NCBI GenBank assembly: GCA_021647245.1 | Contig: JAKIVC010000002.1 | Coordinates: 64,184-128,183 of the forward strand | Length of the DNA stretch: 64,000 nucleotides | Direction: 5' to 3' | DNA from: Gammaproteobacteria bacterium | GTDB taxonomy: Bacteria > Pseudomonadota > Gammaproteobacteria > RBG-16-57-12 | Part shown: piece by piece, positions 1-64,000 of the stretch | How the letters are laid out: the number at the start of each line of letters is the position of its first letter | Position numbering within the stretch: position 1 is the stretch's first letter | Notes under the pieces: model-generated | The model's input: the letters and a program-made list of their open reading frames with translations, nothing else | The model's database searches: none | What the model was told of the DNA's origin: nothing | Program-made: the position numbers and the translations under genes

Positions 1-802
1 GGTTGATATGTTTTACCAGCTTATCGAGAATGGTGTGACGAAGGTTTTTGTCAAAATAGATCAAGACATTTTGGCAGAAGACAATATCCATCTTGTGGAT
101 AGTACTCTGATCCATCTCAAGCAGATTGAGCATATTGAAACAGACACGCTTGCGCACCGCCTCATCTACCTGGTACTTGCCGCCCTCTTTTTTTGTTAGA
201 TAGCGCGCTAAAAGTGGCTGTGGGAACTCTTTGACACGCAGCGCGTCGTACACACCTTTACGTGCTTTTGCCAGGGCTGGCAGGCTGATGTCGCTGCCGA
301 CGACGCCGTAGTAGATGTTGGGGTGAAACCTCTTCAGGTAGTCATCCAGTGCAATCGCTAGCGTGTAGCTCTCCTCTCCTGTGGCACAACCGACACTCCA
401 GGCTTGGAGGTGGTTTTCACCCAGGTGGCTCCTGATATAGTCGGGCAAGAAGGCTTCCGTTAGCAGTTTAATAGAGCTGGGGTGGCGAAAAAAACGTGTT
501 TCATGAATAGTCAGGCGATCAACCAGTGTGGTCCACTCAATCTTGCCATTACGCCCCGAGAGCAGGTACTGGTAGTAGTCGCTATAGCATGTAAAGTCCA
601 GCTCACGCATACGCAGCCGAACCCCGGTGGTAAGGAACGATTTGCGCGCATACCGGACATCCATGCCCGTACGCTGCTTGAGCAGACAGCTCCACCGCAG
701 GAACTCCTGGTCATCCATTTCATTGATGCTGTTCATCCAGTCGGGTGTCTCAGCCATAGTCTGTTGTTCAATCACGTTATAACCGATACCTGCCATCAAC
801 AT
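1..802 (-). CDS. pilK: CheR-type protein-glutamate methyltransferase of the Pil-Chp chemosensory cluster (PilK-like); 3' end cut by window edge
   Basis: Absent from the ORF track because it runs off the window. My own minus-strand translation from ATG 757 gives MAETPDWMNS..HETRFFRHP..WSVGCATGEESYTLAIAL..MDIVFCQNVLIYFDKNL, the CheR SAM-methyltransferase motifs. In-frame alternative ATGs lie at 796 and 802, with an upstream stop at 827-829. The gene lies directly downstream of pilJ. Confidence 0.8.
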   Translation of the reverse strand, partial: MLMAGIGYNVIEQQTMAETPDWMNSINEMDDQEFLRWSCLLKQRTGMDVRYARKSFLTTGVRLRMRELDFTCYSDYYQYLLSGRNGKIEWTTLVDRLTIHETRFFRHPSSIKLLTEAFLPDYIRSHLGENHLQAWSVGCATGEESYTLAIALDDYLKRFHPNIYYGVVGSDISLPALAKARKGVYDALRVKEFPQPLLARYLTKKEGGKYQVDEAVRKRVCFNMLNLLEMDQSTIHKMDIVFCQNVLIYFDKNLRHTILDKLVKHIN

Positions 803-834
803 AGCTGTGAAGTCTATATTAGCGTTTTATGCTG

Positions 835-2868
835 CTAACTCGGCAGTTTGAAGCCGGCCACGGAGCCGCGAAGGTCGTGTGCCAGATCGGCCAAATTGCT
901 AATCGAGGCTGAGGTTTCATTCGTGCCCGCCGCCGTTTGGGTGGTGAGATCCTGAATGACATTCATGGTTTCGGAGATATTGTTTGCTGCATTACACTGC
1001 TGTGTTGCCGCTACCGAGATGTTGTGACTCAGGTCATTGAGTTCGTTAGAGACCTCCTCAATTTCAGTCAGAGTATCTCCGGCGGTTTTGGCTAGCTGGG
1101 TTCCCCTAACCACCTCAGTGGTGCTTCGCTCCATTGAAGCAATCGCTTCATTGGTGTCACTTTGAATGGTTTTAACCAGTGCTTCGATCTGTTTGGTAGC
1201 ATCGGTGGAGCGCTCGGCTAGGCGTTGAACTTCATCGGCGACAACCGCAAAGCCACGCCCCGCATCACCCGCCATGGCGGCTTGAATTGCGGCATTCAAT
1301 GCCAGAATATTGGTCTGGTCAGTCAAGTCATTGATTAATTCGACAATTTCACTAATCTCCAGCGAGCTCTCACCTAGGCGCTTGATGCGTTTCGAGGTCT
1401 CTTGAATCTGCTCGCGGATATGCTCCATGCCGTTAATAGAGTCGTGAACAGCGGTGACGCCATCATGGGCGGTTTTGACGGATGTCTTGGCAACGGTGGA
1501 GGAGTTGAGTGCATTAGTGGAGACATCCTCAATCGAGGTGGCCATCTCGTTAATTGCGGTAACAACCGTGGCAATCTGATGTGCTTGGTGGTCGGTGGCA
1601 TCGGCCAGATGTATCGCAGTGGTTTGCGTCTCTGTTGCAGCAGAGGAGACTTGTGACACGGTATCATTAATGGTGTTGACCAAGTTGCGCAGTGCGCTGA
1701 CCACGTAGTTGATATGTTCAGCAATAGCACCCGTAAAGTCATTTGATACGGTCGCTTCTACGGTGAGGTCGCCCTCAGCTAAGCCACTGATTTCGTACAA
1801 TAGACGTTGAATCGCCTCTTCATGCTCCTGGTTGGCTTGTGCACTCTCCTCGATACGCTGGCGTGCATCGCGTAGCAGTGAGTAGGCGAGCCAAATCAAC
1901 ACGATAAGTGCGAAAAAGGCAGCTGCATAGCCCAGGTTTTCGGCGAGAGAGCGTGAAGTGCTGTTGTTCAAATTGATATAGGCGCGCAGCAGGTTGCTGC
2001 TGGCGTGCAGCAGGGCATCTGACTCGCGGTACATATTATTGGCTGCAACCTGTGCCTTGAATAGCTCAGGGGTTCGCTCCAGAATACGCTCCGAGAGGTC
2101 ACTGACGGCCTGATACATCAGATCCAAAACCTCAAGTTTATCTCTTGCAAGCTCATTTCGTATGCGGCTGACATCTTGAGCGGTATCGCCTTCACGCATA
2201 CCGGCCAGCACTTCACCAAACTGGGCAATATCACGCTTAAATTCAGCTGCCGCATTAGCGGCACCCGTGTCGGCATTGATCATTCGGACAAGGTTATACT
2301 CTATGCGCTGTGCCAAGGTAACTTGGTTTGCTGCGTGCTGAATCTGTTTTGGGCGGTATCCGAGTTCCACCATGATATCGACCACTTCGGAAGAGCTCGC
2401 CTGTATCTGGGGCATTAACTCTGCCAGTGCGGAGATAAACTCACTGAGTATGCGGGTAGTCCCTTCAGACTCCAGCGTAATCTCTATATTATTGCTGAAC
2501 TTTTCCCACTCAGTGGTGAGGGCATCGAGTTCCGCCTGGACCTCTTTGGGCGATGGTGGCAGGCCACTCTCGGGGTTGCCATTTTGCAGCTTCATTAGTG
2601 ATGCATTGAAAAGGTCGTGGGTCTCTTTTAGCTTACCGAAGGCATCCACATCGGCTTGTGACGCGGCGATTGCGTATTTCAATACGCGTTGTGAAAGTAG
2701 CCGCTGCTCCCCTGCCGTATTAATGTACTCTCTATCGTGTTGCTCTTTGATAGAGGAGTAACCAAAGAGTAATCCCATTAATACCACCAGCACAATGAGC
2801 AGAGCGATGGCGTAGGTGATTGGCTTATTGTTAGTGCCGCTTTCTGTCTGAATTGCTGATGTTGTCAT
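835..2868 (-). CDS. pilJ: type IV pilus methyl-accepting chemotaxis transducer (PilJ-like)
   Basis: 677 aa ORF with an N-terminal TM helix and a second TM region. The C-terminal MCP signalling hairpin reads NILALNAAIQAAMAGDAGRGFAVVADEVQRLAERS. It sits between pilI and pilK. Confidence 0.9.
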   Translation of the reverse strand: MTTSAIQTESGTNNKPITYAIALLIVLVVLMGLLFGYSSIKEQHDREYINTAGEQRLLSQRVLKYAIAASQADVDAFGKLKETHDLFNASLMKLQNGNPESGLPPSPKEVQAELDALTTEWEKFSNNIEITLESEGTTRILSEFISALAELMPQIQASSSEVVDIMVELGYRPKQIQHAANQVTLAQRIEYNLVRMINADTGAANAAAEFKRDIAQFGEVLAGMREGDTAQDVSRIRNELARDKLEVLDLMYQAVSDLSERILERTPELFKAQVAANNMYRESDALLHASSNLLRAYINLNNSTSRSLAENLGYAAAFFALIVLIWLAYSLLRDARQRIEESAQANQEHEEAIQRLLYEISGLAEGDLTVEATVSNDFTGAIAEHINYVVSALRNLVNTINDTVSQVSSAATETQTTAIHLADATDHQAHQIATVVTAINEMATSIEDVSTNALNSSTVAKTSVKTAHDGVTAVHDSINGMEHIREQIQETSKRIKRLGESSLEISEIVELINDLTDQTNILALNAAIQAAMAGDAGRGFAVVADEVQRLAERSTDATKQIEALVKTIQSDTNEAIASMERSTTEVVRGTQLAKTAGDTLTEIEEVSNELNDLSHNISVAATQQCNAANNISETMNVIQDLTTQTAAGTNETSASISNLADLAHDLRGSVAGFKLPS

Positions 2869-2924
2869 TATCGGCTCCAGGCCTTATTTGTTGGTGGTAA
2901 TATCATTATTTATGGGATGCCGCA

Positions 2925-3452
2925 TTAAGCGGCTATGTTCATGAATGCCTGTGATTGCGCCAGCTTTGGCAGGCTTAGCACATGGTACTCTTGTGAGTCG
3001 TCCATAAAACCTGCTGTCAGGTAGGGTACTAATTTTGGGTCATTCGAGGCGTGATTTTCGACCTTTTTTGTCTGGTCGAGATGCCTGAGGCCGTGAACCT
3101 CGTCGACCAGCAACCCCGCCATCAGTCCCGACTGGTTAATGACCAGTATACGGCTGTTTTTTTGGGCGGTAGGTGCGCGTAAATCGAGAAATGCGGCGAG
3201 ATCAATGATGGTGATTAAGCTTCCTCGCACATTGGCTACACCTCTCACCCATGGCTTAACACCAGGCAGCAGAGAAATATGAGGGCAGGGTGCCACCTCC
3301 TGTATCTCGGAAAGAGCGGATATTAGGTTGATTTTGCCAAAGCGGTAGCTGATACCGTGCCAGATTTTCCGTGCCTTATCGGGCTGTGGTAATGGGGTGG
3401 CATTTTCGTGAGCTCGCGCTGCAATTTCTTGTAGTAATTGAAAAAAATTCAT
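2925..3452 (-). CDS. pilI: CheW-like coupling protein (PilI-like)
   Basis: 175 aa with CheW-domain features (VRGVANVRGSLITIIDLAAFL, LLVDEVHGL). Its ATG overlaps the pilG stop (ATGA). Confidence 0.85.
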   Translation of the reverse strand: MNFFQLLQEIAARAHENATPLPQPDKARKIWHGISYRFGKINLISALSEIQEVAPCPHISLLPGVKPWVRGVANVRGSLITIIDLAAFLDLRAPTAQKNSRILVINQSGLMAGLLVDEVHGLRHLDQTKKVENHASNDPKLVPYLTAGFMDDSQEYHVLSLPKLAQSQAFMNIAA

Positions 3453-3850
3453 TGCGTAACCGCCCTCGGTACATGGTGTTTTACGGCATCCAGTAGTTCA
3501 TCTTTGGTAAAAGGCTTGGTCAGGTACTGATCCGAACCTACAATCCGCCCACGGGCACGGTCAAACAGACCATCTTTACTGGTGAGCATAACCACCGGAG
3601 TTGTTTTGAAGGTGTGGTTGTGTTTAATCAGGGCGCAGGTTTGATAGCCATCGAGGCGCGGCATCATCACATCAACAAAAATCAGATCGGGCTTGTGATC
3701 GGTGATGATAGAGAGTGCAGCAAACCCGTCGATGGCTGTGACAACATCACAACCCGCTTTTTGGAGGAGTGTTTCCGCTGTGCGGCGGATTGTTTTACTG
3801 TCATCAATGACCATCACTTTTACATTTTGAAACTGGGTTGTATTCGCCAT
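3449..3850 (-). CDS. pilG: single-domain CheY-like response regulator PilG
   Basis: 133 aa. KVMVIDDSKTIRRTAETLL..IFVDVMMPRLDGYQTCALIK..GRIVGSDQYLTKPF matches PilG as I remember it from P. aeruginosa better than PilH. It is divergent from gshA/gshB, as in Pseudomonas. Confidence 0.9.
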   Translation of the reverse strand: MANTTQFQNVKVMVIDDSKTIRRTAETLLQKAGCDVVTAIDGFAALSIITDHKPDLIFVDVMMPRLDGYQTCALIKHNHTFKTTPVVMLTSKDGLFDRARGRIVGSDQYLTKPFTKDELLDAVKHHVPRAVTQ

Positions 3851-4279
3851 GCGTTCGTCCTGTTATTTTCTTCGCCTTGATCGACTCGTTTCGACTGGCA
3901 GTAAAAGCGCACTAAAGCGAAGAAATTAAACCAATATTGTCAAAGTTGCACCTATTTTATTTTGCTCAAGATAACACTATTTTTGATTTTTTGAGACAAA
4001 TTTATCTGCTTTTCGCAGGGCGTGAAAAGGTTACCGGCGTTTCATGTTAAACTGATGGGCACCTGAACTTCGTTAGTTATCTTCAAATTTATTGTTTTAA
4101 GGTTTAATTGATTATCCCGCAAAAAACAACCGGGATTAGTGCTTTTTCGACGATTGTGTCAGGCTATTTCACTCTGAACATAGGGTGAAAGTATAGGCCG
4201 AACCAAGCGCCTATCAGTCGGTCGTACTCGTTGTATTTACTCGGTTTTTAGTGGTGGCCACAGTGATGAAGGAAAATTA

Positions 4280-5569
4280 ATGACATTTCAACAGCATGTG
4301 AGCGTACCGCACTTGACAACCGCCCTCACAGGACCTCTGCAACACATTGAGAGCCACCTGCTTGGGCATCAAGTCGAAATTGAGACGTGGTTCCGCAGTC
4401 AGTGGCTAAAGACCCCTGCCCCTTTTTATACCTCGGTTGATCTGCGTAATGCGGGTTTCAAGCTGGCGCCGGTCGATACCAACCTCTTCCCGGCAGGCTT
4501 TAATAACCTCAATAGTGCTTTCATGCCGCTCTGTATCCATGCAGTACAATCGGCCGTGGAGCGGATTTGCCCCACTGGGCGGCGAGTTTTATTGGTGCCC
4601 GAAAATCATACCCGTAACCTCTTCTACCTGGAGAGTCTGGCAACACTGGTGCAAATTATTACTGCGGCGGGTTTTGAAGTGCGCATTGGCTCACTGCTGG
4701 CAACACTGGATGAGCCCATGTGTGTGGAGCTGCCCTCGGGGCGAAGTGTGACGCTGGAACGCCTGATTCGCCATAACTCCCGCGTTGGTGTGGCCGGTTT
4801 TGACCCCTGTGCGGTGCTATTAAATAATGACCTCTCCGAGGGGTACCCTGAAATATTAGTGGGTATAGAGCAGTCTATTATTCCACCGCTGGCATTGGGC
4901 TGGTCAAATCGACTGAAATCGGGTCACTTTGCACACTATCGTGATGTTGCCGAAGAGCTCTCCGACTTGGTTGAAATCGACTCCTGGCTGATCTCTCCCT
5001 TGTTTCGCAACTGTGGTGAGGTCAGCTTTAAAAAGCGTGAAGGTGAAGATTGTTTACTGAAAAATGCGACCGCGCTATTTACCGCGATAAAGCTTAAATA
5101 TGAAGAGTATGGTTTAACCGATAAACCTTTTATTGTCGCCAAAGCAGATGCGGGCACCTACGGAATGGGAATAATGACCGTGGAGAGTCCAGAGGAGCTG
5201 GTTGAGCTTAATCGCAAGCAGCGCAATAAAATGGCTTCCGCCAAAGGGGGGCAAGAGGTGAGCCAGGTTATTTTGCAGGAGGGTGTTTATACCTTCGAGA
5301 CGTGGGGTGATGCGGTCGCAGAGCCGGTAGTTTATATGTTGGATCACTTTGTGGTTGGCGGGTTTTACCGGGTGCATAAAGGACGAGGTGTAAAAGAGAA
5401 TCTGAATGCACCAGGAATGCACTTTGAGCCGCTGGCTTTTGCAGAGTCTTGCAGCACCCCTGATCGCAGCGAGGCGCCGGATGCGGGTATTAACCGCTTT
5501 TACGCCTATGGCGTGATTGCTCGCTTGGCGATGCTGGCGGCAGCTCGTGAAATTCATCAACACAGTTAG
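4280..5569 (+). CDS. gshA: glutamate--cysteine ligase, short (~430 aa) non-E. coli type
   Basis: 429 aa. The N-terminal motif VDLRNAGFKLAPVDTNLFPAGFNNL and an ATP-grasp-like C-terminal half are remembered from the short GshA family. It ends 9 nt upstream of gshB. Confidence 0.75.
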   Translation: MTFQQHVSVPHLTTALTGPLQHIESHLLGHQVEIETWFRSQWLKTPAPFYTSVDLRNAGFKLAPVDTNLFPAGFNNLNSAFMPLCIHAVQSAVERICPTGRRVLLVPENHTRNLFYLESLATLVQIITAAGFEVRIGSLLATLDEPMCVELPSGRSVTLERLIRHNSRVGVAGFDPCAVLLNNDLSEGYPEILVGIEQSIIPPLALGWSNRLKSGHFAHYRDVAEELSDLVEIDSWLISPLFRNCGEVSFKKREGEDCLLKNATALFTAIKLKYEEYGLTDKPFIVAKADAGTYGMGIMTVESPEELVELNRKQRNKMASAKGGQEVSQVILQEGVYTFETWGDAVAEPVVYMLDHFVVGGFYRVHKGRGVKENLNAPGMHFEPLAFAESCSTPDRSEAPDAGINRFYAYGVIARLAMLAAAREIHQHS

Positions 5570-5578
5570 GGTCAGGTT

Positions 5579-6535
5579 ATGGGGATAAAGCTCGGCATTG
5601 TAATGGATCCGATTGACGCTATCACAACCTACAAAGATAGCAGTTTTGCGATGTTGCTGGAGGCGCAAAAGCGAGGTTATCAGCTCTACTACATGGAGAT
5701 GAAAGACCTCTCTCTACGTGATGGCAAGGCGTTCGGTCGTCTCTCCCCTCTGACGGTAGATGACAACCAGGAAGCATGGTTTACCTTAGGTGATGCGGTT
5801 GAGCAGCCACTGACAGAACTTGATGTTATTTTGATGCGTAAAGACCCCCCTTTTGATACAGAGTATATCTATGCCACCTACTTGCTCGAACGCGCTGAAG
5901 TGGAGGGTGTGCTGGTTGTCAACAAGCCACAGAGTCTGCGTGATGCCAATGAAAAGCTTTATACCGCATGGTTTAATCAGTGTACGCCCCCGACACTGGT
6001 GAGCCGCCGAGATGATCAATTGCGCGCTTTTTTGGTGGAGCAGGGTGATATTATTCTTAAGCCATTAGACGGGATGGGCGGAGCTTCGGTATTTCGGCTA
6101 CGTCAGCAGGATGCCAATATTGGTGTGACTATTGAAGTGCTGACCCAGCATGGCCAGCGCTATATCATGGCGCAACGTTTTATTCCGGAGATCACCTCAG
6201 GAGATAAGCGCATCTTGATGGTGGATGGCGAACCGATACCCTACGCACTGGCGCGCTTACCCGCTAAGGGCGAGGTGCGGGCCAACCTGGCGGTGGGTGG
6301 CCGGGGGGTGGGTGTCGAGTTAAGTGAAAGAGACCACTGGATCTGCCAACAGGTGGGGCCGGCGTTGCGAGAGAAAGGGTTGCTATTTGTGGGGCTGGAT
6401 GTGATTGGTGACTACCTGACAGAGATCAATGTGACCAGCCCTACCTGTATTCGCGAGCTAGATAATCAATACGGGATCAATATCAGCGGCAAACTGATGG
6501 ATGCCATTGAGCAGCGTCTGGCGGCGCGCACCTGA
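5579..6535 (+). CDS. gshB: glutathione synthetase
   Basis: 318 aa with a GshB N-domain plus ATP-grasp motifs (ILKPLDGMGGASVFR, GDKRILMVDGEP, GLDVIGDYLTEINVTSPT). Confidence 0.95.
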   Translation: MGIKLGIVMDPIDAITTYKDSSFAMLLEAQKRGYQLYYMEMKDLSLRDGKAFGRLSPLTVDDNQEAWFTLGDAVEQPLTELDVILMRKDPPFDTEYIYATYLLERAEVEGVLVVNKPQSLRDANEKLYTAWFNQCTPPTLVSRRDDQLRAFLVEQGDIILKPLDGMGGASVFRLRQQDANIGVTIEVLTQHGQRYIMAQRFIPEITSGDKRILMVDGEPIPYALARLPAKGEVRANLAVGGRGVGVELSERDHWICQQVGPALREKGLLFVGLDVIGDYLTEINVTSPTCIRELDNQYGINISGKLMDAIEQRLAART

Positions 6536-7563
6536 TGCGTTGGCTACTACTGCTTATGGTGCTGCTACTGGCTGGATGTGATCATCCGGATACCCACAGC
6601 CATAAACAGCAGATGTATGTTTTTGGTACCTTGGTGGAGGTGTTGATCTGGACCGATGAGGAGGAGGCTGCCAGTGAGGCGATGACACGGCTGAACGCGC
6701 AGTTTCAACAGCAGCACCAACAGTGGCACCCATGGGAGCCCGGTCTACTGCGCGCATTTAATCAACAGCTTTCGAGTGGTGATTCGGTTCCCATCCCTGA
6801 TGTGATATCTCCACTTCTGGCGCGCTCTATTGAGCTATCAATAGCCAGTGATGGTCTGTTTGACCCCGCCCTGGGGCGATTGGTAGAGTTGTGGGGCTTT
6901 TCGGATAATCTGGTTAACGCTTCCCAGCCACCAGATGCCGCCGCGTTAGCTGATTTTACTGAACATGCTCCGCGTATCAAAGACCTGGAAATCAACAGTG
7001 GCGTGGCGCAGAGTCATAATGCTCTTCTCTATCTCGATTTTGGTGGTTTTGCCAAAGGGTATGCGGTGGATCGTGCGATTGAGGCATTGCGTGAAATGGG
7101 ATTCGAAAATGCGATTGTCAATGCAGGGGGTGATCTGCGGGCGATCGGTAGCAAAGGAGAGTGGCCGTGGCGGATCGGAATTCGTAATCCACGGGGTGAA
7201 GGGTTGATTGCATCACTCCAGATTAGCGGCGATGAGAGTGTTTTCACTTCAGGTGACTACGAGCGGTTTTATGAATACCGGGGTAAGCGGTACCACCATA
7301 TTATCGACCCACGTAGTGGCTACCCGACGGCTGGTTTTAGCTCGGTGACCATTTTACATGGCGATGCGGCCACGGCTGATGCTGCCGCCACGGCGCTGAT
7401 GGTGGCCGGGCCCAAGCAGTGGCGTGAGGTGGCAAAAAAAATGGGGTTAAATCATGTGATGGTGATTACTCCCCAGGGTGACATCAGCATGACACCCGCC
7501 ATGGTTGAGCGTATTCGATTTGAGGTTTCGCCCGCGCCCCTCGTCAAGGTGGTAGATTGGTAG
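6535..7563 (+). CDS. apbE: FAD:protein FMN transferase (ApbE family) lipoprotein
   Basis: 342 aa with lipobox LLAGC and the motifs GGFAKGYAVDRA and SGDYERF..HHIIDPRSGYP. Its ATG overlaps the gshB stop. Confidence 0.9.
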   Translation: MRWLLLLMVLLLAGCDHPDTHSHKQQMYVFGTLVEVLIWTDEEEAASEAMTRLNAQFQQQHQQWHPWEPGLLRAFNQQLSSGDSVPIPDVISPLLARSIELSIASDGLFDPALGRLVELWGFSDNLVNASQPPDAAALADFTEHAPRIKDLEINSGVAQSHNALLYLDFGGFAKGYAVDRAIEALREMGFENAIVNAGGDLRAIGSKGEWPWRIGIRNPRGEGLIASLQISGDESVFTSGDYERFYEYRGKRYHHIIDPRSGYPTAGFSSVTILHGDAATADAAATALMVAGPKQWREVAKKMGLNHVMVITPQGDISMTPAMVERIRFEVSPAPLVKVVDW

Positions 7564-7925
7564 TGCTGCGTCGAGGTGATTATCTGGTACTGTTGGCCAC
7601 ACTACTGCTGTTGCCATGGCTCTATTTGACGCTCTGGGGTGATCAGCGTGCGGGTGAGTATGCACAAATTCTTGTGGGTGGTGAGCAGATGGCGTTGGTG
7701 AGCCTTCACCAACCGCGAACCCTTGAAGTGGAAGGATCTCTGGGGTTGAGTCTGCTCGAAGTGCTGGACGGTAAAATTCGTTTTGTAGCATCGGCCTGCC
7801 AAAATAAACAGTGTGTTCATCGCCGCTGGATCAGCTTGGGCGGCGAGGTGGTGAGCTGCTTGCCCAACCGGGTGAGTATCGCCATATTAGGTGGTGAGCA
7901 GCGTTTTGATGCGATTAACTTTTAA
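7557..7925 (+). CDS. small membrane-anchored protein, probably NusG domain II-like
   Basis: 122 aa with an N-terminal TM helix followed by a small beta-rich domain. The call rests mainly on its conserved position between ApbE and the Gx-type transporter. The start is ambiguous (TTG 7557 or GTG 7563). Confidence 0.5.
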   Translation: MVVLRRGDYLVLLATLLLLPWLYLTLWGDQRAGEYAQILVGGEQMALVSLHQPRTLEVEGSLGLSLLEVLDGKIRFVASACQNKQCVHRRWISLGGEVVSCLPNRVSIAILGGEQRFDAINF

Positions 7926-7931
7926 TCACCC

Positions 7932-8489
7932 ATGAATCAACTTGGCCACCGCAAGATTTTGACACAACCCAGTGACCATCGCATCGCTTGGTGGGCCGCG
8001 CTGGCGATCACCATTCATATTGTTGAGAGTGCGCTGCCCAGCCCGGTCCCGGGTCTTAAGCTGGGTTTGGCAAATGTGATTGTGGTGGCGGTGCTGGTGC
8101 TCTATGGCTGGCGAGATGCGGTTTGGGTGGCACTGTTACGGGTGTTGGTGGGGAGCCTGCTGGTGGGTACTTTCCTTACACCTACCTTTATGCTCAGTTT
8201 AAGTGGCGCGTGTGCCAGCCTGCTGGCGCTTGGCGCGGGATATTACTACAGTCGCCTGCTACCCAGTTGGGGGCTTGGGGCGCTGGGCTACAGTCTGTTG
8301 GCTGCCCAAGCGCATATGCTTGGGCAGTTTGCTATCGCCTATTTTGTATTGATTCCACACCCCGCGCTCTTTAAATTATTACCGGTATTGATGACGGCTG
8401 CATTGGTATTTGGCGTGATCAGTGGCATGATTGCAGTGGCAATGATTGATAAGGTACAGAAGCGAGTCAATGGTGGAACAAGTAGTTAA
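7932..8489 (+). CDS. polytopic membrane protein, Gx transporter family (often mis-annotated as heptaprenyl diphosphate synthase component I)
   Basis: 185 aa with about 5 hydrophobic helices and Gly/Leu-rich sequence. It is the usual partner of the two preceding genes. Confidence 0.55.
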   Translation: MNQLGHRKILTQPSDHRIAWWAALAITIHIVESALPSPVPGLKLGLANVIVVAVLVLYGWRDAVWVALLRVLVGSLLVGTFLTPTFMLSLSGACASLLALGAGYYYSRLLPSWGLGALGYSLLAAQAHMLGQFAIAYFVLIPHPALFKLLPVLMTAALVFGVISGMIAVAMIDKVQKRVNGGTSS

Positions 8490-9351
8490 AGCGACACCCA
8501 TTAAATCCTCAGATCGACTGAGTTTCACCATTTTTATCGCGGTGATTGTGCATTTGGTGCTGGTGTTGGGTGTTGTTTTTGAATATGAGCTGAATAAGCC
8601 GCCGGTACTCACTGAAATGGAGGTGATCTTCATTCAAAATAGCACGTCGAGTGAAGAGAGTGACGCGGACTACCTGGCACAGGTGACACAGCAGGGCGGT
8701 GGTAATACCGAAGACAAAGTACGTCCCACCAGCCCACCACCCTCCGAATTGCCCAGTGACAACCCTAATGAGGCACCTGCACCGCAAGTTGAAAGGGTGG
8801 CCAGCAACCCAGAGCCAACCCAGCAACAGTTGGCGGTGAGAGTAGCGCAACAGGCGGAGTTGATTGAGCAACAGGTGCGTGAGCTTGAATCCAAATTACA
8901 ACAAAACCTGACGGCACAGCAGCTGATTCAGCGTAGCCGGGAGATCGCCAGTCTTAATGCGGAAGTAAGCGAGGCGTGGGAGAGCTACTCGAAAATGCCG
9001 CGTAAGAAATATATATCAGCGGCAACCCAAGAGTATAGTGCGGCGGCTTACATGAGTGCCTGGCAGGATAAAGTAGAGCGCATCGGCAATATCAACTACC
9101 CGGAAGCGGCGCGGCACCAAAATATTTATGGCAGCTTGGTATTGGAAGTTAATATAAAGCCTGACGGCAGCGTACAAGAGATCAACGTGTTACGCTCATC
9201 AGGGGAGCGTTTACTGGATGATGCGGCGATTCGTATTGTGCGCCTAGCCTCACCCTTTGCACCACTTCCTGATGCATTGAGAGAGGGGGCTGATATTCTT
9301 GCTATTATACGTACTTGGCAGTTTCAGCAGGGCGGGCTGGCAACCAAGTAG
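8470..9351 (+). CDS. tonB: TonB family energy transducer
   Basis: N-terminal TM helix (FTIFIAVIVHLVLVLGVVF), a Pro/Glu-rich spacer (PTSPPPSELPSDNPNEAPAP) and a C-terminal TonB_C-like domain (YPEAARHQNIYGSLVLEVNIKPDGSV..I.RSSG). I prefer ATG 8470 to the TTG 8446 of the ORF track. Confidence 0.75.
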   Translation: MVEQVVKATPIKSSDRLSFTIFIAVIVHLVLVLGVVFEYELNKPPVLTEMEVIFIQNSTSSEESDADYLAQVTQQGGGNTEDKVRPTSPPPSELPSDNPNEAPAPQVERVASNPEPTQQQLAVRVAQQAELIEQQVRELESKLQQNLTAQQLIQRSREIASLNAEVSEAWESYSKMPRKKYISAATQEYSAAAYMSAWQDKVERIGNINYPEAARHQNIYGSLVLEVNIKPDGSVQEINVLRSSGERLLDDAAIRIVRLASPFAPLPDALREGADILAIIRTWQFQQGGLATK

Positions 9352-9440
9352 TCATCACGCTATTCAACCGCGCCATAAGAGCTTGCAGCCGAGCGACTGA
9401 ATAGATTACTTAAAATAATCAAGTCAACGATATTGAATCA

Positions 9441-10016
9441 ATGAACACAACAGACTCCTTAAAAAACAACCTTTTGATTGCCATGCCCGGTATGGAGGAT
9501 GGCAATTTCTCCAAAACGGTTACCTATATTTGTGAACATACAGACGATGGCGCAATGGGCTTGATTCTCAGTATTCCCCTCGATATTACTTTCCGCCAAG
9601 TGGTAGGGCAGGTGGATAAAACCTTGTCACAGCGTGAAATGGACAAGTGCATCGATGATATCCCGGTCTATCTGGGTGGCCCGGTAGAGCCTGAACACGG
9701 CTTTGTTTTGCATACACCACAGGGGGAGTGGAGTGCTTCTCTGAAATTGACAGATGACCTCATGTTAACCACTTCCAGCGATATTATCAGTGCCATTGCC
9801 ACCGGTGAGGGGCCTGATCAATACTTGGTGATGCTAGGTTACGCGGGTTGGGGTGGTGAACAGCTGGAGCATGAAATGGCGCAAAATGCCTGGCTCAATG
9901 TGCCGGCAGATATGGCCCCGCTATGGGGCGAGCCAGCGGAGAAGCGTTGGCAGAAAGCGGCCGCTTTGCTGGGTGTGGATTTGAGCCGCCTCTCTCCGGA
10001 TGTCGGGCATGCCTGA
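9441..10016 (+). CDS. YqgE/AlgH family protein
   Basis: 191 aa with the family pattern LLIAMPGMEDGNFSKTVTYICEH..GAMGLI..GGPV. It is syntenic with ruvX. Confidence 0.85.
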   Translation: MNTTDSLKNNLLIAMPGMEDGNFSKTVTYICEHTDDGAMGLILSIPLDITFRQVVGQVDKTLSQREMDKCIDDIPVYLGGPVEPEHGFVLHTPQGEWSASLKLTDDLMLTTSSDIISAIATGEGPDQYLVMLGYAGWGGEQLEHEMAQNAWLNVPADMAPLWGEPAEKRWQKAAALLGVDLSRLSPDVGHA

Positions 10017-10422
10017 GTCAACAGTGTTGGGGTTCGACTATGGCCGCCGCCGCATTGGCGTGGCTGTTGGCCAGACAATTACTCATACCAGCTCACCCCT
10101 GGCGACCATTCAGGCGGATCAGGGGAAGCCTGATTGGCACGCGGTACAGGCTCTGATCAATGAGTGGCAGCCGACAGTCTTTGTGGTAGGGATGCCGAAA
10201 AATATGGATGGCTCAGCACATCAGTTGACGGCGACGATTACCCGTTTTGGTAATCAGTTGCATGGGCGTTATGGCTTGCCGGTTCACTATATTGATGAGC
10301 GGTTGAGTTCCCGTGAGGCTGAGCGTAGCTTGATGCCGGGACAGGCCAAAAAGGATAAAGGCGTGATCGATCGGGTCGCCGCGCAACTCATATTACAAAC
10401 CTGGCTGGATCAAGAGAGATGA
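10000..10422 (+). CDS. ruvX: putative pre-16S rRNA nuclease / Holliday junction resolvase-like YqgF
   Basis: 140 aa with [16 protein letters not shown] at the N-terminus. An alternative ATG at 10009 overlaps the upstream stop. Confidence 0.9.
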
Positions 10423-10925
10423 GAGAAAATTTTGAGGTAACCACCCTGCTAGTGCAGATGGGCGAACAACTACAGGCACTCCTGAAGAAAAACGGGATTA
10501 GCGAAGCCAAGATGATTGGGATATACAGTGGTGGCGTCTGGGTAGCAGAACCACTGCACCGGCAGCTGGGTCTGGAGAGTCCGCTGGGTTGCCTCAACAT
10601 CTCCTTCTACCGGGATGACTTCACCCAGGTGGGCATGCACCCCGAGGTAAAGCCTTCGAACTTGCCTTTCGGCATCGATGGTGAAAACCTGATTTTGGTG
10701 GATGATGTTCTCTATACCGGACGAACGATTCGAGCCGCGTTGAACGAGATATTTGATTATGGCCGACCCGCATCGGTAACCTTAGTGGTGTTGGCGGATC
10801 GAAATGGCCGTGAGCTACCCATTCAGGCCGATGTGGTGGGCGTTAAGCTTGATCTGGACAGTCATGAACAGGTTAAGTTGAGTGGCCCCCAAAAACTCTC
10901 CCTGAATATTATCGAGTCCTTATGA
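10419..10925 (+). CDS. pyrR: bifunctional pyrimidine operon regulator / uracil phosphoribosyltransferase PyrR
   Basis: 168 aa with the PRTase motif [18 protein letters not shown]. It lies upstream of pyrB. Confidence 0.9.
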
Positions 10926-11902
10926 GTAGACGAAATATACAGCTGGATGAGCAACAGAAACTGCGCCACTTCATTGCCGTGGAGGGGTTGAAGCGACAGA
11001 TGCTGGTGGATATTCTTGATAGTGCAGAAAACTTTCTCGGACTCGGTGCACGCAAGGCAAAAAAAGTACCGCTGCTGCGGGGGAAAACCGTAGCCAATCT
11101 CTTTTTTGAAGCCAGTACCCGCACCCGCAGTACCTTTGAGCTGGCCGCACAGCGACTCTCTGCGGATCTACTGAGTATGGATATTAAAACCTCAGCTACC
11201 AGCAAAGGAGAGAGCCTGCTGGATATGTTGCAAAATCTGGAGGCGATGGGCGTGGATATGTTTATTGTGCGTCATGCTAGCAGTGGCGCGGCCCGCTTTA
11301 TTGCCGAACATGTGGCTCCCCATGTCAGCGTGATCAATGCTGGAGATGGTTGTCATGCCCATCCCACACAGGGAATGTTGGATATGTTTACTATTCGTCA
11401 GCAAAAGGGCGAGTTTGCGCCACTGACCGTGGCTATCGTGGGGGATATTTTGCACTCGCGGGTAGCGCGATCACAGATTCATGCACTGACCACCCTTGGG
11501 GTCACCGAAGTGCGGGTGGTCGCGCCGCGAACCCTGATCCCTGCGGATGTGGAGAGATTAGGGGTGCATGTTCATCATGAAATGGAGAGTGGCATTGAAA
11601 ATGCGGATGTAATCATTATGTTGCGCCTGCAAAAAGAGCGTATGCAGGGTGGGTTTCTACCCAGTGAAGCGGAATATTTCAAGCGCTATGGTTTGACCGA
11701 GGCACGTTTGAAGCTTGCAAAGCCTGACGTGACCGTGATGCACCCCGGGCCGATTAACCGTGGTGTCGAGATCGCCTCGGAGGTGGCTGATGGTCATCAT
11801 TCGGTTATCTTGCAGCAGGTTACCAATGGTATCGCCATTCGCATGGCGGTGATGTCGATGACTCTGGGGCGACCCACCTCTGCTGCGGGGGTAGCCAAAT
11901 GA
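10922..11902 (+). CDS. pyrB: aspartate carbamoyltransferase catalytic subunit
   Basis: 326 aa with the motifs [13 protein letters not shown] and HPGP. It overlaps pyrR and pyrC' by 4 nt each. Confidence 0.95.
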
Positions 11903-13173
11903 AAACCCATATTCAAGGGGGTCGCCTAGTCGATGCTTCACAGGGTATCGACAGCGTTTGTGATCTCTACCTTGCCAATGGCAAGGTGTTGGCGATAGGC
12001 GACCGCCCGGACGGCTTTGAACCGGAGCAGTGCATTGATGCCAGTGGAAAAATTGTCTGCCCAGGCCTGGTGGATATGCAGGTCTACCTGCGTGAACCGG
12101 GTAATAGCCACAAGGGAACCATCGCCAGCGAATCTGCCGCTGCGGTGGCTGGCGGTGTTACCTCGCTCTGCTGTCCACCCGATATCACCTCAGTCACCGA
12201 TACCACTGCGGTTGTAGAGTTGATTCGCTTGAAGGCCGAAAAGGCTGCCAAGGCACATGTCTATGTGATCGGTGCTTTGACAAAAGGGCTTAACGGCGAA
12301 GAGATCAGCGCCATGCAGAGCCTCAAGGAGGCTGGCTGCGTGGGTGTAAGCAATGGCCACTATCCGATTAAAAATAGCCAGGTCATGCGGCGGGCAATGG
12401 AGTATGCCCGCACCATGGATATGACGCTGTTTCTACATGCTGAAGATCCGTGGCTGAGCCAAGGTGGCTGTGCCCATGAAGGTGCGGTGAGTACCCGAAT
12501 GGGTTTGACGGGTATCCCCGCGTGTGCCGAGGAGGTGGAGGTGGCCAAGCTGCTGCAACTGGTTGAAATGACCGGTGCACGGGTTCATTTTAGTCAGCTA
12601 TCCACCACAAAAGCGGTGCGAATGATCAGCCGGGCACAGTTTGAAGGGCTACCTATCAGCGCCGATGTGGCCGCTCATCAACTCCATTTGAGTCATATTG
12701 ATATTGCTGAATTTAACAGCCTTTGCCATGTTCAGCCACCACTGCGTAGTGAGCGTGATCGTGACGGGCTACGTGAAGGTCTAAGAGAGGGGATAATCGG
12801 TGTGATCTGCTCCGATCATCAACCCCACGATAAAGACGCCAAACTTGCCCCCTTTGCTGAGGCAGAACCGGGCATTTCGGCACTGGAGAGCTTGCTCCCC
12901 CTAGCGCTGCGCCTATCTGACTCGGGCATGAGCCTGATGGATATTATTGGCTGCTTGACCACCACGCCAGCCAAAATTTTGGGTATTGCGGCAGGTAGCT
13001 TGGCAGAGGGTTGCTGTGCCGACGTCTGTATTTTTGACCCGCAAGAGTATTGGGTATTGAGTGAGCAAGCGATGGTCAGTCGGGGTAAGAATAATCCATT
13101 TGTTGGTCGGGAGTTAAAAGGGCGAGTGCACTACACCTTGCTGGCCGGTGCGATTGTCTACCACCTAGGCTGA
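11899..13173 (+). CDS. pyrC': dihydroorotase-like protein, probably the non-catalytic PyrC' partner of PyrB
   Basis: 424 aa amidohydrolase fold. The position of the canonical D-x-H-x-H metal motif reads [10 protein letters not shown], with no His pair. That is the situation known for the Pseudomonas PyrC' structural subunit. Confidence 0.8.
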
Positions 13174-13185
13174 TCGGGCAGGCTG

Positions 13186-13770
13186 ATGATTGAGCATATT
13201 AAGAGAGTATCTGCGAGCAACTATCCTGGCGGGTTTACACATTTACGCCTCGTCGCTGAGGGTATTGCAGAGAAGGCTCGGCCGGGGCAGTGGATTATCT
13301 GGGGCAGCCGCACGCTCTACATTATGCGTAGCGACCCTCAAACAGGCTGTATTGAGCTGCTGTTTACCGGTAAAACACCCCACCAAGATAAGATTGAAGG
13401 GCCTGGCGGAGACGCGCCCGTTCTTCCTGAGGTGTGCTTTCGCTCACTGTTGGTGGGTGGCGTTGAGGCGCTAGCGCAGCTGATTTTTTTTGCTGATTCA
13501 CTGCGCAAGCGCCGGAGTCACACCACGCTGTTGCTGCTGCAAGCGACTCAGCCGCTGCCCTTCACGCCCACTCCTTGCCGCATCATGATTCCAGGAATGC
13601 CTGCGGGTGTTATCGCAACCCTGCCGTTACTGAGTGATTGGGGGGTTGCGCTGCGAATCGCCTCTAATGATGGGCTTCCAGGTTGCTATCATGGCAGTGT
13701 GGATGAGCTGGCAGAGCAGTGGTTGAGCGCGCAGCCTCGACCGAGTGAAATTGCGTGTAGTCGGCTATGA
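13186..13770 (+). CDS. hypothetical protein with faint ferredoxin-reductase/PyrK-like layout
   Basis: 194 aa with coding-like codon usage. RPGQWI (barrel-like) and LLVGGVEALAQL (degenerate nucleotide-binding loop) are spaced as in PyrK-type proteins, but there are no Fe-S cysteines. Its stop abuts the convergent pilU stop. Confidence 0.4.
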   Translation: MIEHIKRVSASNYPGGFTHLRLVAEGIAEKARPGQWIIWGSRTLYIMRSDPQTGCIELLFTGKTPHQDKIEGPGGDAPVLPEVCFRSLLVGGVEALAQLIFFADSLRKRRSHTTLLLLQATQPLPFTPTPCRIMIPGMPAGVIATLPLLSDWGVALRIASNDGLPGCYHGSVDELAEQWLSAQPRPSEIACSRL

Positions 13771-14988
13771 CTCATCAGGGTTGAGCAATACGTAATCTGT
13801 CTGCTGCTTTTTTTTGGGTTCTTTCTCTTTAGGCTCACTCTCTGTATCCTCTTGTTGCTGCTCCGTTATGTTCCAGTCGCGCTCGTTTTCATCCCTATCG
13901 CCATCATGGTCAAGCTTAATCATTAAACGTAACTGATTAGCGGAGTCCGCATGGCGCAGCGCATCTTCATAGGTGATATCACCCGCGTCGTAAAGATCAT
14001 AAAGTGCCTGGTCAAAGGTCTGCATACCCCTATTTTTGGATTTCCCCATCACCTCTTTTATTTTGGCAATCTCACCTTTTTGAATGAGATCCGAGACGAA
14101 GGGTGTGCCGATCAGAATCTCCAGAGCGGCGCACCGACTATTGCCATCAACGCGGGTAATCAGCTGCTGGGCGATGATTGCTTTTAGGTTGAGTGAAAGA
14201 TCCAGCAGTATCTGCTCACGCCGCTCAAAGGGGAAGAAGTTGATAATGCGCTCGAGTGACTGGTTGGCATTATTAGCATGTAGCGTAGCGAGGCAGAGGT
14301 GCCCAGTTTCAGCAAAGGTAAGCGCGTGCTCCATGGTTTCGCGGGTACGAATTTCACCAATCAAAATAACATCGGGTGCTTGTCGCAGGGTGTTTTTAAG
14401 TGCGATGCCATAGCTTTCAGTATCAACACCCACTTCGCGCTGGGTGATGATACAGCCATCGTGTTGGTGAATATATTCGATGGGATCCTCAATGGAGATG
14501 ATATGACCATGCGAGTTACGGTTGCGGTGGCCGATCATGGCAGCCAGTGAGGTGGATTTTCCTGAGCCGGTTCCACCCACCACTAAAATTAAGCCACGCT
14601 TCTCCATTACCATCTCATTGAGCTGAAGAGGAAGCTTGAGCGCTTCTATTGTTGGAATTACCGTCTCAATCTTGCGTAACACCATGCCGATTTTCTGTTT
14701 TTGACAGAAGACACTGACACGAAAGCGCCCGACATTAGGTCGGTGGATGGCAAAGTTAGCCTCCTGTGTCTCATCAAACTGGCGGCGTTGCTCTGCATTC
14801 ATTACGCTATAGACCACATCCGTGGCCTGCTGCTGGCTGAGTGGGTTGGGTGAGACTGGGACATTTCGACCATTGATTTTTAGCGTGGGTGGCAAGTCTG
14901 CGGATACAAACATATCCGAGGCTTGTCTGCGCATCATCAGCTTGAGCAGGTAGTCAAAATTTTCAATCGATTGGGTGTTTTTTGTCAC
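13765..14988 (-). CDS. pilU: type IV pilus retraction-type ATPase PilU
   Basis: PilT/PilU family with Walker A GGTGSGKST, Asp box and His box. I place the start at GTG 14988, preceded by AAGGA and overlapping the pilT stop (TAGTG). The ORF-track ATG at 15072 lies inside pilT. Confidence 0.9.
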   Translation of the reverse strand: MTKNTQSIENFDYLLKLMMRRQASDMFVSADLPPTLKINGRNVPVSPNPLSQQQATDVVYSVMNAEQRRQFDETQEANFAIHRPNVGRFRVSVFCQKQKIGMVLRKIETVIPTIEALKLPLQLNEMVMEKRGLILVVGGTGSGKSTSLAAMIGHRNRNSHGHIISIEDPIEYIHQHDGCIITQREVGVDTESYGIALKNTLRQAPDVILIGEIRTRETMEHALTFAETGHLCLATLHANNANQSLERIINFFPFERREQILLDLSLNLKAIIAQQLITRVDGNSRCAALEILIGTPFVSDLIQKGEIAKIKEVMGKSKNRGMQTFDQALYDLYDAGDITYEDALRHADSANQLRLMIKLDHDGDRDENERDWNITEQQQEDTESEPKEKEPKKKQQTDYVLLNPDES

Positions 14989-16025
14989 TAGCGGAATAGA
15001 TCCTTGTTGACGGCTTTTGTGGCAGCATCCTGCTTGCTGACCAAACCTTTTTGTACCAGGTTTTGTAGGCACTGATCCAGTGTTTGCATGCCAATCGCCT
15101 GGCTGGTTTGAAGTACCGAGTACATCTGCGGCACCTTCGCTTCGCGAATAAGATTACGAATTGCGGGCGTACCAATCATTATTTCGTGGGCCGCTATGCG
15201 CCCGCCACCCATCTTTTTCAGCAGTGATTGGGAGATAACCGCTTGCAGTGACTCAGAGAGCATCGCCCGCACCATCTCTTTTTCACCACCAGGAAAGACA
15301 TCGATAATCCGGTCGATGGTTTTCGCCGCTGAGCTGGTGTGGAGCGTGCCAAATACCAAGTGCCCGGTTTCAGCGGCTGAAAGCGCTAAACCGATGGTTT
15401 CAGGGTCACGCATTTCACCCACCAGAATAACATCAGGGTCTTCACGTAGCGCAGAGCGCAGTGACTCGGAAAAGCCAAGGGTGTCGCGATGAACTTCGCG
15501 TTGATTGATGAGGCATTTTTTTGATTCGTGCACAAATTCTATCGGGTCTTCAATGGTTAGAATATGGCCAAACTCATTCTCATTTTTGTCATTTACCATG
15601 GCGGCGAGGGTGGTGGATTTACCCGAGCCGGTAGGGCCCGTTACCAGCACCAGGCCGCGTGGATATTGTGCAATCCTCTTGAATATTTCGGGGGCACCCA
15701 GATCGTCCAGCGTGAGTATTTTTGAAGGGATGGTTCGGAATACCGCACCGGCTCCCCGGTTTTGATTGAAAGCATTGACACGAAAACGCGCTAAGTTGGG
15801 TATTTCGAAGGAGAAATCAGTCTCAAAGAACTCCTCGAAATCTTTGCGCTGTTTATCATTCATGATGTCATAAATCAGGCTCTGCACCGTTTTGTGGTCG
15901 AGTGCTGGCACATTAATTCGGCGAATATCACCGTCAACACGAATCATCGGCGGCTCACCCGCAGAGAGGTGTAGATCAGATGCGTTATTTTTCACACCAA
16001 AAGCGAGCAGTTCTGTAATGTCCAT
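14988..16025 (-). CDS. pilT: type IV pilus twitching motility ATPase PilT
   Basis: 345 aa with MDITELLAFGVKNNASDLHL, Walker A GPTGSGKST and AHEIMIGTPAIRNLIRE. Confidence 0.95.
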   Translation of the reverse strand: MDITELLAFGVKNNASDLHLSAGEPPMIRVDGDIRRINVPALDHKTVQSLIYDIMNDKQRKDFEEFFETDFSFEIPNLARFRVNAFNQNRGAGAVFRTIPSKILTLDDLGAPEIFKRIAQYPRGLVLVTGPTGSGKSTTLAAMVNDKNENEFGHILTIEDPIEFVHESKKCLINQREVHRDTLGFSESLRSALREDPDVILVGEMRDPETIGLALSAAETGHLVFGTLHTSSAAKTIDRIIDVFPGGEKEMVRAMLSESLQAVISQSLLKKMGGGRIAAHEIMIGTPAIRNLIREAKVPQMYSVLQTSQAIGMQTLDQCLQNLVQKGLVSKQDAATKAVNKDLFR

Positions 16026-16183
16026 CTGTTATTCCCAATAATAAATTGTACCGAAGTCATCTTACCACCCTATGGTGTGGGTTGGTAAGCGGTTGATTAT
16101 TTGATGGTTGAGCATTGATTATAGCCGTGTATAGCGGCATTCTAGAAGAAAAACTTAGCCCCTGTAAGGCCTTTGTTCTCATT

Positions 16184-16265
16184 CCCAGATAGGGTCACGC
16201 ATACTGTACAAGCTCTTGATTCCACAGTGAAACCAAACGCTTACACACTAACCTGGGGATGAGGG
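16184..16265 (+). repeat. MITE-like repeat family A, short variant (copy A1)
   Basis: cccagatagggtcacgcatactgtacaagctcttgattccacagtgaaacc..cttacacac..ctggggatgaggg aligns with the ends of the full copies at 41.46 and 50.55 kb. It has one CACAGTGAAA box instead of two. It is intergenic, between pilT and yggS. Confidence 0.7.
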
Positions 16266-16333
16266 CTTTACGTGAAAGGTGGTTTCATCCTGCGGGGTGG
16301 TAGTATGAGGTGTCATATCCAACGGGAGAGGTG

Positions 16334-17044
16334 ATGGTGAGTTCGCGACAAAATCCACTGGCGGAGCGTTATGCGCAGCTGATAATGCGTATTCGGCATG
16401 CCGAGCAACAGGCTGGCCGCTCTGTCGGTTCGGTGCAGCTATTGGCTGTTAGTAAAACGGTGGCCGCTGAGCGGCTGGGTTATGCTGCTCTGCTGGGGCA
16501 ACAGGCGTTTGGTGAGAATTACCTACAAGAGGCGTTGAATAAACAGGTTTTACTTGCCGAGCTTGATCTCCAGTGGCATTTTATTGGGCCGTTGCAATCC
16601 AATAAAAGCCGGGCAGTTGCAGAGAAGTTCAACTGGTTGCACACACTTGATCGGCTAAAATTGGCACGGCGGCTCTCAGCTCAGCGCCCCGAAAATATGC
16701 CACCCTTGAATATCTGCTTGCAAGTGAATATCAGTGGTGAGCCGAGCAAGTCCGGTGTATTACCTGACGAACTCTCACCGCTGGCGGCTGATATTGCCGA
16801 GTTGCCGGGGTTGCAATTGCGGGGTTTGATGGCACTGCCGGCCCCTTGTGATAAGTTTGATGAACAGCGTCGCGTATTTGCCTCAGTACGCAAGCTTTAT
16901 CAGCAGTTGATTGATGAGGGGCACCCGTTGGATACGTTGTCCATGGGAATGTCGGCAGACCTTGAGGCAGCGGTGGCGGAAGGTGCTACCATAGTACGCA
17001 TAGGCAGTGCACTGTTTGGTGCTCGTGATCATAAGATGCAGTAA
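16334..17044 (+). CDS. yggS: YggS family pyridoxal-phosphate homeostasis protein
   Basis: VQLLAVSKT (PLP lysine) and HFIGPLQSNK. I prefer ATG 16334, which follows GGAGAGG, to the GTG 16310 of the ORF track. Confidence 0.9.
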   Translation: MVSSRQNPLAERYAQLIMRIRHAEQQAGRSVGSVQLLAVSKTVAAERLGYAALLGQQAFGENYLQEALNKQVLLAELDLQWHFIGPLQSNKSRAVAEKFNWLHTLDRLKLARRLSAQRPENMPPLNICLQVNISGEPSKSGVLPDELSPLAADIAELPGLQLRGLMALPAPCDKFDEQRRVFASVRKLYQQLIDEGHPLDTLSMGMSADLEAAVAEGATIVRIGSALFGARDHKMQ

Positions 17045-17056
17045 AGGGCTGGGTTT

Positions 17057-17881
17057 ATGGAACAGTGTAAAATTGTTTTTATCGGTGGCGGCAATATGGC
17101 CGGCAGTATTATGGGTGGTTTACTACAGGGTGGCTGCCAGGCAGAAAATATCTATATTTGTGACCCTAACCAAGAGCGGCTGACGGTTCTCCAGCAGCGC
17201 TATGGGGTGAATGTTTCGACCCGTAACGATGACTTTGTGGCGCTGGCGGATCTGTTGGTATTGGCGGTGAAGCCACAAGTGATGCACTCAGTGGTGGAAG
17301 GGATGGCCTCTAAAATAAGAGATGACACGCTACTGGTATCAGTAGTAGCCGGTATTCGTGGAAAGGATATTGAGTCTTGGCTGAAGGGTAATCACGCGAT
17401 TGTTCGTTGTATGCCAAACACACCGGCATTGGTGCAGAGTGGTGCCAGTGGCTTGTACGCAAATAGTCAGGTGAGCGATGCACAGCGTAACCTAGCCGAA
17501 TCCTTAATGCGGTCGGTAGGAATAGTCGTCTGGTTAGACCATGAAGAGCAGATGGATGCGGTAACAGCAGTTTCAGGCAGTGGTCCAGCCTACTTTTTTC
17601 TGGTGATGGAGGCGATGCAAAAGTCGGCAGAAAAACTAGGGCTTACCCCTGAAATGTCACGCCTGCTAACGGTACAGACTGCGCTTGGAGCCGCCAAAAT
17701 GGCGATGGAGAGTGAAGAGGGCGTGGCGGCACTACGGCACCGTGTTACCTCGCCAGGCGGTACCACTGAACAAGCAGTCAATACGTTACAGGCGGGAGGG
17801 GTTGAGGCTGCCTTTGATGATGCACTGCAAGCGGCTTGTCGTCGTTCAAAAGAGCTGGCAGAAATGTTTGGGGGTCGGTAA
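17057..17881 (+). CDS. proC: pyrroline-5-carboxylate reductase
   Basis: 274 aa with IVFIGGGNMAGSI (Rossmann), VRCMPNTPA and VTSPGGTT. Confidence 0.95.
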   Translation: MEQCKIVFIGGGNMAGSIMGGLLQGGCQAENIYICDPNQERLTVLQQRYGVNVSTRNDDFVALADLLVLAVKPQVMHSVVEGMASKIRDDTLLVSVVAGIRGKDIESWLKGNHAIVRCMPNTPALVQSGASGLYANSQVSDAQRNLAESLMRSVGIVVWLDHEEQMDAVTAVSGSGPAYFFLVMEAMQKSAEKLGLTPEMSRLLTVQTALGAAKMAMESEEGVAALRHRVTSPGGTTEQAVNTLQAGGVEAAFDDALQAACRRSKELAEMFGGR

Positions 17882-18468
17882 TGAGTGGCGAATATTTTGG
17901 CGCAGCCTCTATTTTTTTGGTGCGAACCCTGTTTGGACTTTACATCTTAGCGGTACTGCTGCGTTTTTTGTTACAGATGGTGCGTGCTGATTTTTATAAC
18001 CCAATTTGTCAGATTTTAGTTAAAGTGACGGATCCCGCGCTGCGGCCACTACGTCGAGTTATTCCAGGTCTCCTGGGTATCGATATGGCCGCTGTGGTAT
18101 TGCTGCTGCTGTTAAAGACGGCGGAGCTGTTTATCATTCAGCAGCTGGCAGGTGTGGGTGGCAATGTGATGGGTCTGTTTGTGCTGGGTATTGCTCAAAT
18201 GGTTGAGTTGACGCTGAATATTTTTTTCTTCTCGGTATTAGCCCAGGTGATTTTAAGCTGGGTTAATCCAGCTACAAACTATAATCCTGTGGTGGCACTG
18301 CTCCATGCACTGAATGAGCCGTTGATGCGGCCAGCCCGGCGCCTGCTACCCGCCATGTCAGGGCTGGATCTTTCACCGTTGCTGGTGATCATTGTGATAC
18401 AGTTGATAACAATGTTATTGGTGGCGCCACTCAATGATGTTGCACTGCGATTATTATCCGCAGCTTAA
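17881..18468 (+). CDS. yggT: YggT family membrane protein
   Basis: Start at ATG 17881 overlaps the proC stop (TAATG). It has the duplicated YggT pattern (FYNPICQILVKVTDPALRPLRRVIP.. and ..LNEPLMRPARRLLP). Confidence 0.85.
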   Translation: MSGEYFGAASIFLVRTLFGLYILAVLLRFLLQMVRADFYNPICQILVKVTDPALRPLRRVIPGLLGIDMAAVVLLLLLKTAELFIIQQLAGVGGNVMGLFVLGIAQMVELTLNIFFFSVLAQVILSWVNPATNYNPVVALLHALNEPLMRPARRLLPAMSGLDLSPLLVIIVIQLITMLLVAPLNDVALRLLSAA

Positions 18469-18597
18469 TCGCTTGATAGGCCATTATCTGCACGGTAAAA
18501 ATAAATTCTGTTAATACCCAGTAAATACAGACCGATACACTGTGATGTAAATGTAAAAAGGCAACTGGCCTTCTTCCCCAGGCGGATATGGAAAGTG

Positions 18598-20544
18598 ATG
18601 GAAACCAATACTTTATCAGAGAGATTACACTGCTATAACCAATGGAAAGATGACGTCGTCCATAAGCTTAAAGCTTATGAACAGGTTCTTAAGGATGCTG
18701 AACTTGACAGCGTAGAGCAGGAAATCCGCATCGACGATATGATTGCCAAGTTGCATGATGATCGTATTGTTGTGGCCTTTGTCGCAGAGTTTTCCCGGGG
18801 GAAAACCGAATTAATAAATGCTATTTTCTTTGCAGATTACAAACGCCGACTACTGCCATCTGAGGCAGGTCGTACCACGATGTGCCCAACCGAGCTATTT
18901 TACGACCATGAGAGTACGGATGCTTACATTCGGTTACTGCCAATAGAGACACGCCTAGACGACAGCAGCATCAATGAACATAAACAGGATCTGAGTTACT
19001 GGACAACGTTACACCTTGATATCTCTTCACCAGAAAAGATGGCAGAGAGCTTTAAAGAGGTTATAAAGGTTAAAAAGGTGAGCGTGAAGGAGGCGATTAA
19101 ACTCGGCCTCTACGACGAAACACTGGTGGATAATGAAGAGTCGGAGGTTGAGATCCCCATGTGGCGGCATGCCCTGATCAGCTTCCCCCACCCGCTGTTA
19201 AAAGAGGGACTAGTGATCCTGGATACACCCGGCTTGAACGCGCTGGGTACAGAGCCAGAATTGACCATGGATATGTTACCCAATGCACATGCAATCATGT
19301 TTGTTTTGGGTGCTGACACCGGTGTAACCCGCTCTGATATGGAAGTGTGGGATCAGCATGTGAGCAGTTTTAGCCGTGGCAGTAATCATTCAAACCTGAT
19401 GGTGGTGCTCAATAAAATTGACACATTATGGGATGAGTTGCTGGATGATGAGCAAGTGGCCGCCAATATCGACAGCCAGTGCCAAAATACCGCTAAAACA
19501 TTGAATGTCTCCCCCGACTCAATATTCCCTGTCTCGGCCCACAAGGGGTTGCTGGGGCGCGTGAAAAATAACCCAGAGCTGCTGGAAAAGAGTGGCATTG
19601 CATCGATTGAAAATATGCTTTCGGATACTGTTTTACCGGAAAAGCAGACCATTATTCGTGATCGGGTTATCGACGAAGTGGGCACTATGGTGGAGTCAAC
19701 GCTAAATATTATCCAGGCGCGACATAATTCAGTGCAAGAGCAGCTGGGCGAACTGCAAGGGATCGGCAACAAAAATGAGGCGATGATCAGCCACTTGATC
19801 AAGACCACCCATGCTGAAGCAATCGCCTATAAGGTGAGAGTCGACAACTACCACACCAGCCGTAATCTGCTTAACAGCAAAATCAAAGAGATCCTGGAAT
19901 ACGTTGACCTTAAAGTCCTCGATAGGGTGATTGATGAGGCTCGCAATGAGATGCAAGGCACCTGGACAACCGGCGGCTTGCGTAAATCAATGATGTTCTT
20001 CTTTGAAAATATGATGCAGATCATGTCGCAGGTGAACTACCTTGGCGAGCAAGCCAATGATTTGGTCAAGACATCTTACAAGCGCTTCCATGAAGAGTTT
20101 GGCTTGCCAAACATTCGCCCAACGCTGTTTTCCAACCAGGTTTATGTGCTGCGTATGGAGCGACTACTCAAGCGCTCCGAGGAGTACCGAACCAGCTCAA
20201 CCATGACCATGACCGAACAGAGCTTTGTTATTAAGCGTTTCTTTGTCTCGGTGGTGAGCCATGCCCGTGATGTTTTTTATAAAGCGAATGAAGAGTCTAG
20301 GCTGTGGTCAAAAAGTGCCTTGGCTCCTATCGCAACGGAGATAAAAGAGCGCAAGCGGGTAATGGATAAGCGGCTCAGTAACCTGAATCGAGTAAAAGAC
20401 TCCAAAGAGACATTAGAGAGCAAGCTGAACGAGCTGGCTGACGAACAGCGTGGCCTAGATAAACAGCTCAGCGAACTCAATGAGATCAATGAAATTATTT
20501 GCGCCCCCCTCGACAAAGAGAAGAGTGAGCCTAATAATCAATAA
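18598..20544 (+). CDS. bacterial dynamin-like GTPase family protein
   Basis: 648 aa from ATG 18598. G1 is EFSRGKTELINAI, G3 is LDTPGLNA and G4 is LNKID. It has a long helical C-terminal half with a coiled-coil tail. It is visibly AT-richer than its neighbours. Confidence 0.8.
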   Translation: METNTLSERLHCYNQWKDDVVHKLKAYEQVLKDAELDSVEQEIRIDDMIAKLHDDRIVVAFVAEFSRGKTELINAIFFADYKRRLLPSEAGRTTMCPTELFYDHESTDAYIRLLPIETRLDDSSINEHKQDLSYWTTLHLDISSPEKMAESFKEVIKVKKVSVKEAIKLGLYDETLVDNEESEVEIPMWRHALISFPHPLLKEGLVILDTPGLNALGTEPELTMDMLPNAHAIMFVLGADTGVTRSDMEVWDQHVSSFSRGSNHSNLMVVLNKIDTLWDELLDDEQVAANIDSQCQNTAKTLNVSPDSIFPVSAHKGLLGRVKNNPELLEKSGIASIENMLSDTVLPEKQTIIRDRVIDEVGTMVESTLNIIQARHNSVQEQLGELQGIGNKNEAMISHLIKTTHAEAIAYKVRVDNYHTSRNLLNSKIKEILEYVDLKVLDRVIDEARNEMQGTWTTGGLRKSMMFFFENMMQIMSQVNYLGEQANDLVKTSYKRFHEEFGLPNIRPTLFSNQVYVLRMERLLKRSEEYRTSSTMTMTEQSFVIKRFFVSVVSHARDVFYKANEESRLWSKSALAPIATEIKERKRVMDKRLSNLNRVKDSKETLESKLNELADEQRGLDKQLSELNEINEIICAPLDKEKSEPNNQ

Positions 20545-20550
20545 CCCCTC

Positions 20551-20588
20551 CCTTCCGCAGTAGACTCACCCTAAGTCCGACAGCCTCC
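20551..20588 (-). repeat. solo end of MITE-like repeat family B (copy B2)
   Basis: ccttccgcagtagactcaccctaagtccgacagcctcc is the reverse complement of the left end of the 33.6 kb element (ggagg-tcggacttagggtgaatctactgcggaa). It starts 7 nt after the dynamin stop. Confidence 0.6.
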
Positions 20589-20671
20589 TGGCGTGTGGAT
20601 AGCGCTCTCGCAATGAAGGGGGGCAATCGGTTATATTGTGCATAACTTAATCTATAAGTGATGTGCACCCT

Positions 20672-21730
20672 ATGCAAAATCGCGATACCTTGCCAGATAC
20701 CATTCGTATGACTGAATATAGCCATGGTGCCGGTTGTGGCTGTAAAATATCACCTAAGTTGCTGGATGATATTCTCAAAAGCACAACACCTAACCCCACC
20801 TTTCCAAAATTGTTGGTGGGCTACGACACCAAGGATGATGCGGCGGTATTCGATTTGGGTAATGGCAGTTCGGTCATATCAACCACTGACTTCTTCATGC
20901 CGATTGTGGATGACCCCTTCGAGTTTGGGCAAATTGCGGCGACCAATGCGATCAGTGATGTTTATGCCATGGGCGGCACGCCGTTGATGGCCATCTCTAT
21001 TTTTGGCTGGCCGATTGAGACATTAGGAGCTGATGTTGCCTCACAGGTTATTGAGGGTGGCCGTCGCGCCTGCGCACTGGCCGGTATACCACTGGCGGGA
21101 GGGCACTCCATTGACTCACCCGAACCCATTTTTGGGTTGGCAGTAACCGGGCAGGTGGAAAATCGCCACCTGAAGCGCAACAGCCAAGCAGAGGCGGGCT
21201 GCAAACTCTATCTGACCAAGCCACTTGGTATCGGTATTTTGACCACTGCACAGAAAAAAAAGTGCCTTAAGCCAGCACACCGCCGGATCGGCCCCGAAGC
21301 GATGTGCCAGCTTAACAGTGCCGGTACTCAGTTTGCTAAGCTCCCGGCGGTCAAGGCGATGACGGATGTGACGGGGTTTGGCCTGATGGGGCACCTCACA
21401 GAGTTGTGTCTGGGGAGTCATTTACAGGCGCAACTGATCTTTGATGCCGTGCCGACGCTACCGGAGGTTGAATACTATCTGGCGCTAGGGTGTACTCCAG
21501 GCGGCACGCTACGAAATTTTGAAAGCTATGGTCACCATATTGGTGGCATGAGTGAACAGCAACAGATGATTTTGTGTGACCCACAAACCTCAGGCGGCCT
21601 CTTGGTGGCTGTTGCAGCCGAGGGCGAAGCTGAATTTTTAGCATTAACCGAAGCGCTAGGAATGTCATTGAGTCCGATAGGCCAGTTGAGCACCCCCGTC
21701 GCGAATCATGCTCTGGTGGAGATTATATGA
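20672..21730 (+). CDS. selD: selenide, water dikinase (selenophosphate synthetase), Cys-type
   Basis: [26 protein letters not shown] matches the E. coli SelD N-terminus, with Cys rather than Sec at the active site. The rest is an AIR-synthase-like fold. Alternative starts are GTG 20663 and ATG 20708. Confidence 0.95.
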
Positions 21731-22842
21731 TGGAGCTTCCACAGGTTGACGACTATTCAGCGCTTTTTTTAGATGAAGTACCGATGATCGACCTGCGAGC
21801 CCCGCAGGAGTTTGAGCAGGGACGCTTTCAAAATGCGATAAACCTACCGTTAATGAACGATGAAGAGCGCAAGTTAGTGGGTATTTGCTATAAAGAACAA
21901 GGCCAGCAACAGGCGATTGCGCTGGGTCATGAGCTAGTAACCGGCGAGGTAAAACAGCAGCGCCTGGAGCGGTGGCTGCGGTTTGTAGAAGAGAATCCAC
22001 AGGGTGTTTTGTACTGCTTTCGTGGCGGACTACGCTCACAAATAACCCAGCGCTGGATCTATGAAGAGAGCGGCATCGTCTACCCACGAGTACACGGTGG
22101 CTACAAAACACTGCGCCGTTATTTGCTCGATGAGCTAGAGCGCTCCATTGCGCAGATACAGCCGACCATCCTCAGTGGACGCACTGGCACAGGCAAGACA
22201 CTGCTACTAAAGAAAATCAATAACAGCATCGACTTGGAAGGCGTCTATCATCATCGTGGTTCAGCATTTGGTCGTCACGCCACGCCACAACCGAGCCAGA
22301 TCGATGTGGAGAACCGGCTTTCAGTTGAGCTGCTGAAAAAAATCATATTAGCCGCTGAAGCAGCGCCCCAACTGCTGCTTGAAGATGAAGGGAGCAATAT
22401 CGGCTCACGCAACCTGCCCCACTCACTGATTGAGCGCATGGTGGCGGCACCCATCGTGGTACTGGAAATTCCACTAGCGCAACGGGTCGATATCGTATTC
22501 GATGAATATATTACGGCAGCGCTCTCTGAATATCAGCAGCTACTGGGCGACGAGCACGGCTTTACCACCTGGTCAGAAAACCTGCGCCAGGCACTTGGAC
22601 GGGTTAAACGTCGCTTAGGTGGAGAGCGTTACGGACTGCTTGATGCCGTGATGAGTGGTGCGATTTCTGACCAGCAACAACGGGGTGAAACATCGGCTCA
22701 CCGCGAGTGGATTCAGCGATTACTTAACGATTACTACGACCCAATGTATGACTATCAGTTACAGAAAAAAGCCGAGCGCATCACCTTTCGGGGCGATGAC
22801 AAAGCAGTAATTGAGTATCTTAATACTCAAAATATTACCTAA
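21727..22842 (+). CDS. selU: tRNA 2-selenouridine synthase
   Basis: 371 aa with an N-terminal rhodanese domain (active-site loop CFRGGLRS) and a P-loop GRTGTGKT. Its ATG overlaps the selD stop. Confidence 0.9.
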
Positions 22843-22849
22843 TTGCACA

Positions 22850-22887
22850 CTGGGGTCAGAGTAAACGTTACTTTACTCTGACCCCAG
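22850..22887 (+). terminator. perfect 16-bp stem-loop downstream of selU (possible terminator, no U-tract)
   Basis: ctggggtcagagtaaa-cgttac-tttactctgaccccag begins 8 nt after the selU stop. It is followed by cgtccactcc rather than a T run. Confidence 0.4.
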
Positions 22888-22998
22888 CGTCCACTCCCCT
22901 GCGACAACATGTCGCATTCTTTCTATGCCGGGATTCCAATACAATTTTGTCATTAACTGTTCCCTACCCGGTTTATTGACTAAATTATAGGAGTCTCC

Positions 22999-24663
22999 AT
23001 GGCTATTCATAATAAGCGTAATATTTTATGGTCGGCACTGCTGCTGAGTGGTGCTGTGGCATTGAGTGGCTGTAATAGCTCATCAGATGATAATACCGTT
23101 GAGGGTGCAGCAATCGAGGGCTCTATTTTTGCCGCCCCGGTGAGTGCTGCTTCGATATCTGTGTTTGACCTGAATGGTAATCGGGTGGCAGGTCCGGTGA
23201 CGAGTGGGGCAGATGGGCATTATCAAATCACAATTCCTGATGCACACCTTGCCAGTGACCTTAGCTTTATCAGCAGTGGCGGCACGTTTACAGATGAGGC
23301 GACGGGTGAGGCTAATGTCAGCGCAGGTCAAATGTCTGTTTATGTCGCGGCAGATAGCCTTGCGGCGGGTAGTGAAGTACACGCGACACCCTCTTCTACG
23401 ATTATGCACCAGTTGATTATGCAACATGGTCAAGGCTATGTAGAGGCGCAGGCGGCTTTTGAGAGTGCCTTTGGTTATCAGCCTGATTATACTGTGGCAC
23501 CAACGGATGCGACCGCACCGGCGGCCGATGCGACCGACCAGCAAATGTTGGCGGGACTGCGTGCCGCCAGTTTCAGCCAATTAGCCCAGGATTTGGGGAT
23601 GAGCGCCACTGATCAGTTTGCCTTGCTGGAGGCGTTGGCACTGGATTTGTCAGATGGTGAGCTTGACGGGCAGAGTACATCGGGTGCGGTTATTCTCCCG
23701 GCACCTGTCAACATACCATTGCAATTGCATATTCAGCATCAGTTTGCGATGGCACTGGAGGGGTTTCATCGGGGGGGGCGCAATGCAACCAGTTTAAATG
23801 CCAGTCAAATAGGCGTATTGCCCTTTGCTAAAGTGGCCAGCAGTGAAAGTTACCGCTTCGAATATCAGCCGGGCATGATGCCGGCAATGGAGGGGAAAAC
23901 CACATTCAAAATTGTGGTTACAGATGCGGCCACTGGGCAGCTGGCGCAGGGCGGATTGAACTTAATACTACAGGCAAAAATGTATATGGCGACAAAAATG
24001 CATGCCACACCAGTGGATGGTTGTAGTGAATCGGCAACAGCAGGTGTTTATGATTGTACTATTTTCTACCTGATGCCTTCGGTTATGAACGGTATGTCGA
24101 TGGGCTATTGGGAGTTGATGGTTACCACTGATAATAATGAAATGGTCAGCTTTTACCCGGGTGTTGGTATGGGCATGAACGGCAATGGTAAGCGCAGTTT
24201 GATGGCTCAATCAACGGGCACTGTGGTGGATGATGCCGGTTTGACTGTTCCTACCTACAGCGATTTTGTTATGAGTCCCACCTCGGCACGGAAGTACCTC
24301 CTGTTTAAAGACAGTATTGCAGCAGGCTCCATTTCAGGCCACAAAGTGCGCCTGTTTATTGCGGTAAAAGAGAGTATGGACTCATTTCCAGCGCTCTACA
24401 CAGGTGCTAGTTTTAATATGGCTAGTTTTACTGTCAGCTCAATTAACGCAGAATTTTCAGTGGATGGCGCTAGCTGGTCACCTATGACAGAAGAGGGCGC
24501 GGGTTATTGGTCTGTTGATAACGCACCGGGTTTAGTCGATGGTGTTGAAAACACGTTCTATATGCGCCTGCATGTCAATGGTGAACAGAAAACAGCCAAT
24601 GGTAGTGTGCCGGCACTGGATGGTAGTAACGATTACGCAATTTTTACAACTACCCTGAATTAA
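22999..24663 (+). CDS. large lipoprotein of unknown function with Met-rich YtkA/FixH-like segment
   Basis: 554 aa with signal peptide and lipobox ALSGC, and an AGGAG RBS. The N-terminal segment looks like a carboxypeptidase-regulatory-type beta domain (VFDLNGNRVAGPVTSGADGHYQITIP). Residues ~291-402 hold 15 Met (GMMPAMEGK, KMYMATKMH, LMPSVMNGMSMGYWELMV, GVGMGMNG). Confidence 0.7.
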   Translation: MAIHNKRNILWSALLLSGAVALSGCNSSSDDNTVEGAAIEGSIFAAPVSAASISVFDLNGNRVAGPVTSGADGHYQITIPDAHLASDLSFISSGGTFTDEATGEANVSAGQMSVYVAADSLAAGSEVHATPSSTIMHQLIMQHGQGYVEAQAAFESAFGYQPDYTVAPTDATAPAADATDQQMLAGLRAASFSQLAQDLGMSATDQFALLEALALDLSDGELDGQSTSGAVILPAPVNIPLQLHIQHQFAMALEGFHRGGRNATSLNASQIGVLPFAKVASSESYRFEYQPGMMPAMEGKTTFKIVVTDAATGQLAQGGLNLILQAKMYMATKMHATPVDGCSESATAGVYDCTIFYLMPSVMNGMSMGYWELMVTTDNNEMVSFYPGVGMGMNGNGKRSLMAQSTGTVVDDAGLTVPTYSDFVMSPTSARKYLLFKDSIAAGSISGHKVRLFIAVKESMDSFPALYTGASFNMASFTVSSINAEFSVDGASWSPMTEEGAGYWSVDNAPGLVDGVENTFYMRLHVNGEQKTANGSVPALDGSNDYAIFTTTLN

Positions 24664-24679
24664 TGTTTTAAGGTTTTCC

Positions 24680-25651
24680 ATGGCTAATCTCTCAACAAAG
24701 GCCGCCCTCTTTGCAGTGGCGGCCCTTACCCTTTCTCAGCCTTTATCTGCGGCATCATGCTGTGGCGGTGGCTCCTCTTCTGCCTTGGTTATGCCCAAAT
24801 TTGCTACGGGGATGGTCGACCTTTCGTTTTCCATGGAAAACTACGATGGCTATTGGAATAGAGAGGGGGAGTATACCGAAGACCCTGTGGGCTCTCGCTT
24901 GAAACAGTATCGTTTTAATGTTGGCTATGCCCACCGCTTGGGTAAACGCTGGCAGGCGAGTGTTGTCACCCCTTATGTCTGGAATGATAACCAATACAGC
25001 GGTGTCTCATCCGAAACCCAAGGGATGGGGGATACCACCATTAACCTTTGGTATGAAGGATTTGAGAATATCACCTGTGTCTGGAAAATAAAAAAGCCGG
25101 AGGATTGGATACCCGCCAGTTACTACGGGTTATCCATGACACTCCCCACGGGTGTCTCTCCTTATGACAATGTGGAGAATAGCTTTGATATTACCGGTCG
25201 GGGTTTTTATCGTGTGGATGCCAATCTGCTGTTGGATAAGACCATCTACCCCTGGAATGCGACACTGGCACTCTCTTACGGAAAGTATATAGAGCGTCCG
25301 GTTAATCGTGAATATGGCCGCTATGTGGCGCCGTATGATAAGCAGTTGGGTGACCGCTTTTCAGGCTCGCTCTCTGGGGGGTATACCCAGTTTCTTGATA
25401 ATATGGATACCCTGAGCTACACCCTCTCTTATGCTTATTTACAAGAGAGCCAAGGTGAAATTGATGGCATTACAGATACTACCACCGGAATGGAGAAGCA
25501 GACGCTATCCGCAACAGCAGCTTATGCCAGTATGGATCGGGACTGGGTCTTTAAACTAACCTTGAGCCACAGCCCTAAGCGGGATGGTTATGGTGAGAGT
25601 TTTCCCGTTACCAATGTGGTGACACTGGGGGTGAGCCATGTTCTTCGTTAA
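24680..25651 (+). CDS. putative outer-membrane beta-barrel protein with N-terminal Cys-Cys-Gly-Gly-Gly motif
   Basis: 323 aa. The signal peptide ends in ..SQPLSA and is followed by ASCCGGGSSS. Alternating amphipathic beta-strand patterns run to the C-terminus (WVFKLTLSHSP, VVTLGVSHVL). There is no terminal aromatic residue, so the barrel call is moderate. Confidence 0.55.
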   Translation: MANLSTKAALFAVAALTLSQPLSAASCCGGGSSSALVMPKFATGMVDLSFSMENYDGYWNREGEYTEDPVGSRLKQYRFNVGYAHRLGKRWQASVVTPYVWNDNQYSGVSSETQGMGDTTINLWYEGFENITCVWKIKKPEDWIPASYYGLSMTLPTGVSPYDNVENSFDITGRGFYRVDANLLLDKTIYPWNATLALSYGKYIERPVNREYGRYVAPYDKQLGDRFSGSLSGGYTQFLDNMDTLSYTLSYAYLQESQGEIDGITDTTTGMEKQTLSATAAYASMDRDWVFKLTLSHSPKRDGYGESFPVTNVVTLGVSHVLR

Positions 25652-26174
25652 ACTTGTTGGCCTACTCATGCTGTTGCTGTTAAGTGCCTGCCAAGATGAC
25701 CTGAATCCATCGGATAGCGATGAGCGGCCTGTGGTTCAGACCGGTATTATTGGCAATCAAGTAGGGCAAATTGCCCCTGACTTTACGGCAGGCTCAACAA
25801 CACTAAACACCGCCCACACACTCTCTTCTGATTTACAAACCTATGATGCAGTGGTGCTCTATTTCACCATGTGGTGTCCTATTTGTGATGAGCATATGAG
25901 CCATCTGCGTGCGACTTATGTGAGCAACTACCCCAATGTGCAATTTTTCCTGGTGGATTATGTGAGCGGCTCGCTGGAGGCTGCACGTAATACACAACTT
26001 GCCAGTGGTTATGGCGATATGAGAGTGCTGGTTGATGTAAACCGGGAGATTGAATTTCTTTATGAAGGCACCATGGGGAGTACGGTTGTGATTAATAACA
26101 GTGGTATTGTGCTTATGAACCAAGGCTATAGTGATGGTCGTCAACTGGGTCAGGTATTGGGGGAGCTGCCATGA
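25638..26174 (+). CDS. thioredoxin-fold lipoprotein (redoxin/AhpC-TSA-like, CPIC motif)
   Basis: 178 aa with lipobox LLSAC and the active-site-like motif FTMWCPICDEH. It overlaps the upstream gene by 14 nt. Confidence 0.75.
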   Translation: MFFVKLVGLLMLLLLSACQDDLNPSDSDERPVVQTGIIGNQVGQIAPDFTAGSTTLNTAHTLSSDLQTYDAVVLYFTMWCPICDEHMSHLRATYVSNYPNVQFFLVDYVSGSLEAARNTQLASGYGDMRVLVDVNREIEFLYEGTMGSTVVINNSGIVLMNQGYSDGRQLGQVLGELP

Positions 26175-26434
26175 GAGTGTGGTTACTCATCGCGCTATTT
26201 TTGCTCACCAAGCTGGCTTATTCTGAATCGGTCGAATTAAATGGCCAGCAGCTTTTTGAGGCTCGATGCAGTATTTGTCACCAACTGCCTGCACCCGATA
26301 TGTTGAATCATCGGCAGTGGCACCGGGTAATCAACACCATGCAAATTCGTATGCAACAAGCGGATATTGAGCCGCTGGATGAGGACGAAATTACCGCAAT
26401 AAAAGAGTATTTGCAGTGGTATGTAGATGATTAA
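26171..26434 (+). CDS. small secreted monohaem c-type cytochrome
   Basis: 87 aa with a signal peptide and a single CSICH (CxxCH) haem-binding motif. Downstream Met residues (INTMQIRM) are candidate axial ligands. It overlaps the upstream gene by 4 nt. Confidence 0.65.
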   Translation: MRVWLLIALFLLTKLAYSESVELNGQQLFEARCSICHQLPAPDMLNHRQWHRVINTMQIRMQQADIEPLDEDEITAIKEYLQWYVDD

Positions 26435-26942
26435 ATATTTGGCTTCAGCTGGCCTGTTGCTGCTTCTGAGCTTTCCGTTGCAGGCTGACCCTCTGGCAAC
26501 ATTTGGTGCGGAACCGGTGTCGGGAGCAGCAACGGCCTTTATCTTGCCGGACCTTGAGGGTGAAATTCATGCCTTGGCGCAGTGGCAGGGCAAGGTGGTG
26601 ATGCTCAACTTCTGGGCAACCTGGTGTGCCCCTTGTCGGGACGAAATGCCGGGAATGGAACGGCTTTGGCAACGCTATGGTGAGGATGGCCTAGTGGTAG
26701 TGGCGATATCTGTTGATGAGGGAATGGAGCGCCGGGTTGCCAAATTTGTTGAGATATTGAGATTAACCTATCCGATTTTACTCGACCCAGACTATGCGGT
26801 AGGTGACCTTTATCAAGTGAGCGGGCTGCCACACAGTCTATTGATTGACCGTGAAGGGCAGTTGATTGCAAAGGTTGTGGGCCAGCGTGAGTGGGATAGT
26901 GCAGAGTCTTTTGCGTTAATTGAGTCACTACTCTCCCAGTGA
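26427..26942 (+). CDS. TlpA/ResA-like periplasmic thiol:disulfide oxidoreductase
   Basis: 171 aa with a signal peptide and FWATWCAPCRDEMP. It overlaps the upstream gene by 8 nt. Confidence 0.85.
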   Translation: MIKYLASAGLLLLLSFPLQADPLATFGAEPVSGAATAFILPDLEGEIHALAQWQGKVVMLNFWATWCAPCRDEMPGMERLWQRYGEDGLVVVAISVDEGMERRVAKFVEILRLTYPILLDPDYAVGDLYQVSGLPHSLLIDREGQLIAKVVGQREWDSAESFALIESLLSQ

Positions 26943-26972
26943 GTAGCTGGCAGTCCACGGTGTGTGATCAGA

Positions 26973-27608
26973 TCAGCGTGTACCGCGAATAACCATGGTT
27001 TTCCCGCGAGCGGTGATCAACCCCTGCTCCTCCAGATTTTTTAATACTTTGCCTACCATCTCCCGCGAACACCCTGCAATGCGTCCTAACTCCTGACGGG
27101 TTATTTTGATCTGCATGCCATCGGGGTGGGTCATGGCATCCGGCTGCTTACTCAGGTCGAGCAGGGTACGGGCAACCCGTCCGGTCACATCCATAAAGGC
27201 AAGATGGCCTACTTTAAGGCTGGTGTTGCGTAGCCTGAGCGCCATCTGGCTGGCGAGGGAAAACATGATCTCGGGGTGCTCCTGGATAAGTCGACGAAAT
27301 TTATCGTAGCCAATCTCTGCCAACTCACAACTTACCCGTGCACGAATGATGGCGCTGCGCCCTTGTGACTCTTTATCAAACAGCCCCATTTCACCAAAGA
27401 AATCACCCGCATTAAGATAGGCGAGCACAATCTCGCGCCCATCCTCATCTTCTATATACACCGCGACCGAGCCTTCAGTAATGTAGTAGAGGGTCTCAGG
27501 GGTGTCACCCGCGTGGATAATCGTGCTCTTAGCAGCGTGCTTGCGACGGTGGCAGTGACTGAGAAAAAGCTCAATAACAGCATCCGGCTGTGGCGGGGTA
27601 AATTTCAT
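26973..27608 (-). CDS. crp: cAMP receptor protein family global regulator (Vfr/CRP)
   Basis: 211 aa with a cNMP-binding domain ([38 protein letters not shown]) and a C-terminal HTH ([21 protein letters not shown]). It is next to osmC and speD, as Pseudomonas vfr is. Confidence 0.9.
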
Positions 27609-27914
27609 ATCAGCACCTTTTGATTATGGCCTATCTCTTGATTATAGAACGATTTAGATGACAGCTGGAATAATTAATCTATTTAATATAGAGCCTATAT
27701 AGGCGTTGTGTGCTGGGCCATATTTAACACATTAAACCCCGTTAGCTGCAATCGATGAATGAAAGGTCTCGATAAGATAAACAAAAGAGCCGTTACCGCG
27801 CAGATAGTTCATAATTTCTCTCTTTCCGTCGCTGGTCATCATCTCGATTAATATTAATTTTTTTAAGTGTTGTGGTAAGCTTCAGGTTTTCCAACGTATC
27901 AGGATTATCAGTGA

Positions 27915-28340
27915 ATGAAGGCGCGGATTAAATGGGTAGAAGATGCCACTTTTCTGGGCGAGTCAGGTAGCGGGCATGCGGTTGTAATGGATGGCCCACC
28001 CGAGAGTGGTGGCCGCAACCTGGGTGTACGCCCCATGGAGATGCTGCTGCTGGGAATGGGCGGCTGCGCCAGTTTTGACGTGGTGAGTATCTTGAAGAAA
28101 TCGCGCCAGCCGATAACTGACTGTATTGCCGAAATCACAGCGCAACGGGCTGATGATGAGCCCAAGGTATTCACTCAAATACACATACACTTTATTGTGT
28201 CGGGTGAAGGGCTTAAAGAGAAGCAGGTGGCGCGGGCGGTCTCGCTCTCGGCAGAAAAATATTGTTCGGCCTCCATCATGTTGGGAAAAACCGCTAAAAT
28301 AAGCCACGACTATCAAATACGAGGTGGTGTTGATGAGTGA
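27915..28340 (+). CDS. OsmC family peroxiredoxin-like protein
   Basis: 141 aa with the two conserved Cys contexts of the OsmC family, GMGGCASFD and AEKYCSAS. Confidence 0.85.
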   Translation: MKARIKWVEDATFLGESGSGHAVVMDGPPESGGRNLGVRPMEMLLLGMGGCASFDVVSILKKSRQPITDCIAEITAQRADDEPKVFTQIHIHFIVSGEGLKEKQVARAVSLSAEKYCSASIMLGKTAKISHDYQIRGGVDE

Positions 28341-28734
28341 GTTACCCGTTCGTCCGAAGCCCACAGGGGGAATGCGCCATGTGGCACTTTTTCTGGAAAA
28401 CTTCGAAGCGTGTGAACAGTTTTACACTGAGTTAATGGGCATGAAGCTGGAGTGGCGGCCCGATCCGGATAACCTCTACCTGACCAGTGGCAACGATAAC
28501 CTGGCGTTACACCGCGCAAAAAATGTCGATATGAGTGGCTTTCAGCGGCTGGATCACATCGGCTTTATTATTGAATCTCCCGAGCAGGTACAGGTGTGGT
28601 ATGACTATCTGCTGGCACACGATGTCAAGATGAAAACCACCCCGCGCCAGCATCGGGATGGTGCCCATAGCTTTTACTGCTTCGACCCTGACGGTAATAC
28701 TGTGCAGATCATATATCACCCGCCTATTTCATAG
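28333..28734 (+). CDS. VOC (glyoxalase/bleomycin-resistance/dioxygenase) family protein
   Basis: MRHVALFLENFEACEQFY...LDHIGF...FYCFDPDGNTVQI. ATG 28333 overlaps the osmC stop. Confidence 0.8.
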   Translation: MSELPVRPKPTGGMRHVALFLENFEACEQFYTELMGMKLEWRPDPDNLYLTSGNDNLALHRAKNVDMSGFQRLDHIGFIIESPEQVQVWYDYLLAHDVKMKTTPRQHRDGAHSFYCFDPDGNTVQIIYHPPIS

Positions 28735-28837
28735 AATCAAAGGGCGGTCATAGCCGTAGGTCTGGGCAGTCTTGACCCTGTTTAGCGGCTCTTATTGTGT
28801 TGTTGGCATTTATGAGGATAGACGATTGGCCGAGTCA

Positions 28838-29635
28838 ATGAAGAAGTTGAAACTACATGGTTTTAACAACCTAACCAAAACCCTGAGCTTCAATATTTAT
28901 GATATCTGTTATGCCAAAACGTCGCAGGAACGCCGCGCTTACATTGAGTATATCGATGAAGAGTACAATGCTGAACGCTTGACTCATATTCTCACAGAGG
29001 TGACCCGTATCATTGGCGCTAATGTGCTGAACATTGCCCGCCAGGATTATGAACCGCAGGGTGCCAGCGTCACGCTGTTGGTCTCTGAGGAGTCAGACCT
29101 ATCGGACTTACAGAACAGCGAGGCCCCTGGCCCGCTGCCCAAGACGGTCGTTGCTCACTTGGATAAATCACACATTACCGTACACACCTACCCCGAGAGC
29201 CACCCTGATAATGGCATCTCAACCTTTCGAGCTGATATTGATGTCTCGACCTGTGGCCGCATCTCACCGCTGAAGGCGTTGAACTACCTGATTCACAGTT
29301 TTGACTCCGACATGGTGACTATGGATTATCGGGTGCGCGGCTTTACCCGTGATATTGATGGCCACAAACACTTTATCGATCACGGCATTAACTCCATCCA
29401 GAACTTCATTGCGGAAGATACCAAAGAGCTGTACGAAATGATTGATGTGAATGTCTATCAGGAAAATATTTTCCATACCAAGATGATGCTTAAAGAGATG
29501 CTGCTGCCCCGTTATCTGTTTGCTTCGGCGATAGAAGATTTCAGTAAGGAGGAGCTGACGATTATCCACCATAGCCTCAAGCGTGAAATGCTGGAGATCT
29601 TCTATGGTAGAAATATGAGTAACATGCCTGAATAA
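28838..29635 (+). CDS. speD: S-adenosylmethionine decarboxylase proenzyme
   Basis: From ATG 28838, [28 protein letters not shown] is nearly identical to the E. coli SpeD N-terminus. The longer TTG-initiated extension in the ORF track has no support. Confidence 0.95.
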
Positions 29636-29754
29636 ACCTTGTTATCCCCCCCCGCTTTCCGCGCTGACTCCTTGCCATGCGGCGGTCAGCAGCCTCCTCT
29701 AATTTCATGTAGAATACCCGACCTGCGTATATCTTAAAGACTCAAGGTGAATAA

Positions 29755-32319
29755 ATGATCGAAGCATATAATCAACACGTTGCTGAACGTGAAGCAGATG
29801 GCTTGCCCCCCTTGGCACTGAATGCGGAGCAAACAGCCGCACTCGTGGAATTGATTAAACAACCACCCGTGGGCAAAGAAGCATTTTTGGTGGAACTGCT
29901 GGTAGAGCGTGTGCCTGCCGGTGTAGATGATGCTGCTTACGTCAAAGCGGCCTTCCTTGCAGCCATTACAACGGGCGATGCCGTTTCACCGTTAATTGAT
30001 GCCGCCCGTGCCACTGAGTTGTTAGGCACTATGCTGGGTGGTTACAACATCGAGGCATTAATTGCAGCACTGGATAAGGATGCGATTGCACCGATTGCGG
30101 TCACCGCACTCTCAAAAACACTGCTGATGTTTGATGCTTTTAACGATGTGATCGCCAAGGCCAAGGCGGGTAACGGTTATGCCAAGCAGGTCGCGGATTC
30201 CTGGGCCAATGCTGAGTGGTTCACCAACAAACCTGAGATGCCAAAAGAGATTCAAGTCACCGTCTTCAAAGTGCCTGGTGAAACCAATACAGATGACCTC
30301 TCCCCCGCCTCAGAAGCGTGGAGTCGCCCGGATATTCCGCTCCATGCCAAGACCATGCTGGTGGCCAAAATGCCCGATGCAATGGAGAAGATTGCCGAAC
30401 TGAAAGCCAAGGGTAATCCACTCGCCTATGTGGGCGATGTGGTTGGAACCGGCTCTTCCCGTAAATCAGCCATCAACTCGGTGCTGTGGCATATGGGAAA
30501 TAATATCCCCTTCGTACCTAACAAGCGCCAGGGTGGAGTGATACTGGGTGGCAAGATAGCCCCCATTTTCTTTAATACGGCAGAAGACTCGGGCGCATTG
30601 CCGATTGAATGCGATGTCGCACAATTGAATATGGGTGATGTGATTACCATCAAACCCTATCAGGGCGTGATTGAAAATGAAGCAGGAGAGGTGATCTCCC
30701 GCTTTGATCTTAAGCCAGCCACGATGGCTGATGAAGTGCGAGCAGGGGGTCGTATCCCGCTGATTATTGGTCGATCGCTAACCGATAAAACCCGAGAAGC
30801 ACTGGACTTGTCGGCATCGACACTCTTCACCCGGCCAACACCCGCCGCAGAGACAGGGAAAGGTTATACTCTGGCGCAGAAGATAGTCGGCAAGGCGTGT
30901 AGTGTTGAGGGTATCCGCCCGGGCACCTATTGTGAGCCGCGTATAACAACGGTTGGCTCACAGGATACCACCGGCGCGATGACCCGAGATGAGCTGAAAG
31001 AGCTGGCATGTCTCGGTTTCTCTGCTGACTTGGTGATGCAATCGTTTTGCCACACAGCCGCCTACCCCAAGCCGGTTGATATTAGCCTGCAACACACCCT
31101 CCCCAGCTTCTTCAACAACCGTGGTGGTGTTGCGCTACGACCTGGGGATGGGGTGATCCACTCCTGGTTAAATCGGATGTTGTTACCCGACACGGTGGGG
31201 ACCGGGGGTGATTCCCACACCCGCTTTCCAATGGGTATCAGCTTTCCTGCAGGCTCTGGATTGGTGGCCTTTGCCGCTGCATTGGGCGTTATGCCGCTGG
31301 ATATGCCCGAGTCGGTTCTGGTGCGTTTTAAGGGCAAGATGCAACCAGGCATTACCCTGCGTGACCTGGTCAACGCGATTCCATTGGCAGCGATTCAGCA
31401 AGGTTTGCTGACGGTAGAGAAAACGGGCAAGAAAAATATTTTCTCGGGTCGCATTCTGGAGATTGAGGGTTTGGAGCAGATGAAGGTTGAACAAGCCTTT
31501 GAGCTATCCGATGCATCAGCCGAACGCTCTGCGGCCGGTTGTACAGTTAAACTGGATCAAGCACCGATCATCGAATACCTTAAATCCAACATCACACTGT
31601 TAAAGTGGATGATCGCCAATGACTATGCGGATGCCAAAACCCTCAGCCGCCGTGTTGAATCAATGGAGCAGTGGCTGGAAAACCCGGTATTGCTGGAGGG
31701 GGATGGTGATGCTGAATATGCAGAAATTATCGAGATTGATTTGGCCGAGATAAAAGAGCCGATTCTCTGCTGTCCCAATGATCCTGATGACGTTAAGTTG
31801 CTCTCAGAAGTGGCGGGCGAGAAAATTGATGAGGTCTTCATCGGTTCGTGTATGACTAATATTGGCCATTTCCGCGCAGCGGGTAAAGTGCTTGAAGCCT
31901 TTGGTGGCGCAGTTCCCACCCGCCTGTGGATCGCACCACCCACTAAAATGGACGAGCATCAACTAACGGAAGAGGGCTACTACAGCATCTACGGCAAAGC
32001 GGGAGCCCGCACTGAAATGCCTGGCTGCTCACTCTGCATGGGTAATCAGGCCCGCGTAGCAGACAGCGCAGTGGTGATGTCCACCTCAACCCGAAACTTT
32101 CCAAATCGCTTGGGTAAGGATGCCATGGTCTACCTGGGGTCGGCTGAGCTGGCGGCGGTTTGTGCGCAGATGGGCAAGATCCCCACGGTTGCTGAGTATC
32201 ATGAAGCGGTCAAAACTATAGAGCCACTGGCGGCTGATACCTATCGCTACCTCAATTTTCATGAAATTGAAGAGTACAAAAAGGTGGCCGATAAGGTGAT
32301 TCCAATTACCGCTGGGTAA
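29755..32319 (+). CDS. acnB: bifunctional aconitate hydratase 2 / 2-methylisocitrate dehydratase
   Basis: 854 aa with the AcnB-specific N-terminal HEAT-like domain ([22 protein letters not shown]) and aconitase Fe-S motifs ([14 protein letters not shown]). Confidence 0.97.
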
Positions 32320-32374
32320 TTGTCAGCACACCAATGTTGATAGCGGATCGATTATTGCAAAAGAAACACCTCTT

Positions 32375-33598
32375 ATGACGGTATGGGGAAATATGATGAG
32401 CTTTTTTGCTAAAAAAATGAAGTGGGGTGTTTGTGTCATTAGCGGCGCTACCCTAATGGTTGCAGGCTCGGCAGCATCGGCATCTGGAATCACTGAAGCG
32501 ATTAAAGGGGGTGAGGTCAGCGGTGATTTTCGTCTGCGAATGGAGACGGTGACTCAAGATAACGCCCTAAATGATGCAAATGCACTCACATTGCGCAGTC
32601 GGCTGGGTTATCGAACAGCGGACTACAAGGGATTGACTGGTTTTATGGAGTTTGAAAATGTTACCGCGCTGAATGATGATTATGAGCCGATGCCCAGTAA
32701 CCCGGCCAAAACAGAGTCAGTGGTGGCTGATCCGGAAGGCACCGAGGTTAATCAGCTCTATTTGAAGTATGTTTCGGGTGGTCACGCGATTACCGCAGGT
32801 CGCCAGCGGGTTATTCTGGATAATGCCCGTTTTGTGGGCAACGTTGGGTGGCGCCAAAATGAGCAGACATTTAATGCCATTGTCTTTACGGTAGATTCCG
32901 TTGCGGATACCTCACTTGTTTATGCTTACGTGGACGGGGTTAATACAATCCTCGGGGGTGAGTACGATACTTCCGCGTATATCTTTAACGCATCATATAC
33001 TGGCTTTAGTGCCGGAAAAATAACCGGTTACTCCTATGTTATTGAGCAGGATGATGTGCCTTCGGCCTCAAATTCAATCCTGGGTTTACGGTTTTCCGGG
33101 GCGACAGATGTAGCAGAAGCCAAGGTAAAATATACGCTTGAGTATGCGAAGCAGTCGGATTATGCCGAGGGCACTAATATTGATGCCCAATACCTGTTGG
33201 CTGAATTAGGCGCAGAATTCAGTGGTGTGGGTATCAAGCTGGGCTACGAAGTGTTGGGGGATGGTAAGGGTGCAAATGACGCTTCATTCAGCACGCCCTT
33301 AGCCACGAAACACGCCTTTAATGGCTGGGCAGATGCCTTTTTAACCACGCCTACCGATGGCCTGCAGGATATTTATCTCTCCGTTACCACCCAAATTGAA
33401 GGGGTAAAGCTGTTAGCCGTCTACCACGACTACTCCGCAGATACCGGCAGTGCCGACCATGGCTCGGAGATCAACCTGCTTGCCGCTAAAAAGTTTGCAG
33501 GCCACTACACTGCGCTACTAAAGTATGCAGATTACTCTGCGGGTGATAGTGGTACGGATACCAGAAAGCTGTGGTTGATGGGGCAGATGAAATTTTAG
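32375..33598 (+). CDS. outer-membrane porin-like beta-barrel protein (family uncertain)
   Basis: 407 aa with a signal peptide and beta-barrel repeats (GDFRLRMETV.., LTLRSRLGYRT). The C-terminal ..LMGQMKF has the terminal-Phe OMP signature. The start may be ATG 32393. Confidence 0.7.
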   Translation: MTVWGNMMSFFAKKMKWGVCVISGATLMVAGSAASASGITEAIKGGEVSGDFRLRMETVTQDNALNDANALTLRSRLGYRTADYKGLTGFMEFENVTALNDDYEPMPSNPAKTESVVADPEGTEVNQLYLKYVSGGHAITAGRQRVILDNARFVGNVGWRQNEQTFNAIVFTVDSVADTSLVYAYVDGVNTILGGEYDTSAYIFNASYTGFSAGKITGYSYVIEQDDVPSASNSILGLRFSGATDVAEAKVKYTLEYAKQSDYAEGTNIDAQYLLAELGAEFSGVGIKLGYEVLGDGKGANDASFSTPLATKHAFNGWADAFLTTPTDGLQDIYLSVTTQIEGVKLLAVYHDYSADTGSADHGSEINLLAAKKFAGHYTALLKYADYSAGDSGTDTRKLWLMGQMKF

Positions 33599-33600
33599 GA

Positions 33601-33758
33601 GGAGGTCGGACTTAGGGTGAATCTACTGCGGAAAAGCCATTCTGGCCCATTTCTCTGATCCTTTTCGTTGAATATGCCCAATATTCGCCTCAAACGACCA
33701 AAAAAATGGACTCAAAATGGCTTTCCCTCGCTACGATTACCTAAGCCCGACAGCCTCC
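33601..33758 (+). repeat. MITE-like repeat family B, full copy (B1)
   Basis: Terminal inverted repeats are ggaggtcggacttagggtga (33601-33620) and ttacctaagcccgacagcctcc (33737-33758). It begins 3 nt after the porin stop. The left end recurs inverted at 20551-20588. Confidence 0.65.
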
Positions 33759-33884
33759 TAGCCGAGTTTTACCACGGACAAAAAACAGCAAAAATTGTCG
33801 ACCCCTTCTCTTTTCTGATAAAAGCGCATTGCGAGGCCTATGGGGGCAAGGTAAGTTAATTATCTTGCTCCTGAGGTGAATGAG

Positions 33885-34967
33885 ATGTTCCGATATTTAG
33901 TAGTGGCTGCGCTGTTTCCTATGTTGTCCGGCTGTGGTGGAGATACCCCGGCATCATCCAGTGAACCAGAGCGTGTTGAAAAAATAGTCGCTCGAGAGAG
34001 TAACCGTAGCTGCCTTGCTCCGGCGGATGCTATCGATACCGCGACCCGGCTCTCCACCACAGGCTGTTTTACAGATGTTAGCAACCAGATAATGGCGGGT
34101 GGGGTGATCCCCTACACCGTCAATAGCGTGTTGTGGTCCGATGGTGAGAGCAAAGGGCGTTATTTTGCAGTGCCGGATGGCACGACCATCAGCTTAACGG
34201 TGGACGAATCTTCAATTGTTGCCAGTAATGGCACTAAAAATGGTGATTTCAACTTTCCGGTAGGCGCGGTGGTGATCAAACACTTCTATAGTGGCAGCCG
34301 TATCGTTGAGACCCGCTTGCTGATGAACCATGCCAATGATGGTTGGGGTGGCTACGCCTATCAGTGGGATGAGTCACAGAGTGACGGTACCCTGCTGGTT
34401 GGCTCAAATAGCATCACCACACCGGTCAGCCACTATTTCCCGAGCCGCGAAGAGTGTATGGAGTGCCATACGGATGCCGCTCGGGTGTTATTAGGGCCGG
34501 ATACTCTACAACTCAATTACCCCCTTTACTATACGGATGGCACAGAAGAGAACTATCTCGATGCTTTGGTTCGATTAAATTACCTCTCGGCACCGTTGCT
34601 GGCGGATTATAAGGTGGATCGGCTCTATGCAATTGACGATAGCGACGCACCATTAGAGCAGCGAGCCAGAAGCTATTTGCACAGTAACTGCTCGGGCTGT
34701 CACCGCACTGGCGCACCGCAAGGTGGCTTTGATCTTCGTTACACCTCATCGTTTGTAAACAATGTTTGTGGTATCGCTGCAGCAGAGCCGACCAGCCCCA
34801 CCGGAGGGTTGCTGATCGACCCCGGCAATGCTGATAACGCCACTATTCAGCAGCGACTCGCCTCTATGGGGAGCATTCAAATGCCACCTATCGGGCGAGA
34901 GCAAACCGACCCCGAAGCGGTTCAAGTGATGGCTGATTGGATCAATAGCCTGCAGGGCTGTGATTAA
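33885..34967 (+). CDS. putative dihaem c-type cytochrome lipoprotein
   Basis: Lipobox MLSGC and two CxxCH motifs (CMECH, CSGCH). ATG 33885 follows GAGGTG. Confidence 0.7.
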   Translation: MFRYLVVAALFPMLSGCGGDTPASSSEPERVEKIVARESNRSCLAPADAIDTATRLSTTGCFTDVSNQIMAGGVIPYTVNSVLWSDGESKGRYFAVPDGTTISLTVDESSIVASNGTKNGDFNFPVGAVVIKHFYSGSRIVETRLLMNHANDGWGGYAYQWDESQSDGTLLVGSNSITTPVSHYFPSREECMECHTDAARVLLGPDTLQLNYPLYYTDGTEENYLDALVRLNYLSAPLLADYKVDRLYAIDDSDAPLEQRARSYLHSNCSGCHRTGAPQGGFDLRYTSSFVNNVCGIAAAEPTSPTGGLLIDPGNADNATIQQRLASMGSIQMPPIGREQTDPEAVQVMADWINSLQGCD

Positions 34968-37612
34968 CCCAGCAACTTTTTTAACTCCGGCACACATGAG
35001 CCACAATTTGTGCCGGCATTCAGATAGCTACCAATCTCTTCCACACTTTTCAAGCCATGTTTTTGGATCGCCTCTCGAATACTGTTTTCACCTACCTTGA
35101 AACAGGCGCAGACCACACGCCCGGTATCAACCTGGCCGACCGGTGGCTTTCCAGTGAGCAGTGCACGGCGCTCATCATTATCCAGCACCTCTTTTTCAAA
35201 AAGTGAGGCGAGCCAACTGCGGGGTGGCAGCGCTTTGTCCGGGGCGATGAAAATACAGCTCTCCACTTGATCTCCTGTCATACGAATACCTCGATAGGTG
35301 TTTGCGCCGTTATCCAGCAGTTCGACCCAGTTGACATCATTATTTGAGGTGCAAAGATAACTTCTCGCCCATGCGGGGAGATCTTTGGAGCGTTGCTCAC
35401 CCGCCACTTCGTATCGATAGTGGTTATTGCCGGTTGCCCTTGCCCAGTAACAGACCCCTTCCAGTTTTAATGCGCGGCGCGAAAGGATAAAGCCGTGCCA
35501 TGCGGTTTGGTAAGGCTTAAGCTGCACCGGCGTATGTTTAAACTCAGGTTGGCCCGAAAGCGGGTCTACCGCAGGATTGACCACTGCGGAGGCTTTTCCC
35601 CTGCTGGAAAACTGCTCGCTCCAGTGCATCGGCGCAAACAATTCACCACGGCGCTGGCCGTTGTCCAAGCGTACTCGCCCGATCATCTCACCCCAGCGGC
35701 TGGTCACCGTGGCTAACGCATCCTCATTGATAGAGAGCGCCACGGCATCATCAGGATGAATGGCGATGTAGGGTTCGGGGCTATGCTCAGATAGCCGTGG
35801 CGCCTTTCCAGTGCGGGTCATGGTGTGCCACTGGTCGCGTACCCGCCCAGTATTCAGAATAAAGGGAAAGCTGTCACAGGGCATGTGTGCGGGTAGCCGT
35901 GGCTCAATGGCTTGAAACTGTGCCTTGCCTGATGGCGTGAAAAAATGGCCATCACTAAACATGCGAGCACTCCCCGCAGGCTGCTGTTGATTCACTGGCC
36001 ACTGGATGGGTGATAGCTGGTGGTAACTCTGTTGAGTTTGACTGCTCAGTGCCGAAAGGTCGAAGTCACGCTCTCCGTTGTTTCTATATCCGGAAAGAGC
36101 CGCGTGTTCGTTAAATATTTCGTAAGGGTGTTGATAATTAAAACCATCGCTATACCCCATACGCTTGGCCACCTCAGAGATTATCCACCAATCGGGTTTT
36201 GCTTCACCGGCAGCCGCCTGAAAAGCTCTCTGGCGTGAGATACGTCGTTCAGAATTGGTAACGGTGCCGCTCTTCTCCCCCCAGCCTTGGGCCGGTAATA
36301 AAATATTGGCACGGAGGGTGGTGTCGGTCTGCTTAACGCAATCGGAGACCACTACAAACTCGCACTGTTTGATCGCTTCTGCAACGTGGTCTGCATTGGG
36401 CATGCTGGCTGCGGGGTTGGTGGCCATGATCCATACAGCCTTGATCTTTCCCTTGGCAATATCATCAAACATATCTACCGCCTTGCGGCCGCTTTGTTTA
36501 GGAATGGCGGGTGAGCCCCAGAAGCTTTGTACTAAAGTACGGTGCGCGGGGTTTTTTATCTCCATATGAGCGGCCAACATATTGGCCAACCCGCCTACTT
36601 CGCGCCCTCCCATGGCGTTTGGTTGGCCAGTAAAAGAGAAGGGGCCCATGCCGGGGCGACCGATACGCCCGGTGGCCAGATGGCAGTTGATAATGGCATT
36701 GACCTTATCCGAACCACTGGTTGATTGATTAATGCCCTGAGAGTAGACAGTGACCACCCGCTCTGTGCGGGAGAAGAGTCGATAAAACGCTTGAACCACA
36801 GACACTTCGAGGCCACAGCGTAGTGCCACGGAGTCGACGCTAGGCGCGGTTTTTTCTGCCATGCGGAGTGCGGTCTCAAACCCCTCGGTATAAGCATTCA
36901 AATAACTGTGGTTTATTTCACCATCCCGCTGCAGATAACTTAGCAAGCCATTAAACAGTACGGTATCGGTACCAGAACGCAGGGGCAGGTGGAGGTCGGC
37001 AATGTCACAGCTGGGGGTCTCTCTGGGGTCGATTACTACCACCATCAGATCGGGGTTGACCCGCTTTGCCTGGTTGATTCGCTGAAACAGTACCGGATGA
37101 CACCAGGCTGCATTGGTGCCGGCCAGTACAATCAGCTTTGCTCGTTCCAGATCTTCATAACAGCAGGGCACGGTGTCTGACCCAAAAGCGCGTTTATGGC
37201 CTGTGACAGAAGAGGACATGCAGAGCCGCGAGTTGGTATCAATATTGGCTGTGCCGATATAACCTTTGATCAGCTTATTGGCGACATAGTAATCTTCAGT
37301 CAAGAGTTGCCCCGACACATAAAAAGCGACCGCGTCAGGGCCGTGCTGCTCAACGGTTGCTAAAAACCTCTCCGCGACCTCCCCAAGCGCCTGATCCCAG
37401 CTGGCGGGTATTCCCTCAATTTCGGGCTGGAGCAGCCGCCCCTCCAGTCCCAAGGTTTCGCCCAACGCCGACCCTTTGGAGCAGAGCTTGCCAAAATTAG
37501 CGGGGTGCAGCGGGTCACCTTGGACTGTGTAGCCGCCATCAGCATTCGCTGCTACCAGCACTCCGCAGCCAACACCACAATAGGGGCAGGTTGTTTTTGT
37601 CATCTTGGACAT
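34964..37612 (-). CDS. nasA: assimilatory nitrate reductase catalytic subunit with C-terminal BFD-like [2Fe-2S] domain
   Basis: 882 aa. The N-terminal TCPYCGVGCGV 4Fe-4S motif is typical of NasA/NarB, followed by a molybdopterin oxidoreductase body. The C-terminal CACFKV...CGSCVPE is a BFD-type cluster. Confidence 0.9.
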   Translation of the reverse strand: MSKMTKTTCPYCGVGCGVLVAANADGGYTVQGDPLHPANFGKLCSKGSALGETLGLEGRLLQPEIEGIPASWDQALGEVAERFLATVEQHGPDAVAFYVSGQLLTEDYYVANKLIKGYIGTANIDTNSRLCMSSSVTGHKRAFGSDTVPCCYEDLERAKLIVLAGTNAAWCHPVLFQRINQAKRVNPDLMVVVIDPRETPSCDIADLHLPLRSGTDTVLFNGLLSYLQRDGEINHSYLNAYTEGFETALRMAEKTAPSVDSVALRCGLEVSVVQAFYRLFSRTERVVTVYSQGINQSTSGSDKVNAIINCHLATGRIGRPGMGPFSFTGQPNAMGGREVGGLANMLAAHMEIKNPAHRTLVQSFWGSPAIPKQSGRKAVDMFDDIAKGKIKAVWIMATNPAASMPNADHVAEAIKQCEFVVVSDCVKQTDTTLRANILLPAQGWGEKSGTVTNSERRISRQRAFQAAAGEAKPDWWIISEVAKRMGYSDGFNYQHPYEIFNEHAALSGYRNNGERDFDLSALSSQTQQSYHQLSPIQWPVNQQQPAGSARMFSDGHFFTPSGKAQFQAIEPRLPAHMPCDSFPFILNTGRVRDQWHTMTRTGKAPRLSEHSPEPYIAIHPDDAVALSINEDALATVTSRWGEMIGRVRLDNGQRRGELFAPMHWSEQFSSRGKASAVVNPAVDPLSGQPEFKHTPVQLKPYQTAWHGFILSRRALKLEGVCYWARATGNNHYRYEVAGEQRSKDLPAWARSYLCTSNNDVNWVELLDNGANTYRGIRMTGDQVESCIFIAPDKALPPRSWLASLFEKEVLDNDERRALLTGKPPVGQVDTGRVVCACFKVGENSIREAIQKHGLKSVEEIGSYLNAGTNCGSCVPELKKLLG

Positions 37613-37924
37613 TATTATTGCCTTTTACATACAGATAAACATTGTTGAGCAAATTTTGCGCCATATTCACATTGTGGTGGTCAAGGGGGTAAATGACGAC
37701 ACAGCGTATCTGGTTTGTGGCTTGGCCACTTTTTCCACACCCTTTTGGTGCGACATTGCCACCATATGCCTATATTAGGTGCGGCTAATACTCTGTTTTC
37801 AGGAGAAAATTAGCCCCTCAAAATAAAATAATATGCCCTTGAGGTAATTGATATAGGGGTTGCAGGCTATAGAAGAGTCTGCTTATACTGCGATAGTGCG
37901 CTTTTAACTGTGGTGAGTACTTGG

Positions 37925-38010
37925 CTCCTACCCTATCTTCATGTAGGAGTGTAAAGCACTGTGGAATCAATCTCTTGCACAGTATACGCACTTCTATTTG
38001 AGGGTTAGGG
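37925..38010 (-). repeat. MITE-like repeat family A, short variant (copy A2)
   Basis: gtgtaaagcactgtggaatcaatctcttgcacagtatacgcacttctatttgagggttaggg aligns with the reverse complement of copy A1 and with the end of copy A4. It lies in the nasA / haemoglobin divergent intergenic region. Confidence 0.6.
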
Positions 38011-38162
38011 TTTTAGTCAAAAGCAAGTGAAGCAGTTTGCCGTATACCGTTGTAACTTGATAACGATCTGATAATCGTTAATAAAGTGTTATTTTTTTAG
38101 TGTATTTATGTTTAACTGCACAAGGTAAGAGACAAAACTATTTTCTTTATAGGAGAGAACAC

Positions 38163-38519
38163 GTGAGTTCATTATTTGATCGTTTGGGTGGTAATGCGGC
38201 TGTAGATGCAGCGGTAGATATTTTTTACGCTAAGGTATTGGCAGATGATCGTATCAACCAGTTTTTTACAACGGTTGATATGGAGACACAAGCGGCCAAG
38301 CAAAAAGCCTTTTTAACCATGGCTTTTGGTGGTCCGAATAGCTATACCGGGCTGGATATGCGTGAAGGGCATAAACATATGAACCTGAACGAAGGTCATT
38401 TTACTGCGGTGGTTGAAAATCTGGCCGCTACACTGAAAGAACTGGGTGTTTCTGATGCCGATATTGCCGAAGTTGCTGAAGTTGCCAATAGCGTAAAGGA
38501 TGATGTGCTAAACCGTTAA
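38163..38519 (+). CDS. group I truncated haemoglobin (trHbN-like)
   Basis: From GTG 38163, after AGGAGA: SLFDRLGGNAAVDAAVDIFYAKVLADDRINQFF...QKAFLTMAFGGPNSYTG.DMREGHKHM. This is the 2-on-2 globin pattern. Confidence 0.85.
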   Translation: MSSLFDRLGGNAAVDAAVDIFYAKVLADDRINQFFTTVDMETQAAKQKAFLTMAFGGPNSYTGLDMREGHKHMNLNEGHFTAVVENLAATLKELGVSDADIAEVAEVANSVKDDVLNR

Positions 38520-38541
38520 GAACAGCTGCTACGGATAATAG

Positions 38542-38574
38542 CGCCTCAACACATGCTGTGTTGAGGCGTTTTTT
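38542..38574 (+). terminator. rho-independent terminator after the haemoglobin gene
   Basis: cgcctcaacac-atgct-gtgttgaggcg followed by tttttt. Confidence 0.85.
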
Positions 38575-38682
38575 ATTGCAAAATATTACTCGTTTCTATA
38601 TTTATTAAAATGGGTTTGATTGAGGCCTCTTTACGAGATCTCTTTAAGATAAAAATACCTTTTACTGCCAAGGTGGGCGTAA

Positions 38683-39231
38683 GTGTCAAAATTACTCAAA
38701 ATATTTGAGAAGCTCGCGGGCGAGCGGCGGGGCCGAGTGCGTCACGTTGAGATTCTGATCGCAACGGTGGCGGCGTTAACTGCACTTTTGATGGTGGGGT
38801 GGATTAGTCGCTCGGTTGCGGGTGATCAGGCTGGCCTCTATTTAATGGCCTCAATGGGCGCATCAGCGGTATTGATTTTTGCTGTGCCTGCTACTCAAAT
38901 GGCAAGGCCGTGGGCCTTCTGTTGCGGGCACTTTGTCTCTGCCTTTGTGGGTGTGAGTTGTAGTTTGTTGATAGGGGATCTGGTTTTAGCGGCGGCACTC
39001 GCGGTCTCGATCTCTATCTTTTTGATGAGCTACCTGCGTTGCCTGCATCCGCCGGGTGGCGCTGCGGCAATGATTCCTATTGTTAGTGGCGAGTCAGTTA
39101 CTGCAATGGGCTACAGTTTTCTACTTATCCCTGTTGGCATTAATGTATTGGTGATGCTGCTGTTTTCACTGGCTTACTTTCGCTGGATGGCACAGCGGGA
39201 GAAGCGGTTTATGGCGCAGCGATCCAAGTAG
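38683..39231 (+). CDS. HPP family membrane protein
   Basis: 182 aa with four hydrophobic helices and the eponymous motif CLHPPGGAAA. Start is GTG 38683. Confidence 0.75.
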   Translation: MSKLLKIFEKLAGERRGRVRHVEILIATVAALTALLMVGWISRSVAGDQAGLYLMASMGASAVLIFAVPATQMARPWAFCCGHFVSAFVGVSCSLLIGDLVLAAALAVSISIFLMSYLRCLHPPGGAAAMIPIVSGESVTAMGYSFLLIPVGINVLVMLLFSLAYFRWMAQREKRFMAQRSK

Positions 39232-39241
39232 CGGCTCTTAG

Positions 39242-40189
39242 CTACTCCGCCAGTTGCAGTATAAACATCTCGACTACAAGCAAGGTACTTAAGAAGGTGG
39301 AAAATAGACTGATGTAGAGTGTTTTGTATTGGTTGTCATACTCTTTTTCGAGGGTATTGCTGAGTTGTTTCATGAGTGAGTTGAGCTGCTTGAAGCTAAG
39401 GCCGATGGCATCACTGGCAATAGCAAAATAGTGATCAGGTTTGATCATAATTTTTTTTGCGCTCAGGAATTCCCTGTCTAGAGTGCTCAAAAACAGCGCA
39501 ATACTTTTCTGGCATTGGGTGAAATCCAACATGTTTTTATCGATTTTTTGATGCCTTAAAATGGTAATTGTCTCATCACATACCAGTGAGGCCTTTTGAT
39601 GAAGATAGCCCAACTTACTCCGGCTTTGTGTATTTAGACGGGCTTGAGTTGCGGCTCCAGTGCCAATTCCCCTTGCCTGACCCAGCACTTCGGTAACAAA
39701 GGGGAGTATGTTGATACCGATCTCCAGCAGTCCATGCAGCTGCTTGTCATCACTGTTGTCCAGCTTGCTCAGGCTGCCGGTATCACTAATTAGATTAAGT
39801 AGTTTTGAGATAATGGCGGTGTGCAGGGAGAAGCTCTCCTCAGCACTGAGTGATGAGAAGTTTTCAGTTACTTTATGCCAGCCCTTCTTAACCTCAAGAT
39901 AACCGGGTGAGCTTGAAAATTCAGGGTAATCGTTACTTATTTTCTGTAGCTGCCGGCCTATTTTTTTTTGGTGCGCATAGCACTTCTCCTTGAAAGCTGA
40001 GTTGCCTTTCAGTAGCGCATTGCTCATGCCGCGATGCTGGGGAATGCTCTCTAGTAACTGGAAAAGCTGGCGGATAACCAATAATCCTGCCTGCCGCCGA
40101 GCTGAAAAACGCCGTTGAACCACCACAGAGCGTAACCACGCCACTGAGATAAAAAATAAAATGAGAGAGACCAGAGTAAGCGTCAGCAT
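39242..40189 (-). CDS. stand-alone membrane-bracketed NIT (nitrate/nitrite-sensing) domain protein
   Basis: 315 aa. It has an N-terminal TM helix ([16 protein letters not shown]), a ~250 aa helical domain opening with ..[21 protein letters not shown] (NIT-type Q-x-x-R-G-x-S motif), and a second TM helix at the extreme C-terminus ([21 protein letters not shown]). There is no output domain. Confidence 0.65.
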
Positions 40190-41340
40190 GGTGACTTCTC
40201 TTGTGAACGGGATAACTTGACCAGATAGCCGGCTGTTTCGGATGCCTCTTGGATCACTTCGGTGGTCTGTTGAGCCATCTGATTTATTTTTTCGATATTG
40301 ATGGAGATTTCGCTACTGCTGCTATTCTGCTGGTGAATTGCCAGGCTGATATTTTCCATTGCCGCAACGGTGGATTTCGCCCCTTGTTTAATTGACTGAA
40401 GGGCGTTGTGGGTCGAATCAGAGAGCCCAACACTGTTATTGATGGCGTTGATGATCTGCTCCATACCGTTGCTGACATTCTGCACATCTTGTTGAATAGC
40501 GGATATTTGTTGATTAACTTTGGAGGCCGCCTGCTGGGAGCGTTGCGCCAACTGCCTTACTTCATCAGAAACCACAGAGAAGCCACGGCCATGTTCACCT
40601 GCACGAGCTGCTTCGATGGCTGCATTCAGTGCCAGCAGGTTAGTCTGGTTTGCTATATCATTGATGGTGTCGATGATTGAGCTGATCTCTTGCGAGCGTG
40701 ATAGCAGGCCGTTGATCTGTTCGGTTGATTGATTAATTGAATGAGAGGCCGTCTGGATTTCGGTCGCCATGGTTTTAACAATGTCATCACCTTCAGTCGC
40801 ATAGGTGTCCAACATTTTTGAGGTGCTGTCGGCTTCGTCAGCAAGCCCCGAGATGGTATCGATATTACCGCTTAACTGCTCCATCTCATTTAAAATGCTA
40901 GCCACCGAAGTCTGTTGAATGGTCATCATTTCAGTCGAGTGCCCATTCATTTTTGCTAAATCAAGTGCCGCACTGTGTAGCTCTTCGCTGGCGCTTTTAC
41001 TCTTTTCGTCCAAGCGTTCAACCGCAACCCGCTGCTGATGAAATGCGCTGAATATGGGGTTAAACTCATTCTCTTTATAGCAAGCGGTCTCCCCCTTTGT
41101 CAGGCGGCGTATAGTGTGTAGCTGATAGTGGTGATAAGCAAAAATCAGGTAGAGGGTGATGCTCAGCGTTATGATGACAAGGAGTGTCAGGTCAAATTGC
41201 AGTGCGGGTTCAAGCGTCGGGATAAGATAGAGCAGCGCAGAGGCTAAGGGCAGTACGGTAAGTGATACGATAAAAATCAGTTTTTGGCGTAGTGAGAGTC
41301 GTTCAAAAAGAGCGGTGACGGGTTTGAATAATTGATCCAT
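40183..41340 (-). CDS. methyl-accepting chemotaxis protein with minimal membrane hairpin (no periplasmic sensor, no obvious HAMP)
   Basis: 385 aa. Two closely spaced TM helices (residues ~20-70) are followed directly by the MCP signalling domain ([35 protein letters not shown]). Its stop overlaps the start of the NIT gene (ATGCTGA, 7 nt). Confidence 0.9.
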
Positions 41341-41455
41341 TCTGCTATTCCTCGTTTTCCTCGTCTATCAGGTAGCCCAGAATAACATTATGATGCGGGT
41401 TTCGAGTTACTCCGTACTACTACCTATAAGGGGTTTGGAACAAGTGAGGGTAATT

Positions 41456-41603
41456 CCCCTAATCCCTAGGTAGCAACACGTATGCAGGCCCTTGATTCCA
41501 CAGCAAAGCAAAAAATCGTCACCGAACCTACGGGTGCTACTCCTATTTTTTATTTCACTGTGAAACCGATATCTTACATATCATTACGTATTTTTATCTG
41601 GAG
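41456..41603 (+). repeat. MITE-like repeat family A, full copy (A3)
   Basis: The left end is cccctaatccctaggtagcaacacgta and the right end is tacgtatttttatctggag, forming imperfect terminal inverted repeats. Two internal CACAG(T/C)..AA / CACTGTGAAA boxes are present. About 140 nt align with the reverse complement of 50553-50707. Confidence 0.75.
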
Positions 41604-41751
41604 TTTATGCTGAGCCTAAACCTACCCAAACTTGTTTAAAATCTCCTTAACGGATAGCGTTCTATGCTTGCAGATCTTTAACATTTTTTTCATGAATGGT
41701 CTTGGGCTGGCCGGCTGGTTTTTGGTGGTTGGCCCCCAAAAATCACTCTGG

Positions 41752-43164
41752 CTACCCCTCTACAAGTTCGCGGGCATACTCTTTTAATGTATCCAGTATG
41801 GCTTTTTCGCTGTCACCGTATTCAGGGGTGGCGCGCAGTTCATTTAGCTCAGCCAGATAGCTGGCTAGATCAAGGCGACTCAGGCGGAATGTTTGCCAGC
41901 GTGCCTGCTCCTCTTCGGTCAAGGTGTCGAGGTAGTTGCGAGCACGCATGCGAAACAGCATTTCGGGCAGGCGGCTATCATCAAAAGGTGGCTCATAGCC
42001 TACCAGCTCTTGCGGGGTCATGGTATGGATCTGTGCCATGCGGGACTTATCGTCCGGGCTAAAAAAACCGCCCCCATAGAGCATCTGGTCGGGGTCGGTT
42101 CGTTTTTCGAACTGGCTCTCCGAGAGCACCTGCTGCACTTTCTTGGCGAGTCCTTTTGCCTCTTGCAGAACGGCCAGGTTTTGGCGGCAGAGGTTAAGGT
42201 CGATGCCATACTTTTTGGCCGCCTTGCCATCGAGGGACATAAATGGGGCAATCACCGGGCATTTGTTTATATGTACCGTTTTTAGTGGGATGCGCTCAAC
42301 CCCCTCGGGTAACTCATCACTGCGAGTAAAGAGGCGCTGGTGGATCTTCTTCGCACTGAGGTTGATTAAATCAGCCGGGTCAACGCTTAGATCGTACACC
42401 ACCACGCCATTTTTGTTGGTGGGGTGCTCGGCAATCGGCACCACTATGGCCATATTTCCTTTCTCTACCGGGTACATGCCCGAAACATGAATTACCGGCT
42501 TCTGCTCACGTAAATCAAGCAGCTTGCTCAATTTGCGCTTGTTACGGTTGTTGTATACGTATTCGAACAGCTTGGGCTGTTTCTCTTTAATGAGCTTGGC
42601 CATGGCGATGGTGGCGTAGACATCAGAGAGCGCATCGTGAGCCGATTCATGTGCGATACCATTTGCTGCGGTAAGGTCTTCTAGTCGGACCGAGGGCCGG
42701 CCCTCTTCGGTGGTGGGCCACTCAATGCCTTCAGGGCGCAATGCGCGGGTCATGCGTACCACATCTAAAAGGTCCCAGCGGCTACAGCCATTTTGCCACT
42801 CCCGTGCGTAGGGGTCCATTAGGTTGCGGTAGAGCGTATAACGGGTAAACTCATCATCAAAGCGCAGGTTGTTATAACCCAGCACGCAGGTATTAGGCTC
42901 GCTAAACTGCTCATTGATCAGGCGGATAAACTCAACCTCAGGCAACCCGGCTTCAAGTGCCATGGGTGGTGTGATACCAGTGATTAAGCAGGAGCTGGGG
43001 CTGGGGAAAAAATCATTGGCAGGCTTACAATAGATCATTAATGGATCGCCAATAATATTGAGATCCTCATCGGTACGCACCCCGCCAAATTGTGCAAGGC
43101 GGTCATTCATTGGGCTGAGGCCAAAGGATTCGTAGTCGTACCAATAGAATGTTTTTTTGCTCAT
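41752..43164 (-). CDS. sbcB: exodeoxyribonuclease I
   Basis: From ATG 43164: MSKKTFYWYDYESFG (DEDDh exonuclease motif I), then HDALSDV, then an SH3-like/helical C-terminal part. The 54-codon N-terminal extension in the ORF track overlaps the neighbouring gene and is rejected. Confidence 0.9.
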   Translation of the reverse strand: MSKKTFYWYDYESFGLSPMNDRLAQFGGVRTDEDLNIIGDPLMIYCKPANDFFPSPSSCLITGITPPMALEAGLPEVEFIRLINEQFSEPNTCVLGYNNLRFDDEFTRYTLYRNLMDPYAREWQNGCSRWDLLDVVRMTRALRPEGIEWPTTEEGRPSVRLEDLTAANGIAHESAHDALSDVYATIAMAKLIKEKQPKLFEYVYNNRNKRKLSKLLDLREQKPVIHVSGMYPVEKGNMAIVVPIAEHPTNKNGVVVYDLSVDPADLINLSAKKIHQRLFTRSDELPEGVERIPLKTVHINKCPVIAPFMSLDGKAAKKYGIDLNLCRQNLAVLQEAKGLAKKVQQVLSESQFEKRTDPDQMLYGGGFFSPDDKSRMAQIHTMTPQELVGYEPPFDDSRLPEMLFRMRARNYLDTLTEEEQARWQTFRLSRLDLASYLAELNELRATPEYGDSEKAILDTLKEYARELVEG

Positions 43165-43204
43165 GATCGTCTGCTCTTTAGAATAATTATAACGTGCTGC
43201 AAGG

Positions 43205-43684
43205 TTATCTAGACTCTCTGTTTCTGAAGCCAAGGCGCTGGCTGCTGGGGTCGGCTGGGCGGATCGCGACTTCACAGCTAATCTGACAGCAATGGGTGCC
43301 ATCTGTTCGATAAAAGCCGTAACCAAAGTGTGGGGTATGACTGCCCTTTTCGGCCAGTGCGGCTGCTATCTGTTGCCGTAGCGGTTCGGGAAAATCGAAT
43401 TGTAAAACTAGATCCTCACTGCCTGGGCGTAAAAAATCCAGCTGCAAACGCTTTGTCCACACCGTGTAATCTGGGAAGCCGTTGGCACAAGCCAGTGCCG
43501 CAATCGGATCCGCCAGGGAGGCCATGGCACCGCCAAACAGGGTGCCACCGGGATTAAGGTTTTGTGGCTCCCGCGGCAGCAAAATACGTACCCGCTGCCA
43601 CTGTTCGCTCAGTTCCAACACTTTTATATTCATCGATTTAAACGGTGGATAGCTTTCCAGGCGTTGTGCGGCGTGTTGTGACAC
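43205..43684 (-). CDS. hotdog-fold thioesterase (PaaI-like)
   Basis: 159 aa with the NPGGTLFGGAMASLADPI pattern of PaaI-type thioesterases. Confidence 0.65.
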   Translation of the reverse strand: MSQHAAQRLESYPPFKSMNIKVLELSEQWQRVRILLPREPQNLNPGGTLFGGAMASLADPIAALACANGFPDYTVWTKRLQLDFLRPGSEDLVLQFDFPEPLRQQIAAALAEKGSHTPHFGYGFYRTDGTHCCQISCEVAIRPADPSSQRLGFRNRESR

Positions 43685-43750
43685 GATGAGTTCCCGATGA
43701 CTGATGGATCAGGTTATGATAGCAGCTCCTGATAAGTCATGTAATCTACG

Positions 43751-44512
43751 ATGTCTCACACTACTGTTGCTATTATCGCTACTCATCCAGCACGTCAGCC
43801 AGAGGCGGATATGCTTGCCCATCATTTGGCGCTGCCTTGTGGCGAGTCGCCACAATTTAATTTGGAGTTTACGGGTGACCGGTTGCAGCTGTGCCTTAAT
43901 GCGGTGGCGGCTCCCGGCCCCATCTATGTCGACTTTGTGGGGGGTAAAGCGGCTCATCGCCGCCACTTTGGTGGTGGACGTAACCAGCCCATGGTGAGGG
44001 CTGTGGGGTTAAAGCCGGGTATAAACCCACACATTTTCGATGCGACGGCGGGGCTGGGGCGGGATAGCTTTGTCTTCGCCAGTCTGGGTTGCCAAGTGAC
44101 GATGGTAGAGCAAAATCCGCTCATCGCCGCACTGCTTGAAGATGGTTTACAGCGAGGTCAGGGCACCCTGCCCGAAATCTGCCAGCGGATGACGCTGGTT
44201 AATATGGATAGCGTAGAGTACCTACAGCACTGCAGTGAAACCCCTGATGTGATCTATCTTGACCCGATGTACCCGCATCGGGATAAATCGGCTTTGGTAA
44301 AAAAAGAGATGCGCCTGTTTCAGCTGCTGCTCGGGGAGCCAGTAGATAGTCGTGATCTAATGGTGGCAGCGCTAAATTGTGCCAGAAAACGCGTGGTGGT
44401 AAAGCGCCCCAAGGGGGCCGAACGGATATCAAAGCATTTACCGACCATGAGCATTAACAGTAAAAATACCCGCTATGATGTTTATGTTATTGCGGCAATG
44501 CACACAAAATAG
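43751..44512 (+). CDS. rsmJ: 16S rRNA (guanine1516-N2)-methyltransferase
   Basis: 253 aa. FDATAGLGRDSFVFASLGCQVTMVEQNPLIAALLEDGLQRG closely parallels E. coli RsmJ. Confidence 0.85.
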   Translation: MSHTTVAIIATHPARQPEADMLAHHLALPCGESPQFNLEFTGDRLQLCLNAVAAPGPIYVDFVGGKAAHRRHFGGGRNQPMVRAVGLKPGINPHIFDATAGLGRDSFVFASLGCQVTMVEQNPLIAALLEDGLQRGQGTLPEICQRMTLVNMDSVEYLQHCSETPDVIYLDPMYPHRDKSALVKKEMRLFQLLLGEPVDSRDLMVAALNCARKRVVVKRPKGAERISKHLPTMSINSKNTRYDVYVIAAMHTK

Positions 44513-44687
44513 TGAGCGCATTCGCATAGTGCTGGACATTCGTTAAAACCCAGTGCTATGCTGAGGTTTGGCCGTTGGTGAGTTAACGGTCAACTGTATG
44601 TCCTCATTATATGCGCTGGATGCTTTTGGTGTACGGTGAAATTTAGAGTTCAAAATTAGCGTAATCAACGAAGAGAAGGATAATCCC

Positions 44688-45167
44688 ATGAAAAAGACAA
44701 TTCTGGCGGGCGTAATGGCCTTGGCAATGGCTCCAATGGCATCTCAAGCTGAAACAGGTGCAGGTTGTGGTCTGGGTTCAATGTTATTGGAAGGTCAGCA
44801 GGGGCTGGTTTTTAATGTACTGGCAGCAACTGTCAACGGTACATCGGGCAATCAAACCTTCGGTATGACTTCTGGCACCTTGGGTTGTGATGGCGAAGGT
44901 ACGGTCACTTTCGCAGCGGCGGGTGAATATCTGGATGCCAATATGGAGCAGGTTGCTCGCGGTATGGCAACGGGTGAAGGTGAAGCGATGGATACGTTGG
45001 CAAGTCTGATGGGTGTTTCAGCAGCAGATAAAGCTGCTTTTGTTCAAGTTTCTAAAGCTAATTTCTCAGTTATTTTTAGCAAAGAGAATGTAACCAGTGC
45101 TGATGTGATGTCATCACTGACTCAAGCTATGGCAGCTGATCAGTCGCTATCAAAGTATATCTCTTAA
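44688..45167 (+). CDS. secreted DUF3015 family protein
   Basis: 159 aa with a signal peptide and the motifs GCGLGSML and TSGTLGCDG, which I associate with DUF3015. Confidence 0.7.
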   Translation: MKKTILAGVMALAMAPMASQAETGAGCGLGSMLLEGQQGLVFNVLAATVNGTSGNQTFGMTSGTLGCDGEGTVTFAAAGEYLDANMEQVARGMATGEGEAMDTLASLMGVSAADKAAFVQVSKANFSVIFSKENVTSADVMSSLTQAMAADQSLSKYIS

Positions 45168-45260
45168 TTGAGAGCTTGCTTTGAGTGGTCGCCTTTCGGC
45201 GGCCGCTCTTCCCCTCGTTTTTTCTTTATTCCAACACCCCCTATCCAAAAAGTGTCCAAT

Positions 45261-47159
45261 GTGACAAGACTCCTGTTTACCTTGTTAATAGCGCTGTTTT
45301 CTCTCAATAGCAATGCCACAGAAAATAGCTACCTGAACCAATTAATTGCAGCGAGCCACGAGCAGCAATTGGCGCAGAATGCTGGCTGGTGGTCACTACT
45401 CCACTACCGAAAAGAAGTGCTGGGAGGCTATCCGCTAAGTGAGGCTGATGATGAGCGTTTTTTCTTCTCTGCGGAGGGTAGCCGCGATGCCGAACTTGAG
45501 TTGGCAGCGACGCTAAGTGCCTTTTTTACGCCACTGATAGGCGATTTGAGTGAACACCCTCAGTGCCGCTTTCCGGCACGTTATTATTGGCTGTCACAAC
45601 AGCTGGATATCGCTACAGAGCGGTTGCCACAGCCCCCTTGTGATGAGTTTAACCAGTGGATGGAGACCATTAATCCTGGCAGTGCCACACTGGTCTTTCC
45701 GGCCGCCTACCTCAATAGCCCCTCCTCGATGTTCGGTCATACATTGCTACGGATTGACCCCGCTGATAAGCGCAGTGAGACGCCGCTGATCTCTTATGCC
45801 CTCAATTATGCGGCCGCAATCACTGGAGAGGAAAATGGGTTTGTTTTTGCTTATAAAGGCATCTTTGGTGGCTACCCCGGTAGCTTTGCGCTGGTGCCCT
45901 ATTATGAAAAGATAAAAGAGTACAGCGATATGGAGAATCGCAATATTTGGGAGTACCAGCTTAATTTAAGTGGTGATGAGGTACGCCAGCTGATGCGCCA
46001 TACATGGGAAGTAAGTAAGATTCGCTTTGACTACTATTTTTTCGATGAAAACTGCTCCTATCGTCTGCTTACATTGCTGGATGTCGCTCGCCCGGGACTT
46101 GGTTTGGCTGAGCCGTTCTCCGCCACGGCGATCCCCGCAGATACGGTACGTGCGGTTGAGCAAAAAAATCTATTCAGTGGTATTAATTACCGCCCCTCAA
46201 CGACTACCACGCTCAACCATCGCTTGAATCTGTTGGATGAGTCGCAGCAGCGGCAACTGCTCATGTTAATTACCGATGACACGGCACACCAACAGAGTGA
46301 ATTTTTATCTTTAAATGAATCATTGCGGGCCAAGCTTTTGGAGTTAGCTTATGATCTGCAACTTTATCGCATCCGCGCAAGCGGCTTACAGCGTGATCCA
46401 CGGGCATCTCATGCTTATCAGCTGTTATCACAACGCAGCAAGCTGGCATCATCAGCAGAGTGGCCGGAAGTGCCGATTCCCGGGGTACGCGCAGAGCAGG
46501 GGCACCTCAGCTCGCGCATCGCACTCTCTCTGGGTAGCCGTGAAAAGCAGTTGTTTACAGCACTGCGCTACCGCCCCGCTTATCACGATATTCTTGACCC
46601 GGCACAGGGCTATGGTGTGGGCATGCAGATCAACTTTTCCGATCTTAATCTACGTTACTATCCAGAAGAGCAGCGCGTAGAAATTGAAGAGTGGAAAATC
46701 ATCAATATACTGTCGCTCTCACCCCGCAATGATTTTTTTCAGCCTATCTCCTGGGGTATCGATTTGGGTTTTCAGCGGCAGCGGTTTAATGGGCAGAGCG
46801 TTTTACCACTACAGGTGACGGGAGAGGCGGGTGTCAGTTACCGGCTGGGCAAGCAGTGGCTTGCCAGCACCCTGGCTCAACTACAGTTTGCTGCGCACCA
46901 CGATTTTGACGAAAAAATTAAAGCGGGAGTGGGGCCGAACTTGAAACTGCTCTATCATTCAAATCAGGTGCACAGCCTGCTTTTAGTACAAATGATGCAC
47001 TTCCCTCAAGGGGATGAATATCAAACATGGCAGCTGAACTGGCAGTTAAACCTCCCCTTGCCAAGCGAGCAACAGGGGCTACGTTTCAGTGCTAAACGTG
47101 AGTGGCAGGAGGGTAATGCCTTTAATGAGTTTGAGATTGCCTGGCAGTGGTATTTTTAA
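45261..47159 (+). CDS. DUF4105 (Lnb N-terminal-like) domain protein with C-terminal beta-barrel-like half
   Basis: The hallmark SMFGHTLLRIDP is present. The C-terminal ~200 aa show alternating strand patterns ending in ..FEIAWQWYF (OMP-type terminal Phe). I prefer GTG 45261, just before the signal peptide, to the ORF-track TTG 45168. Confidence 0.75.
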   Translation: MTRLLFTLLIALFSLNSNATENSYLNQLIAASHEQQLAQNAGWWSLLHYRKEVLGGYPLSEADDERFFFSAEGSRDAELELAATLSAFFTPLIGDLSEHPQCRFPARYYWLSQQLDIATERLPQPPCDEFNQWMETINPGSATLVFPAAYLNSPSSMFGHTLLRIDPADKRSETPLISYALNYAAAITGEENGFVFAYKGIFGGYPGSFALVPYYEKIKEYSDMENRNIWEYQLNLSGDEVRQLMRHTWEVSKIRFDYYFFDENCSYRLLTLLDVARPGLGLAEPFSATAIPADTVRAVEQKNLFSGINYRPSTTTTLNHRLNLLDESQQRQLLMLITDDTAHQQSEFLSLNESLRAKLLELAYDLQLYRIRASGLQRDPRASHAYQLLSQRSKLASSAEWPEVPIPGVRAEQGHLSSRIALSLGSREKQLFTALRYRPAYHDILDPAQGYGVGMQINFSDLNLRYYPEEQRVEIEEWKIINILSLSPRNDFFQPISWGIDLGFQRQRFNGQSVLPLQVTGEAGVSYRLGKQWLASTLAQLQFAAHHDFDEKIKAGVGPNLKLLYHSNQVHSLLLVQMMHFPQGDEYQTWQLNWQLNLPLPSEQQGLRFSAKREWQEGNAFNEFEIAWQWYF

Positions 47160-48004
47160 TGCTACGCCGGCTTACACTAATAATAATTTTGCTGCTTACC
47201 CTTAGCGGCTGCACACAGCTTTTTTTCCAGCCCTCACAGGGGTACCTCATAACACCAGATCAGCTTGGTCTCAGTTATCAAGAGATCATATTCAATAGCC
47301 CTGATGGTCTTGAACTTCACGGCTGGTGGCTTCCGTCGGTAGGCGAGGCGCATGCCACGGTGCTTTTTTTGCACGGCAATGCTCAAAATATCAGCAACCA
47401 CCTTGGTAGCGTCTATTGGCTGCCTAAAGAGGGGGTCAATCTATTTATTGTGGACTATCGTGGCTATGGACAGTCGGAAGGCGTGCCTTCCCTGCCTGGG
47501 GCGATGCTGGATATCGAAGCCGCACTACAACAGGCACTCACCTTGACGGATAATACCCCGCTGGTTGTGGTCAGCCATAGTCTGGGTGCCAGTATGGCAA
47601 TTCATGCCTTGGCTGAAAGCCCAAATAAAAGCAGCCTCTCTGGTGCGATTTTCGCAGCCCCTTTTAGTGATTATCGTCAGGTGGTGCGGGAGGTTGTGGC
47701 AAAGGTGTGGTTTCTGTGGCCGTTTCAGTATCCACTCTCCTGGAGTATCAATAATGACTTTGCGCCTATTGAGAGTGTTGCTAGGCTCGCACCACTTCCT
47801 CTGCTCTTTTTACATAGCTCTGCTGATACGATTATCATACCCCGGCACAGCGAACAGTTATTTGCGGTGGCGAGAGAGCCGAAACAGCTGCAGCTGCTGA
47901 AGGGGGGGCACAATGAGCTGTTTACCCCGCAAGAGAATCGGCAACTCATACTCGACACCATCTATCGCTGGAGTAATAGAATCCTAATCACCACAAACCA
48001 TTAG
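47159..48004 (+). CDS. alpha/beta hydrolase lipoprotein
   Basis: Lipobox LTLSGC, the nucleophile elbow VVSHSLGASMA and HGNAQN. ATG 47159 overlaps the upstream stop (TAATG). Confidence 0.8.
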   Translation: MLRRLTLIIILLLTLSGCTQLFFQPSQGYLITPDQLGLSYQEIIFNSPDGLELHGWWLPSVGEAHATVLFLHGNAQNISNHLGSVYWLPKEGVNLFIVDYRGYGQSEGVPSLPGAMLDIEAALQQALTLTDNTPLVVVSHSLGASMAIHALAESPNKSSLSGAIFAAPFSDYRQVVREVVAKVWFLWPFQYPLSWSINNDFAPIESVARLAPLPLLFLHSSADTIIIPRHSEQLFAVAREPKQLQLLKGGHNELFTPQENRQLILDTIYRWSNRILITTNH

Positions 48005-48025
48005 TTCTATGCTTCAATACCGCTT

Positions 48026-50527
48026 ATGACACTTCCTATCGATGCGGTACTGCCACAGCTACTTGAGCACCTCTCACAGCAGCCCAATGTGGTATTGCAG
48101 GCGGCACCGGGGGCAGGAAAAACCACCCGTGTGCCGCTGGCGCTGATCGGTGAGCCTTGGCTCCGCCAACAGAAAATAATTATGCTGGAACCCCGTCGTC
48201 TAGCGGCGCGCAATGCGGCCATCTATATGGCCTCTCTGCTGGGCGAAAAGGTGGGAGAGACCATTGGTTATCGTACCCGCCTGGATAGCAAAATAGGCGC
48301 AACGACTCGCATTGAGGTGGTTACTGAGGGCATTTTGACGCGGTTGATTCAGCAAGACCCTGAGCTCACTGCTTATGGGTTAGTTATTTTTGATGAGTTT
48401 CATGAGCGTAGCCTGCATGCCGATCTGGGTCTGGCGCTTACTCTGGAGACACAAGCGGCGCTGCGGGATAACCTGAAAATAGTAGTTATGTCGGCCACTC
48501 TGGATGCTGAGCCGGTTGCAAAACTATTGGGCGATGCACCGATTATAACCAGTGAAGGGCGCTGTTACCCGGTAACGATCATCTATGGGCAGCGCCCTGA
48601 GTGGCGACACCTGATTGAGGTGGTGAGTCGAGCCATCCTTAATGCACTCACTGATGAGTCAGGTGACCTGCTGGTATTTCTGCCCGGTGCGGGAGAGATA
48701 CAGCGCGTCAAACAACAGCTCGAAGCGGCTGATCTGGCCACTCATATCACCATATGTCCGCTCTATGGTGATCTCCCCCGTGATGCTCAGGAGAGGGCGA
48801 TCTATCCCAGCACTGAGGGCGAGCGTAAGATTGTGCTCGCGACCTCCATCGCCGAAACTTCGCTCACTATTGAAGGGGTTCGCGTGGTGATTGATGCGGG
48901 TCTACAGCGCCAGCCAAAATTTAACCCGCAAAGTGGTTTGAGCCGCCTAGAGACCACGGCGGTAACGCGGGCCTCTGCAACGCAGCGTAGCGGTCGAGCG
49001 GGTCGTCTGGAGGCGGGTGTCTGCTACCGGCTCTGGAGTAAAGAGCAGCATGCGCGGCTGTTGGCGCATGGTCAGGCGGAGATTATGGAGGCTGACCTGG
49101 CTGGGCTAATGCTGGAGTTGGCACGCTGGGGCGTCAGTTGTCCTAAGCAGTTAAGCTGGCTGGAGGAGCCACCAGCTGCCGCGTGTGACCAAGCCCGGGA
49201 GCTGCTGCAACAGCTGGCCGCATTGGATGAAAAAGGACGTATTAGCCGACACGGCAGCGCAATGGCGCGTCTCGGTATGCACCCGCGCTTGGCACATATG
49301 GTGTTGATGGGTGAGCAGATAGGGCTCGGTAGCCTCGCTTGCGAGGTGGCGGCTCTGCTGGGTGAGCGGGATATTATCAAAGGTAGCTATCGTGATGCTG
49401 ATCTGCGCCAGCGTATTGAATTGCTACACAATAACCCGCGCTCATCGCAACTTAACCGGGGTGCGGTGCAGCGAGTGCAATTGACTGCCCGGCGCTGGCA
49501 GTGGCAACTAAAAACCGGCGAAGTGCAACAGCCCGCTAGCCATTGCGGGTTACTGCTGGCCTTCGCCTATCCCGATCGCATTGCGCAACGTCGAGGGGGC
49601 GTGGAGCCTCGTTATCGGCTGAGTAGCGGCAAAGGGGCTTGCTTTCAGGATCATCAAAGTATGAGTGACGCGCCTTATTTGGTGGTGGCAGAGCTGGGGA
49701 GCGCCGGACGGGAGTCGCATATCTACCTTGCAGCCCCTGTGGCACTCGCTGAGTTGGAGCAGCACCTGCCAGCCAGAATAGAGCCGCACACCTTTGTCGG
49801 TTGGGATAGTCGCAGTGAAAGTGTAGATGCCCGGCAGCAGCGAAAGCTGGGTGCGCTGATCATAGAGGAGCACCGGCTAAAAGAGGTGCCCGCCGCACAG
49901 CTGAGCCAGGGCTTGATCGATGCTGTTCGCCAAAAAGGGTTGCAAATATTGCCTTGGAATAGTGAGGTAGAAAACCTGCGTGCGCGGCTGATGTTGTTAC
50001 ACAACCATCAAACCCGCATGGCAGGTGACGAGGTGTGGCCGGATATGAGCAAACAGGCGCTGCTCGATAATATGGAGAGCTGGCTATCTCCCTATCTACC
50101 GGGGCTAAGCCGGCTTGCCCAGTTACAGAAGCTAAAGCTTAAAGAGATACTGATCAATCAACTCAGCTGGCAACAGCAACAACAGCTCGAGCGCGAAGCC
50201 CCTAGCCATATACAGATACCCAGCGGTTCACGGATTAAAATTGATTACAGCCAGTCGTCGCCAGTACTGGCCGCCCGCCTGCAAGAGCTGTTTGGTATGC
50301 TGGAAACGCCGCAGATTATGGGTGGAAAAATCAGACTCACCATCCACCTGCTCTCGCCAGCACAGCGTCCCATTCAAGTTACCCAGGATCTTGCCAGCTT
50401 CTGGGCCAATACCTACCAAGAGGTTAAAAAGGAGCTTAAGGGGCGCTACCCCAAACACTACTGGCCAGATGACCCCTACCAGGCAGAGGCGACTCGTCGG
50501 GTTCGTCCCCACCGCCCTGCGCGCTGA
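48026..50527 (+). CDS. hrpB: ATP-dependent RNA helicase HrpB
   Basis: 833 aa with Walker A AAPGAGKTT, the DEFHERS box and an HrpB-specific C-terminal domain. Confidence 0.95.
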   Translation: MTLPIDAVLPQLLEHLSQQPNVVLQAAPGAGKTTRVPLALIGEPWLRQQKIIMLEPRRLAARNAAIYMASLLGEKVGETIGYRTRLDSKIGATTRIEVVTEGILTRLIQQDPELTAYGLVIFDEFHERSLHADLGLALTLETQAALRDNLKIVVMSATLDAEPVAKLLGDAPIITSEGRCYPVTIIYGQRPEWRHLIEVVSRAILNALTDESGDLLVFLPGAGEIQRVKQQLEAADLATHITICPLYGDLPRDAQERAIYPSTEGERKIVLATSIAETSLTIEGVRVVIDAGLQRQPKFNPQSGLSRLETTAVTRASATQRSGRAGRLEAGVCYRLWSKEQHARLLAHGQAEIMEADLAGLMLELARWGVSCPKQLSWLEEPPAAACDQARELLQQLAALDEKGRISRHGSAMARLGMHPRLAHMVLMGEQIGLGSLACEVAALLGERDIIKGSYRDADLRQRIELLHNNPRSSQLNRGAVQRVQLTARRWQWQLKTGEVQQPASHCGLLLAFAYPDRIAQRRGGVEPRYRLSSGKGACFQDHQSMSDAPYLVVAELGSAGRESHIYLAAPVALAELEQHLPARIEPHTFVGWDSRSESVDARQQRKLGALIIEEHRLKEVPAAQLSQGLIDAVRQKGLQILPWNSEVENLRARLMLLHNHQTRMAGDEVWPDMSKQALLDNMESWLSPYLPGLSRLAQLQKLKLKEILINQLSWQQQQQLEREAPSHIQIPSGSRIKIDYSQSSPVLAARLQELFGMLETPQIMGGKIRLTIHLLSPAQRPIQVTQDLASFWANTYQEVKKELKGRYPKHYWPDDPYQAEATRRVRPHRPAR

Positions 50528-50552
50528 AGAGATTTTTTCAATAAACGGTTAA

Positions 50553-50707
50553 CTCTAGATAGAAGCGCGAGATGATGTGTAAGATACGGGTTTCACAGTG
50601 AAACTAAAAATATTAGTCGCACCCGCAGGTTCGGCGGCTATTTTTTGTTTTACTGTGAAATCAATGACTTGTACAGAATACGTGCTTCTATCTGGGGATT
50701 AGGGGTT
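50553..50707 (-). repeat. MITE-like repeat family A, full copy (A4)
   Basis: The ends are ctctagatagaagcgcga and tacgtgcttctatctggggattaggggtt. The interior has tttcacagtgaaac and ttttactgtgaaatc boxes around agtcgcacccgcaggttcggcggc. A 9-nt direct repeat GGTTAACTC lies at 50547-50555 and 50704-50712. Confidence 0.75.
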
Positions 50708-50772
50708 AACTCCAAACTGGCACTTAACAGATGTCTGTGTTAAAAAAAGCAACTAACTTTTTAGAGGATAAA

Positions 50773-51141
50773 ATGATGCGTAAATCAATTATTGCAATGG
50801 GTGCCCTGATCGCACTGACACTGGCCAGTGGCTCGGTGTTGGCAGCAGAGAAAAAGAGCGTTGAACAGGTTAATAAAAACAGCCAGGCGTTAAGTGGTCA
50901 GCAGGTTGAGCTGCGCGGTGAAGTAACCAAGGTCAATAACGGTATTATGCGCCGCAACTTCATACACATCAAAGATGGCACGGGTGCGGGTAACAGCGGT
51001 AGCCTGATCGTGACCAGCAAAGATACCGCGCAAGTGGGTCAGACAATAACAGTGGTGGGTACCGTTAAACTGGGTACCGACTTCGGCATGGGCTATACCT
51101 ATCCGCTACTGGTTGAGAATGCCACCATCACTGTCGAGTAA
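50773..51141 (+). CDS. small secreted protein of unknown function
   Basis: From ATG 50773, after GAGGAT: a signal peptide MMRKSIIAMGALIALTLASGSVLA, then about 100 aa of beta-rich domain. I do not recognise a family. Confidence 0.5.
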   Translation: MMRKSIIAMGALIALTLASGSVLAAEKKSVEQVNKNSQALSGQQVELRGEVTKVNNGIMRRNFIHIKDGTGAGNSGSLIVTSKDTAQVGQTITVVGTVKLGTDFGMGYTYPLLVENATITVE

Positions 51142-51155
51142 ACCGCCCTTCCACA

Positions 51156-53240
51156 TTAAACTTCGGCAAATTTAAGCCCCTTTCCAATCCAACGCTGAAT
51201 GAGTGGTTGGATGAGTTGGGGGTAGCGCCGTTGAATCAACTCACTGGCTGCTTCAACCTGTGGTAATAGCTGTTCATCACGTAGTAGGTCGGCGATTTGC
51301 AGGGTTATATCTCCAGTTTGGCGTGTGCCAAGCACGTCACCGGGGCCGCGTATCTCAAGGTCTCGGCGAGCGATGAGGAATCCATCGTTGGTTTCACGCA
51401 TTATGGAGAGGCGGGACTTTGCAAGCCGTGAGAGGGGGCTGTGGTACATCAGTAGGCAGCTGCTGCGGGTGGTACCACGACCTACCCGGCCTCGCAGCTG
51501 GTGTAGCTGCGCGAGACCTAGCCGCTCGGCGTTTTCAATGACCATCAGAGATGCATTGGGCACATCGACCCCCACTTCGATTACAGTGGTGGCCACTAAA
51601 AGGTCGATTTCAGCGCGTTTGAAAGCATCCATTACCTGTTTTTTCTCACTGGGTTTCATGCGCCCATGTACTAGCCCGATCCGCACCCCTGACAATAGGT
51701 TACGCAACTCAATCTCGGCATCCTCGGCCGCTTGACACTGCAATACTTCGGACTCTTCAATGAGCGTGCAGACCCAATAAACCTGTCGTCCGCTCTGGCA
51801 GGCAGAGTAGATGCGTTGAATGACCTCAGGGCGACGACTGTTGGGTACCACTACGGTCTCCACAGGGCTACGCCCGGGGGGTAGTTCATCGATGGTGGAA
51901 CAGTCGAGGTCGGCGAATACCGACATGGCGAGGGTGCGAGGAATTGGTGTGGCAGTCATGATCAGCTGGTGAGGTACCCGATTATCAGCGGCTCCTTTCT
52001 CCTTGAGCGCCAACCGTTGATGGACACCAAAACGGTGCTGTTCATCAATAATAACTAACCCTAAGCGTGCAAACTCAACGCCCTGTTGAAAAAGTGCGTG
52101 AGTACCCACGATCATTTGTGCCTCACCAGATTCTAAGTCTGATAGCACCCCCTGACGCTGTTTTCCCTTTAATTTTCCCGCCAGTAAGGTGACTTGCAGG
52201 TCGAGGGGCGTTAGCCACTCACTAAAGTTGCGGTAGTGCTGCTCTGCCAGTAGCTCGGTGGGTGCCATTAAAACGGCTTGGTGGCCGGCTTCAATTGCGC
52301 TAAGGGCGGCCATCGCTGCGACCACTGTTTTACCCGAGCCGACATCACCCTGCACCAGTCGCTGCATCGGATAGGGTTGGCTTAGATCCTGGTTAATCTC
52401 ACCGATGACACGTTGTTGCGCACCCGTCAGCTGGTAAGGGAGGCGCTGTGTGAATGTTTTTCGGAGTGCACCGTTGCCGTTAAGAGGAGGCCCCCCTTGT
52501 TGTCTGACGTGGCGGTGAAGTTCGCGCAGTGAGAGCTGGTGGGCCAGTAGCTCCTCAAATGCGAGGCGTTGCTGAGCGGGATGAGTCCCCGCTTCTAATT
52601 CGGCTTGTGAAACCTCGGGTGGCGGGTAGTGGATAAACTGTATCGCCTCAGCTGTTGTGGGGTAGTGATGCGCTGATCGCGTCTCGGCGGGGAGCAGTTC
52701 GCTGAGACTCTCCGCACTGTTTTCCAGCAACACCAGTGCCTGTGTAACCAGTTTTCGCAGGGTCGGTTGTTGCAGCCCTTCTGTGGCTGGGTAGATAGGC
52801 GTGAGGGCGTCGTCGAGGGTCTCAGTGAGGCGGTTGCTGTTGATTAATTTTATTTCGGGGTGGATGATTTCAAGCGTTGCTCCGCCCCCACGAATTTCAC
52901 CAAAACAACGCACGCGCTGTCCCTGACTAAGGCGGTTTTGCTGTCCACTATTGAAGTAGAAAAAACGTAGCGTTAACAAGCCGCTGCCATCACTGATGCG
53001 TGATAGAAGCATGCGTCGCCTGCCCATTTTGATCTCGGTGTGTTGAACATCGCCCTCAACCATCACATTGTCGCCAGGGCGTAGCGTGCCGATGGGGGTG
53101 ATGCGGGTACGGTCTTGGTAGCGGGCGGGGAGGTGAAACAGCAGATCACGAACGGAGTGAATACCGAGTTTGGCCAGCTTCGCTTCCATGCGAGGGCCGA
53201 CCCCTTTTAAGAGGGTGGTTGGCTGGCTATCCAGTGCCAT
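51156..53240 (-). CDS. recG: ATP-dependent DNA helicase RecG
   Basis: 694 aa with a wedge domain, Walker A GDVGSGKT, DEQHRFG and the TRG motif region. Confidence 0.97.
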   Translation of the reverse strand: MALDSQPTTLLKGVGPRMEAKLAKLGIHSVRDLLFHLPARYQDRTRITPIGTLRPGDNVMVEGDVQHTEIKMGRRRMLLSRISDGSGLLTLRFFYFNSGQQNRLSQGQRVRCFGEIRGGGATLEIIHPEIKLINSNRLTETLDDALTPIYPATEGLQQPTLRKLVTQALVLLENSAESLSELLPAETRSAHHYPTTAEAIQFIHYPPPEVSQAELEAGTHPAQQRLAFEELLAHQLSLRELHRHVRQQGGPPLNGNGALRKTFTQRLPYQLTGAQQRVIGEINQDLSQPYPMQRLVQGDVGSGKTVVAAMAALSAIEAGHQAVLMAPTELLAEQHYRNFSEWLTPLDLQVTLLAGKLKGKQRQGVLSDLESGEAQMIVGTHALFQQGVEFARLGLVIIDEQHRFGVHQRLALKEKGAADNRVPHQLIMTATPIPRTLAMSVFADLDCSTIDELPPGRSPVETVVVPNSRRPEVIQRIYSACQSGRQVYWVCTLIEESEVLQCQAAEDAEIELRNLLSGVRIGLVHGRMKPSEKKQVMDAFKRAEIDLLVATTVIEVGVDVPNASLMVIENAERLGLAQLHQLRGRVGRGTTRSSCLLMYHSPLSRLAKSRLSIMRETNDGFLIARRDLEIRGPGDVLGTRQTGDITLQIADLLRDEQLLPQVEAASELIQRRYPQLIQPLIQRWIGKGLKFAEV

Positions 53241-53254
53241 GCTGTCTCCTGAAA

Positions 53255-53638
53255 TTAGTTTTGCAGTATGAGTATGCCATCCATTTCCACCTCGGCATCA
53301 CGGGGTAGTTGAGCAACACCAACCGCAGCACGAGCCGGGTAGGGCTGTGTGAAGTACTCTTCCATCACTTCATTAACCGCAGCAAAATTAGCGAGGTCGG
53401 TCAGGAAAATATTGAGTTTGACTACATCGGAAAAGCGCCCGCCCGAGGCTTCGATAACCGCTTGCAGGTTTTTAAATACTTGGTGGATCTGCGCTTTGAT
53501 GTCACCTTCAATCATCTGCATGCTGTCAGGCAGCAGCGGTATCTGGCCTGACAAATAGACCGTATTGCCAACTTTTACCGCTTGAGAATAGGTACCAATT
53601 GCTTTGGGTGCATTGTCGGTGTGGATGATCTGTTTCAT
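53255..53638 (-). CDS. ridA: RidA family reactive-intermediate deaminase
   Basis: From ATG 53638: [34 protein letters not shown]...[18 protein letters not shown]. Confidence 0.9.
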
Positions 53639-53664
53639 TCTGTTTCTCAGTGTCGTTAATAGGT

Positions 53665-55773
53665 TCACCCACGGGTGCGGGTGATTTTTGCCACATTGGG
53701 TAGTGCGCGCAACTTGCGGATAATCGCGGCCAAGTGGATTCGGCTGCGCACGGTAATGGTGTAGAGGGTGGAGTGATGGGTACCATCATGTTCGGCGGTA
53801 TAGACCTTTTCGATGTTGGACTCCTGCGAGGCAATGGCCGACGCAACCGTCGCCATTACGCCACGGCGATTGAGCGCATCGACGCGAATGCTTACGGCAA
53901 ACTCCCCCTCTACGCTGCTATCCCACTGAACATCCAGGCTCTGTTCCGGGCGGTTGCGGAACTCAGCAGTATTGTTGCAAGATTCGGTGTGAATGACGAT
54001 ACCCCGCCCAATACTGATATGACCACAAATGGGGTCTCCAGGAATGGGGTGACAGCACTTTGCAAAGGTTACCACCATCCCTTCGGTGCCACGGATCGCG
54101 AGTGGCCGGGTGAGTCCATTGGTGTCACCTTCAGGCTGCTGATCCGCAATCAGCTGACGTGCGGTGATAAGGGCAACACGCTGACCCAAGCCAATGTCAA
54201 CCAGTAGGTCGTCAAGCGACTGACACGCTTGCTCCTCCAGGTAACGCTGCACGGATTGTTCGGAAACTTGCTCAATCGAGCTGGAAAAAGCGCCAAGCGT
54301 TTTATTGAGCAGGCGCTTGCCCAGCGCCAGTGCCTCATCATATTGCAGGTTTTTAAGTGCGGAACGAATGCTGGTACGCGCCTTTCCGGTAACGGCAAAA
54401 TCGAGCCACACAGGGTTGGGGTGTGAGTTTTTGGTGGTGATAATCTCTACGGTTTGACCATTTTGTAACCGGGTGCTGAGCGGCACCAGTTTGCGGTCTA
54501 TTTTGGCGGCAACGCAGCGATCACCAACAGCGGTATGTACGGCATAGGCAAAGTCAACGGTGGTGGCACGCCGTGGCAGCTCCATGATCTCCCCTTTGGG
54601 GGTGAAGACATAGACCTCATCCGGAAAGAGGTCGATTTTGACATTTTCAAGGAACTCTAATGAGTCACCCACGCTATTTTGAATATCCAGCAGCTCCCGC
54701 AGCCACTCCTGTGCCCGCACCTGGCTACCCGACTCACTGGCATCCGATTTATAGAGCCAATGGGCGGCAATGCCCGCCTCAGCCACTTCATCCATGCTGG
54801 TGGTTCTGATCTGAATTTCGATGGGCACACCGAACGGGCCAAAAAGAATGGTATGCAGGGATTGGTAGCCATTGGTTTTGGAGATGGCGATATAGTCTTT
54901 GAACTTTCCGGGCACCGGCTTATAAAGATTGTGCATGGTACCGAGAATGCGGTAGCAGCTATCCACACTATCCACCACAATACGAAAAGCATAGACATCC
55001 ATCACTTCAGAGAAGTTGAGATGGTTGCGTTTCATTTTCTGGTAGAGGCTGTAGATGTGTTTTTCGCGGCCAAAAACCTGGCATGGGATGCCCTCCTGAT
55101 CAAGACGCTCCTTAATTGCCGTTTCAATTCTCTGGAGTATCTCCTTGCGGTTTCCCCGTGCGTTGAGTACCGCTTTTTTAAGCACCTTATAGCGGTTTGG
55201 GTAGTAGGCTAAAAAGCCAAGGTCTTCCAGGTTAAGTCGCAACTGGTTCATACCCAGTCGGCTGGCGATAGGTACATAGATTTCGAGGGTTTCACGGGCG
55301 ATACGGCGGCACTTGTCTGGTCGCATGACACCCAGGGTGCTCATGTTGTGTAGGCGATCTGCCAGCTTGATCAGGATAACGCGAATATCCTTGACCATGG
55401 CCAAAATCATTTTACGAAAATTGGCCGCCTGGGCCTCCACTTTGCTTTCAAAGTGGATGTGGGTCAGCTTGGAGACACCATCCACTAGCTCGGCAACTTC
55501 GTTGCCAAACTCAGTTTCTAGTTGTGCCTTATCAACACCGGTATCTTCGATAACATCGTGCAGAATGGCCGCCATGAGCGAGCGATAATCCATGCGCATT
55601 TCGGCAAGAATAGTGGCCACTGCAAGCGGATGGGTAATGTAGGGCTCGCCGCTTTTACGGTATTGCCCTTCATGGGATTCGGCGCTAAACACATAGGCGC
55701 GATAAACCTCGGTGATCTGGTACGGCTCAAGATACTCTTCGAGCTGCTGGCATAATGTGCTGATGCTGGACAT
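53665..55773 (-). CDS. spoT: bifunctional (p)ppGpp synthetase/hydrolase
   Basis: 702 aa with an HD domain (HPLAVA..HDVIEDT), a RelA/SpoT synthetase domain, and TGS and ACT domains. Confidence 0.95.
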
Positions 55774-55797
55774 TGGAGGTAAATATCGAGGCTAAGC

Positions 55798-56061
55798 TTA
55801 AAGTTCTTGCTGTAGCTCTTCGTCACTTACTTTTGACTCGAGGGCATGCTCTTTGGCAATAACCCCTTCGAGCATTTCACGCTGGTCGATTTTACCCGCA
55901 GCAATCTCACGCAGTGCAACCACGGTGGGTTTGTCATTTTCCCACTCAACCAATGGTTCTTTGCCATTGCTGATTTGGCGCGCACGCTTTGCGGCCACTA
56001 ATACTAAATTGAAGCGGTTGTCCACGTGGTCAAGACAATCTTCTACTGTGATGCGAGCCAT
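55798..56061 (-). CDS. rpoZ: DNA-directed RNA polymerase subunit omega
   Basis: From ATG 56061: [29 protein letters not shown]. The longer form in the ORF track is rejected. Confidence 0.95.
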
Positions 56062-56122
56062 TTGCGTTACCTTGTGTTGTTCGATTGACGAAAAGGAGTC
56101 GATTCTACTTAATTTGTATGTA

Positions 56123-56758
56123 CTATGACAATAAATTGTCCAATAATTGTTCATTGCGCTGTTGTTGGGGCAGCATGCGTAGCCGCTGGCTGAGGATTAC
56201 AGTGCGTAGCTCTGCAAGCGCGGTATTGAAATCATCATTGATAATGAGATAGTCAAACTCACTATAGTGCGTAATCTCGTTAATAGCGTCACGCATACGA
56301 CGTGCAATGATCTCATCGCTATCTTGTCCGCGCCCCTTGAGTCGCTTCTCCAGCGCTTGCCGAGAGGGGGGTAGAATGAAAATTGAGAGGCACTCCGGCA
56401 TCATCTTGCGAACCTGTTGCGCCCCTTGCCAATCTATCTCAAGAATGACATCAACACCCTTATTCTGCTGTTTTGTCACCCAGTCACCACAGGTTCCGTA
56501 GTGGTTATCAAAAACCTGGGCATGTTCCAAAAAGGTGGCTCGGCCAACCATCTCTTGGAAGGTATTGCTGTCGACAAAGTTATAGTGCACCCCGTTGATT
56601 TCACCAGGTCGAGCATCCCGGGTGGTGTGTGAGACGGAGACCTTAATATCATCACAGGACTCAATTAGCGCCTTCACAAGTGAGGTTTTACCCGCACCAG
56701 AGGGTGCTGAAATAACAAAAAGAGTGCCTCGGGCGGTGTTTGGAGTGATATCTGCCAT
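56123..56758 (-). CDS. gmk: guanylate kinase
   Basis: 211 aa with P-loop [10 protein letters not shown] and TTRDARPGE. Confidence 0.95.
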
Positions 56759-56836
56759 AGTGATGTTGTTCTCAATGGTTGCTTGTGTTTGACGCAGCCC
56801 CCGGCTGCTCAGTGCGTGTCCTGCTTCAATGAATAG

Positions 56837-57910
56837 CTAAAACAGCTCAATTTCAGACTCGACAACTTCTGGTGTGGAGACCTTTAAGAGGCCTTGCGCG
56901 ACCAGCTCGGTATGAAAGCAGACGCGGTTTCGGCCATTATCTTTGGCGTAGTAGAGCGCATCATCCGCATGCCCCAAAACAATCGCTGAAATGCCTTGGT
57001 CTGCTATCTCCACGTAGCCAATACTGACGGTGACAGAGCCAATTTGCGGGAAGTCATAGTTTTCCATGGTTGCGCGAAAACGCTCGAGTGCGGCGGCGGC
57101 TCCTTTTTGGCTGGTAGCACGAAGTAGCACCACGAACTCTTCACCACCAAACCGAAATAGTTTGTCGTAGCTGCGAAAAGTGCTTCGCATAATATTGGCC
57201 AGTAGCAGTAATACCTCATCACCGTAGAGGTGGCCATACTGGTCATTTATTTTCTTGAAAAAATCGATATCAATGACCGCTAGCCAGTTACCCACACTCT
57301 CTTCATTGCAATGGCGTCGCTGCGGATGTTGGCTCTCCTCTCTGTCCTGGTCATTGGGGTGCTTCCATTCACCCAGGATGCGTTCAAGGTCGCGGTCAAA
57401 GGTGCGACGATTGAGTAATCCGGTCAAGGTGTCATGTTCACTATCATCGAGCAGGCAGGCGTAGTTACGATAAATCTGGAAATAACCTGTTAGCAGTTTT
57501 TTATGGGTACTTTTTGAGAGACCTTCCCCACAGATAACAAATGAACTAATGATCACGCCCGCACGATTGGTGAGGGGATAAACATAGGTATCCGGCTGCT
57601 CTTTAGTGCTCTCAACAAACACCGGCTCTCTGCTCTCAATACACTGGCTGAGGCCGGTGATTTGGTGTATGAGGAATTGTGAGGAGGGTGTGCAAGGGTC
57701 GTGGAAGGTTAAATTGCCATCTGTTATATCGGTTGTGATAAGACAGCGTTGCTCACCATATTCTGAAATGATTTTATAGAGTGAAATTCTTTTTAATTTT
57801 AATAGCTCAAAGAGTGTGCTCATCAAGCTTGCTTCAAGCAGCTCGCGATCTGCCTGAGTCGTGACATGAGCAATGGACTCTATTATTTTGTCTGCGGTAT
57901 ATTCCGACAT
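56837..57910 (-). CDS. diguanylate cyclase (GGDEF) with unassigned N-terminal sensor domain
   Basis: The C-terminal GGDEF domain has an intact RFGGEEF active site and an upstream RxxD-type region. The N-terminal ~170 aa are GAF/PAS-sized but unrecognised. I prefer ATG 57910 after GAGGG. Other in-frame starts lie at 57934 and 57943. Confidence 0.85.
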   Translation of the reverse strand: MSEYTADKIIESIAHVTTQADRELLEASLMSTLFELLKLKRISLYKIISEYGEQRCLITTDITDGNLTFHDPCTPSSQFLIHQITGLSQCIESREPVFVESTKEQPDTYVYPLTNRAGVIISSFVICGEGLSKSTHKKLLTGYFQIYRNYACLLDDSEHDTLTGLLNRRTFDRDLERILGEWKHPNDQDREESQHPQRRHCNEESVGNWLAVIDIDFFKKINDQYGHLYGDEVLLLLANIMRSTFRSYDKLFRFGGEEFVVLLRATSQKGAAAALERFRATMENYDFPQIGSVTVSIGYVEIADQGISAIVLGHADDALYYAKDNGRNRVCFHTELVAQGLLKVSTPEVVESEIELF

Positions 57911-57927
57911 GTGACCCTCATCTCTGT

Positions 57928-58740
57928 TCAGCATGGTGTACAAGGCAGGCTAAAGAGTGCCCGATCTTCAATACGCAGTGCTGTCAGGCTTCCGCCCCAT
58001 AAGCAGCCGCTATCCAATGAAATAACATTACTACCCTGATGTATGCCCAGCGTTGACCAGTGCCCAAATAGGATCGTGAACTCGCGGCTGTTTCGTGCCG
58101 GGTGCTCAAACCAGGGTAGGGCTCCGGTGGGTTGTGTGCCGGGGGCTCCTTTGGGTTTCATGAGGTAGTGCCCCTCGTTATCACAATAACGCAGCCGGGT
58201 GAATGTGTTAGCGATAAAGCGCAATCGATCCCATCCCGTCAGCTTTTCAGACCACTTATCGGGCCGGTTGCCATACATGTTATCAAAAAAAAGCTTATAC
58301 CGGTCACTCTTTATCATGTTGCTCAGTTCATCCGCGCAGCTTAGAGTGGTGGCCAAGTCCCATTGCGGGCAAACACCCGCATGTACCATAAGGGTATTAT
58401 ATTTTTGATTGTAGTGCGCGACGGGTTTTTTTCTGAGCCACTTCATCAATTTTTTACAATCATCTGCTTGAAAAATGGGGTAGAGAGAATTATCTGGATC
58501 AGGGGTTGTACCCTGATAATAGCGCGCCAGCAGATGAAGGTCGTGGTTGCCCAACACGGTGATGGCACGCTTCCCTAAGGCACGTACGTAACGCAGCACT
58601 TCAAGGGATTTCGGTCCTCGGTTAACAAGGTCTCCACAGAACCATAGGGTGTCCTGGCTCTGATCAAACTTGATTAGCGCCAACAGCGCCTGAAGCTCAT
58701 CAAAACAGCCTTGTATGTCGCCGATTGCGTAGGTTGCCAT
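57928..58740 (-). CDS. apaH: symmetrical bis(5'-nucleosyl)-tetraphosphatase
   Basis: 270 aa with MATYAIGDIQGC, GDLVNRGP and GNHD. Confidence 0.95.
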   Translation of the reverse strand: MATYAIGDIQGCFDELQALLALIKFDQSQDTLWFCGDLVNRGPKSLEVLRYVRALGKRAITVLGNHDLHLLARYYQGTTPDPDNSLYPIFQADDCKKLMKWLRKKPVAHYNQKYNTLMVHAGVCPQWDLATTLSCADELSNMIKSDRYKLFFDNMYGNRPDKWSEKLTGWDRLRFIANTFTRLRYCDNEGHYLMKPKGAPGTQPTGALPWFEHPARNSREFTILFGHWSTLGIHQGSNVISLDSGCLWGGSLTALRIEDRALFSLPCTPC

Positions 58741-58789
58741 AATTTAATTCAAAACTATCCGAAAATGTAGTATCTCGACTAGTTTAACG

Positions 58790-59230
58790 CTATTTTGCCT
58801 GTAACCAAAAGGTAACCGGGCCATTGTTGGTCAGTGAGACCTGCATATCCGCCGCAAATTCTCCTGCTGCAACGTCTGGGTGTTGTTGCTGAGCTTGCTG
58901 TACAAAGTAGTGGTAGAGGCGTGCCCCTTGATCGGCTGCGGCTGCGGGCGTGAGGCTGGGTCGAGTTCCCTTGCGGGTATCTGCGGGCAGGGTGAATTGC
59001 GGCACCAGCAATAGACCGCCATTGACCTGTTGCAGGCTAAGGTTCATTTTCTTTTCGTCATCCTCAAATACTCGGTAACTGAGCAGGCGTTGCAGTAGTC
59101 GGTCTGCGCTACTTTCATGATCGCCTCTCTCAATGCCGAGTAGCACCAGCAGGCCGTGCTCTATTTGCCCAACCACCTCACTATTAACCTCTACTTTTGC
59201 GTAGCTAACACGCTGTAATAGCCCAATCAT
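58790..59230 (-). CDS. dtd: D-aminoacyl-tRNA deacylase
   Basis: 146 aa with MIGLLQRV..., SQFTL-type (PQFTLPAD) and NNGPVTFWL. Confidence 0.95.
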   Translation of the reverse strand: MIGLLQRVSYAKVEVNSEVVGQIEHGLLVLLGIERGDHESSADRLLQRLLSYRVFEDDEKKMNLSLQQVNGGLLLVPQFTLPADTRKGTRPSLTPAAAADQGARLYHYFVQQAQQQHPDVAAGEFAADMQVSLTNNGPVTFWLQAK

Positions 59231-59268
59231 GGTTATTTATCCTTGGATTATTGGCGATGTGCAGGCAT

Positions 59269-59312
59269 AAAAAAACACCCGCCACCCAGATGATAACATC
59301 GGGTGGCGGGTG
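59269..59312 (-). terminator. rho-independent terminator downstream of typA
   Basis: On the minus strand: cacccgccaccc-(13 nt loop)-gggtggcgggtg followed by ttttttt. It starts 17 nt after the typA stop. Confidence 0.85.
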
Positions 59313-59328
59313 CTTTCAGGTGAGCAGC

Positions 59329-61146
59329 TTATTTGCCGGAACGACCAGCACGTTTGCGCTCATTTTCGGTGAGTAGCTTCTTGCGTGGGCGAATATGGTT
59401 GGGTGTTACTTCAACCAGTTCATCATCATCAATAAACTCCAGCGCCTGCTCTAGGGTATGGGTAATAGGGGTGACCAGTGATTGCGCCTCATCCGTACCC
59501 GATGCGCGCACATTGGTCAGCTGTTTGCCTTTTAGTGCATTAACGACCAAATCGTTAGTACGGCTGTGAATACCGATGATCATCCCTTCATAAACCTCAG
59601 CCCCGTGACCAATTAACAAGCTGCCACGAGCTTGTAAGAAGAACAGTGCGTTGGTCAGTGCTTTACCCGCGGCATTGGCAATCAATACGCCATTCATGCG
59701 GGTGCCATATTCGCCTTTCTTTAATGGGCCATAATGATCGAAGATGCTGAACATTAAGCCGGTGCCCTGGGTTGCTGTTAGAAACTCGGTACGAAAGCCG
59801 ATCAAACCACGTGAGGGGATGATAAAGTCGATACGAACACGACCCTTACCGTCCAGCTCCATGTTGCTCATCTCTCCACCACGGCTACCCAGCTTCTCCA
59901 TGATGGTGCCCTGGTGTTGCTCCTCAATATCGATGGTTAACTGCTCGTAAGGCTCCTGTTTTTTGCCGTCAATTTCGCGAAAGATAACTTCAGGACGGGA
60001 GACACCCATCTCAAAACCTTCACGGCGCATGGTTTCGATCAACACAGAGAGGTGAAGCTCGCCACGTCCTGAAACCCGGAATTGATTGGCATTTCCAGTC
60101 TCTTCAACCCGCAGTGCCACATTGTGAATTAACTCTTGATCCAGGCGCTCTTTAATTTGACGTGAGGTGACAAACTTACCGTCAAGGCCTGCAAAGGGAG
60201 AGTTATTAACCTGGAATGTCATGCTGACGGTTGGCTCATCAATGCTCAATGGCGCCAGGGCTTCAACAGCAGCAGGGTCACACAGCGTATCAGAGATGCT
60301 TAACCCATCAATACCAGTGAAGCAGATGATGTCACCCGCCTGCGCCTCTTCAACCTCGATGCGCTCTAACCCCATAAAGCCCATGAGTTTGAGTATGCGT
60401 GCGTTGCGACGCTCGCCGTCGGGACCTACCACGGTCACTTGGGTGTTGGTTTTGATACGGCCACGGGCGATACGACCGATACCGATAACACCGACATAGC
60501 TGTTGTAATCAAGCTGTGAAACCTGCAACTGGAAAGGATCCTCAATCTCAACTTGTGGTGGGTGAACCTTGTCGACGATGGTTTGCAGCATTGGCGTCAA
60601 ATCACCGTCGCGGACACTGTCTTCAAGGCCAGCAAAACCATTTAGACCAGAGGCGTAGACCACCGGAAAGTCGAGCTGCTCGTCGGTAGCACCCAGGTGG
60701 TCAAATAGATCGAAAGTTTGATCCAGCACCCACTGTGGGCGCGCACCTGGACGATCAATTTTATTGATTACCACGATGGGCTTAAGACCGCGATTCAGTG
60801 CTTTTTGCGTTACAAAGCGTGTCTGGGGCATTGGTCCTTCGACGGAGTCAACCAGTAGTAGTACGGAGTCAACCATAGAGAGTACACGTTCTACCTCGCC
60901 GCCAAAATCAGCATGTCCCGGAGTATCCACGATATTGATGTGGTACTTACCCCATTTAATTGCGGTTGGCTTTGCCAAGATGGTAATACCACGCTCACGC
61001 TCTTGATCGTTGGAGTCCATAGCGCGCTCTTCCAGCTGAGTGCGTTCGTCCAATGTATCCGATTGCTTGAGTAGTTGGTCGACCAGGGTGGTTTTGCCAT
61101 GGTCAACGTGGGCAATAATGGCGATATTACGTAAATTCTCGATCAC
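59329..61146 (-). CDS. typA: translational GTPase TypA/BipA
   Basis: From GTG 61146: [23 protein letters not shown], which matches the E. coli BipA N-terminus. The rest shows EF-G-like domains. The 27-codon extension in the ORF track is rejected. Confidence 0.97.
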
Positions 61147-61296
61147 AGTAGTAAGCTCGATGATTAATTGAATTGAATTGAATGGCGCGGATTGTACAGT
61201 AAGTGGACAGATTGTTCCTAGTCCCATAGGTGATTATTTGACGATTTAACTATGAAAAGGCATGATCCCAGCAATATTCTGTGAAATATCGATAAG

Positions 61297-62178
61297 ATGA
61301 GCCAAAAAGACGCCCCCTTTAAAGTTTTTGTAATTAAATGGCTACTGCACCTTTTCGCCTTGCTGCCACTACGTGCGGCGCATGCTGTTGGCCATCTATT
61401 GGGGCTGTTTTTATGGCGCTTTTCAGCAACCACTCGTCGGGTGGTGTTAAAAAATATCGCACTCTGTTTTCCTGATATGAGTAAGTCATCACAAATGAAA
61501 CTGGCTAAAGCGAATCTGCTTGAAACCGGTAAAAACATCACTGAGTTGGGGGCGATTTGGCTCTGGCCAGCAGAAAAAACACGACAACTGGTAAAGCAGG
61601 TGAGTGGCGCTGAGCTAATTGAGCAAGCGAATAAACAGCAGCAGGGGATTATATTTGTCGCACCTCACCTCGGGTGCTGGGAGTTAATTGGCCTATACCA
61701 GCCGATGCTCTGCCTCTATCGGCCACCGCGAATGAAACAGCTAGACCCCGTCATCAGAAAAGCACGCACTCGAAATGGCACTCGCTTGGCACCCACCGAT
61801 GCCAGAGGTGTGCGTGCGATACTGCAAGCGCTGCGCAAAGGTGAGGCAACCGGAATTTTACCTGATCAGGACCCGGGGCGTGGCCATGGCCTGTTTGCCC
61901 CCTTTTTTGGTGTAGAGGCAAACACCATGACTCTGGTATCCAAATTGGCAATTAAGAGCAAGGCAAAAGTGATCTTTACCTATGCAGAGCGGTTACCAAA
62001 AGGTGAGGGTTACCACTTACACTTTATACCGGCGAGCGATGAAATTTACGGTGATCATTCCGCCGGTTATATGAATCAGCAAGTCGAGCAGTTGATACGT
62101 CAAACACCGAACCAATACATGTGGAGCTACAAGCGCTTCAAGAGCCGGCCAGAGGGTGAAAGGGGTGTATATGATTAA
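61297..62178 (+). CDS. lpxL: lipid A biosynthesis late acyltransferase (LpxL/HtrB family)
   Basis: 293 aa with an N-terminal hydrophobic anchor, the acyltransferase H-x4-E motif (APHLGCWEL) and ILPDQD. Confidence 0.8.
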   Translation: MSQKDAPFKVFVIKWLLHLFALLPLRAAHAVGHLLGLFLWRFSATTRRVVLKNIALCFPDMSKSSQMKLAKANLLETGKNITELGAIWLWPAEKTRQLVKQVSGAELIEQANKQQQGIIFVAPHLGCWELIGLYQPMLCLYRPPRMKQLDPVIRKARTRNGTRLAPTDARGVRAILQALRKGEATGILPDQDPGRGHGLFAPFFGVEANTMTLVSKLAIKSKAKVIFTYAERLPKGEGYHLHFIPASDEIYGDHSAGYMNQQVEQLIRQTPNQYMWSYKRFKSRPEGERGVYD

Positions 62179-62203
62179 GCTCGAACAGTTAAAAAATATG
62201 GCT

Positions 62204-62320
62204 CTATGTGAAATAGAGCGGGTAATTGAACTTTAGTTTTCCACAAAGAAAGTAAACCATATTGATGAAATTATCGATATTACGATAGCCTCTTGCTCGA
62301 CGTTTGGCGAGCTGAACCTT
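62204..62320 (-). pseudogene. 3' remnant of a DDE transposase gene (family uncertain, ISL3-like C-terminus)
   Basis: The minus-strand translation KVQLAKRRARGYRNIDNFINMVYFLCGKLKFNYPLYFT* resembles the conserved ..K.....K..A.G(Y/F)RN..NF......  tail of IS transposases. No upstream body is present. Confidence 0.4.
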
Positions 62321-62321
62321 G

Positions 62322-62341
62322 CTCCCAAATCCCCAGATAGG
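62322..62341 (+). repeat. solo terminus related to repeat family A
   Basis: ctcccaaatccccagatagg compared with the family A end cccctaatccccagataga. The 12-mer atccccagatag is identical and the flanks are similar. Confidence 0.4.
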
Positions 62342-62789
62342 ACTCCCTCCGACCTCTAAGAACCATTAACGAGGCTGTAGAAAAACCCACCCAGAGCCCC
62401 TTCCTACCTGCCCAGTGTCTATTCCACATCACTTTCAATGATAATCATCTTGTAGTCCGACATTGACCTGCCAATAGCGGTATTGGCGGCTATTGAGGGC
62501 TTTATTTGGCCTTTTCTTTACACTCAGTGGATTAGTTGTCCATAGTTGGCCAGCTTCTCTATATAGTGCACTATAAGCAGTAGCCTTGTACTTTGCTTTT
62601 TCCTCTCAGGCTAAAACGATTGAGTCCTTTATTGCTGCACATATTGGCGAATACGGGCTGACCGCCATGGACGCAAATGTGCCTTAGATTCTTAAAGATC
62701 AAGCCATATAGAAAACAATAGACCTCTAAATACATTATGTACAGACTTGACCCCTTTACTTTATCTGACCCCTTTATAAAATAAAAAGA

Positions 62790-63080
62790 ATGGTCAGCCA
62801 AAAAGTTGCCGTTGAAGAAGTGTCACCAACAAAAACAGAGGCTTATAATGAGGCCTCTGCACGTTTTATCCTTCACATTGATGGTTATGCTCACAACACA
62901 TCAATGACGCGATGCTTTGGTGGGTACATGTTTGAATACATTAATGTTGAGTTAATTGATGTAAGAACAAATGAAACAGCTTTACACTATTCAAATTCTG
63001 GCTATTCTGAAAACTGTCCGCCTTTATCAGGTACAATTTTTACTGATGTAGTTGAATTGGTCTCCGAAGTATGGGAATAG
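62790..63080 (+). CDS. orphan small protein (candidate integron-cassette ORF)
   Basis: 96 aa ORF in an AT-rich region with no recognisable family. Its stop lies 1 nt before the attC-like site, which is the typical cassette geometry. Confidence 0.4.
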   Translation: MVSQKVAVEEVSPTKTEAYNEASARFILHIDGYAHNTSMTRCFGGYMFEYINVELIDVRTNETALHYSNSGYSENCPPLSGTIFTDVVELVSEVWE

Positions 63081-63081
63081 C

Positions 63082-63172
63082 ACATAACACGGCGCTACAC
63101 CTGACTGCCCAAAGCGGCGCCGCTCGTGCCTCGCTCTGCCACTTTGGGCAGCAGGTGAGCTAAACGTTATGT
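63082..63172 (+). mobile_element. integron attC-like recombination site
   Basis: R'' is ACATAAC (63082-63088) and R' is GTTATGT (63166-63172); they are perfect reverse complements. The spacers acggcg / taaac are unpaired. L'' gctAcacctgActgcccaaagcgg pairs with L' ccactttgggcagcaggtgagc, leaving two unpaired extra A residues in L''. A central variable loop completes the R-box / unpaired spacer / L-box with extrahelical bases / variable-loop architecture. Confidence 0.7.
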
Positions 63173-63844
63173 GTTTTTACATGGTCGGGGCCATGAAGAA
63201 ACAAGCCCATCAATGTGCTCGTGAAGATCTGGATTTATATTGTTCCACATGGGGTCAAGCACAAAGTCAATACCTTCTCTACGTGCGAGTTTTGCGGCAG
63301 GAACAAAATCACTATCTCCAGCTATGAGAATTATTTGGTCAACCGATTTTTTGTATGCCAGTGAAGAAATATCTAGGCCAATTTTCATATCAACACCTTT
63401 TTGCCTAGCCTCGTATTTAACATCGCCTTCGGAAAGTTCATCGATTGAAATTTTGCTATTTAGCAGTTCTTTAGTTTTCTTCGCATTTATTACCCAATGA
63501 CCATCATCGGCTATTCTCCCGAATCGTAGGGCTACTTTCCTGAATCGCTTTAATTCTTGGTGAAATTCATTGCGAAATTTCGCTTCAGGAGTATCCCCAA
63601 AGCTAAATCCTTTTTTGGTAACAGGATTCTGCGCCCGCTTCGCAAGAGGAGGGCAGTCATAGAAGAAAATCCGATATAGCTCCTTCTTTTTGACTCCCTT
63701 GCTATTTACTTGTCGTAAATTACGCAGAAGACCGCTATAGAGGTCTCTTGCAACTTGGTTTGGAGATTTATCGCGCCAACCTGGATAGAGTGCTCGATAT
63801 CGTTTAATGAAGTAACTGCCGTCCACAAGTATCGCTGATTTCAT
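63167..63844 (-). CDS. NYN (LabA-like, PIN-related) domain protein
   Basis: 225 aa with AILVDGSYF (N-terminal Asp), QKGVDMKIGLD and ILIAGDSDFVPAAKLAR, the NYN acidic motifs. Its stop codon (TTA on plus, 63167-63169) is the TT-A of the attC R' core. Confidence 0.8.
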   Translation of the reverse strand: MKSAILVDGSYFIKRYRALYPGWRDKSPNQVARDLYSGLLRNLRQVNSKGVKKKELYRIFFYDCPPLAKRAQNPVTKKGFSFGDTPEAKFRNEFHQELKRFRKVALRFGRIADDGHWVINAKKTKELLNSKISIDELSEGDVKYEARQKGVDMKIGLDISSLAYKKSVDQIILIAGDSDFVPAAKLARREGIDFVLDPMWNNINPDLHEHIDGLVSSWPRPCKNT

Positions 63845-63866
63845 ATAAGCCTCTGTTTTTAGGCAT

Positions 63867-63924
63867 AAAAAAGCCCCGGATTTCGTGAGCCTCGCTATTG
63901 TTGGAGGCCCGTACTTTCCAGGGC
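63867..63924 (-). terminator. terminator-like structured element 22 nt upstream of the NYN start codon
   Basis: On the minus strand, GCCCTGGA...(inner hairpin GCCTC-CAACAATAGC-GAGGC)...TCCGGGGC is followed by TTTTTTA. RBS AGAGG and the ATG come next. Confidence 0.4.
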
Positions 63925-64000
63925 GCTATTCAACTTTGATTATGGTATATACACTATTCATAGTCAATGAACAAACATAATCGGGTAGCCAAGGGTCTCT

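Follow-up and report, generated by a model that had tools for sequence, protein, structure and literature searches.

A conserved core of three consecutive genes, which encode a large lipoprotein with a Met-rich segment (g1), an outer-membrane β-barrel (g2) and a thioredoxin-fold lipoprotein (g3), was found in the stretch of 64,000 nucleotides analysed here (the window). Judging from its motifs, structural models and neighbouring genes, the chances are about even that this locus encodes a module that is anchored in the outer membrane and handles a soft, thiophilic metal, with Cu(I) as the most probable candidate; the module probably serves Cu(I) acquisition. No description of the g1-g2-g3 set was found in curated families or in the literature, which agrees with the first-pass annotation, whose author knew of no characterised operon of this composition.

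The features of the locus are compiled in Table 1. Recomputation of the ORF coordinates and gaps reproduced the five ORFs, motifs and junctions given in that annotation. All five genes are on the same strand, and their junctions measure, in order, +16, -14, -4 and -8 nt. A site scan for promoters and terminators between the genes revealed no excess of such sites within the g1-g5 cluster.

Table 1. Features of the g1-g5 locus and its upstream boundary (positions in the window)
Feature	Position	Strand	Description
g1	22999-24663	+	554-aa lipoprotein; lipobox LSGC, Cys25, Asn at +2
Met/His domain of g1	23824-24210	+	Residues 276-404, 15 Met; proposed Cu(I) site
g2	24680-25651	+	323 aa; predicted outer-membrane 12-stranded β-barrel, FapF/COG4313 fold
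ASCCGGGS of g2	24752-24775	+	Residues 25-32; invariant in 64-120 homologues
Cys133 of g2	25076-25078	+	Invariant; inter-strand segment, residues 127-145
g3	25638-26174	+	178-aa thioredoxin-fold lipoprotein; lipobox LSAC, Cys18
WCPICDEH of g3	25872-25895	+	Cys-x-x-Cys-x-x-His in at least 95% of 60 homologues
g4	26171-26434	+	87-aa secreted monohaem cytochrome c; CSICH at 26267-26281
g5	26427-26942	+	171-aa secreted TlpA/ResA-like thiol:disulfide oxidoreductase; WCAPCRDE at 26622-26645
Two hairpins 3' of selU stop codon	22850-22916	+	Likely separate the transcription of selD-selU from that of the cluster

The same gene order was found again in 80 related loci of at least five phyla or classes, so that chance adjacency is excluded by a wide margin. 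The trio is present in Gammaproteobacteria, Zetaproteobacteria, Desulfuromonadia (with Oryzomonas sagensis as a cultured carrier), Nitrospirota and Nitrospinota, and Ca. Tenderia and Geobacteraceae are also among the host taxa. g1 adjoins g2 in 67 of the 68 informative loci, and g3 accompanies them in the same order in all 75 informative loci. The start codon of g3 falls within conserved SHV codons of g2, and the 14-nt overlap of both genes is retained in 66 of 79 loci. One locus, L087, is a minimal stand-alone trio. g4 was detected in 36 of 64 loci and is missing from all Geobacteraceae and Nitrospirota loci examined, whereas g5 follows the trio in 31 of these 64 loci; in some Nitrospirota it precedes g1. 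The junctions and the locus comparison thus bear out the earlier proposal of a single envelope unit whose genes are tightly coupled, and which is conserved and uncharacterised, but of the five genes assigned to it only g1-g2-g3 form the conserved core, and g4 and g5 are accessory. Since the latter two are accessory, the relay of reducing power through two thioredoxins and a cytochrome that had been suggested cannot be essential.

The AF2 model of g1 (pLDDT 89) comprises, from the N to the C terminus, an Ig-like domain, a helical domain, a Met/His β-sandwich and a further β-sandwich. The Met-rich segment noticed previously was confirmed by the Met count of the Met/His domain, in which M328, M330, H335 and M359 are invariant among homologues, and C353, M363, M368, M391 and M393 are retained in at least 90% of the sequences; this cluster is the proposed Cu(I) site. 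Family-model searches with the full protein returned no significant match, and g1 sequence profiles found neither CopC nor CrdA. The top, weak Pfam family for the Met/His domain was PF13115 (YtkA-like), found for 6 of 27 members; it matched 14 of 45 short-form members of the domain (best E 2.1e-7), and the window's own domain had no Pfam match. Just 397 relatives of this domain were found in 1.84e9 representatives. The best single-domain structural match was CrdA of Helicobacter pylori (PDB 9LL2), with 12.9 as compared to about 9 for P19 proteins, scored on the whole g1 model without a specified aligned domain. CrdA, which was compared together with CopC/PcoC-type periplasmic Met-rich proteins, belongs to the copper-resistance gene set HP1326-HP1329 (PMC9182242). 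However, g1 and CrdA are 14% identical, and their sequence profiles show no link; g1 is five times the size of CrdA, possesses an invariant His that is absent from the latter, and has a barrel and a thioredoxin-fold protein as its partners. Neither g1 nor g3 has an Asp at +2, and both are therefore predicted to be outer-membrane lipoproteins by the E. coli sorting rule.

No significant family match was obtained for g2, either to PF13557 or to the NCBIfam FapF model (13.5 bits, cut-off 700). Its mean column identity across phyla amounts to 67%. It was compared to the COG4313/Phenol_MetA_deg channels Pput2725 (PDB 4RL8), TcpY and SphA and to the amyloid exporter FapF (PDB 5O65). g2 is just 15% identical to these barrels, from which it differs by the ASCCGGGS tip, Cys133 and its obligatory lipoprotein partners; whereas the known members are tied to hydrophobic compounds or amyloid secretion, the trio occurs without aromatic-degradation or fap genes. 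In COG4313 channels about 14 N-terminal residues sit inside the lumen (PMC4493636), and by analogy ASCCGGGS would be placed in the barrel lumen at the periplasmic side, within a segment (residues 1-34) modelled at an AF2 confidence below 50. Cys133 may provide a third thiol ligand or form a disulfide with Cys27/Cys28. The mature N terminus had been annotated as ASCCGGGSSS. Cleavage directly before the first Cys, by SPase I or at an atypical lipobox, would fit at least as well, because an invariant A-x-S lies just ahead of the Cys-Cys pair.

In the family-model searches g3 showed a weak Redoxin/AhpC-TSA match. The His of its Cys-x-x-Cys-x-x-His motif occupies the position where TlpA/ResA-type reductases have Glu, which would suit metal binding or action as a gate partner no less than reductase activity. 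The matches of g4 to class-I cytochrome c, the TorC C terminus and SorB-like proteins were weak; that of g5 to TlpA/ResA-like proteins was clear.

Copper had been one of two candidate elements in the first-pass annotation, and it gained support from the CrdA fold, the YtkA/CtaK sequence likeness and the genes that neighbour the trio in independent lineages. NosL is encoded directly 3' of g3 in Nitrospirota and Desulfuromonadia, including O. sagensis, often in two or three copies. A gene for a stand-alone YtkA-like lipoprotein is part of locus L072 and of the Geobacteraceae versions, and Csp1, an exported protein for copper storage (E 1.2e-12 to 5FJD), is encoded at four loci, namely L036, L041, L053 and L069; the last two are from Zetaproteobacteria, in which its gene comes immediately after the cluster. 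Of about 85 loci, roughly a dozen have such neighbours, and the Gammaproteobacteria nearest to the window lack them throughout. No Sco, PCuAC or DsbD/ScsB homologues were found in the cluster or elsewhere in the window.

In the proposed mechanism, the Met/His site of g1 would capture Cu(I), be it on the cell surface or on the periplasmic side of the outer membrane, and ligand exchange would hand it to the three thiols of g2, which may be placed in or at the mouth of a narrow channel. Cu(I) would next move to the CxxC(H) site of g3, which may pass it to NosL, YtkA-like proteins and Csp1 where these are encoded alongside, and elsewhere to Sco/PCuAC-type chaperones. Where the accessory genes are present, as here and in about half of the other genomes, g4 could adjust the oxidation state of copper, from Cu(II) to Cu(I), and g5 could hold the g2 and g3 thiols reduced. 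Acquisition is favoured over detoxification because the conserved unit has no efflux pump, because the linked genes encode chaperones and a storage protein, and because the sulfidic or iron-rich sediments and vents inhabited by the hosts offer little copper.

A precedent for Cu(I) binding of this kind in an outer-membrane protein is OprC, which, like NosA, is a TonB-dependent outer-membrane transporter that holds Cu(I) on Cys, Met and His (CxxxM-HxM) (PMC7558416). NosA is tied to NosL-dependent cuproenzyme assembly, and the trio is likewise tied to NosL. In contrast, g2 is a 12-stranded barrel next to which no TonB-type partner genes recur, and the ligands of the trio are split between lipoprotein and barrel tip. 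Another likeness is to Bacillus subtilis proteins of family PF13115, namely the lipoprotein YtkA/CtaK and YcnJ with its YtkA domain. CtaK is a lipoprotein implicated in CuA assembly jointly with the thioredoxin-fold copper protein Sco (PMC13344008), but it operates at the cytoplasmic membrane of a Gram-positive bacterium, and Sco has a CxxxC motif where g3 has CxxC. The TlpA-Sco-PCuAC and ScsABCD systems also contain periplasmic thioredoxin-fold proteins that act on copper or copper chaperones, and g5 is itself TlpA/ResA-like; however, g5 is dispensable in half of the loci, and neither system includes an outer-membrane barrel.

Further points weigh against the copper reading. The three thiols would also be suitable ligands for Hg(II), As(III), Ag(I) or Cd(II), and the commonest upstream neighbour, a multihaem cytochrome/NHL cluster, points to electron transfer rather than metal supply. 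In about 15 loci this conserved block, which is immediately upstream and in the same orientation, encodes six multihaem cytochromes together with NHL repeats and a Fer4_5 protein. Iron oxidisers, iron reducers and electroautotrophs (Zetaproteobacteria, Ca. Tenderia, Geobacteraceae) are overrepresented among the hosts, and the window's operon includes a cytochrome c. The module might thus serve extracellular electron transfer, either as a small redox conduit, with the Cys-Cys tip inside the barrel carrying a metal or disulfide centre that joins surface g1 to periplasmic g4, or by helping to assemble or maintain multihaem cytochromes of the outer surface. This is unlikely, if less so than the other alternatives: most loci, the window included, lack the multihaem block, g4 is missing in 28 of 64 loci, and a 12-stranded barrel is too narrow for a cytochrome, unlike the larger barrels of porin-cytochrome conduits. 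Moreover, Met, His and Cys supply the invariant ligands, a haem motif is absent from both g1 and g2, and the NosL and Csp1 neighbours are left unexplained.

Next in rank, and improbable as well, is copper-dependent iron handling like that of P19/FtrA-FtrABCD or FetMP, in which copper would be a cofactor bound at the g1 Met/His site, and uptake or oxidation of Fe(II) at the outer membrane would be the task of the module. The range of hosts centres on iron, and four Nitrospirota loci have FtrD-like (PF10080) genes after NosL and MacB-type ABC genes nearby, a context that we take to resemble the thioredoxin- and ABC-containing P19 locus of Campylobacter. Yet only one lineage has the FtrD-like neighbours, there is no linked Ftr1/EfeU-type permease, P19-family Pfam models gave no reported match, CrdA clearly outscores the P19 proteins, and the invariants of the Met/His domain include no conserved acidic cluster that could serve iron.

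Rather doubtful is the idea of g2 as a dedicated translocon or anchor, analogous to Slam or FapF, that brings g1 to the cell surface, with g3 and the Cys residues devoted to folding or quality control, although this would be compatible with a copper role of g1. The strict g1-g2 adjacency and the unusual conservation of g2, as expected of a protein-protein machine, are consistent with it. However, the FapF-like periplasmic coiled-coil region is absent, the FapF model scored far below its cut-off, and the strict translational coupling of g3 to g2 is left unexplained; to our knowledge, no known lipoprotein exporter has an invariant Cys-Cys-Gly-Gly-Gly tip together with a third invariant Cys.

Least probable of all is the handling of another thiophilic species (selenium, sulfur/polysulfide, Hg(II), As(III) or Ag(I)): the three g2 thiols and the g3 CxxC would bind any of them and many hosts are sulfur oxidisers of sulfidic sediments, but the Met/His cluster and the CrdA/YtkA likeness fit Cu(I)/Ag(I) rather than Se, S or As oxyanions, and no mer, ars or sox genes recur beside the trio. 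The selenium version, in which selenium, captured on the vicinal thiols as a selenotrisulfide, would feed SelD/SelU, had been put forward on account of selD-selU, located 156 nt upstream of g1. This link was not supported, as strong hairpins separate selU from g1 in the window and as selD/selU adjoin the trio in 1 of 80 related loci. The first hairpin has a perfect 16-bp stem (22850-22887), and the second, with a 7-bp stem (22900-22916), is followed by TTCTTTCT and is terminator-like; the fold has an MFE of -40.2 kcal/mol (z = -9.5 vs shuffles), and the hairpins are a likely transcription boundary. The single locus with selD/selU, L008, is the closest relative of the window, and it carries two further ORFs between selU and g1.

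Co-occurrence across genomes delimits a conserved unit of three genes within the five-gene cluster of the window. An ORF and sequence check of the five open reading frames gave the same positions and motifs as the first-pass annotation (see the table), and the junctions between them measure +16, -14, -4 and -8 nt. A scan for promoters and terminators, separate copies of which would speak against a joint unit, revealed no surplus of sites within the cluster. Both g1 and g2 have hundreds of homologues, all unnamed and mainly from uncultured Gammaproteobacteria of vents and sediments. A profile scan with g2, covering one genome per species, returned 177 relatives, and the 80 loci retained span the Gammaproteobacteria (Chromatiales, Sedimenticola, Thiohalomonadales, Ca. 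Tenderia), Zetaproteobacteria/Mariprofundus, Geobacteraceae/Desulfuromonadaceae, Nitrospirota and Nitrospinota. Among loci with enough flanking DNA, g1 lies immediately 5' of g2 in 67 of 68 and g3 immediately 3' of it in all 75, frequencies that reject a chance adjacency of these genes. The 14-nt overlap between g2 and g3 is retained in 66 of 79 loci because the ATG of g3 falls within Ser-His-Val codons that are conserved at the 3' end of g2, and one locus, L087, consists of a minimal, isolated trio with g1 in a short form. On the basis of the co-occurrence, the overlap and this stand-alone trio, the conserved unit is g1-g2-g3, and the window contains its extended five-gene version. The unit proposed initially is thus real and tightly conserved for its first three genes, whereas g4 is present in 36 of 64 loci and g5 lies downstream in 31 of 64, both mainly in Gamma- and Zetaproteobacteria; some Nitrospirota possess a g5-like gene upstream of g1 instead.

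Features of the window and of related loci from other genomes (prefix L)
Feature	Position	Strand	Description
Dynamin-family GTPase	18595-20544		649 aa; Dynamin_N, weak LeoA/HP0731-like match; directly 5' of selD
Two hairpins	22850-22916		16-bp perfect hairpin, then terminator-like hairpin, immediately 3' of the selU stop codon
g1, lipoprotein	22999-24663	+	554 aa; lipobox LSGC
Met/His domain of g1	23824-24210	+	residues 276-404; 15 methionines; proposed Cu(I) site
g2, barrel	24680-25651	+	323 aa; ASCCGGGS after hydrophobic leader
g3, thioredoxin-fold lipoprotein	25638-26174	+	178 aa; lipobox LSAC; WCPICDEH
g4, cytochrome c	26171-26434	+	87 aa; CSICH
g5, TlpA-like	26427-26942	+	171 aa; WCAPCRDE
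Alginate-export-like outer-membrane barrel	32375-33598		weak PF13372 match; unrelated to cluster
Molybdopterin oxidoreductase	34964-37612	-	C-terminal BFD-like [2Fe-2S] domain, as in assimilatory nitrate reductases; unrelated to cluster
Minimal trio	L087:3080-5574		isolated g1-g2-g3
g1 short form	L058:8988-9887		example
Multihaem block	L001:1-7692; L005:691-7892; also L017, L018, L022, L027, L034, L057		0-10 kb upstream of the g1 homologue
PPP[KR] small proteins, first set	L062:183-461; L065:7127-7405; L079:6908-7228; L072:7576-8163; L077:7518-8093
PPP[KR] small proteins, second set	L080:7459-8085; L053:7468-8031; L067:7731-8096; L078:5320-5820
g4 cytochrome, Zetaproteobacteria	L053:11528-11800		CAGICH, a CxxxCH haem motif replacing the usual CxxCH
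1597-aa protein, Oryzomonas sagensis (Geobacteraceae)	L089:3307-8100		Big_7 and faint Cu-oxidase_2 (multicopper-oxidase) match; directly 5' of g1
NnrS gene	L003:6546-7751		adjoins cluster

In the AF2 model of g1 (pLDDT 89), an Ig-like domain at the N-terminus and a helical domain are accompanied by a pair of β-sandwich domains. The first sandwich bears the invariant residues M328, M330, H335 and M359 as well as C353, M363, M368, M391 and M393, each retained in at least 90% of sequences. The lipobox residue Cys25 is retained in 98-100% of homologues, in keeping with a membrane-tethered lipoprotein. A short form of about 300 aa is common (e.g., the homologues P0253 and P0270-P0383) and lacks the Ig-like and helical parts, which are therefore dispensable. 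Scans of Pfam and NCBIfam assigned g1 to no significant family. For the excised Met/His domain, scanned member by member, the top family was PF13115 (YtkA-like), matched by 6 of 27 members (best E 7.7e-5) and, in a second set of domains, by 14 of 45 (best E 2.1e-7); the domain of the window itself gave no PF13115 match. In its modelled fold, g1 is similar to a solved member of the Met-rich copper proteins CopC/PcoC/CrdA. The CopC Pfam model did not match g1, and neither full-length g1 nor the Met/His domain, used as a profile against the PDB, retrieved a CopC, CrdA or P19 chain (CopC and CrdA at E <= 10). A phmmer search from PcoC did not reach CrdA, and the matching g1 domain is therefore assigned indirectly. 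As far as its sequence goes, g1 fails the CopC tests and appears to touch YtkA weakly. CrdA is a Met-rich binder of Cu(I) and Cu(II) (PMC9182242), and YtkA/CtaK is a lipoprotein that acts with Sco in CuA assembly (PMC13344008). The Met/His domain family is small: an exhaustive profile search gave 397 matches in 1.84 billion representatives, all long or short forms of the same family, with no fusions to other copper domains.

The second protein, g2, has the architecture typical of the COG4313/PF13557 channels, a monomeric β-barrel with 12 strands and about 270-320 residues. Pfam and NCBIfam scans gave no significant family for g2, PF13557 not being matched at E <= 0.1; precomputed, partly weak PF13557 matches are found in some of its homologues only. 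In COG4313 channels, the N-terminal 14 or so residues are folded into the barrel lumen (PMC4493636), and residues 1-34 of g2, the region relevant to such an insertion, have a pLDDT below 50 in the model. Membership of the FapF family was rejected, given a score of 13.5 bits against a cut-off of 700 for the NCBIfam FapF equivalog; neither the window nor any of the 80 loci contains fap genes.

In g3, the lipobox Cys and the WCPxCxxH pattern are conserved, and a weak Redoxin/AhpC-TSA match was obtained. Its His occupies the position of a Glu in g5, and Glu is also the residue found there in the reductases ResA, TlpA and CcmG. Neither g1 nor g3 has Asp at position +2, so that both should be outer-membrane lipoproteins according to the E. 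coli rule. An identity of g3 as Sco/SenC was rejected, since it has CxxCxxH in place of CxxxC plus a distal His and no match to a Sco-type family. The g4 protein weakly matched class-I cytochrome c. With its thioredoxin fold (AhpC-TSA 91 bits, Redoxin 71 bits), WCAPCRDE motif and hydrophobic N-terminus, g5 has the features of TlpA/ResA proteins; its scores lie below the NCBIfam cut-offs (ResA subfamily, 121.9 versus 170; TlpA equivalog, 104.8 versus 230), and it is therefore referred to as TlpA-like, with no assigned orthologue. No DsbD/CcdA-type electron source for g5 was found within the 64-kb window.

Links to copper emerge from the genes that surround the cluster. In an unbiased count of Pfam families among the two genes closest to the cluster on either side, NosL (5 loci) and FtrD-like proteins (4 loci) were the commonest families downstream, and multihaem cytochromes and NHL repeats the commonest upstream. 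The gene order in Desulfuromonadia is g1-g2-g3-NosL, and a further long contig carries g1-g2-g3-NosL-NosL. In the cultured Oryzomonas sagensis, the operon extends beyond the first NosL to a 146-aa protein, which occupies the position of a YtkA-like gene in locus L072, then to a MacB/FtsX-ABC pair and another NosL. Four loci encode the Tat-exported copper storage protein Csp1 (E 1.2e-12 to 5FJD) within the cluster or close to it; in the two that come from Zetaproteobacteria, it follows the cluster immediately. Of these neighbours, NosL chaperones Cu(I) and Csp1 stores it (PMC7558416). Small Cys/His-rich proteins with a C-terminal PPP[KR], which may also belong to the system, are encoded just 5' of g1 in Nitrospirota, Desulfuromonadia and Zetaproteobacteria; the window has no equivalent upstream of g1. 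They possess one N-terminal hydrophobic segment and a Cys/His-rich core (DVCH, CCCW, ECACGCH), and none matched Pfam.

The co-occurrence, coupling, folds, invariant residues and neighbours of the trio are best accounted for by a module that handles Cu(I) at the outer membrane; which metal it is, in what order and direction it is transferred, and the topology are what we infer. In this reading, the Met/His site of g1 would hand copper to the three thiols of g2, which would relay it to the CxxC(H) motif of g3 and so to periplasmic chaperones and stores. As optional helpers, g4 would set the oxidation state of copper and g5 would keep the thiols reduced. Uptake is favoured over detoxification, a preference that we hold loosely. 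Of the original interpretation, copper is supported and selenium is not, and the core consists of three genes, not five.

A first rival is a role of the trio in extracellular electron transfer, to which the multihaem neighbours and the host range point. Porin-cytochrome conduits (MtrAB/Pcc, Cyc2) were rejected in view of the 12 strands of g2 and the lack of a haem motif in g1 and g2, and are also disfavoured by g4, which is monohaem and missing from 28 of 64 loci. In about 15 gammaproteobacterial loci, six multihaem c-type cytochromes are encoded as a conserved block directly upstream of the cluster and on its strand; the window lacks this block. Its proteins have approximately 7, 8, 6, 7, 3 and 12 CXXCH motifs, one of them has a Fer4_5 domain, and NHL repeats are fused or adjacent to the 12-haem protein; it looks like an undescribed gene set for extracellular electron transfer. 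A P19-like, copper-dependent iron function is a second rival, but the pairing of a P19-family protein with an Ftr1-type permease that defines P19/FtrABCD-type iron uptake was not found. Thirdly, the g2 barrel could serve in lipoprotein export.

Another thiophilic substrate is also conceivable, selenium in particular being the weakest alternative: selD/selU, whose proximity had suggested it, adjoin the cluster in 1 of the 80 related loci, that of the nearest relative, L008, where two more ORFs separate selU from g1. In the window, the dynamin-like GTPase gene, selD and mnmH/selU lie upstream of the cluster, and the two hairpins between selU and g1 (combined MFE -40 kcal/mol, z = -9.5) may together act as a terminator. 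The selenium neighbourhood is local synteny with no functional link. No Rfam elements were detected in 22600-27200. Downstream of the cluster lies a convergent crp gene, and the remaining genes of the window are housekeeping genes.

The components of the Cu(I)-handling trio belong to known superfamilies, and the trio falls within envelope copper and thiol trafficking. No description of it was found in curated models, source annotation or the literature, a preprint on Tenderiales mentioning just "a thioredoxin" near a cytochrome cluster. Crossing of the outer membrane is among the least understood steps in bacterial copper homeostasis, and the routes listed in a recent review are porins, the TonB-dependent NosA/OprC and chalkophore uptake only (PMC7558416). 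There is a credible chance that the trio constitutes a new outer-membrane copper route. A more specific version, which we regard as possible and rather unlikely, is a previously unrecognised, TonB-independent Cu(I) route in which a Cys-Cys tip in the lumen and the third Cys of the narrow 12-stranded barrel form a thiolate filter or gate, loaded by the Met/His lipoprotein and unloaded by the CxxCxxH thioredoxin-fold lipoprotein. If true, porins, OprC/NosA and chalkophores would be joined by a fourth pathway for copper at the outer membrane, one that serves bacteria of sulfidic or metal-rich habitats, among them oxidisers of iron, sulfur and nitrite as well as iron reducers. The trio is strictly conserved and translationally coupled, its Cys and Met/His motifs are invariant, and its hosts belong to several phyla that drive the cycles of iron, sulfur and nitrogen at vents and in sediments. 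It can be tested as a candidate for a new route, or a new checkpoint, by which respiratory cuproenzymes are supplied with copper; two families annotated only as hypothetical would thereby gain a function, and the COG4313/FapF barrel fold would acquire a role beyond those known. O. sagensis, as a cultured carrier, makes genetics possible.

Certain neighbours concern regulation. A 6-TM PilS-type sensor kinase is encoded near the cluster in 18 loci, including L011, L013, L025, L037 and L038. At L001, a kinase that shares the 6TM-PilS and HATPase_c domains has a short HTH_8 response regulator as its partner, and the pair resembles RegB/RegA. Together with the NnrS gene at L003, these kinases hint at a redox- or respiration-linked regulation.

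Follow-up and report, generated by a model that had tools for sequence, protein, structure and literature searches.

The 64,000-nt stretch of DNA analysed here (the window) carries on its minus strand two adjacent genes that probably encode a conserved two-protein chemoreceptor, formed by a sensor-less MCP with a membrane hairpin and a membrane-held, probably cytoplasmic NIT sensor. The signalling module is encoded first and the sensor second, in two intact open reading frames, in place of the single-polypeptide, sensor-first layout of the canonical NIT-MCPs. Bipartite chemoreceptors as such are already known; what is new here is the NIT module as a separate sensor. Chemoreceptors are usually read as one gene, one sensor; surveys score MCPs of about 390 aa as sensor-less and NIT proteins as hypothetical, and thus a whole sensory input is missed.

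The first gene (40183..41340, minus strand) starts with ATG and encodes the 385-aa sensor-less MCP, as assigned from the open reading frame listing, Pfam and an AF2 model. The second gene (39242..40189, minus strand), also with an ATG start, encodes a 315-aa stand-alone TM-NIT-TM protein, assigned from the same listing, its homologues, a profile search and an AF2 model matched to NasR. On the minus strand, ...CCA TGC TGA ends the MCP gene and ATG CTG ACG begins the NIT gene; thus, as the first-pass annotation had read it, the MCP stop and the NIT start overlap by the 7 nt ATGCTGA (40183..40189, minus strand), with the purine-rich AAGAGAAG just before. By direct sequence reading, we localized a Shine-Dalgarno-like GAGGAA 7 nt 5′ of the MCP start codon (41348..41353, minus strand). 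A consensus scan upstream of the MCP gene identified no sigma-70-like promoter, and Rfam and tRNA scans of the window gave no matches. A sigma-28-like match spotted by eye upstream of the MCP gene was too weak for a claim and was discarded.

Pfam analysis of the 385-aa protein identified MCPsignal at residues 190-355 (144.5 bits) and gave no match to a sensor domain or to HAMP. This signalling core, delimited by Pfam and alignments (40276..40773, minus strand), includes the hairpin-tip motif, which is invariant across 35 family members. In the AF2 model, helix 17-39 is followed by a loop of 5 residues (40-44), helix 45-82, an 11-residue connector (83-93) and the long signalling helix; this monomer model, with a pTM of 0.40 and an unresolved hairpin tip, was consulted for nothing beyond secondary structure in the first 120 residues. 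The N-terminal part of the protein is accordingly modelled as a tight TM hairpin followed by a HAMP-like linker of minimal size, in agreement with the tight two-helix membrane hairpin described at first pass. TM1 (approximately residues 21-43; 41212..41280, minus strand), placed by hydropathy and the AF2 helix 17-39, is preceded by a K/R-rich cytoplasmic N-terminal peptide. TM2 (approximately residues 51-71; 41128..41190, minus strand), placed by alignments, hydropathy and AF2, is marked by the family-invariant Y64 and the near-invariant D50 at the periplasmic end, and the periplasmic loop between the two helices has just 5-10 residues or so. The HAMP-like helix-connector-helix that follows (approximately residues 72-105; 41026..41127, minus strand) was placed by alignments and AF2. 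In the window's own clade, a deletion has taken 11 residues out of its connector relative to distant family members, whose longer version shows in alignments the typical HAMP signature G-D-F...D-E. The best ~35 MCP homologues are all 385-432 aa long, with PF00015 as their sole domain.

The 315-aa protein is a NIT domain between two TM helices. TM1 (residues 1-22; 40124..40189, minus strand) lacks an N-terminal tail, and the flank behind it is rich in Arg (R20, R24, R25, R29 and R30). The NIT domain (approximately residues 35-285; 39335..40087, minus strand) was delimited by alignment, the AF2 model and its Foldseek match to NasR (4AKK), and TM2 (approximately residues 293-311; 39257..39313, minus strand), placed by hydropathy and alignment, leaves only four residues (QLAE) after it. 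Although the protein itself scores 18.5 bits against Pfam NIT (PF08376), below the cut-off of 24.9, the NIT assignment proposed at first pass stands because of three other results. A precomputed PF08376 match exists in 17 of its 23 homologues; a search with the profile of the stand-alone NIT family brings up canonical NIT-HAMP-MCPs as well as NIT-GGDEF and NIT-kinase proteins, with supra-threshold NIT matches among what it retrieves; and the AF2 model (pLDDT 90.5), all-helical with eight main helices, has the NIT fold of two tandem four-helix bundles seen in NasR. Against the PDB, Foldseek placed NasR 4AKK best (probability 1.0, TMq 0.63), while the next matches had E > 0.05. The NasR link comes from fold comparison only, as a HMMER search of PDB sequences with the family profile retrieved nothing. 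In NCBIfam, there is no family for the 315-aa protein, and the MCP meets only generic MCP equivalogs, far below cut-off. Across the stand-alone NIT clade, Q51-H52-R53-G54 in the first helix, W104, S119, F120, H123, P163, E167 and, within GQARGIG, R173 and G176 are invariant.

The arrangement of the two genes is conserved and is no chance juxtaposition. We evaluated 30 stand-alone NIT loci from GTDB species representatives, and in 30 of 30 the gene immediately upstream, on the same strand, encodes an MCP; the order noted at first pass, with the signalling module before a separately encoded sensor, is therefore that of the whole survey. In the 28 loci with clearly resolved spacing, the distance between the genes was -7 nt (two loci), -4 nt (seven), -1 nt (one), +2 to +56 nt (17) or +223 nt (one). 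The genes thus overlap in 10 of these loci, and overlap or are separated by at most 56 nt in 27; several of the gapped loci have a GGAGG-like motif just 5′ of the NIT start. This spacing suggests that the genes are co-transcribed and often translationally coupled. The same MCP-NIT pair was found in every metagenomic context examined, from 34% down to 28% identity, and the pair is conserved to approximately 25% identity across Gamma- and Betaproteobacteria, its carriers being sulfur-, iron- and methane-oxidising members of both classes. About 70 of the best 150 profile matches, taken as 50%-identity clusters, are stand-alone NIT proteins. Relative to the nearest relative, dN/dS was 0.13 for the NIT gene and 0.064 for the MCP gene; both genes are under purifying selection.

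In the NIT tree, 116 of 118 stand-alone NITs fall in one clade without any fused member, and the two outside it are contig-truncated fragments; this topology, from neighbour-joining without bootstrap support as in all our trees, indicates a single origin of the stand-alone NITs. It is also at odds with the case that the first-pass annotation had named against itself, a single fused gene in orthologous loci and a rearranged pseudogene in this window. In the signalling-domain tree, the partner MCPs form a 40-leaf clade shared with a few canonical NIT-MCPs, and the N-terminal peptide and TM1 of the hairpin MCPs are homologous to the N-terminus of canonical NIT-MCPs. These alignments and trees show the hairpin MCPs to be derived from canonical NIT-MCPs by loss of the ligand-binding domain. 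In the sequenced isolate Methylocaldum sp. GT1BB, and likewise in a MAG placed in Methyloversatilis universalis, a full NIT-MCP is followed 23-25 nt downstream by a stand-alone NIT. A route from a fused NIT-MCP, through a NIT-MCP plus stand-alone NIT, to a hairpin MCP plus stand-alone NIT may thus be visible in living genomes; taken jointly with the flipped-sensor reading developed below, we propose it tentatively, at somewhat less than even chances. With this intermediate surviving, both the evolutionary route and the mechanism are open to experiment.

Downstream of two canonical NIT-MCPs close to the partner MCPs (P0132 and P0069), no stand-alone NIT was found. P0132 is followed by a nirB-like gene, read by eye, and P0069 by a 67-aa open reading frame in an amtB/glnA context. 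Two other NIT-MCPs (P0024 and P0049) carry a second NIT, without a preceding TM helix, fused to their C-terminus. We rejected these as fusion evidence for the membrane arrangement because the second NIT lacks a TM helix and duplicates the protein's own first NIT; from their sequences, the most they would back is the notion of an MCP-attached NIT on the cytoplasmic side.

The membrane orientation of the stand-alone NIT was predicted from its flanking charges. The N-terminus has a median of 2 residues before TM1, with 0.03 K/R, and the 12 residues after TM1 hold 3.52 K/R and just 0.59 D/E; TM2 is preceded by 3.04 K/R and followed by 0.11, in a tail of 2 residues. In contrast, a tail of 21 residues with 2.4 K/R precedes TM1 in canonical receptors, and 1.37 K/R plus 2.09 D/E follow it. 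Since the segment before TM2 is likewise K/R-rich (2.83) in canonical periplasmic NITs, the TM1 flank alone discriminates orientation. The bias toward the NIT side is present in 96 of 98 stand-alone family members, and by the positive-inside rule, on which alone this topology rests, the stand-alone NIT probably faces the cytoplasm. NasR, too, has its NIT domain in the cytoplasm, where the domain responds to both nitrate and nitrite (PMC12591593); together with P0024 and P0049, this indicates that a cytoplasmic NIT is not unusual.

The opposite topology is the strongest alternative, and one that we consider unlikely: a periplasmic NIT would sense external nitrate or nitrite, and its TM helices would pack on the MCP hairpin and signal from helix to helix, as in sensory rhodopsin II-HtrII. 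That system is a two-helix transducer that can be driven through TM contacts (PMC5292967, PMC12917780). The stand-alone NIT is derived from periplasmic NITs, with an unchanged spacing of ~30 residues between TM1 and QHRG, and conserved MCP hairpin residues lie at the periplasmic rim, namely D50 and Y64 and, in a 5-sequence alignment, L36, Y38 and P41. Export is nevertheless hard to reconcile with the missing positive N-region and the positive charges right after TM1. The betaproteobacterial subclade adds to this, as its N-terminus is acidic (MDSYEW...) and then continues with ARRSRQ, and the whole subclade lacks the second TM helix. The TM sequences of the NIT proteins are also poorly conserved in the alignment, which counts against this alternative. 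The first-pass annotation had expected the two halves to be bound to communicate through their membrane helices; given the predicted cytoplasmic NIT and the TM2-less subclade, signalling by membrane helices only is not required. By analogy with CetAB or Aer, contact with the HAMP-proximal region would be the likelier route.

The MCP, having lost its ligand-binding domain, retains the N-terminal peptide, the TM hairpin and, after a short HAMP-like linker, the kinase-control domain; the NIT sensor is a separate protein with one or two TM helices as its membrane anchor. Under the preferred, cytoplasmic reading, the NIT domain would hang into the cytoplasm, its tiny termini both outside, beside the part of the MCP dimer nearest the membrane (HAMP/adaptation), with which it may physically interact. 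A small anion, perhaps nitrate or nitrite, entering the cell or made inside would bind the NIT domain and change its conformation; this change would be relayed to the MCP through lateral HAMP-proximal contact, through contact with the TM hairpin, or through both, and the resulting change in the MCP would bias CheA activity and swimming. In evolutionary terms, a periplasmic ligand-binding domain may have been duplicated out of a chemoreceptor and flipped to the cytoplasmic side by redistribution of its flanking charges, to serve now as a membrane-tethered intracellular sensor of nitrate, nitrite or a related anion for a receptor that has lost its own sensor, in a metabolism-linked anion taxis; this fuller reading is a working proposal to which we give a little less than even weight. 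If the cytoplasmic orientation is true, it is a natural case of a sensor domain switching compartment by topology inversion, and NIT would be the third independent input to a sensor-less transducer, after PAS (CetAB) and rhodopsin (Htr).

Our best guess for the putative ligand is a small anion, nitrate or nitrite. The convergent neighbour of the pair encodes an HPP-family membrane protein (38683..39231, plus strand; Pfam TM_HPP, 147.8 bits), and an HPP-family gene also adjoins the pair in several of the surveyed loci (L001, L004, L008, L011, L012, L016, L017, L026, L033 and L046). Nitrite-transport activity has been reported for this family by Maeda et al. 2014, as that work is cited in PMC7438415. 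A truncated (bacterial-like) globin (38100..38519, plus strand; Pfam Bac_globin), whose gene is followed by a strong terminator hairpin (38540-38570), is a second recurrent neighbour. Such HPP and globin neighbours accompany only about 8 of about 30 split loci at species level and none in the beta clade; a Fer2/FAD/NAD reductase, NnrS and hemerythrin also recur nearby. The nitrate locus that the first-pass annotation had placed beside the pair is indeed present in the window, with an assimilatory-type molybdopterin nitrate reductase whose C-terminus is of the BFD-like [2Fe-2S] kind (34964..37612, minus strand; Pfam), but this linkage is not a conserved one: by tblastn, a nitrate reductase adjoins the pair outside the window only in its closest relative (L011). 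The carriers live on nitrate and oxygen gradients.

A second alternative, which we regard as improbable, is that the NIT protein is an accessory factor (an inhibitor, stabiliser, localisation factor or transporter link) and that the hairpin MCP senses, for example, the membrane or energy state, or only supports array structure. In Methylocaldum and Methyloversatilis, the upstream MCP retains its own periplasmic NIT, so the stand-alone NIT is not needed there as sole input, and sensor-less hairpin MCPs occur in other contexts. Ligand binding by a chemoreceptor NIT also failed when assayed: the PA4520 NIT domain from P. aeruginosa showed no binding of nitrate or of nitrite, and the NIT-MCPs of P. 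putida and P. fluorescens showed no nitrate taxis (PMC6381276). These results also count against the ligand proposed under our preferred reading. Conversely, the invariant NIT motifs (QHRG, GQARGIG, W104, S119-F120, H123 and E167) suggest a retained binding or conformational function, and it is the pairing with the MCP that is universal, not that with transporter neighbours. Lastly, the combined domain content of the pair equals one canonical NIT-MCP cut in two, but a decaying, functionless remnant of a rearranged or frameshifted NIT-MCP is scarcely credible: as the first-pass annotation had argued for a simple frameshift, the permuted order contradicts such an origin, and so do the two intact frames; it is ruled out by the single stand-alone clade, the purifying selection (dN/dS 0.06-0.13) and the fact that at least 30 species-level genomes have kept the pair, with deep divergence among the stand-alone clusters.

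The first-pass annotation knew of no split chemoreceptor of this kind. This holds for NIT, as we found no split NIT/MCP receptor in open-access papers, but not for the general design, which is known from CetA/CetB, CetB2/CetA2 and the Htr/sensory rhodopsin pairs. The best structural match to the 315-aa protein, the NIT-ANTAR antiterminator NasR (4AKK), differs in being soluble, with NIT fused to an RNA-binding ANTAR output, and has no HMMER-detectable sequence similarity to the stand-alone NIT family. The canonical NIT-HAMP-MCPs (P0037, P0132, P0069 and PA4520) share the NIT fold and motifs as well as a homologous N-terminal peptide, TM1, HAMP or HAMP-like region and signalling domain, and the hairpin MCPs nest among them; whereas these receptors are one chain, its TM1 and TM2 enclosing a periplasmic NIT, here a paralogous NIT with reversed flanking charges is encoded downstream. 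Among intramembrane-sensing kinases, BceS-BceAB and LiaS-LiaF likewise combine a TM hairpin of minimal extracellular loop with a separate membrane protein needed for stimulus perception. Their output is a histidine kinase, however, and their accessory proteins, which act as transporters or inhibitors, have no relation to NIT.

SRII-HtrII and SRI-HtrI of haloarchaea resemble the pair in that a sensor-less two-helix transducer is fed by an integral membrane sensor, in a 2:2 complex (PMC5292967, PMC12917780, PMC13269893). They differ in that the sensor is a 7-TM retinal protein responding to light, unrelated to NIT, which has only one or two TM helices, and in that coupling through TM helices has been demonstrated there and not here. 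As in our pair, the Htr transducer gene precedes the sensor gene within one operon.

The bipartite energy/aerotaxis receptors CetA/CetB of Campylobacter jejuni and CetB2/CetA2 of Magnetospirillum gryphiswaldense resemble the pair in their hairpin transducer, whose periplasmic loop is very short and whose MCP signalling domain follows a HAMP, here a HAMP-like linker. CetA consists of TM hairpin, HAMP and signalling domain and is served by the separate cytoplasmic sensor CetB, which is encoded adjacently, co-transcribed and proposed to act on HAMP from the cytoplasmic side (PMC2628428, PMC12442639). The 385-aa MCP has this CetA-type composition, with a HAMP-like linker and no sensor domain of its own, and the stand-alone NIT gene takes the place of the adjacent sensor gene in 30 of 30 loci, presumably within one transcript. 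In the CetAB type, however, the sensor, soluble or peripheral, is a PAS-FAD protein that reports on redox state, whereas here it is an all-helical NIT with one or two TM anchors that stems from the receptor's own periplasmic ligand-binding domain. As its sensor is a membrane-anchored NIT, the pair would work like the CetA/CetB type, yet it is no member of it.

The two genes lie on the minus strand, the 385-aa MCP ORF at 40183..41340 and the 315-aa NIT ORF at 39242..40189, and they share the 7-nt stop/start overlap ATGCTGA (40183-40189, minus strand) claimed in the first-pass annotation: the MCP reading frame ends in ...CCA TGC TGA, and the NIT gene begins with ATG CTG ACG. A ribosome-binding site, GAGGAA (41348-41353, minus strand), is located 7 nt 5′ of the MCP gene. 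Pfam assigned residues 190-355 of the MCP to MCPsignal (144.5 bits) and gave no match that could be a sensor. In the AlphaFold model, built with 35 short homologues (mean pLDDT 83), a short N-terminal helix is followed by a helix at residues 17-39, a 5-residue loop, a helix at 45-82, an 11-residue connector and a long signalling helix; the tight membrane hairpin first noticed by eye is therefore real. According to the same model, the hairpin leads into a minimal HAMP-like helix-connector-helix, and Pfam recognised no HAMP in this protein. Compared with all other partner MCPs, the HAMP connector of the window's MCP clade (six sequences) carries an 11-residue deletion; this HAMP-like region spans residues ~72-105 (41026-41127, minus strand).

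The 315-aa protein itself scored below the PF08376 threshold (18.5 bits versus the cut-off of 24.9), and no NCBIfam model matched it; at the HMM level, the NIT assignment is instead carried by its family. Nearly all of its 23 word-indexed homologues are 287-330 aa long, and 17 of them have a precomputed PF08376 match. A profile of the stand-alone NIT family retrieved 5,227 proteins from a library of 1.8 billion representatives; about half of the best 150 were stand-alone proteins of 277-332 aa, and the remainder were mostly longer NIT-containing proteins, including, among those checked, NIT-HAMP-MCP, NIT-GAF-GGDEF and NIT-histidine kinase architectures. The AlphaFold model is all-helical (pLDDT 90.5, pTM 0.83), with long helices (2-60 and 251-314) connecting the hydrophobic ends with the bundle, and its sole confident PDB match was NasR, the NIT-ANTAR antiterminator (4AKK; probability 1.0, TMq 0.63), which it resembles in fold; a sequence-level PDB search with the NIT family gave no matches. 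The homologues, the family profile and the fold thus agree on a NIT domain. Residues Q51-H52-R53-G54, W104, S119, F120, H123, P163, E167, R173 and G176 are invariant in the family alignment, and visual inspection shows an HRG-type motif in P0049 and P0024, both canonical NIT receptors. Public annotation calls members "hypothetical protein" or, loosely, "methyl-accepting chemotaxis protein".

A same-strand MCP gene was found directly upstream in four of the five homologue contigs examined (64% to 28% identity); the fifth, that of P0014, begins within the upstream ORF, which tblastn identified as an MCP C-terminus. A survey of one genome per GTDB species yielded 53 loci, sorted by script. Twenty-two were long single ORFs joining the NIT module to a downstream output, and 18 of these include an MCP signalling domain; 28 were clear split pairs, and the contig-truncated protein of L029 was placed in the fused clade. 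At two further loci outside the clear pairs, L013, where the frame is locally confused, and L033, where the MCP C-terminus runs past the contig end, an MCP is also immediately upstream. The MCP gene thus precedes the stand-alone NIT gene in all 30 evaluable species-level loci, the same pair and order as in the window. Spacings in the 28 clear pairs were -7 (2), -4 (7), -1 (1), +2 to +56 (17) and +223 (1), and several of the gapped junctions inspected have a GGAGG-like motif 5′ of the NIT start. Carriers include Chromatiales, Woeseiaceae, Ectothiorhodospiraceae, Tenderia and Methylocaldum among the gammaproteobacteria, and Gallionella, Sulfuricella, Sterolibacterium and Methyloversatilis among the betaproteobacteria. 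This conservation, together with dN/dS values of 0.13 (NIT gene) and 0.064 (MCP gene) against the nearest relative, L011, excludes a pseudogene or a simple frameshift as the origin of the pair, as the initial reading had argued for the latter.

That reading also placed the NIT domain in the periplasm, and here the flanking charges of canonical fused receptors (n=75) and stand-alone proteins (n=98) point the other way. Before TM1 there are a median of 21 residues in canonical versus 2 in stand-alone proteins, with 2.40 versus 0.03 K/R; the 12 residues after TM1 hold 1.37 versus 3.52 K/R and 2.09 versus 0.59 D/E; K/R numbers are 2.83 versus 3.04 before TM2 and 1.19 versus 0.11 after it, where the stand-alone tail has a median of 2 residues. 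The canonical pattern is, judged by charge, that expected of an exported domain on an N-in anchor. In 96 of the 98 stand-alone proteins, K/R residues are in excess on the NIT side; in the beta clade, an acidic N-terminus (MDSYEW...) and a hydrophobic segment are followed by ARRSRQ. Export is blocked by arginines that directly follow a signal-anchor. On this ground and by the positive-inside rule, the stand-alone NIT domain is on balance likely to be cytoplasmic, with both minute termini outside; only the TM1 flank discriminates, because canonical receptors, too, are rich in K/R before TM2. The betaproteobacterial subclade in which TM2 is absent (e.g., L007/L028, L035, L038-L041, L043, L049 and L060) fits a cytoplasmic domain. 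So does the second NIT of P0024 and P0049, which, lying at the MCP C-terminus with no TM helix before it, must be cytoplasmic. The NIT domain of NasR is cytoplasmic (PMC12591593).

When 227 NIT modules were placed in a neighbour-joining tree, which like the MCP tree carries no support values, 116 of 118 stand-alone NITs formed one clade with zero fused members, the two exceptions being fragments cut at contig ends. In the MCP signalling-domain tree, a 40-leaf clade holds all 31 hairpin partners, three NIT-MCPs with a downstream stand-alone NIT and six ordinary NIT-MCPs. The window MCP recognisably shares its N-terminal peptide and TM1 with canonical NIT-MCPs such as P0132 (LLTPAVALMNRLPYARKFGLIALVFAIPMA); on sequence grounds, the hairpin MCP is therefore a NIT-MCP that has lost its ligand-binding domain by deletion. 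Two Methylocaldum loci (L027:3860-6882 and L031:3858-6882) and one of Methyloversatilis (L036:3702-6882) encode a full 674-aa NIT-HAMP-MCP followed, after 23-25 nt, by a 324-aa stand-alone TM-NIT-TM gene. The downstream NIT falls in the stand-alone clade and the MCP's own NIT in the fused clade, and these loci appear to represent an intermediate step from the canonical to the split state. On this reading, the downstream sensor gene was gained first, plausibly via tandem duplication and truncation, and the upstream receptor lost its own sensor later, either once or independently in the gamma and beta lineages; this sequence of events explains the permuted order, MCP first and sensor second. Two single-chain proteins, P0049 (918 aa; L066:3001-5757) and P0024 (950 aa), have the architecture NIT-TM-HAMP-MCPsignal-NIT; each C-terminal NIT is nearest in the NIT tree to the N-terminal NIT of the same protein, which points to independent internal duplications.

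The pair is flanked by a convergent HPP-family gene (38683-39231, plus strand), a truncated globin gene (38100-38519, plus strand) and an assimilatory-type nitrate reductase gene (34964-37612, minus strand), all assigned by Pfam. The nitrate locus noted beside the pair is thus genuine in the window; elsewhere, only the closest relative has the reductase beside the pair. The HPP and globin neighbours recur in L001, L004 and L008 and, at the species level, in roughly 8 of some 30 loci; NnrS, hemerythrin and a Fer2/FAD/NAD reductase are often close by as well. Both NnrS and truncated globins have links to NO handling. Such a neighbourhood fits, circumstantially, the sensing of intracellular nitrate or nitrite. 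For HPP proteins, nitrite-transport activity has been reported (Maeda et al. 2014, as cited in PMC7438415). In PA4520, a chemoreceptor of P. aeruginosa, the NIT domain bound neither nitrate nor nitrite, and the authors of that study suggested that NIT domains form a superfamily whose ligands are diverse (PMC6381276).

The HPP and NIT stop codons are 10 nt apart (39227-39246), and a 6-bp inverted repeat, AGTAGC/GCTACT, spans both stops; a conventional terminator would not fit there. A strong intrinsic-terminator-like hairpin (14 pairs and a T-run; 38540-38570, plus strand) lies between the globin and HPP genes, which therefore appear to be separate transcription units in the window. A 363-aa ORF with no Pfam match (33876-34967, plus strand) runs towards the nitrate reductase gene from the opposite strand, and the two share 4 nt at their 3′ ends (34964-34967). 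The canonical NIT-MCPs closest to the partner MCPs have nitrogen-assimilation contexts (L064:2387-2539; L065:1587-7912): one adjoins a nirB-like gene (by eye), and another lies between an ammonium transporter gene and GATase, P-II and glutamine synthetase genes. Elsewhere in the window, a 677-aa PilJ-domain MCP and two adjacent PilT/PilU-like T2SSE ATPases (835-2868 and 13765-16025, minus strand) belong to the chemosensory and twitching machinery of type IV pili; the ~30 larger ORFs (mostly at least 200 aa) scanned with Pfam included no che kinase or adaptor gene. The region 18595-25651 (plus strand) encodes a 649-aa dynamin-family GTPase and an AIR-synthase-related protein, followed by three consecutive ORFs (371, 554 and 323 aa) that match nothing in Pfam.

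A two-protein receptor formed by the MCP and the stand-alone NIT is the best-supported reading of the pair and a fairly probable one. The signalling route first proposed, in which a periplasmic NIT acts through the TM bundle, as in SRII-HtrII (PMC5292967, PMC12917780), is favoured by two conserved residues on the MCP hairpin's rim, D50 and Y64; with the K/R excess on the NIT side, we consider it unlikely. A purely accessory role of the stand-alone NIT seems more doubtful still. Within the two-protein receptor, a cytoplasmic NIT, tethered to the membrane, would most likely signal by touching the HAMP-proximal part of the MCP from the side, the TM helices of the NIT protein serving as a tether and possibly also as a docking surface.

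The initial reading knew of no earlier split chemoreceptor of this type. Bipartite chemoreceptors as such are already known; in the open-access literature searched, we found no account of any with a NIT module as its sensor, or of membrane-anchored NIT proteins forming a stand-alone family. What is newest is the probable move of the ligand-binding domain to another compartment, with evolutionary intermediates still extant. The proposed route resembles that of PAS in Aer, CetA/CetB and CetB2/CetA2, which acts laterally on the same HAMP-proximal part of the MCP (PMC2628428, PMC12442639), with NIT here in place of PAS.

Follow-up and report, generated by a model that had tools for sequence, protein, structure and literature searches.

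ERIC elements are intergenic imperfect palindromes, bounded by terminal inverted repeats and flanked by TA, that give rise to a long RNA hairpin when co-transcribed, occur as short variants formed by internal deletion and long variants formed by insertion, and differ in copy number among close relatives (PMC3184786, PMC10969869). The Correia elements of Neisseria (CREE/NEMIS) are ∼100-160 bp long, with terminal repeats of ∼26 bp and an internal IHF-binding site, and they too display internal-deletion length variants, insertion polymorphism between strains and, when transcribed, a hairpin RNA that is cleaved by RNase III (PMC3184786, PMC10969869). Effects on transcripts that are mediated by RNase III or RNase E have been described for ERIC and Correia elements (PMC3184786, PMC10969869). 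The repeats reported here are a previously uncatalogued, recently mobile MITE family, an element of a well-known kind, in an uncultured vent gammaproteobacterium. The window analysed, meaning the whole 64-kb stretch of DNA, contains two long copies, A and B, two short copies, C and D, and a solo terminal repeat, while the copies designated L004 and L013 are from other assemblies.

The family is similar in architecture to ERIC, a TA-flanked palindrome of about 127 bp that occurs in transcribed intergenic regions, in that its members are ∼130-160-bp intergenic imperfect palindromes with terminal repeats and with deletion and insertion variants, although TA flanks are found here at copies A, B and D only. 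There is no detectable similarity in sequence, and the host is a vent gammaproteobacterium near Ca. Tenderia and not a member of the Enterobacteriaceae or Vibrionaceae. An IHF-like site and two palindromic boxes, both of which are present in this family, are not known to be features of ERIC. Identity with ERIC at the sequence level was rejected by a blastn search of the intact copy against 5,426 complete E. coli genomes, which carry ERIC, as there was no match at E ≤ 1. The likeness to Correia elements extends to size, terminal-repeat length, the IHF-like site, internal-deletion variants and insertion polymorphism, whereas the host is different, the TA duplication that is regular in Correia is irregular here, and the ends of the present elements have no promoter-like hexamers. 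The Correia terminal repeat probably also differs in sequence from that of this family. The outside end of IS10/Tn10, which contains AATCCCCT(A/G)AT, has an IHF site beside the terminal repeat, as the family may also have, but the putative similarity to the IS10 end covers only ∼13 nt and lies at a different distance from the tip. IS10 produces target duplications of 9 bp; copy B matches eight of the nine positions of such a duplication, while the other copies have no 9-bp duplications. Finally, as in REPINs and REP doublets, inverted palindromic units form a hairpin, the fold is strand specific and there is no regular target duplication, but the family differs in its far longer terminal repeats, its lower density, the lack of a RAYT in the window and a 6-8-bp duplication at copy B. 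The family consensus reads GATAG (GGTAG in copy A alone) and contains neither the GTAG nor the CGTC tag that is the hallmark of REP sequences (PMC3733652).

Searches of databases and literature returned no described counterpart. Rfam gave no match in the window at gathering scores, and an E-value search with the L013 copy produced a single overlapping match, mir-3747, which is attributable to chance (22.5 bits compared with a gathering score of 63). There was no meaningful blastn match to the PLSDB plasmids, and literature searches with the terminal-repeat sequence strings yielded nothing relevant. The terminal repeat had only a chance match in IMG/VR viral contigs. Integron attC sites were discarded as candidates because the insertions comprise nothing but the element, with housekeeping genes on either side, and the window contains no integrase.

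Copies in the window and in other genomes

Copies A and B (about 150-160 bp), copies C and D (about 85-95 bp) and the solo end belong to one single real family, confirming what was observed in the initial annotation. The inverted pair of ∼150-bp elements that had been placed at 41456-41603 and 50553-50707 was recovered by both a repeat finder and a family HMM, with borders shifted by a few bases: copy A lies at 41453..41605 on the plus strand and copy B at 50554..50704 on the minus strand. In the repeat-finder output 41485-41605 pairs with 50551-50671 at 79% complementarity across 121 nt, and an additional 28-nt terminal arm is 86% complementary. In nhmmer searches the HMM derived from the long copies detected A and B with E values of 1e-49 and 1e-53, respectively. 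The shortened, one-box copies annotated at 16184-16265 and 37925-38010 were recovered with long- and short-form HMMs as copy C (16176..16270, plus strand), which contains one hybrid box, and copy D (37931..38013, minus strand), the respective E values being 1e-11 and 1e-8 with the long-form HMM and 6e-24 and 1e-17 with the short-form HMM. The solo end, reported previously at 62322-62341, is a left terminal repeat (CCCAAATCCCCAGATAGGA) at 62324..62342 on the plus strand; it agrees with the 19-nt terminal repeat CCCTAATCCCCAGATAGAA at 17/19 positions, a match equalled in none of 100 shuffles. The density of the family in the window is ∼1 copy per 13-16 kb, and the copies range from 81 to 162 bp, or 264 bp for L004 with its nested insert.

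All copies are intergenic and contain no ORF, and in this respect the gene calls agree with the initial annotation. The neighbours of copy A are sbcB and an MCP (chemoreceptor) gene, each encoded by the minus strand, while copy B begins 27 nt past the stop codon of hrpB, with a conserved small ORF downstream of the element. The spacers occupied by the short forms separate divergent genes, pilT and yggS for copy C and nasA and a globin gene for copy D. The solo end lies in a non-coding spacer of 610 bp (62179-62789) between an lpxL-like gene and a small ORF; the ORFs of this spacer are at most 76 aa long, and Rfam gave no match in it. A decayed transposase was considered for the spacer, but on inspection its short ORFs did not resemble one.

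The genes that flank the copies are gammaproteobacterial in type, with a G+C content of ∼50%, and the nearest proteins are from hydrothermal-vent metagenomes and MAGs; SbcB is 75% identical to SbcB of Candidatus Tenderia electrophaga. Exact matches to the proteins of two genes beside the copies and of one gene at the start of the window were sought, and none was on record. Two assemblies of the same strain, GCA_024278815.1 and GCA_021648105.1, are identical to the window wherever they overlap it, and copy C is identical in a MAG of the same strain (L001). Beyond this strain, the L004 copy occupies the truA-trpF spacer of UOFP01000245 and the L013 copy is upstream of a DUF1415 gene in GCA_054015265.1, both of which are vent gammaproteobacterial assemblies. 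In L004 (3535-3545) the element takes up the entire spacer, ending 5 nt before the trpF start codon, such that the trpF ribosome-binding site directly adjoins the terminal repeat. In total six copies and one solo end were collected, and the family is present in at least three related genomes. A single scan each of a genome-contig and a metagenome-contig collection provided just one extra copy, L004: the genome-contig scan with CTGTRCAAGNNNTTGATTYCACAG, over species representatives that evidently do not include the source genome, hit nothing but a coding sequence of a Lewinellaceae MAG, by chance, and the metagenome scan found the one true copy and two chance matches. No further copies were present in ∼260 kb (with some redundancy) comprising the window and related loci.

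Organization of the element

The best preserved copy is that in L013 (329-490), in which the 25-bp terminal inverted repeats, TCCCTAATCCCCTGATAGAAAAACG, are identical at 25/25 positions, while those of the other copies are imperfect. Across the family the terminal inverted repeats are 25-26 bp, (A)TCCCTAATCCCCWGATAGAARCRCG. The imperfect terminal inverted repeats described earlier are therefore present, but the consensus then given for them is too short, omitting the outer CCCTAAT. We refer to the orientation that starts CCCTAATCCCCAGATAG as canonical and to the opposite strand as R. Proceeding inward, a long copy consists of the terminal repeat, a AATCAANNNNTTG segment (R strand), box 1 and an A-run, followed by a short GC stem, a T-run, box 2 (TTTCACTGTGAAA), the right arm and the right terminal repeat. 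The two internal palindromic boxes (TTTCACWGTGAAA) noted in the initial annotation enclose a core of 45 bp; in copy A box 1 (TTYCACAGYAAAR) is at 41496-41508 and box 2 at 41553..41565 on the plus strand, and in copy B the corresponding positions are within 50647-50664 for box 1 and ∼50591-50603 for box 2. The box core, TTGATTCCACAGTGAAAC, occurs four times when up to three mismatches are allowed, compared with 0.03 expected. The two halves are complementary throughout, so that the whole element is one long imperfect palindrome.

Copy A has a full left terminal repeat and a shortened right one (..TTATCTGGAGTT), and the right terminal repeats of both A and B are without the outer 8-11 nt, while in copy C the variant CCCTCATCCCC is found in both terminal repeats and thus represents a change on both sides. 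Alignment shows that the short forms correspond to a long form minus the segment that runs from the middle of one box to the middle of the other, a deletion of about 70 bp, with further losses of 12 nt in C and 10 nt in D. The proposal that the short forms arose by deletion between the two boxes fits this alignment; events may instead have run in the opposite direction, with long forms derived from short ones by insertion. In L004 the right arm carries a nested tandem insert of 2 × 49 bp. This 49-bp unit (GACGTGCARGGATGCACTAATRCAGCGGTGACAGGATGTCATGGAGCTG), which is tandemly duplicated at 3309-3407 and contains two small palindromes per unit, may be a REP-like element that has inserted into the MITE.

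Just internal to the left terminal repeat is a match to the IHF core consensus, WATCAANNNNTTR. The match occupies the homologous position in 6/6 copies, being exact in B, C, D and L004 and containing one mismatch in A and L013, while the N positions differ among copies. In copy B the site (AATCAATGACTTG) is at 50659..50671 on the plus strand, and its homologues are at 16209-16221 (minus strand) in C and 37965-37977 (plus strand) in D; three of the eight consensus matches in the window are inside family copies. Consensus scans revealed neither a sigma-70-like promoter nor an intrinsic terminator within the elements, and promoter scans around C and D were uninformative as to which transcript contains these copies. 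The possibility that the A-run, GC stem and T-run of the core serve as a two-way terminator was rejected, as the structure is not called by the consensus scan and its stem has only ∼4 G-C pairs.

Filled and empty sites

The initial annotation, which viewed the repeats as a non-autonomous MITE- or REP-like family that had spread through the genome, proposed that relatives be inspected for insertion polymorphism. All four window copies (4/4) are missing from the orthologous spacers of close relatives. Copy B is missing from L006, L007 and L008, in which HrpB is 93%, 88% and 79% identical, respectively, and GTTAAC, which flanks the element in the window, is present singly or not at all at the corresponding site of these genomes; the empty site reads AAACTGTTAACCCTAAACTGG, and in the filled site the element is preceded by AAACGGTTAAC and followed by GTTAACTCCAAACTGG. 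Copies A and D are missing in the closest relative, L009, where SbcB is 96% identical and gene order is conserved, and copy C is missing in L017-L019 (YggS 91% identical). Given that close relatives have these spacers without the elements, the window copies represent recent insertions. These filled and empty sites, in combination with the copies at unrelated loci in other genomes, show directly that the family is mobile, in agreement with the view taken in the initial annotation.

Target sites

The copies differ in the traces left at their target sites. At copy B the sequence GTTAAC is present on both flanks (50548-50553 and 50705-50710) and on the other strand the repeated stretch can be followed as far as GAGTTAAC, giving a duplication of 6-8 bp. 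Copy D has TA on either side (37929-37930 and 38014-38015), where its empty site has TT, while the junctions of copy C are CTTTG on the left and CTTTA on the right. For copy A the flanks are TA on each side (41451-41452 and 41606-41607) if the right end is ..GGAGTT, in which case the empty site is TA-GTT-TA; if a plain insertion is assumed, the empty site overlaps the two junctions by ≤1 nt. L013, the most intact copy, displays a target duplication of no length. Target-site duplications are thus inconsistent among the copies, those of C and D being ambiguous, and do not discriminate between a transposase-driven MITE and a REP-like element. On the left the flank terminates in TA(A) in 5/7 copies, and on the right three flanks start with (C)GTTT.

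In L009 the ‘empty' site of copy A (∼2440-2460, orthologous to 41444-41615 of the window) reads GAGGG-TA-GTT-TA-TGCTGAG. GTT corresponds to the last three bases of the right end of copy A, and the L009 site could be an excision footprint in the style of Tc1/mariner elements instead of a site into which the element had never inserted. The empty sites of copies A (L009, AGGGT-A-GTTTATGCTGA) and B (L006 3336-3348, AGGGTTAACAGTTTGCTGA) resemble each other, and both are also loosely similar to the outer end of the terminal repeat. A shared target motif built from the two sites, AGGGT..A..GTTT..GCTG, was rejected, showing no enrichment in the window or the related loci.

Strand-specific folding

Folding of both strands, another analysis suggested in the initial annotation, showed that the R strand forms the more stable structure in 6/6 copies, by 12-33 kcal/mol. 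Thus, L013 has a fold energy of −90.4 on the R strand compared with −65.6 on the canonical strand, and the equivalent values for copy B are −70.6 and −43.5. The difference is due to conserved G-U pairs, which number 5-11 on the R strand and 0-5 on the canonical strand across the six copies. The four long copies share a common hairpin of 58 pairs in which several G-U pairs are retained in all four sequences; 94.7% of its cells are paired, compared with 39-50% in controls whose partners were shifted by 1-3 columns. Compensatory changes, on both sides of the pair, are seen at four pairs, a number reached in 10/500 shuffles. The covariation support for the hairpin, drawn from four related sequences, is modest, and as compensatory pairs are located in the terminal repeats, a transposase that binds both ends would yield an equal pattern. 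Copies A, B and L004 are flanked by genes that run in one direction, and in 3/3 of these cases the R strand coincides with the sense strand of the flanking genes (p = 0.125); the remaining three copies are between divergent genes and hence are not scorable for orientation.

How the family moves

The elements are small (<∼500 bp) and non-coding, have terminal inverted repeats, are dispersed and display filled and empty sites, all of which are properties of MITEs. We favour, as the probable explanation, a family of non-autonomous DNA transposons that is moved in trans by a transposase encoded elsewhere in the genome. Such a transposase would bind the terminal repeats and mobilize the copies, possibly with the aid of IHF, and a copy located within a transcript in the favoured orientation would generate an RNA hairpin of ∼58 bp. 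By analogy with ERIC and Correia elements, this hairpin could alter the processing or stability of the mRNA. The hairpin and the IHF site are most likely accessory features of transposase-driven mobility. The 64-kb window encodes no transposase of any kind, RAYT/Y1 proteins included, and no cognate transposase or autonomous IS with the terminal repeats of the family was found in the window or among the PLSDB plasmids.

There is some slight chance that the family is instead an undescribed hybrid, which possesses terminal inverted repeats yet transposes in the form of a folded single strand or is under selection as a folded RNA. Several of the observations above would fit such an element, namely the hairpin stabilized on one strand by G-U (G-T) pairs, its correspondence with the sense strand in 3/3 cases, the insertion of L013 in the absence of a duplication, the TA(A)/(C)GTTT junctions and the TA-GTT-TA sequence at L009 that resembles an excision footprint.

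A REPIN-like, single-strand palindrome, in which an HUH/Y1 enzyme (RAYT or an IS200/IS605-type TnpA) inserts the folded hairpin strand adjoining a short target motif and without target duplication, is an unlikely explanation. The duplication is indeed lacking at intact L013 and is ≤1 bp at copy A, and the TA(A) left flanks, together with the three (C)GTTT right flanks, could be read as such a motif. Each box is a palindrome and the two boxes are inverted in the fashion of a REP doublet; the hairpin, moreover, is strand specific in six copies, with wobble pairs conserved in the four long ones. Perfect 25-bp terminal repeats, however, are typical of the substrates of DDE transposases and not of IS200/IS605 or REP ends, and the consensus is without the GTAG or CGTC tag of REP sequences (PMC3733652). 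The clear 6-8-bp target duplication at copy B, the size of ∼160 bp, the density in the window and the lack of a Y1/RAYT gene there also argue against this mode of movement.

Equally, the repeats might be RNA or DNA-architecture modules recruited by the host, in which a regulatory hairpin or IHF site is retained and spread is secondary, but this we judge to be quite improbable. In the relatives that have the same flanking genes the four window copies are missing, showing that they are not needed there. The correspondence between the better-folding strand and the sense strand in A, B and L004 is what would be anticipated for a functional RNA, but 3/3 copies give a p value of only 0.125; similarly, the conserved G-U pairs, which along with the IHF-like site point towards a retained function, may reflect simple inheritance in four related copies. 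Both short forms, which have lost the central core, sit between divergent genes, in keeping with recruitment, but scans found neither a promoter nor a terminator consensus in the elements. That the repeats resemble one another by chance, or are conserved regulatory sites in place of a repeat family, is a reading with the small copy number and nothing more in its favour; it is already refuted by the E values of 1e-49 to 1e-8, the 0/100 shuffles and the presence/absence polymorphism, and has virtually no likelihood.

The MITE family is a well-documented, recently active addition to the poorly known vent gammaproteobacteria, for which only MAGs were recovered in the collections searched. Its filled and empty sites could be used as strain markers in vent metagenomes, and the elements probably break assemblies, the contigs of related MAGs being short. 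This compact system also lends itself to testing two questions about bacterial MITEs, namely the role of an internal IHF site and whether conserved strand-specific hairpins have their origin in an RNA function or in an intermediate of single-strand transposition. Current understanding is unchanged by these data unless the single-strand or the RNA reading is true.

Other repeats

Further repeats were observed at these loci. A second MITE-like family, of ∼146 bp, is present in the relative ERZ27262642 (L007 ∼3430-3600; L017 ∼10724-10869, and the same in L018). It has the terminal repeats GTAACNAYTCAGCGT and clean direct duplications of 7 bp, AAGCAAC in the hrpB spacer and GAAATAT in the yggS-proC spacer, and is missing from the window at both spacers; its occurrence in the relative indicates that such genomes carry several lineage-specific MITE families. 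Within the window, a 37-nt motif, TTCCGCAGTAGAYTCACCCTAAGTCCGACNNCCTCCT, occurs at 20553-20589 (plus strand) and 33597-33633 (minus strand) with 92% identity. The two occurrences are right at the stop codons of a dynamin-like gene (18595-20544) and an alginate-export-like gene (32375-33598), respectively, and their flanks do not align. The motif may represent a further small repeat, or else a site of regulation.

Follow-up and report, generated by a model that had tools for sequence, protein, structure and literature searches.

A genuine integron attC site, as indicated by its structure, by an independently built covariance model and by a family of related sites, lies near the right end of the DNA analysed here (the window, a stretch of 64 kb). 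The site, referred to as attC1 in the following, is very probably part of a small integrase-less remnant that consists of a truncated cassette, an inverted NYN module and an attC-targeting intron. The host is an uncultured gammaproteobacterium represented by three metagenome-assembled genomes (MAGs). In the scenario that we favour, attC1 would belong to a cassette, now without its 5' third, that once encoded a lipoprotein of ~160 aa. Exactly at the attC1 crossover, an inverted NYN-nuclease module with its own promoter would begin; it would end in a second R''-type box, and a group IIC-attC intron, a retroelement targeting the bottom strand of attC sites, would have inserted into this second box at GT/T, opposite to the array. 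The remnant, without integrase, attI and Pc, would be of CALIN/SALIN grade, and its separation from an integron platform may have occurred by rearrangement or deletion. We do not think that the locus is the start of a working array. All features are listed in Table 1.

Table 1. Features at the right end of the window, with positions counted from its first base; a slash marks a crossover or insertion point.
Feature	Position	Strand	Basis or remark
Lineage-specific non-coding DNA, 596 bp	62179..62774	.	From the lipid A acyltransferase gene to the truncation point
5'-truncated lipoprotein gene, cassette 1	62775..63081	+	Homologue comparison
ORF96, 96 aa	62790-63080	+	ORF table
attC1 (complete attC site)	63082..63172	top strand = +	Sequence, DNA folds, covariance model, siblings
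attC1 R'' box, ACATAAC	63082-63088	+	Sequence
attC1 unpaired spacer ACGGC, R'' side	63089-63093	+	DNA folds of both strands
attC1 L'' arm	63094-63114	+	Carries extra bases A63097 and A63104
attC1 variable centre (loop)	63115-63141	+	
attC1 L' arm	63142-63160	+	
attC1 unpaired spacer TAAAC, R' side	63161-63165	+	DNA folds of both strands
attC1 R' box, GTTATGT, exact complement of R''	63166-63172	+	Sequence
attC1 predicted crossover	between G63166 and T63167		attC layout
Inverted NYN module	63167..63979	-	From TTATGT right after the crossover to the ACATA half of the second R''
NYN-domain gene (PIN-like nuclease, LabA/DUF88), 225 aa	63167..63844	-	Pfam PF01936, E 6e-11
NYN promoter and structured 5' leader	63845..63967	-	Promoter scan, leader conservation
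Terminator-like hairpin and U-run in the NYN leader	~63867-63929	-	Conserved
NYN promoter TTGACT-17-CATAAT, sigma-70-type	63967..63939	-	Predicted, 10/12 matches
Left half (ACATA) of the putative second R'' box ACATA/AC	63975-63979	+	Split by the intron
Putative group IIC-attC-type intron, last 21 nt (domain VI end)	63980..64000	-	Continues past the window

The bottom strand of an attC site extrudes as a hairpin, which is the form seen by the integron integrase (IntI). The features that IntI recognizes are the R box, the unpaired spacer, extrahelical T residues and the variable loop, and strand exchange takes place at G/TT of R'. A sequence-only reading of this DNA had described an element of 91 bp that begins with ACATAAC and ends with its exact complement, contains non-complementary spacers, and has arms that pair save for two extra A residues in L''. 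All of this was confirmed. The site is 91 nt long with exact core AAC and GTT, the two spacers did not pair in the fold of either strand, and the L''/L' arms paired apart from the two extra A residues, which become extrahelical T residues on the bottom strand. As the extrahelical bases lie solely on the '' arm, the bottom strand of attC1 would be the recombinogenic one. Folded as single-stranded DNA, this strand reached -28.8 kcal/mol (z = -5.6; none of 200 shuffles was as good), compared to -25.4 kcal/mol for the top strand. A heptamer of the form NNNNAAC with its exact complement 50-160 nt away was found at seven places in the 64-kb window, only one of which, attC1, showed a strong fold. The same reading had correctly pointed out a single compensating deviation from the core consensus RYYYAAC/GTTRRRY: the third base of R'' is A instead of a pyrimidine, with a compensating T in R'. 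R'' boxes of the type ACATAAC or GCATAAC are also present in L074, L079, L087, L004, L102 and L103, and judged from these sequences, the deviation at position 3 is a trait of the attC1 family and not peculiar to attC1.

An Rfam search of the window returned nothing; Rfam does not contain an attC model. A covariance model, R2, was built from ten attC sites of other genomes, from which attC1 and its two closest siblings were excluded. On the plus strand, R2 scored attC1 at 55.5 bits (E 1.3e-16), and on the minus strand at 29.3 bits, i.e. 26 bits lower; the second-best match within the 64 kb had 15.4 bits. When applied to a class 1 integron of a Providencia plasmid, R2 found the attC sites of aac(6')-Ib4 (43.4 bits) and qacG2 (39.4 bits), both of which attC1 outscores. 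A covariance-model check of the kind proposed earlier was significant with R2, and the attC site with cassette geometry is upheld by its structure, the R2 score and the sibling sites described below. A general attC model (A2), based on a MAFFT alignment of length-variable sites, was dropped, as the 3' halves were misaligned.

Siblings were searched for with the pattern CTGCCCAAAG-N15-45-CTTTGGGCAG in one genome per species, which yielded two relevant kinds of match amid unrelated ones. One kind comprises full-length (91 nt) siblings with 92% identity in a Ca. Thiodiazotropha MAG (L079) and 87% identity in a Chromatiales MAG (L036); in both of these Gammaproteobacteria the site comes after an unrelated gene. 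The other is a subfamily of 85-88 nt with members in genomes of Methylobacter luteus, Thiogranum, Bacterioplanoides, Methylococcaceae, Burkholderiales and Nitrospirae. The member in Methylobacter luteus (L063) is one of eight attC sites, all on one strand and spaced 300-900 bp. Next to this array, and divergent from it in the canonical manner, is a homologue of intI with 54% identity to IntI1, and the first bases of every cassette (TTRRRY) complement its own R'' box. Arrays of family-related sites were also found in L087, L020, L036, L102 and L103. The alignment of the family shows compensatory changes in the arms, with an L helix that is 96.5% paired, and the outer R-box positions are frequently unpaired. 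Such a mismatch is expected, as these positions belong to the adjacent cassette. A BLAST search of plasmids with attC1 gave no match, and a metagenome scan for the attC1 subfamily gave 0 hits. By analogy with known attC sites, attC1 would work, or would once have worked, via IntI recombination of the folded bottom strand at G/TT.

The pattern search also listed dispersed repeats that have only the scan 10-mer in common with the pattern. A MAG of Ca. Nanopelagicales (JBBQAY01) carries more than 20 copies of a palindrome of ~60 nt, GAGTTA-CTGCCCAAAGTGGGG...CCCCACTTTGGGCAG-TAACTC (L006, L012, L015 and ~20 other loci), and a Chlamydiota MAG carries a 64-nt palindrome; L023, L045, L048, L053 and L057 were listed alongside.

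ORF96, the 96-aa ORF to the left of attC1, stops 1 nt upstream of the site, as previously observed. It had been regarded as an orphan, which turned out to be incorrect. While no match was obtained in Pfam, NCBIfam or PADLOC, more than 120 homologues were found. Nearly all of them are ~160 aa long, cover 100% of ORF96 and have an LxGC lipobox as well as a signal peptide. The last 96 residues of this lipoprotein family are equivalent to ORF96, whose start is an internal Met. Homology between the window and full-length lipoprotein genes (tblastn, blastn) begins only at ~62775-62781; cassette 1 is without ~60 N-terminal codons, signal peptide and lipobox included, and without its cassette start. 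Because homology begins only at ~62775, cassette 1 is 5'-truncated, and therefore the array does not start at cassette 1, contrary to the earlier proposal that an array begins here. A TTATGT at 62737 was considered as the left end of cassette 1 and ruled out by the truncation at ~62775. It is preceded by A, not G, and is probably a chance match (chance ~4% within 150 bp upstream).

Full-length lipoprotein genes are found as cassettes in two metagenome contigs, L102, which has three sites with ACATAAC R'' boxes, and L103, which has eight co-directional small ORFs. The junction between the stop codon and R'', TGGGAATAGCACATAAC, is identical in the window, L102 and L103. Past R'', the attC sites of the three are unrelated, with 51-53% identity in global alignment, which is about the level of unrelated sequences. 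Hence, the same lipoprotein gene is followed by three unrelated attC sites, and homology stops exactly at R''. Another homologue, 59% identical, was found in Ca. Thiodiazotropha endolucinida (L104:10001-10483), in a prophage-like region with terminase and primase and without an attC site; therefore, the lipoprotein family travels on more than one kind of mobile element.

Related genomes (L090-L095, ~86% identical) align to the window as far as 62177, the final base of the lipid A acyltransferase gene, where the alignment ends. Downstream of this gene, the relatives carry glmS, glmU and the atp operon. In the window's genome, the lpxL-like/glmS synteny is broken and glmS is followed by other core genes, and therefore a rearrangement breakpoint lies at the locus. 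The glmS side was ruled out as the other end of an insertion, since core genes and no array end were found there. Across 62200-64000, the GC content falls from ~0.50 to 0.38-0.45. Between the acyltransferase gene and the truncation point, no ORF, coding remnant or intI trace was detected and no match was obtained in the databases searched; likewise, plasmid BLAST with the left 611 bp gave no match. Where lipoprotein homology stops, TGACCCCTTTA is present twice (62748-62758 and 62766-62776, 18 bp apart), and this doubling might mark a microhomology junction or one terminus of an uncharacterized element. A Tn3-like inverted-repeat end (GGGGTCAGATAAAG..., 62746-62772, minus strand) was rejected as a candidate, having neither a partner repeat nor another copy. 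In one of the relatives, part of the lipid A acyltransferase gene is duplicated: a copy of 151 bp (L090:11674-11824) with 81% identity to window 61849-61999 is situated beyond a retropepsin-like ORF, which some relatives have at the same spot and others lack.

The next gene had been placed in the sequence that starts at G/TT. This holds for the DNA, which forms a new module from T63167 onwards; the gene itself is encoded on the minus strand, with a sigma-70-type promoter of its own. It ends in TAA, complementary to 63167-63169, and this stop codon thus overlaps the TTA of G/TTATGT, so that ORF96 and the NYN gene are convergent. A PADLOC search with the NYN protein gave a weak NYN match (E 6e-6), and no antitoxin gene accompanies it. 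In the 5' leader (63845-63935, minus strand), a two-tier hairpin is followed by a U-run that immediately precedes the ribosome-binding site. Both L108 and the more distantly related L106 have conserved this leader, with one compensatory pair; Rfam searches with the leader and its flank gave sub-threshold look-alikes only. The leader could be an attenuator or another cis-regulator. In L106, the NYN gene and its leader are located among ordinary genes.

Three metagenome assemblies (L108-L110) contain the NYN module with 89% nucleotide identity over 63184-63977 (blastn). Upstream of 63184, the GTTATGT box is common to the window and these assemblies, and the left neighbours before the box differ. 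The boundary of the module is thus G/TTATGT in two different contexts, as predicted for a recombination boundary. Moreover, the first six bases of the module are complementary to the R'' box that closes it, a property of every cassette in the Methylobacter luteus array.

The module ends 893 bp downstream of attC1 with the left half of a putative second R'' box, ACATA/AC, which is the heptamer predicted from R' of attC1. We infer the identity of this box from 5 nt and the target preference of the adjoining intron, an element that the sequence-only reading had missed. In L001, a sister assembly from this species with 100% identity, the sequence extends 249 bp beyond the window. In this extension, group II domains V/VI (L001:200-269, equivalent to window 64049..63980) were detected with RF00029 at 49 bits, compared to a gathering score of 40 (E 2.8e-8), and upstream of them lies a maturase C-terminus, 65 aa of which match proteins with PF08388. 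The ~270 nt of intron are 81.5% identical to introns of class 1 integrons on hundreds of plasmids. In one such integron (L003), the related intron is located between catB3 and qacEdelta1, opposite to the cassettes, and is inserted at GT/TAGAC in the bottom strand of the catB3 attC. Other related copies end with ...CCGAT/TAGGC, the 3' exons being TAGGC or TAGAC. The 3' exon of the window intron on the minus strand is TATGT, i.e. T+RRRY of GT/TRRRY, like that of all related copies. Its orientation is opposite to the array, and it is inserted at the canonical GT/T of an R''-type box.

It was previously shown that group IIC-attC introns insert at R'' in TTGT/T, in the bottom strand and opposite to the cassettes (PMC7923331, PMC3001079), that they also occur in integrase-less clusters (PMC3001079, PMC7923331), and that they can target terminator-like hairpins as well (PMC7923331). 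The DNA identity over 270 nt and the insertion site indicate that the window intron is most likely of the group IIC-attC type. All three assemblies of the species, plus a Logan contig, break in or at the intron, because it is multi-copy. The suggestion of at least two cassettes running rightwards is only partly sustained: the R'' half-box is there, whereas no complete second attC is visible in the window and the box is cut by the intron. A full second attC beyond the intron is plausible. A metagenome scan for the junction between the NYN promoter and R'' gave 0 hits. A related IIC-attC-type intron, 5'-truncated by an IS21 element (istA/istB), was observed in L097 (546-3388) and L098, where it is followed by small reverse-strand ORFs resembling cassettes.

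A tblastn search with IntI1 detected no intI in the 63 kb to the left of attC1, in agreement with the statement that the window contains no integrase. Neither intI nor attI nor Pc was found next to the first cassette, and the locus does not classify as a complete integron. It had also been proposed that the integrase was lost in the debris on the left side. No intI remnant was detected in 62179-62789 by tblastn or six-frame translation; instead, a decayed intI lies to the right in L108-L110. In these assemblies, which are intron-less, 120 nt separate the NYN module from the 3' end of an intI that has suffered an internal deletion (L108:234-1075; also L109, L110). This gene retains regions corresponding to IntI1 residues 16-90 (47% identity) and 288-330 (77% identity), its catalytic core is gone, and it lies on the same strand as NYN, a non-canonical position. 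The R''-like box in L108-L110 is TACTAAC. The 120 nt that follow showed no significant structure (z = -0.9) and no R2 match, and no attC was found on either side of the module. Given the sequences of L108-L110, the NYN module may never have had a full attC. A cluster look-up of the deleted IntI of L108 returned no member from the window's MAG. Adjoining the G/TTATGT start of the NYN module in L108, the motif AACGAG[TG]CTGTAG[AG]A[TA]AAC is present in two direct copies and one inverted copy (L108:2013-2190). This motif might be an attI-like site; according to the attC model, it is not attC.

Could the hairpin be a chance look-alike of an attC site, i.e. a bidirectional intrinsic terminator or a REP/MITE-like palindrome between convergent genes? 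Its position between convergent ORFs, with TGTTTTTA directly 3' of it, would suit this explanation, and attC hairpins can impede transcription too. However, an intrinsic-terminator scan did not call attC1, the T-run is present on one side of the hairpin only, and a 91-nt element with a stem of ~35 bp, interrupted by internal loops and asymmetric bulges, is at odds with it, as is the fact that this type of hairpin has a single copy in the 64-kb window. In addition, real class 1 attC sites scored lower than attC1 with the independent model, other genera have near-identical copies after unrelated genes, and cassette arrays contain related members of the family. We consider this explanation extremely improbable and effectively refuted by the model score and the sibling sites. 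A different origin of a real attC site, which we regard as unlikely, would be secondary-site insertion (SALIN/attG-type): a single lipoprotein cassette would have inserted at a GTT at the 3' end of a resident NYN gene. The NYN gene would then not be a cassette and would have sat just downstream of an old intI, there would be no second attC, and the intron would simply have targeted an R''-like box that has a small hairpin. The arrangement in L108-L110, with NYN next to the deleted intI and without attC on either side, is consistent with such an event, as is the location of the NYN gene and its leader among ordinary genes in L106. Furthermore, IntI inserts cassettes at GWT sites of genomes with high frequency, small CALINs and SALINs are common (bioRxiv 10.1101/2022.09.11.507474), and IIC-attC introns are able to use terminator-like hairpins (PMC7923331). 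The module, however, opens with TTATGT and closes with its complement ACATAA, as a cassette does, and the intron is located exactly at the canonical GT/T of an R'' box; a deletion has removed the left junction of the lipoprotein cassette, where the target site would be seen.

It is also conceivable, if doubtful, that the array is intact and active to the right, with a complete second attC, more cassettes and perhaps a functional intI past the intron. The two R'' boxes are identical, arrays are the typical location of IIC-attC introns, and the breaks of all three assemblies in the intron leave room for more cassettes. On the other hand, cassette 1 is truncated and there is no platform on the attI side, the intron-less relatives have a dead intI and no attC after their R''-like box, and two metagenome scans gave no extension. 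Finally, the locus might be a preserved intermediate in the intron-mediated reshuffling of genes and attC sites, although we think that the chances of this are slim. In this process, intron copies residing in different R'' boxes would recombine homologously, and with the subsequent loss of the intron, whole attC sites would be exchanged between cassettes. The idea extends a model of cassette formation that was reportedly put forward by Leon and Roy. Sites of the attC1 type (87-92% identical) follow unrelated genes elsewhere, and the neighbouring R'' box holds an IIC-attC intron. The break between gene and attC at R'' coincides with the intron insertion point, which fits an intron-mediated exchange of attC sites and is not proof of it. 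We keep the integrase-less remnant as the most probable description of the locus.

Compared to the attC sites (59-base elements) of environmental and chromosomal integrons, as covered by IntegronFinder (Cury et al. 2016, PMC4889954), attC1 has the same R''/R' heptamers with AAC/GTT, the same unpaired spacer, extrahelical bases on the '' arm only, and a variable terminal structure within 91 nt. Likewise, it comes right after a cassette ORF, and the next module starts from G/TT. It differs by the A at R'' position 3 and by having no integrase nearby. Like CALINs and SALINs (PMC4889954; bioRxiv 10.1101/2022.09.11.507474), the locus combines an attC site with cassette-type genes in a chromosomal position beside core genes, with no intI within 10 kb on the left, the side that lies in the window, and no antibiotic-resistance genes. 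Unlike them, it shows one complete attC and a truncated first cassette, and the synteny breakpoint favours rearrangement over a clean secondary-site insertion.

The intron in the window resembles group IIC-attC introns (S.ma.I2 and relatives; Leon and Roy 2009; PMC3001079; PMC7923331) in its GT/T target in R'', its opposite orientation and its multiple copies. The identity of 81.5% to the class 1 integron copies applies to domains V/VI and the maturase C-terminus, as the intron is known here from 21 nt in the window and ~270 nt in the sister assembly, on the 3' exon side alone. Chromosomal integrons contain inverted, self-promoted cassettes, which often carry toxin-antitoxin or defence genes. 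The NYN module matches these in its reversed gene, its own strong promoter and its nuclease-type product (NYN/PIN-like), but differs in that it has no antitoxin partner, gives a weak PADLOC match and also occurs outside integrons. Every part of the locus belongs to known kinds, and nothing in it falls outside known categories.

Taken together, an uncultured gammaproteobacterium carries integron-derived DNA beside its core genes, and a multi-copy attC-targeting intron explains why all assemblies of the species break at this locus. The locus enlarges the set of environmental attC sites by a family with ACATAAC/GTTATGT cores that several genera share. It also shows clearly that one gene can be paired with different attC sites and one attC type with different genes, and such re-pairing is relevant to the unsolved problem of cassette formation.
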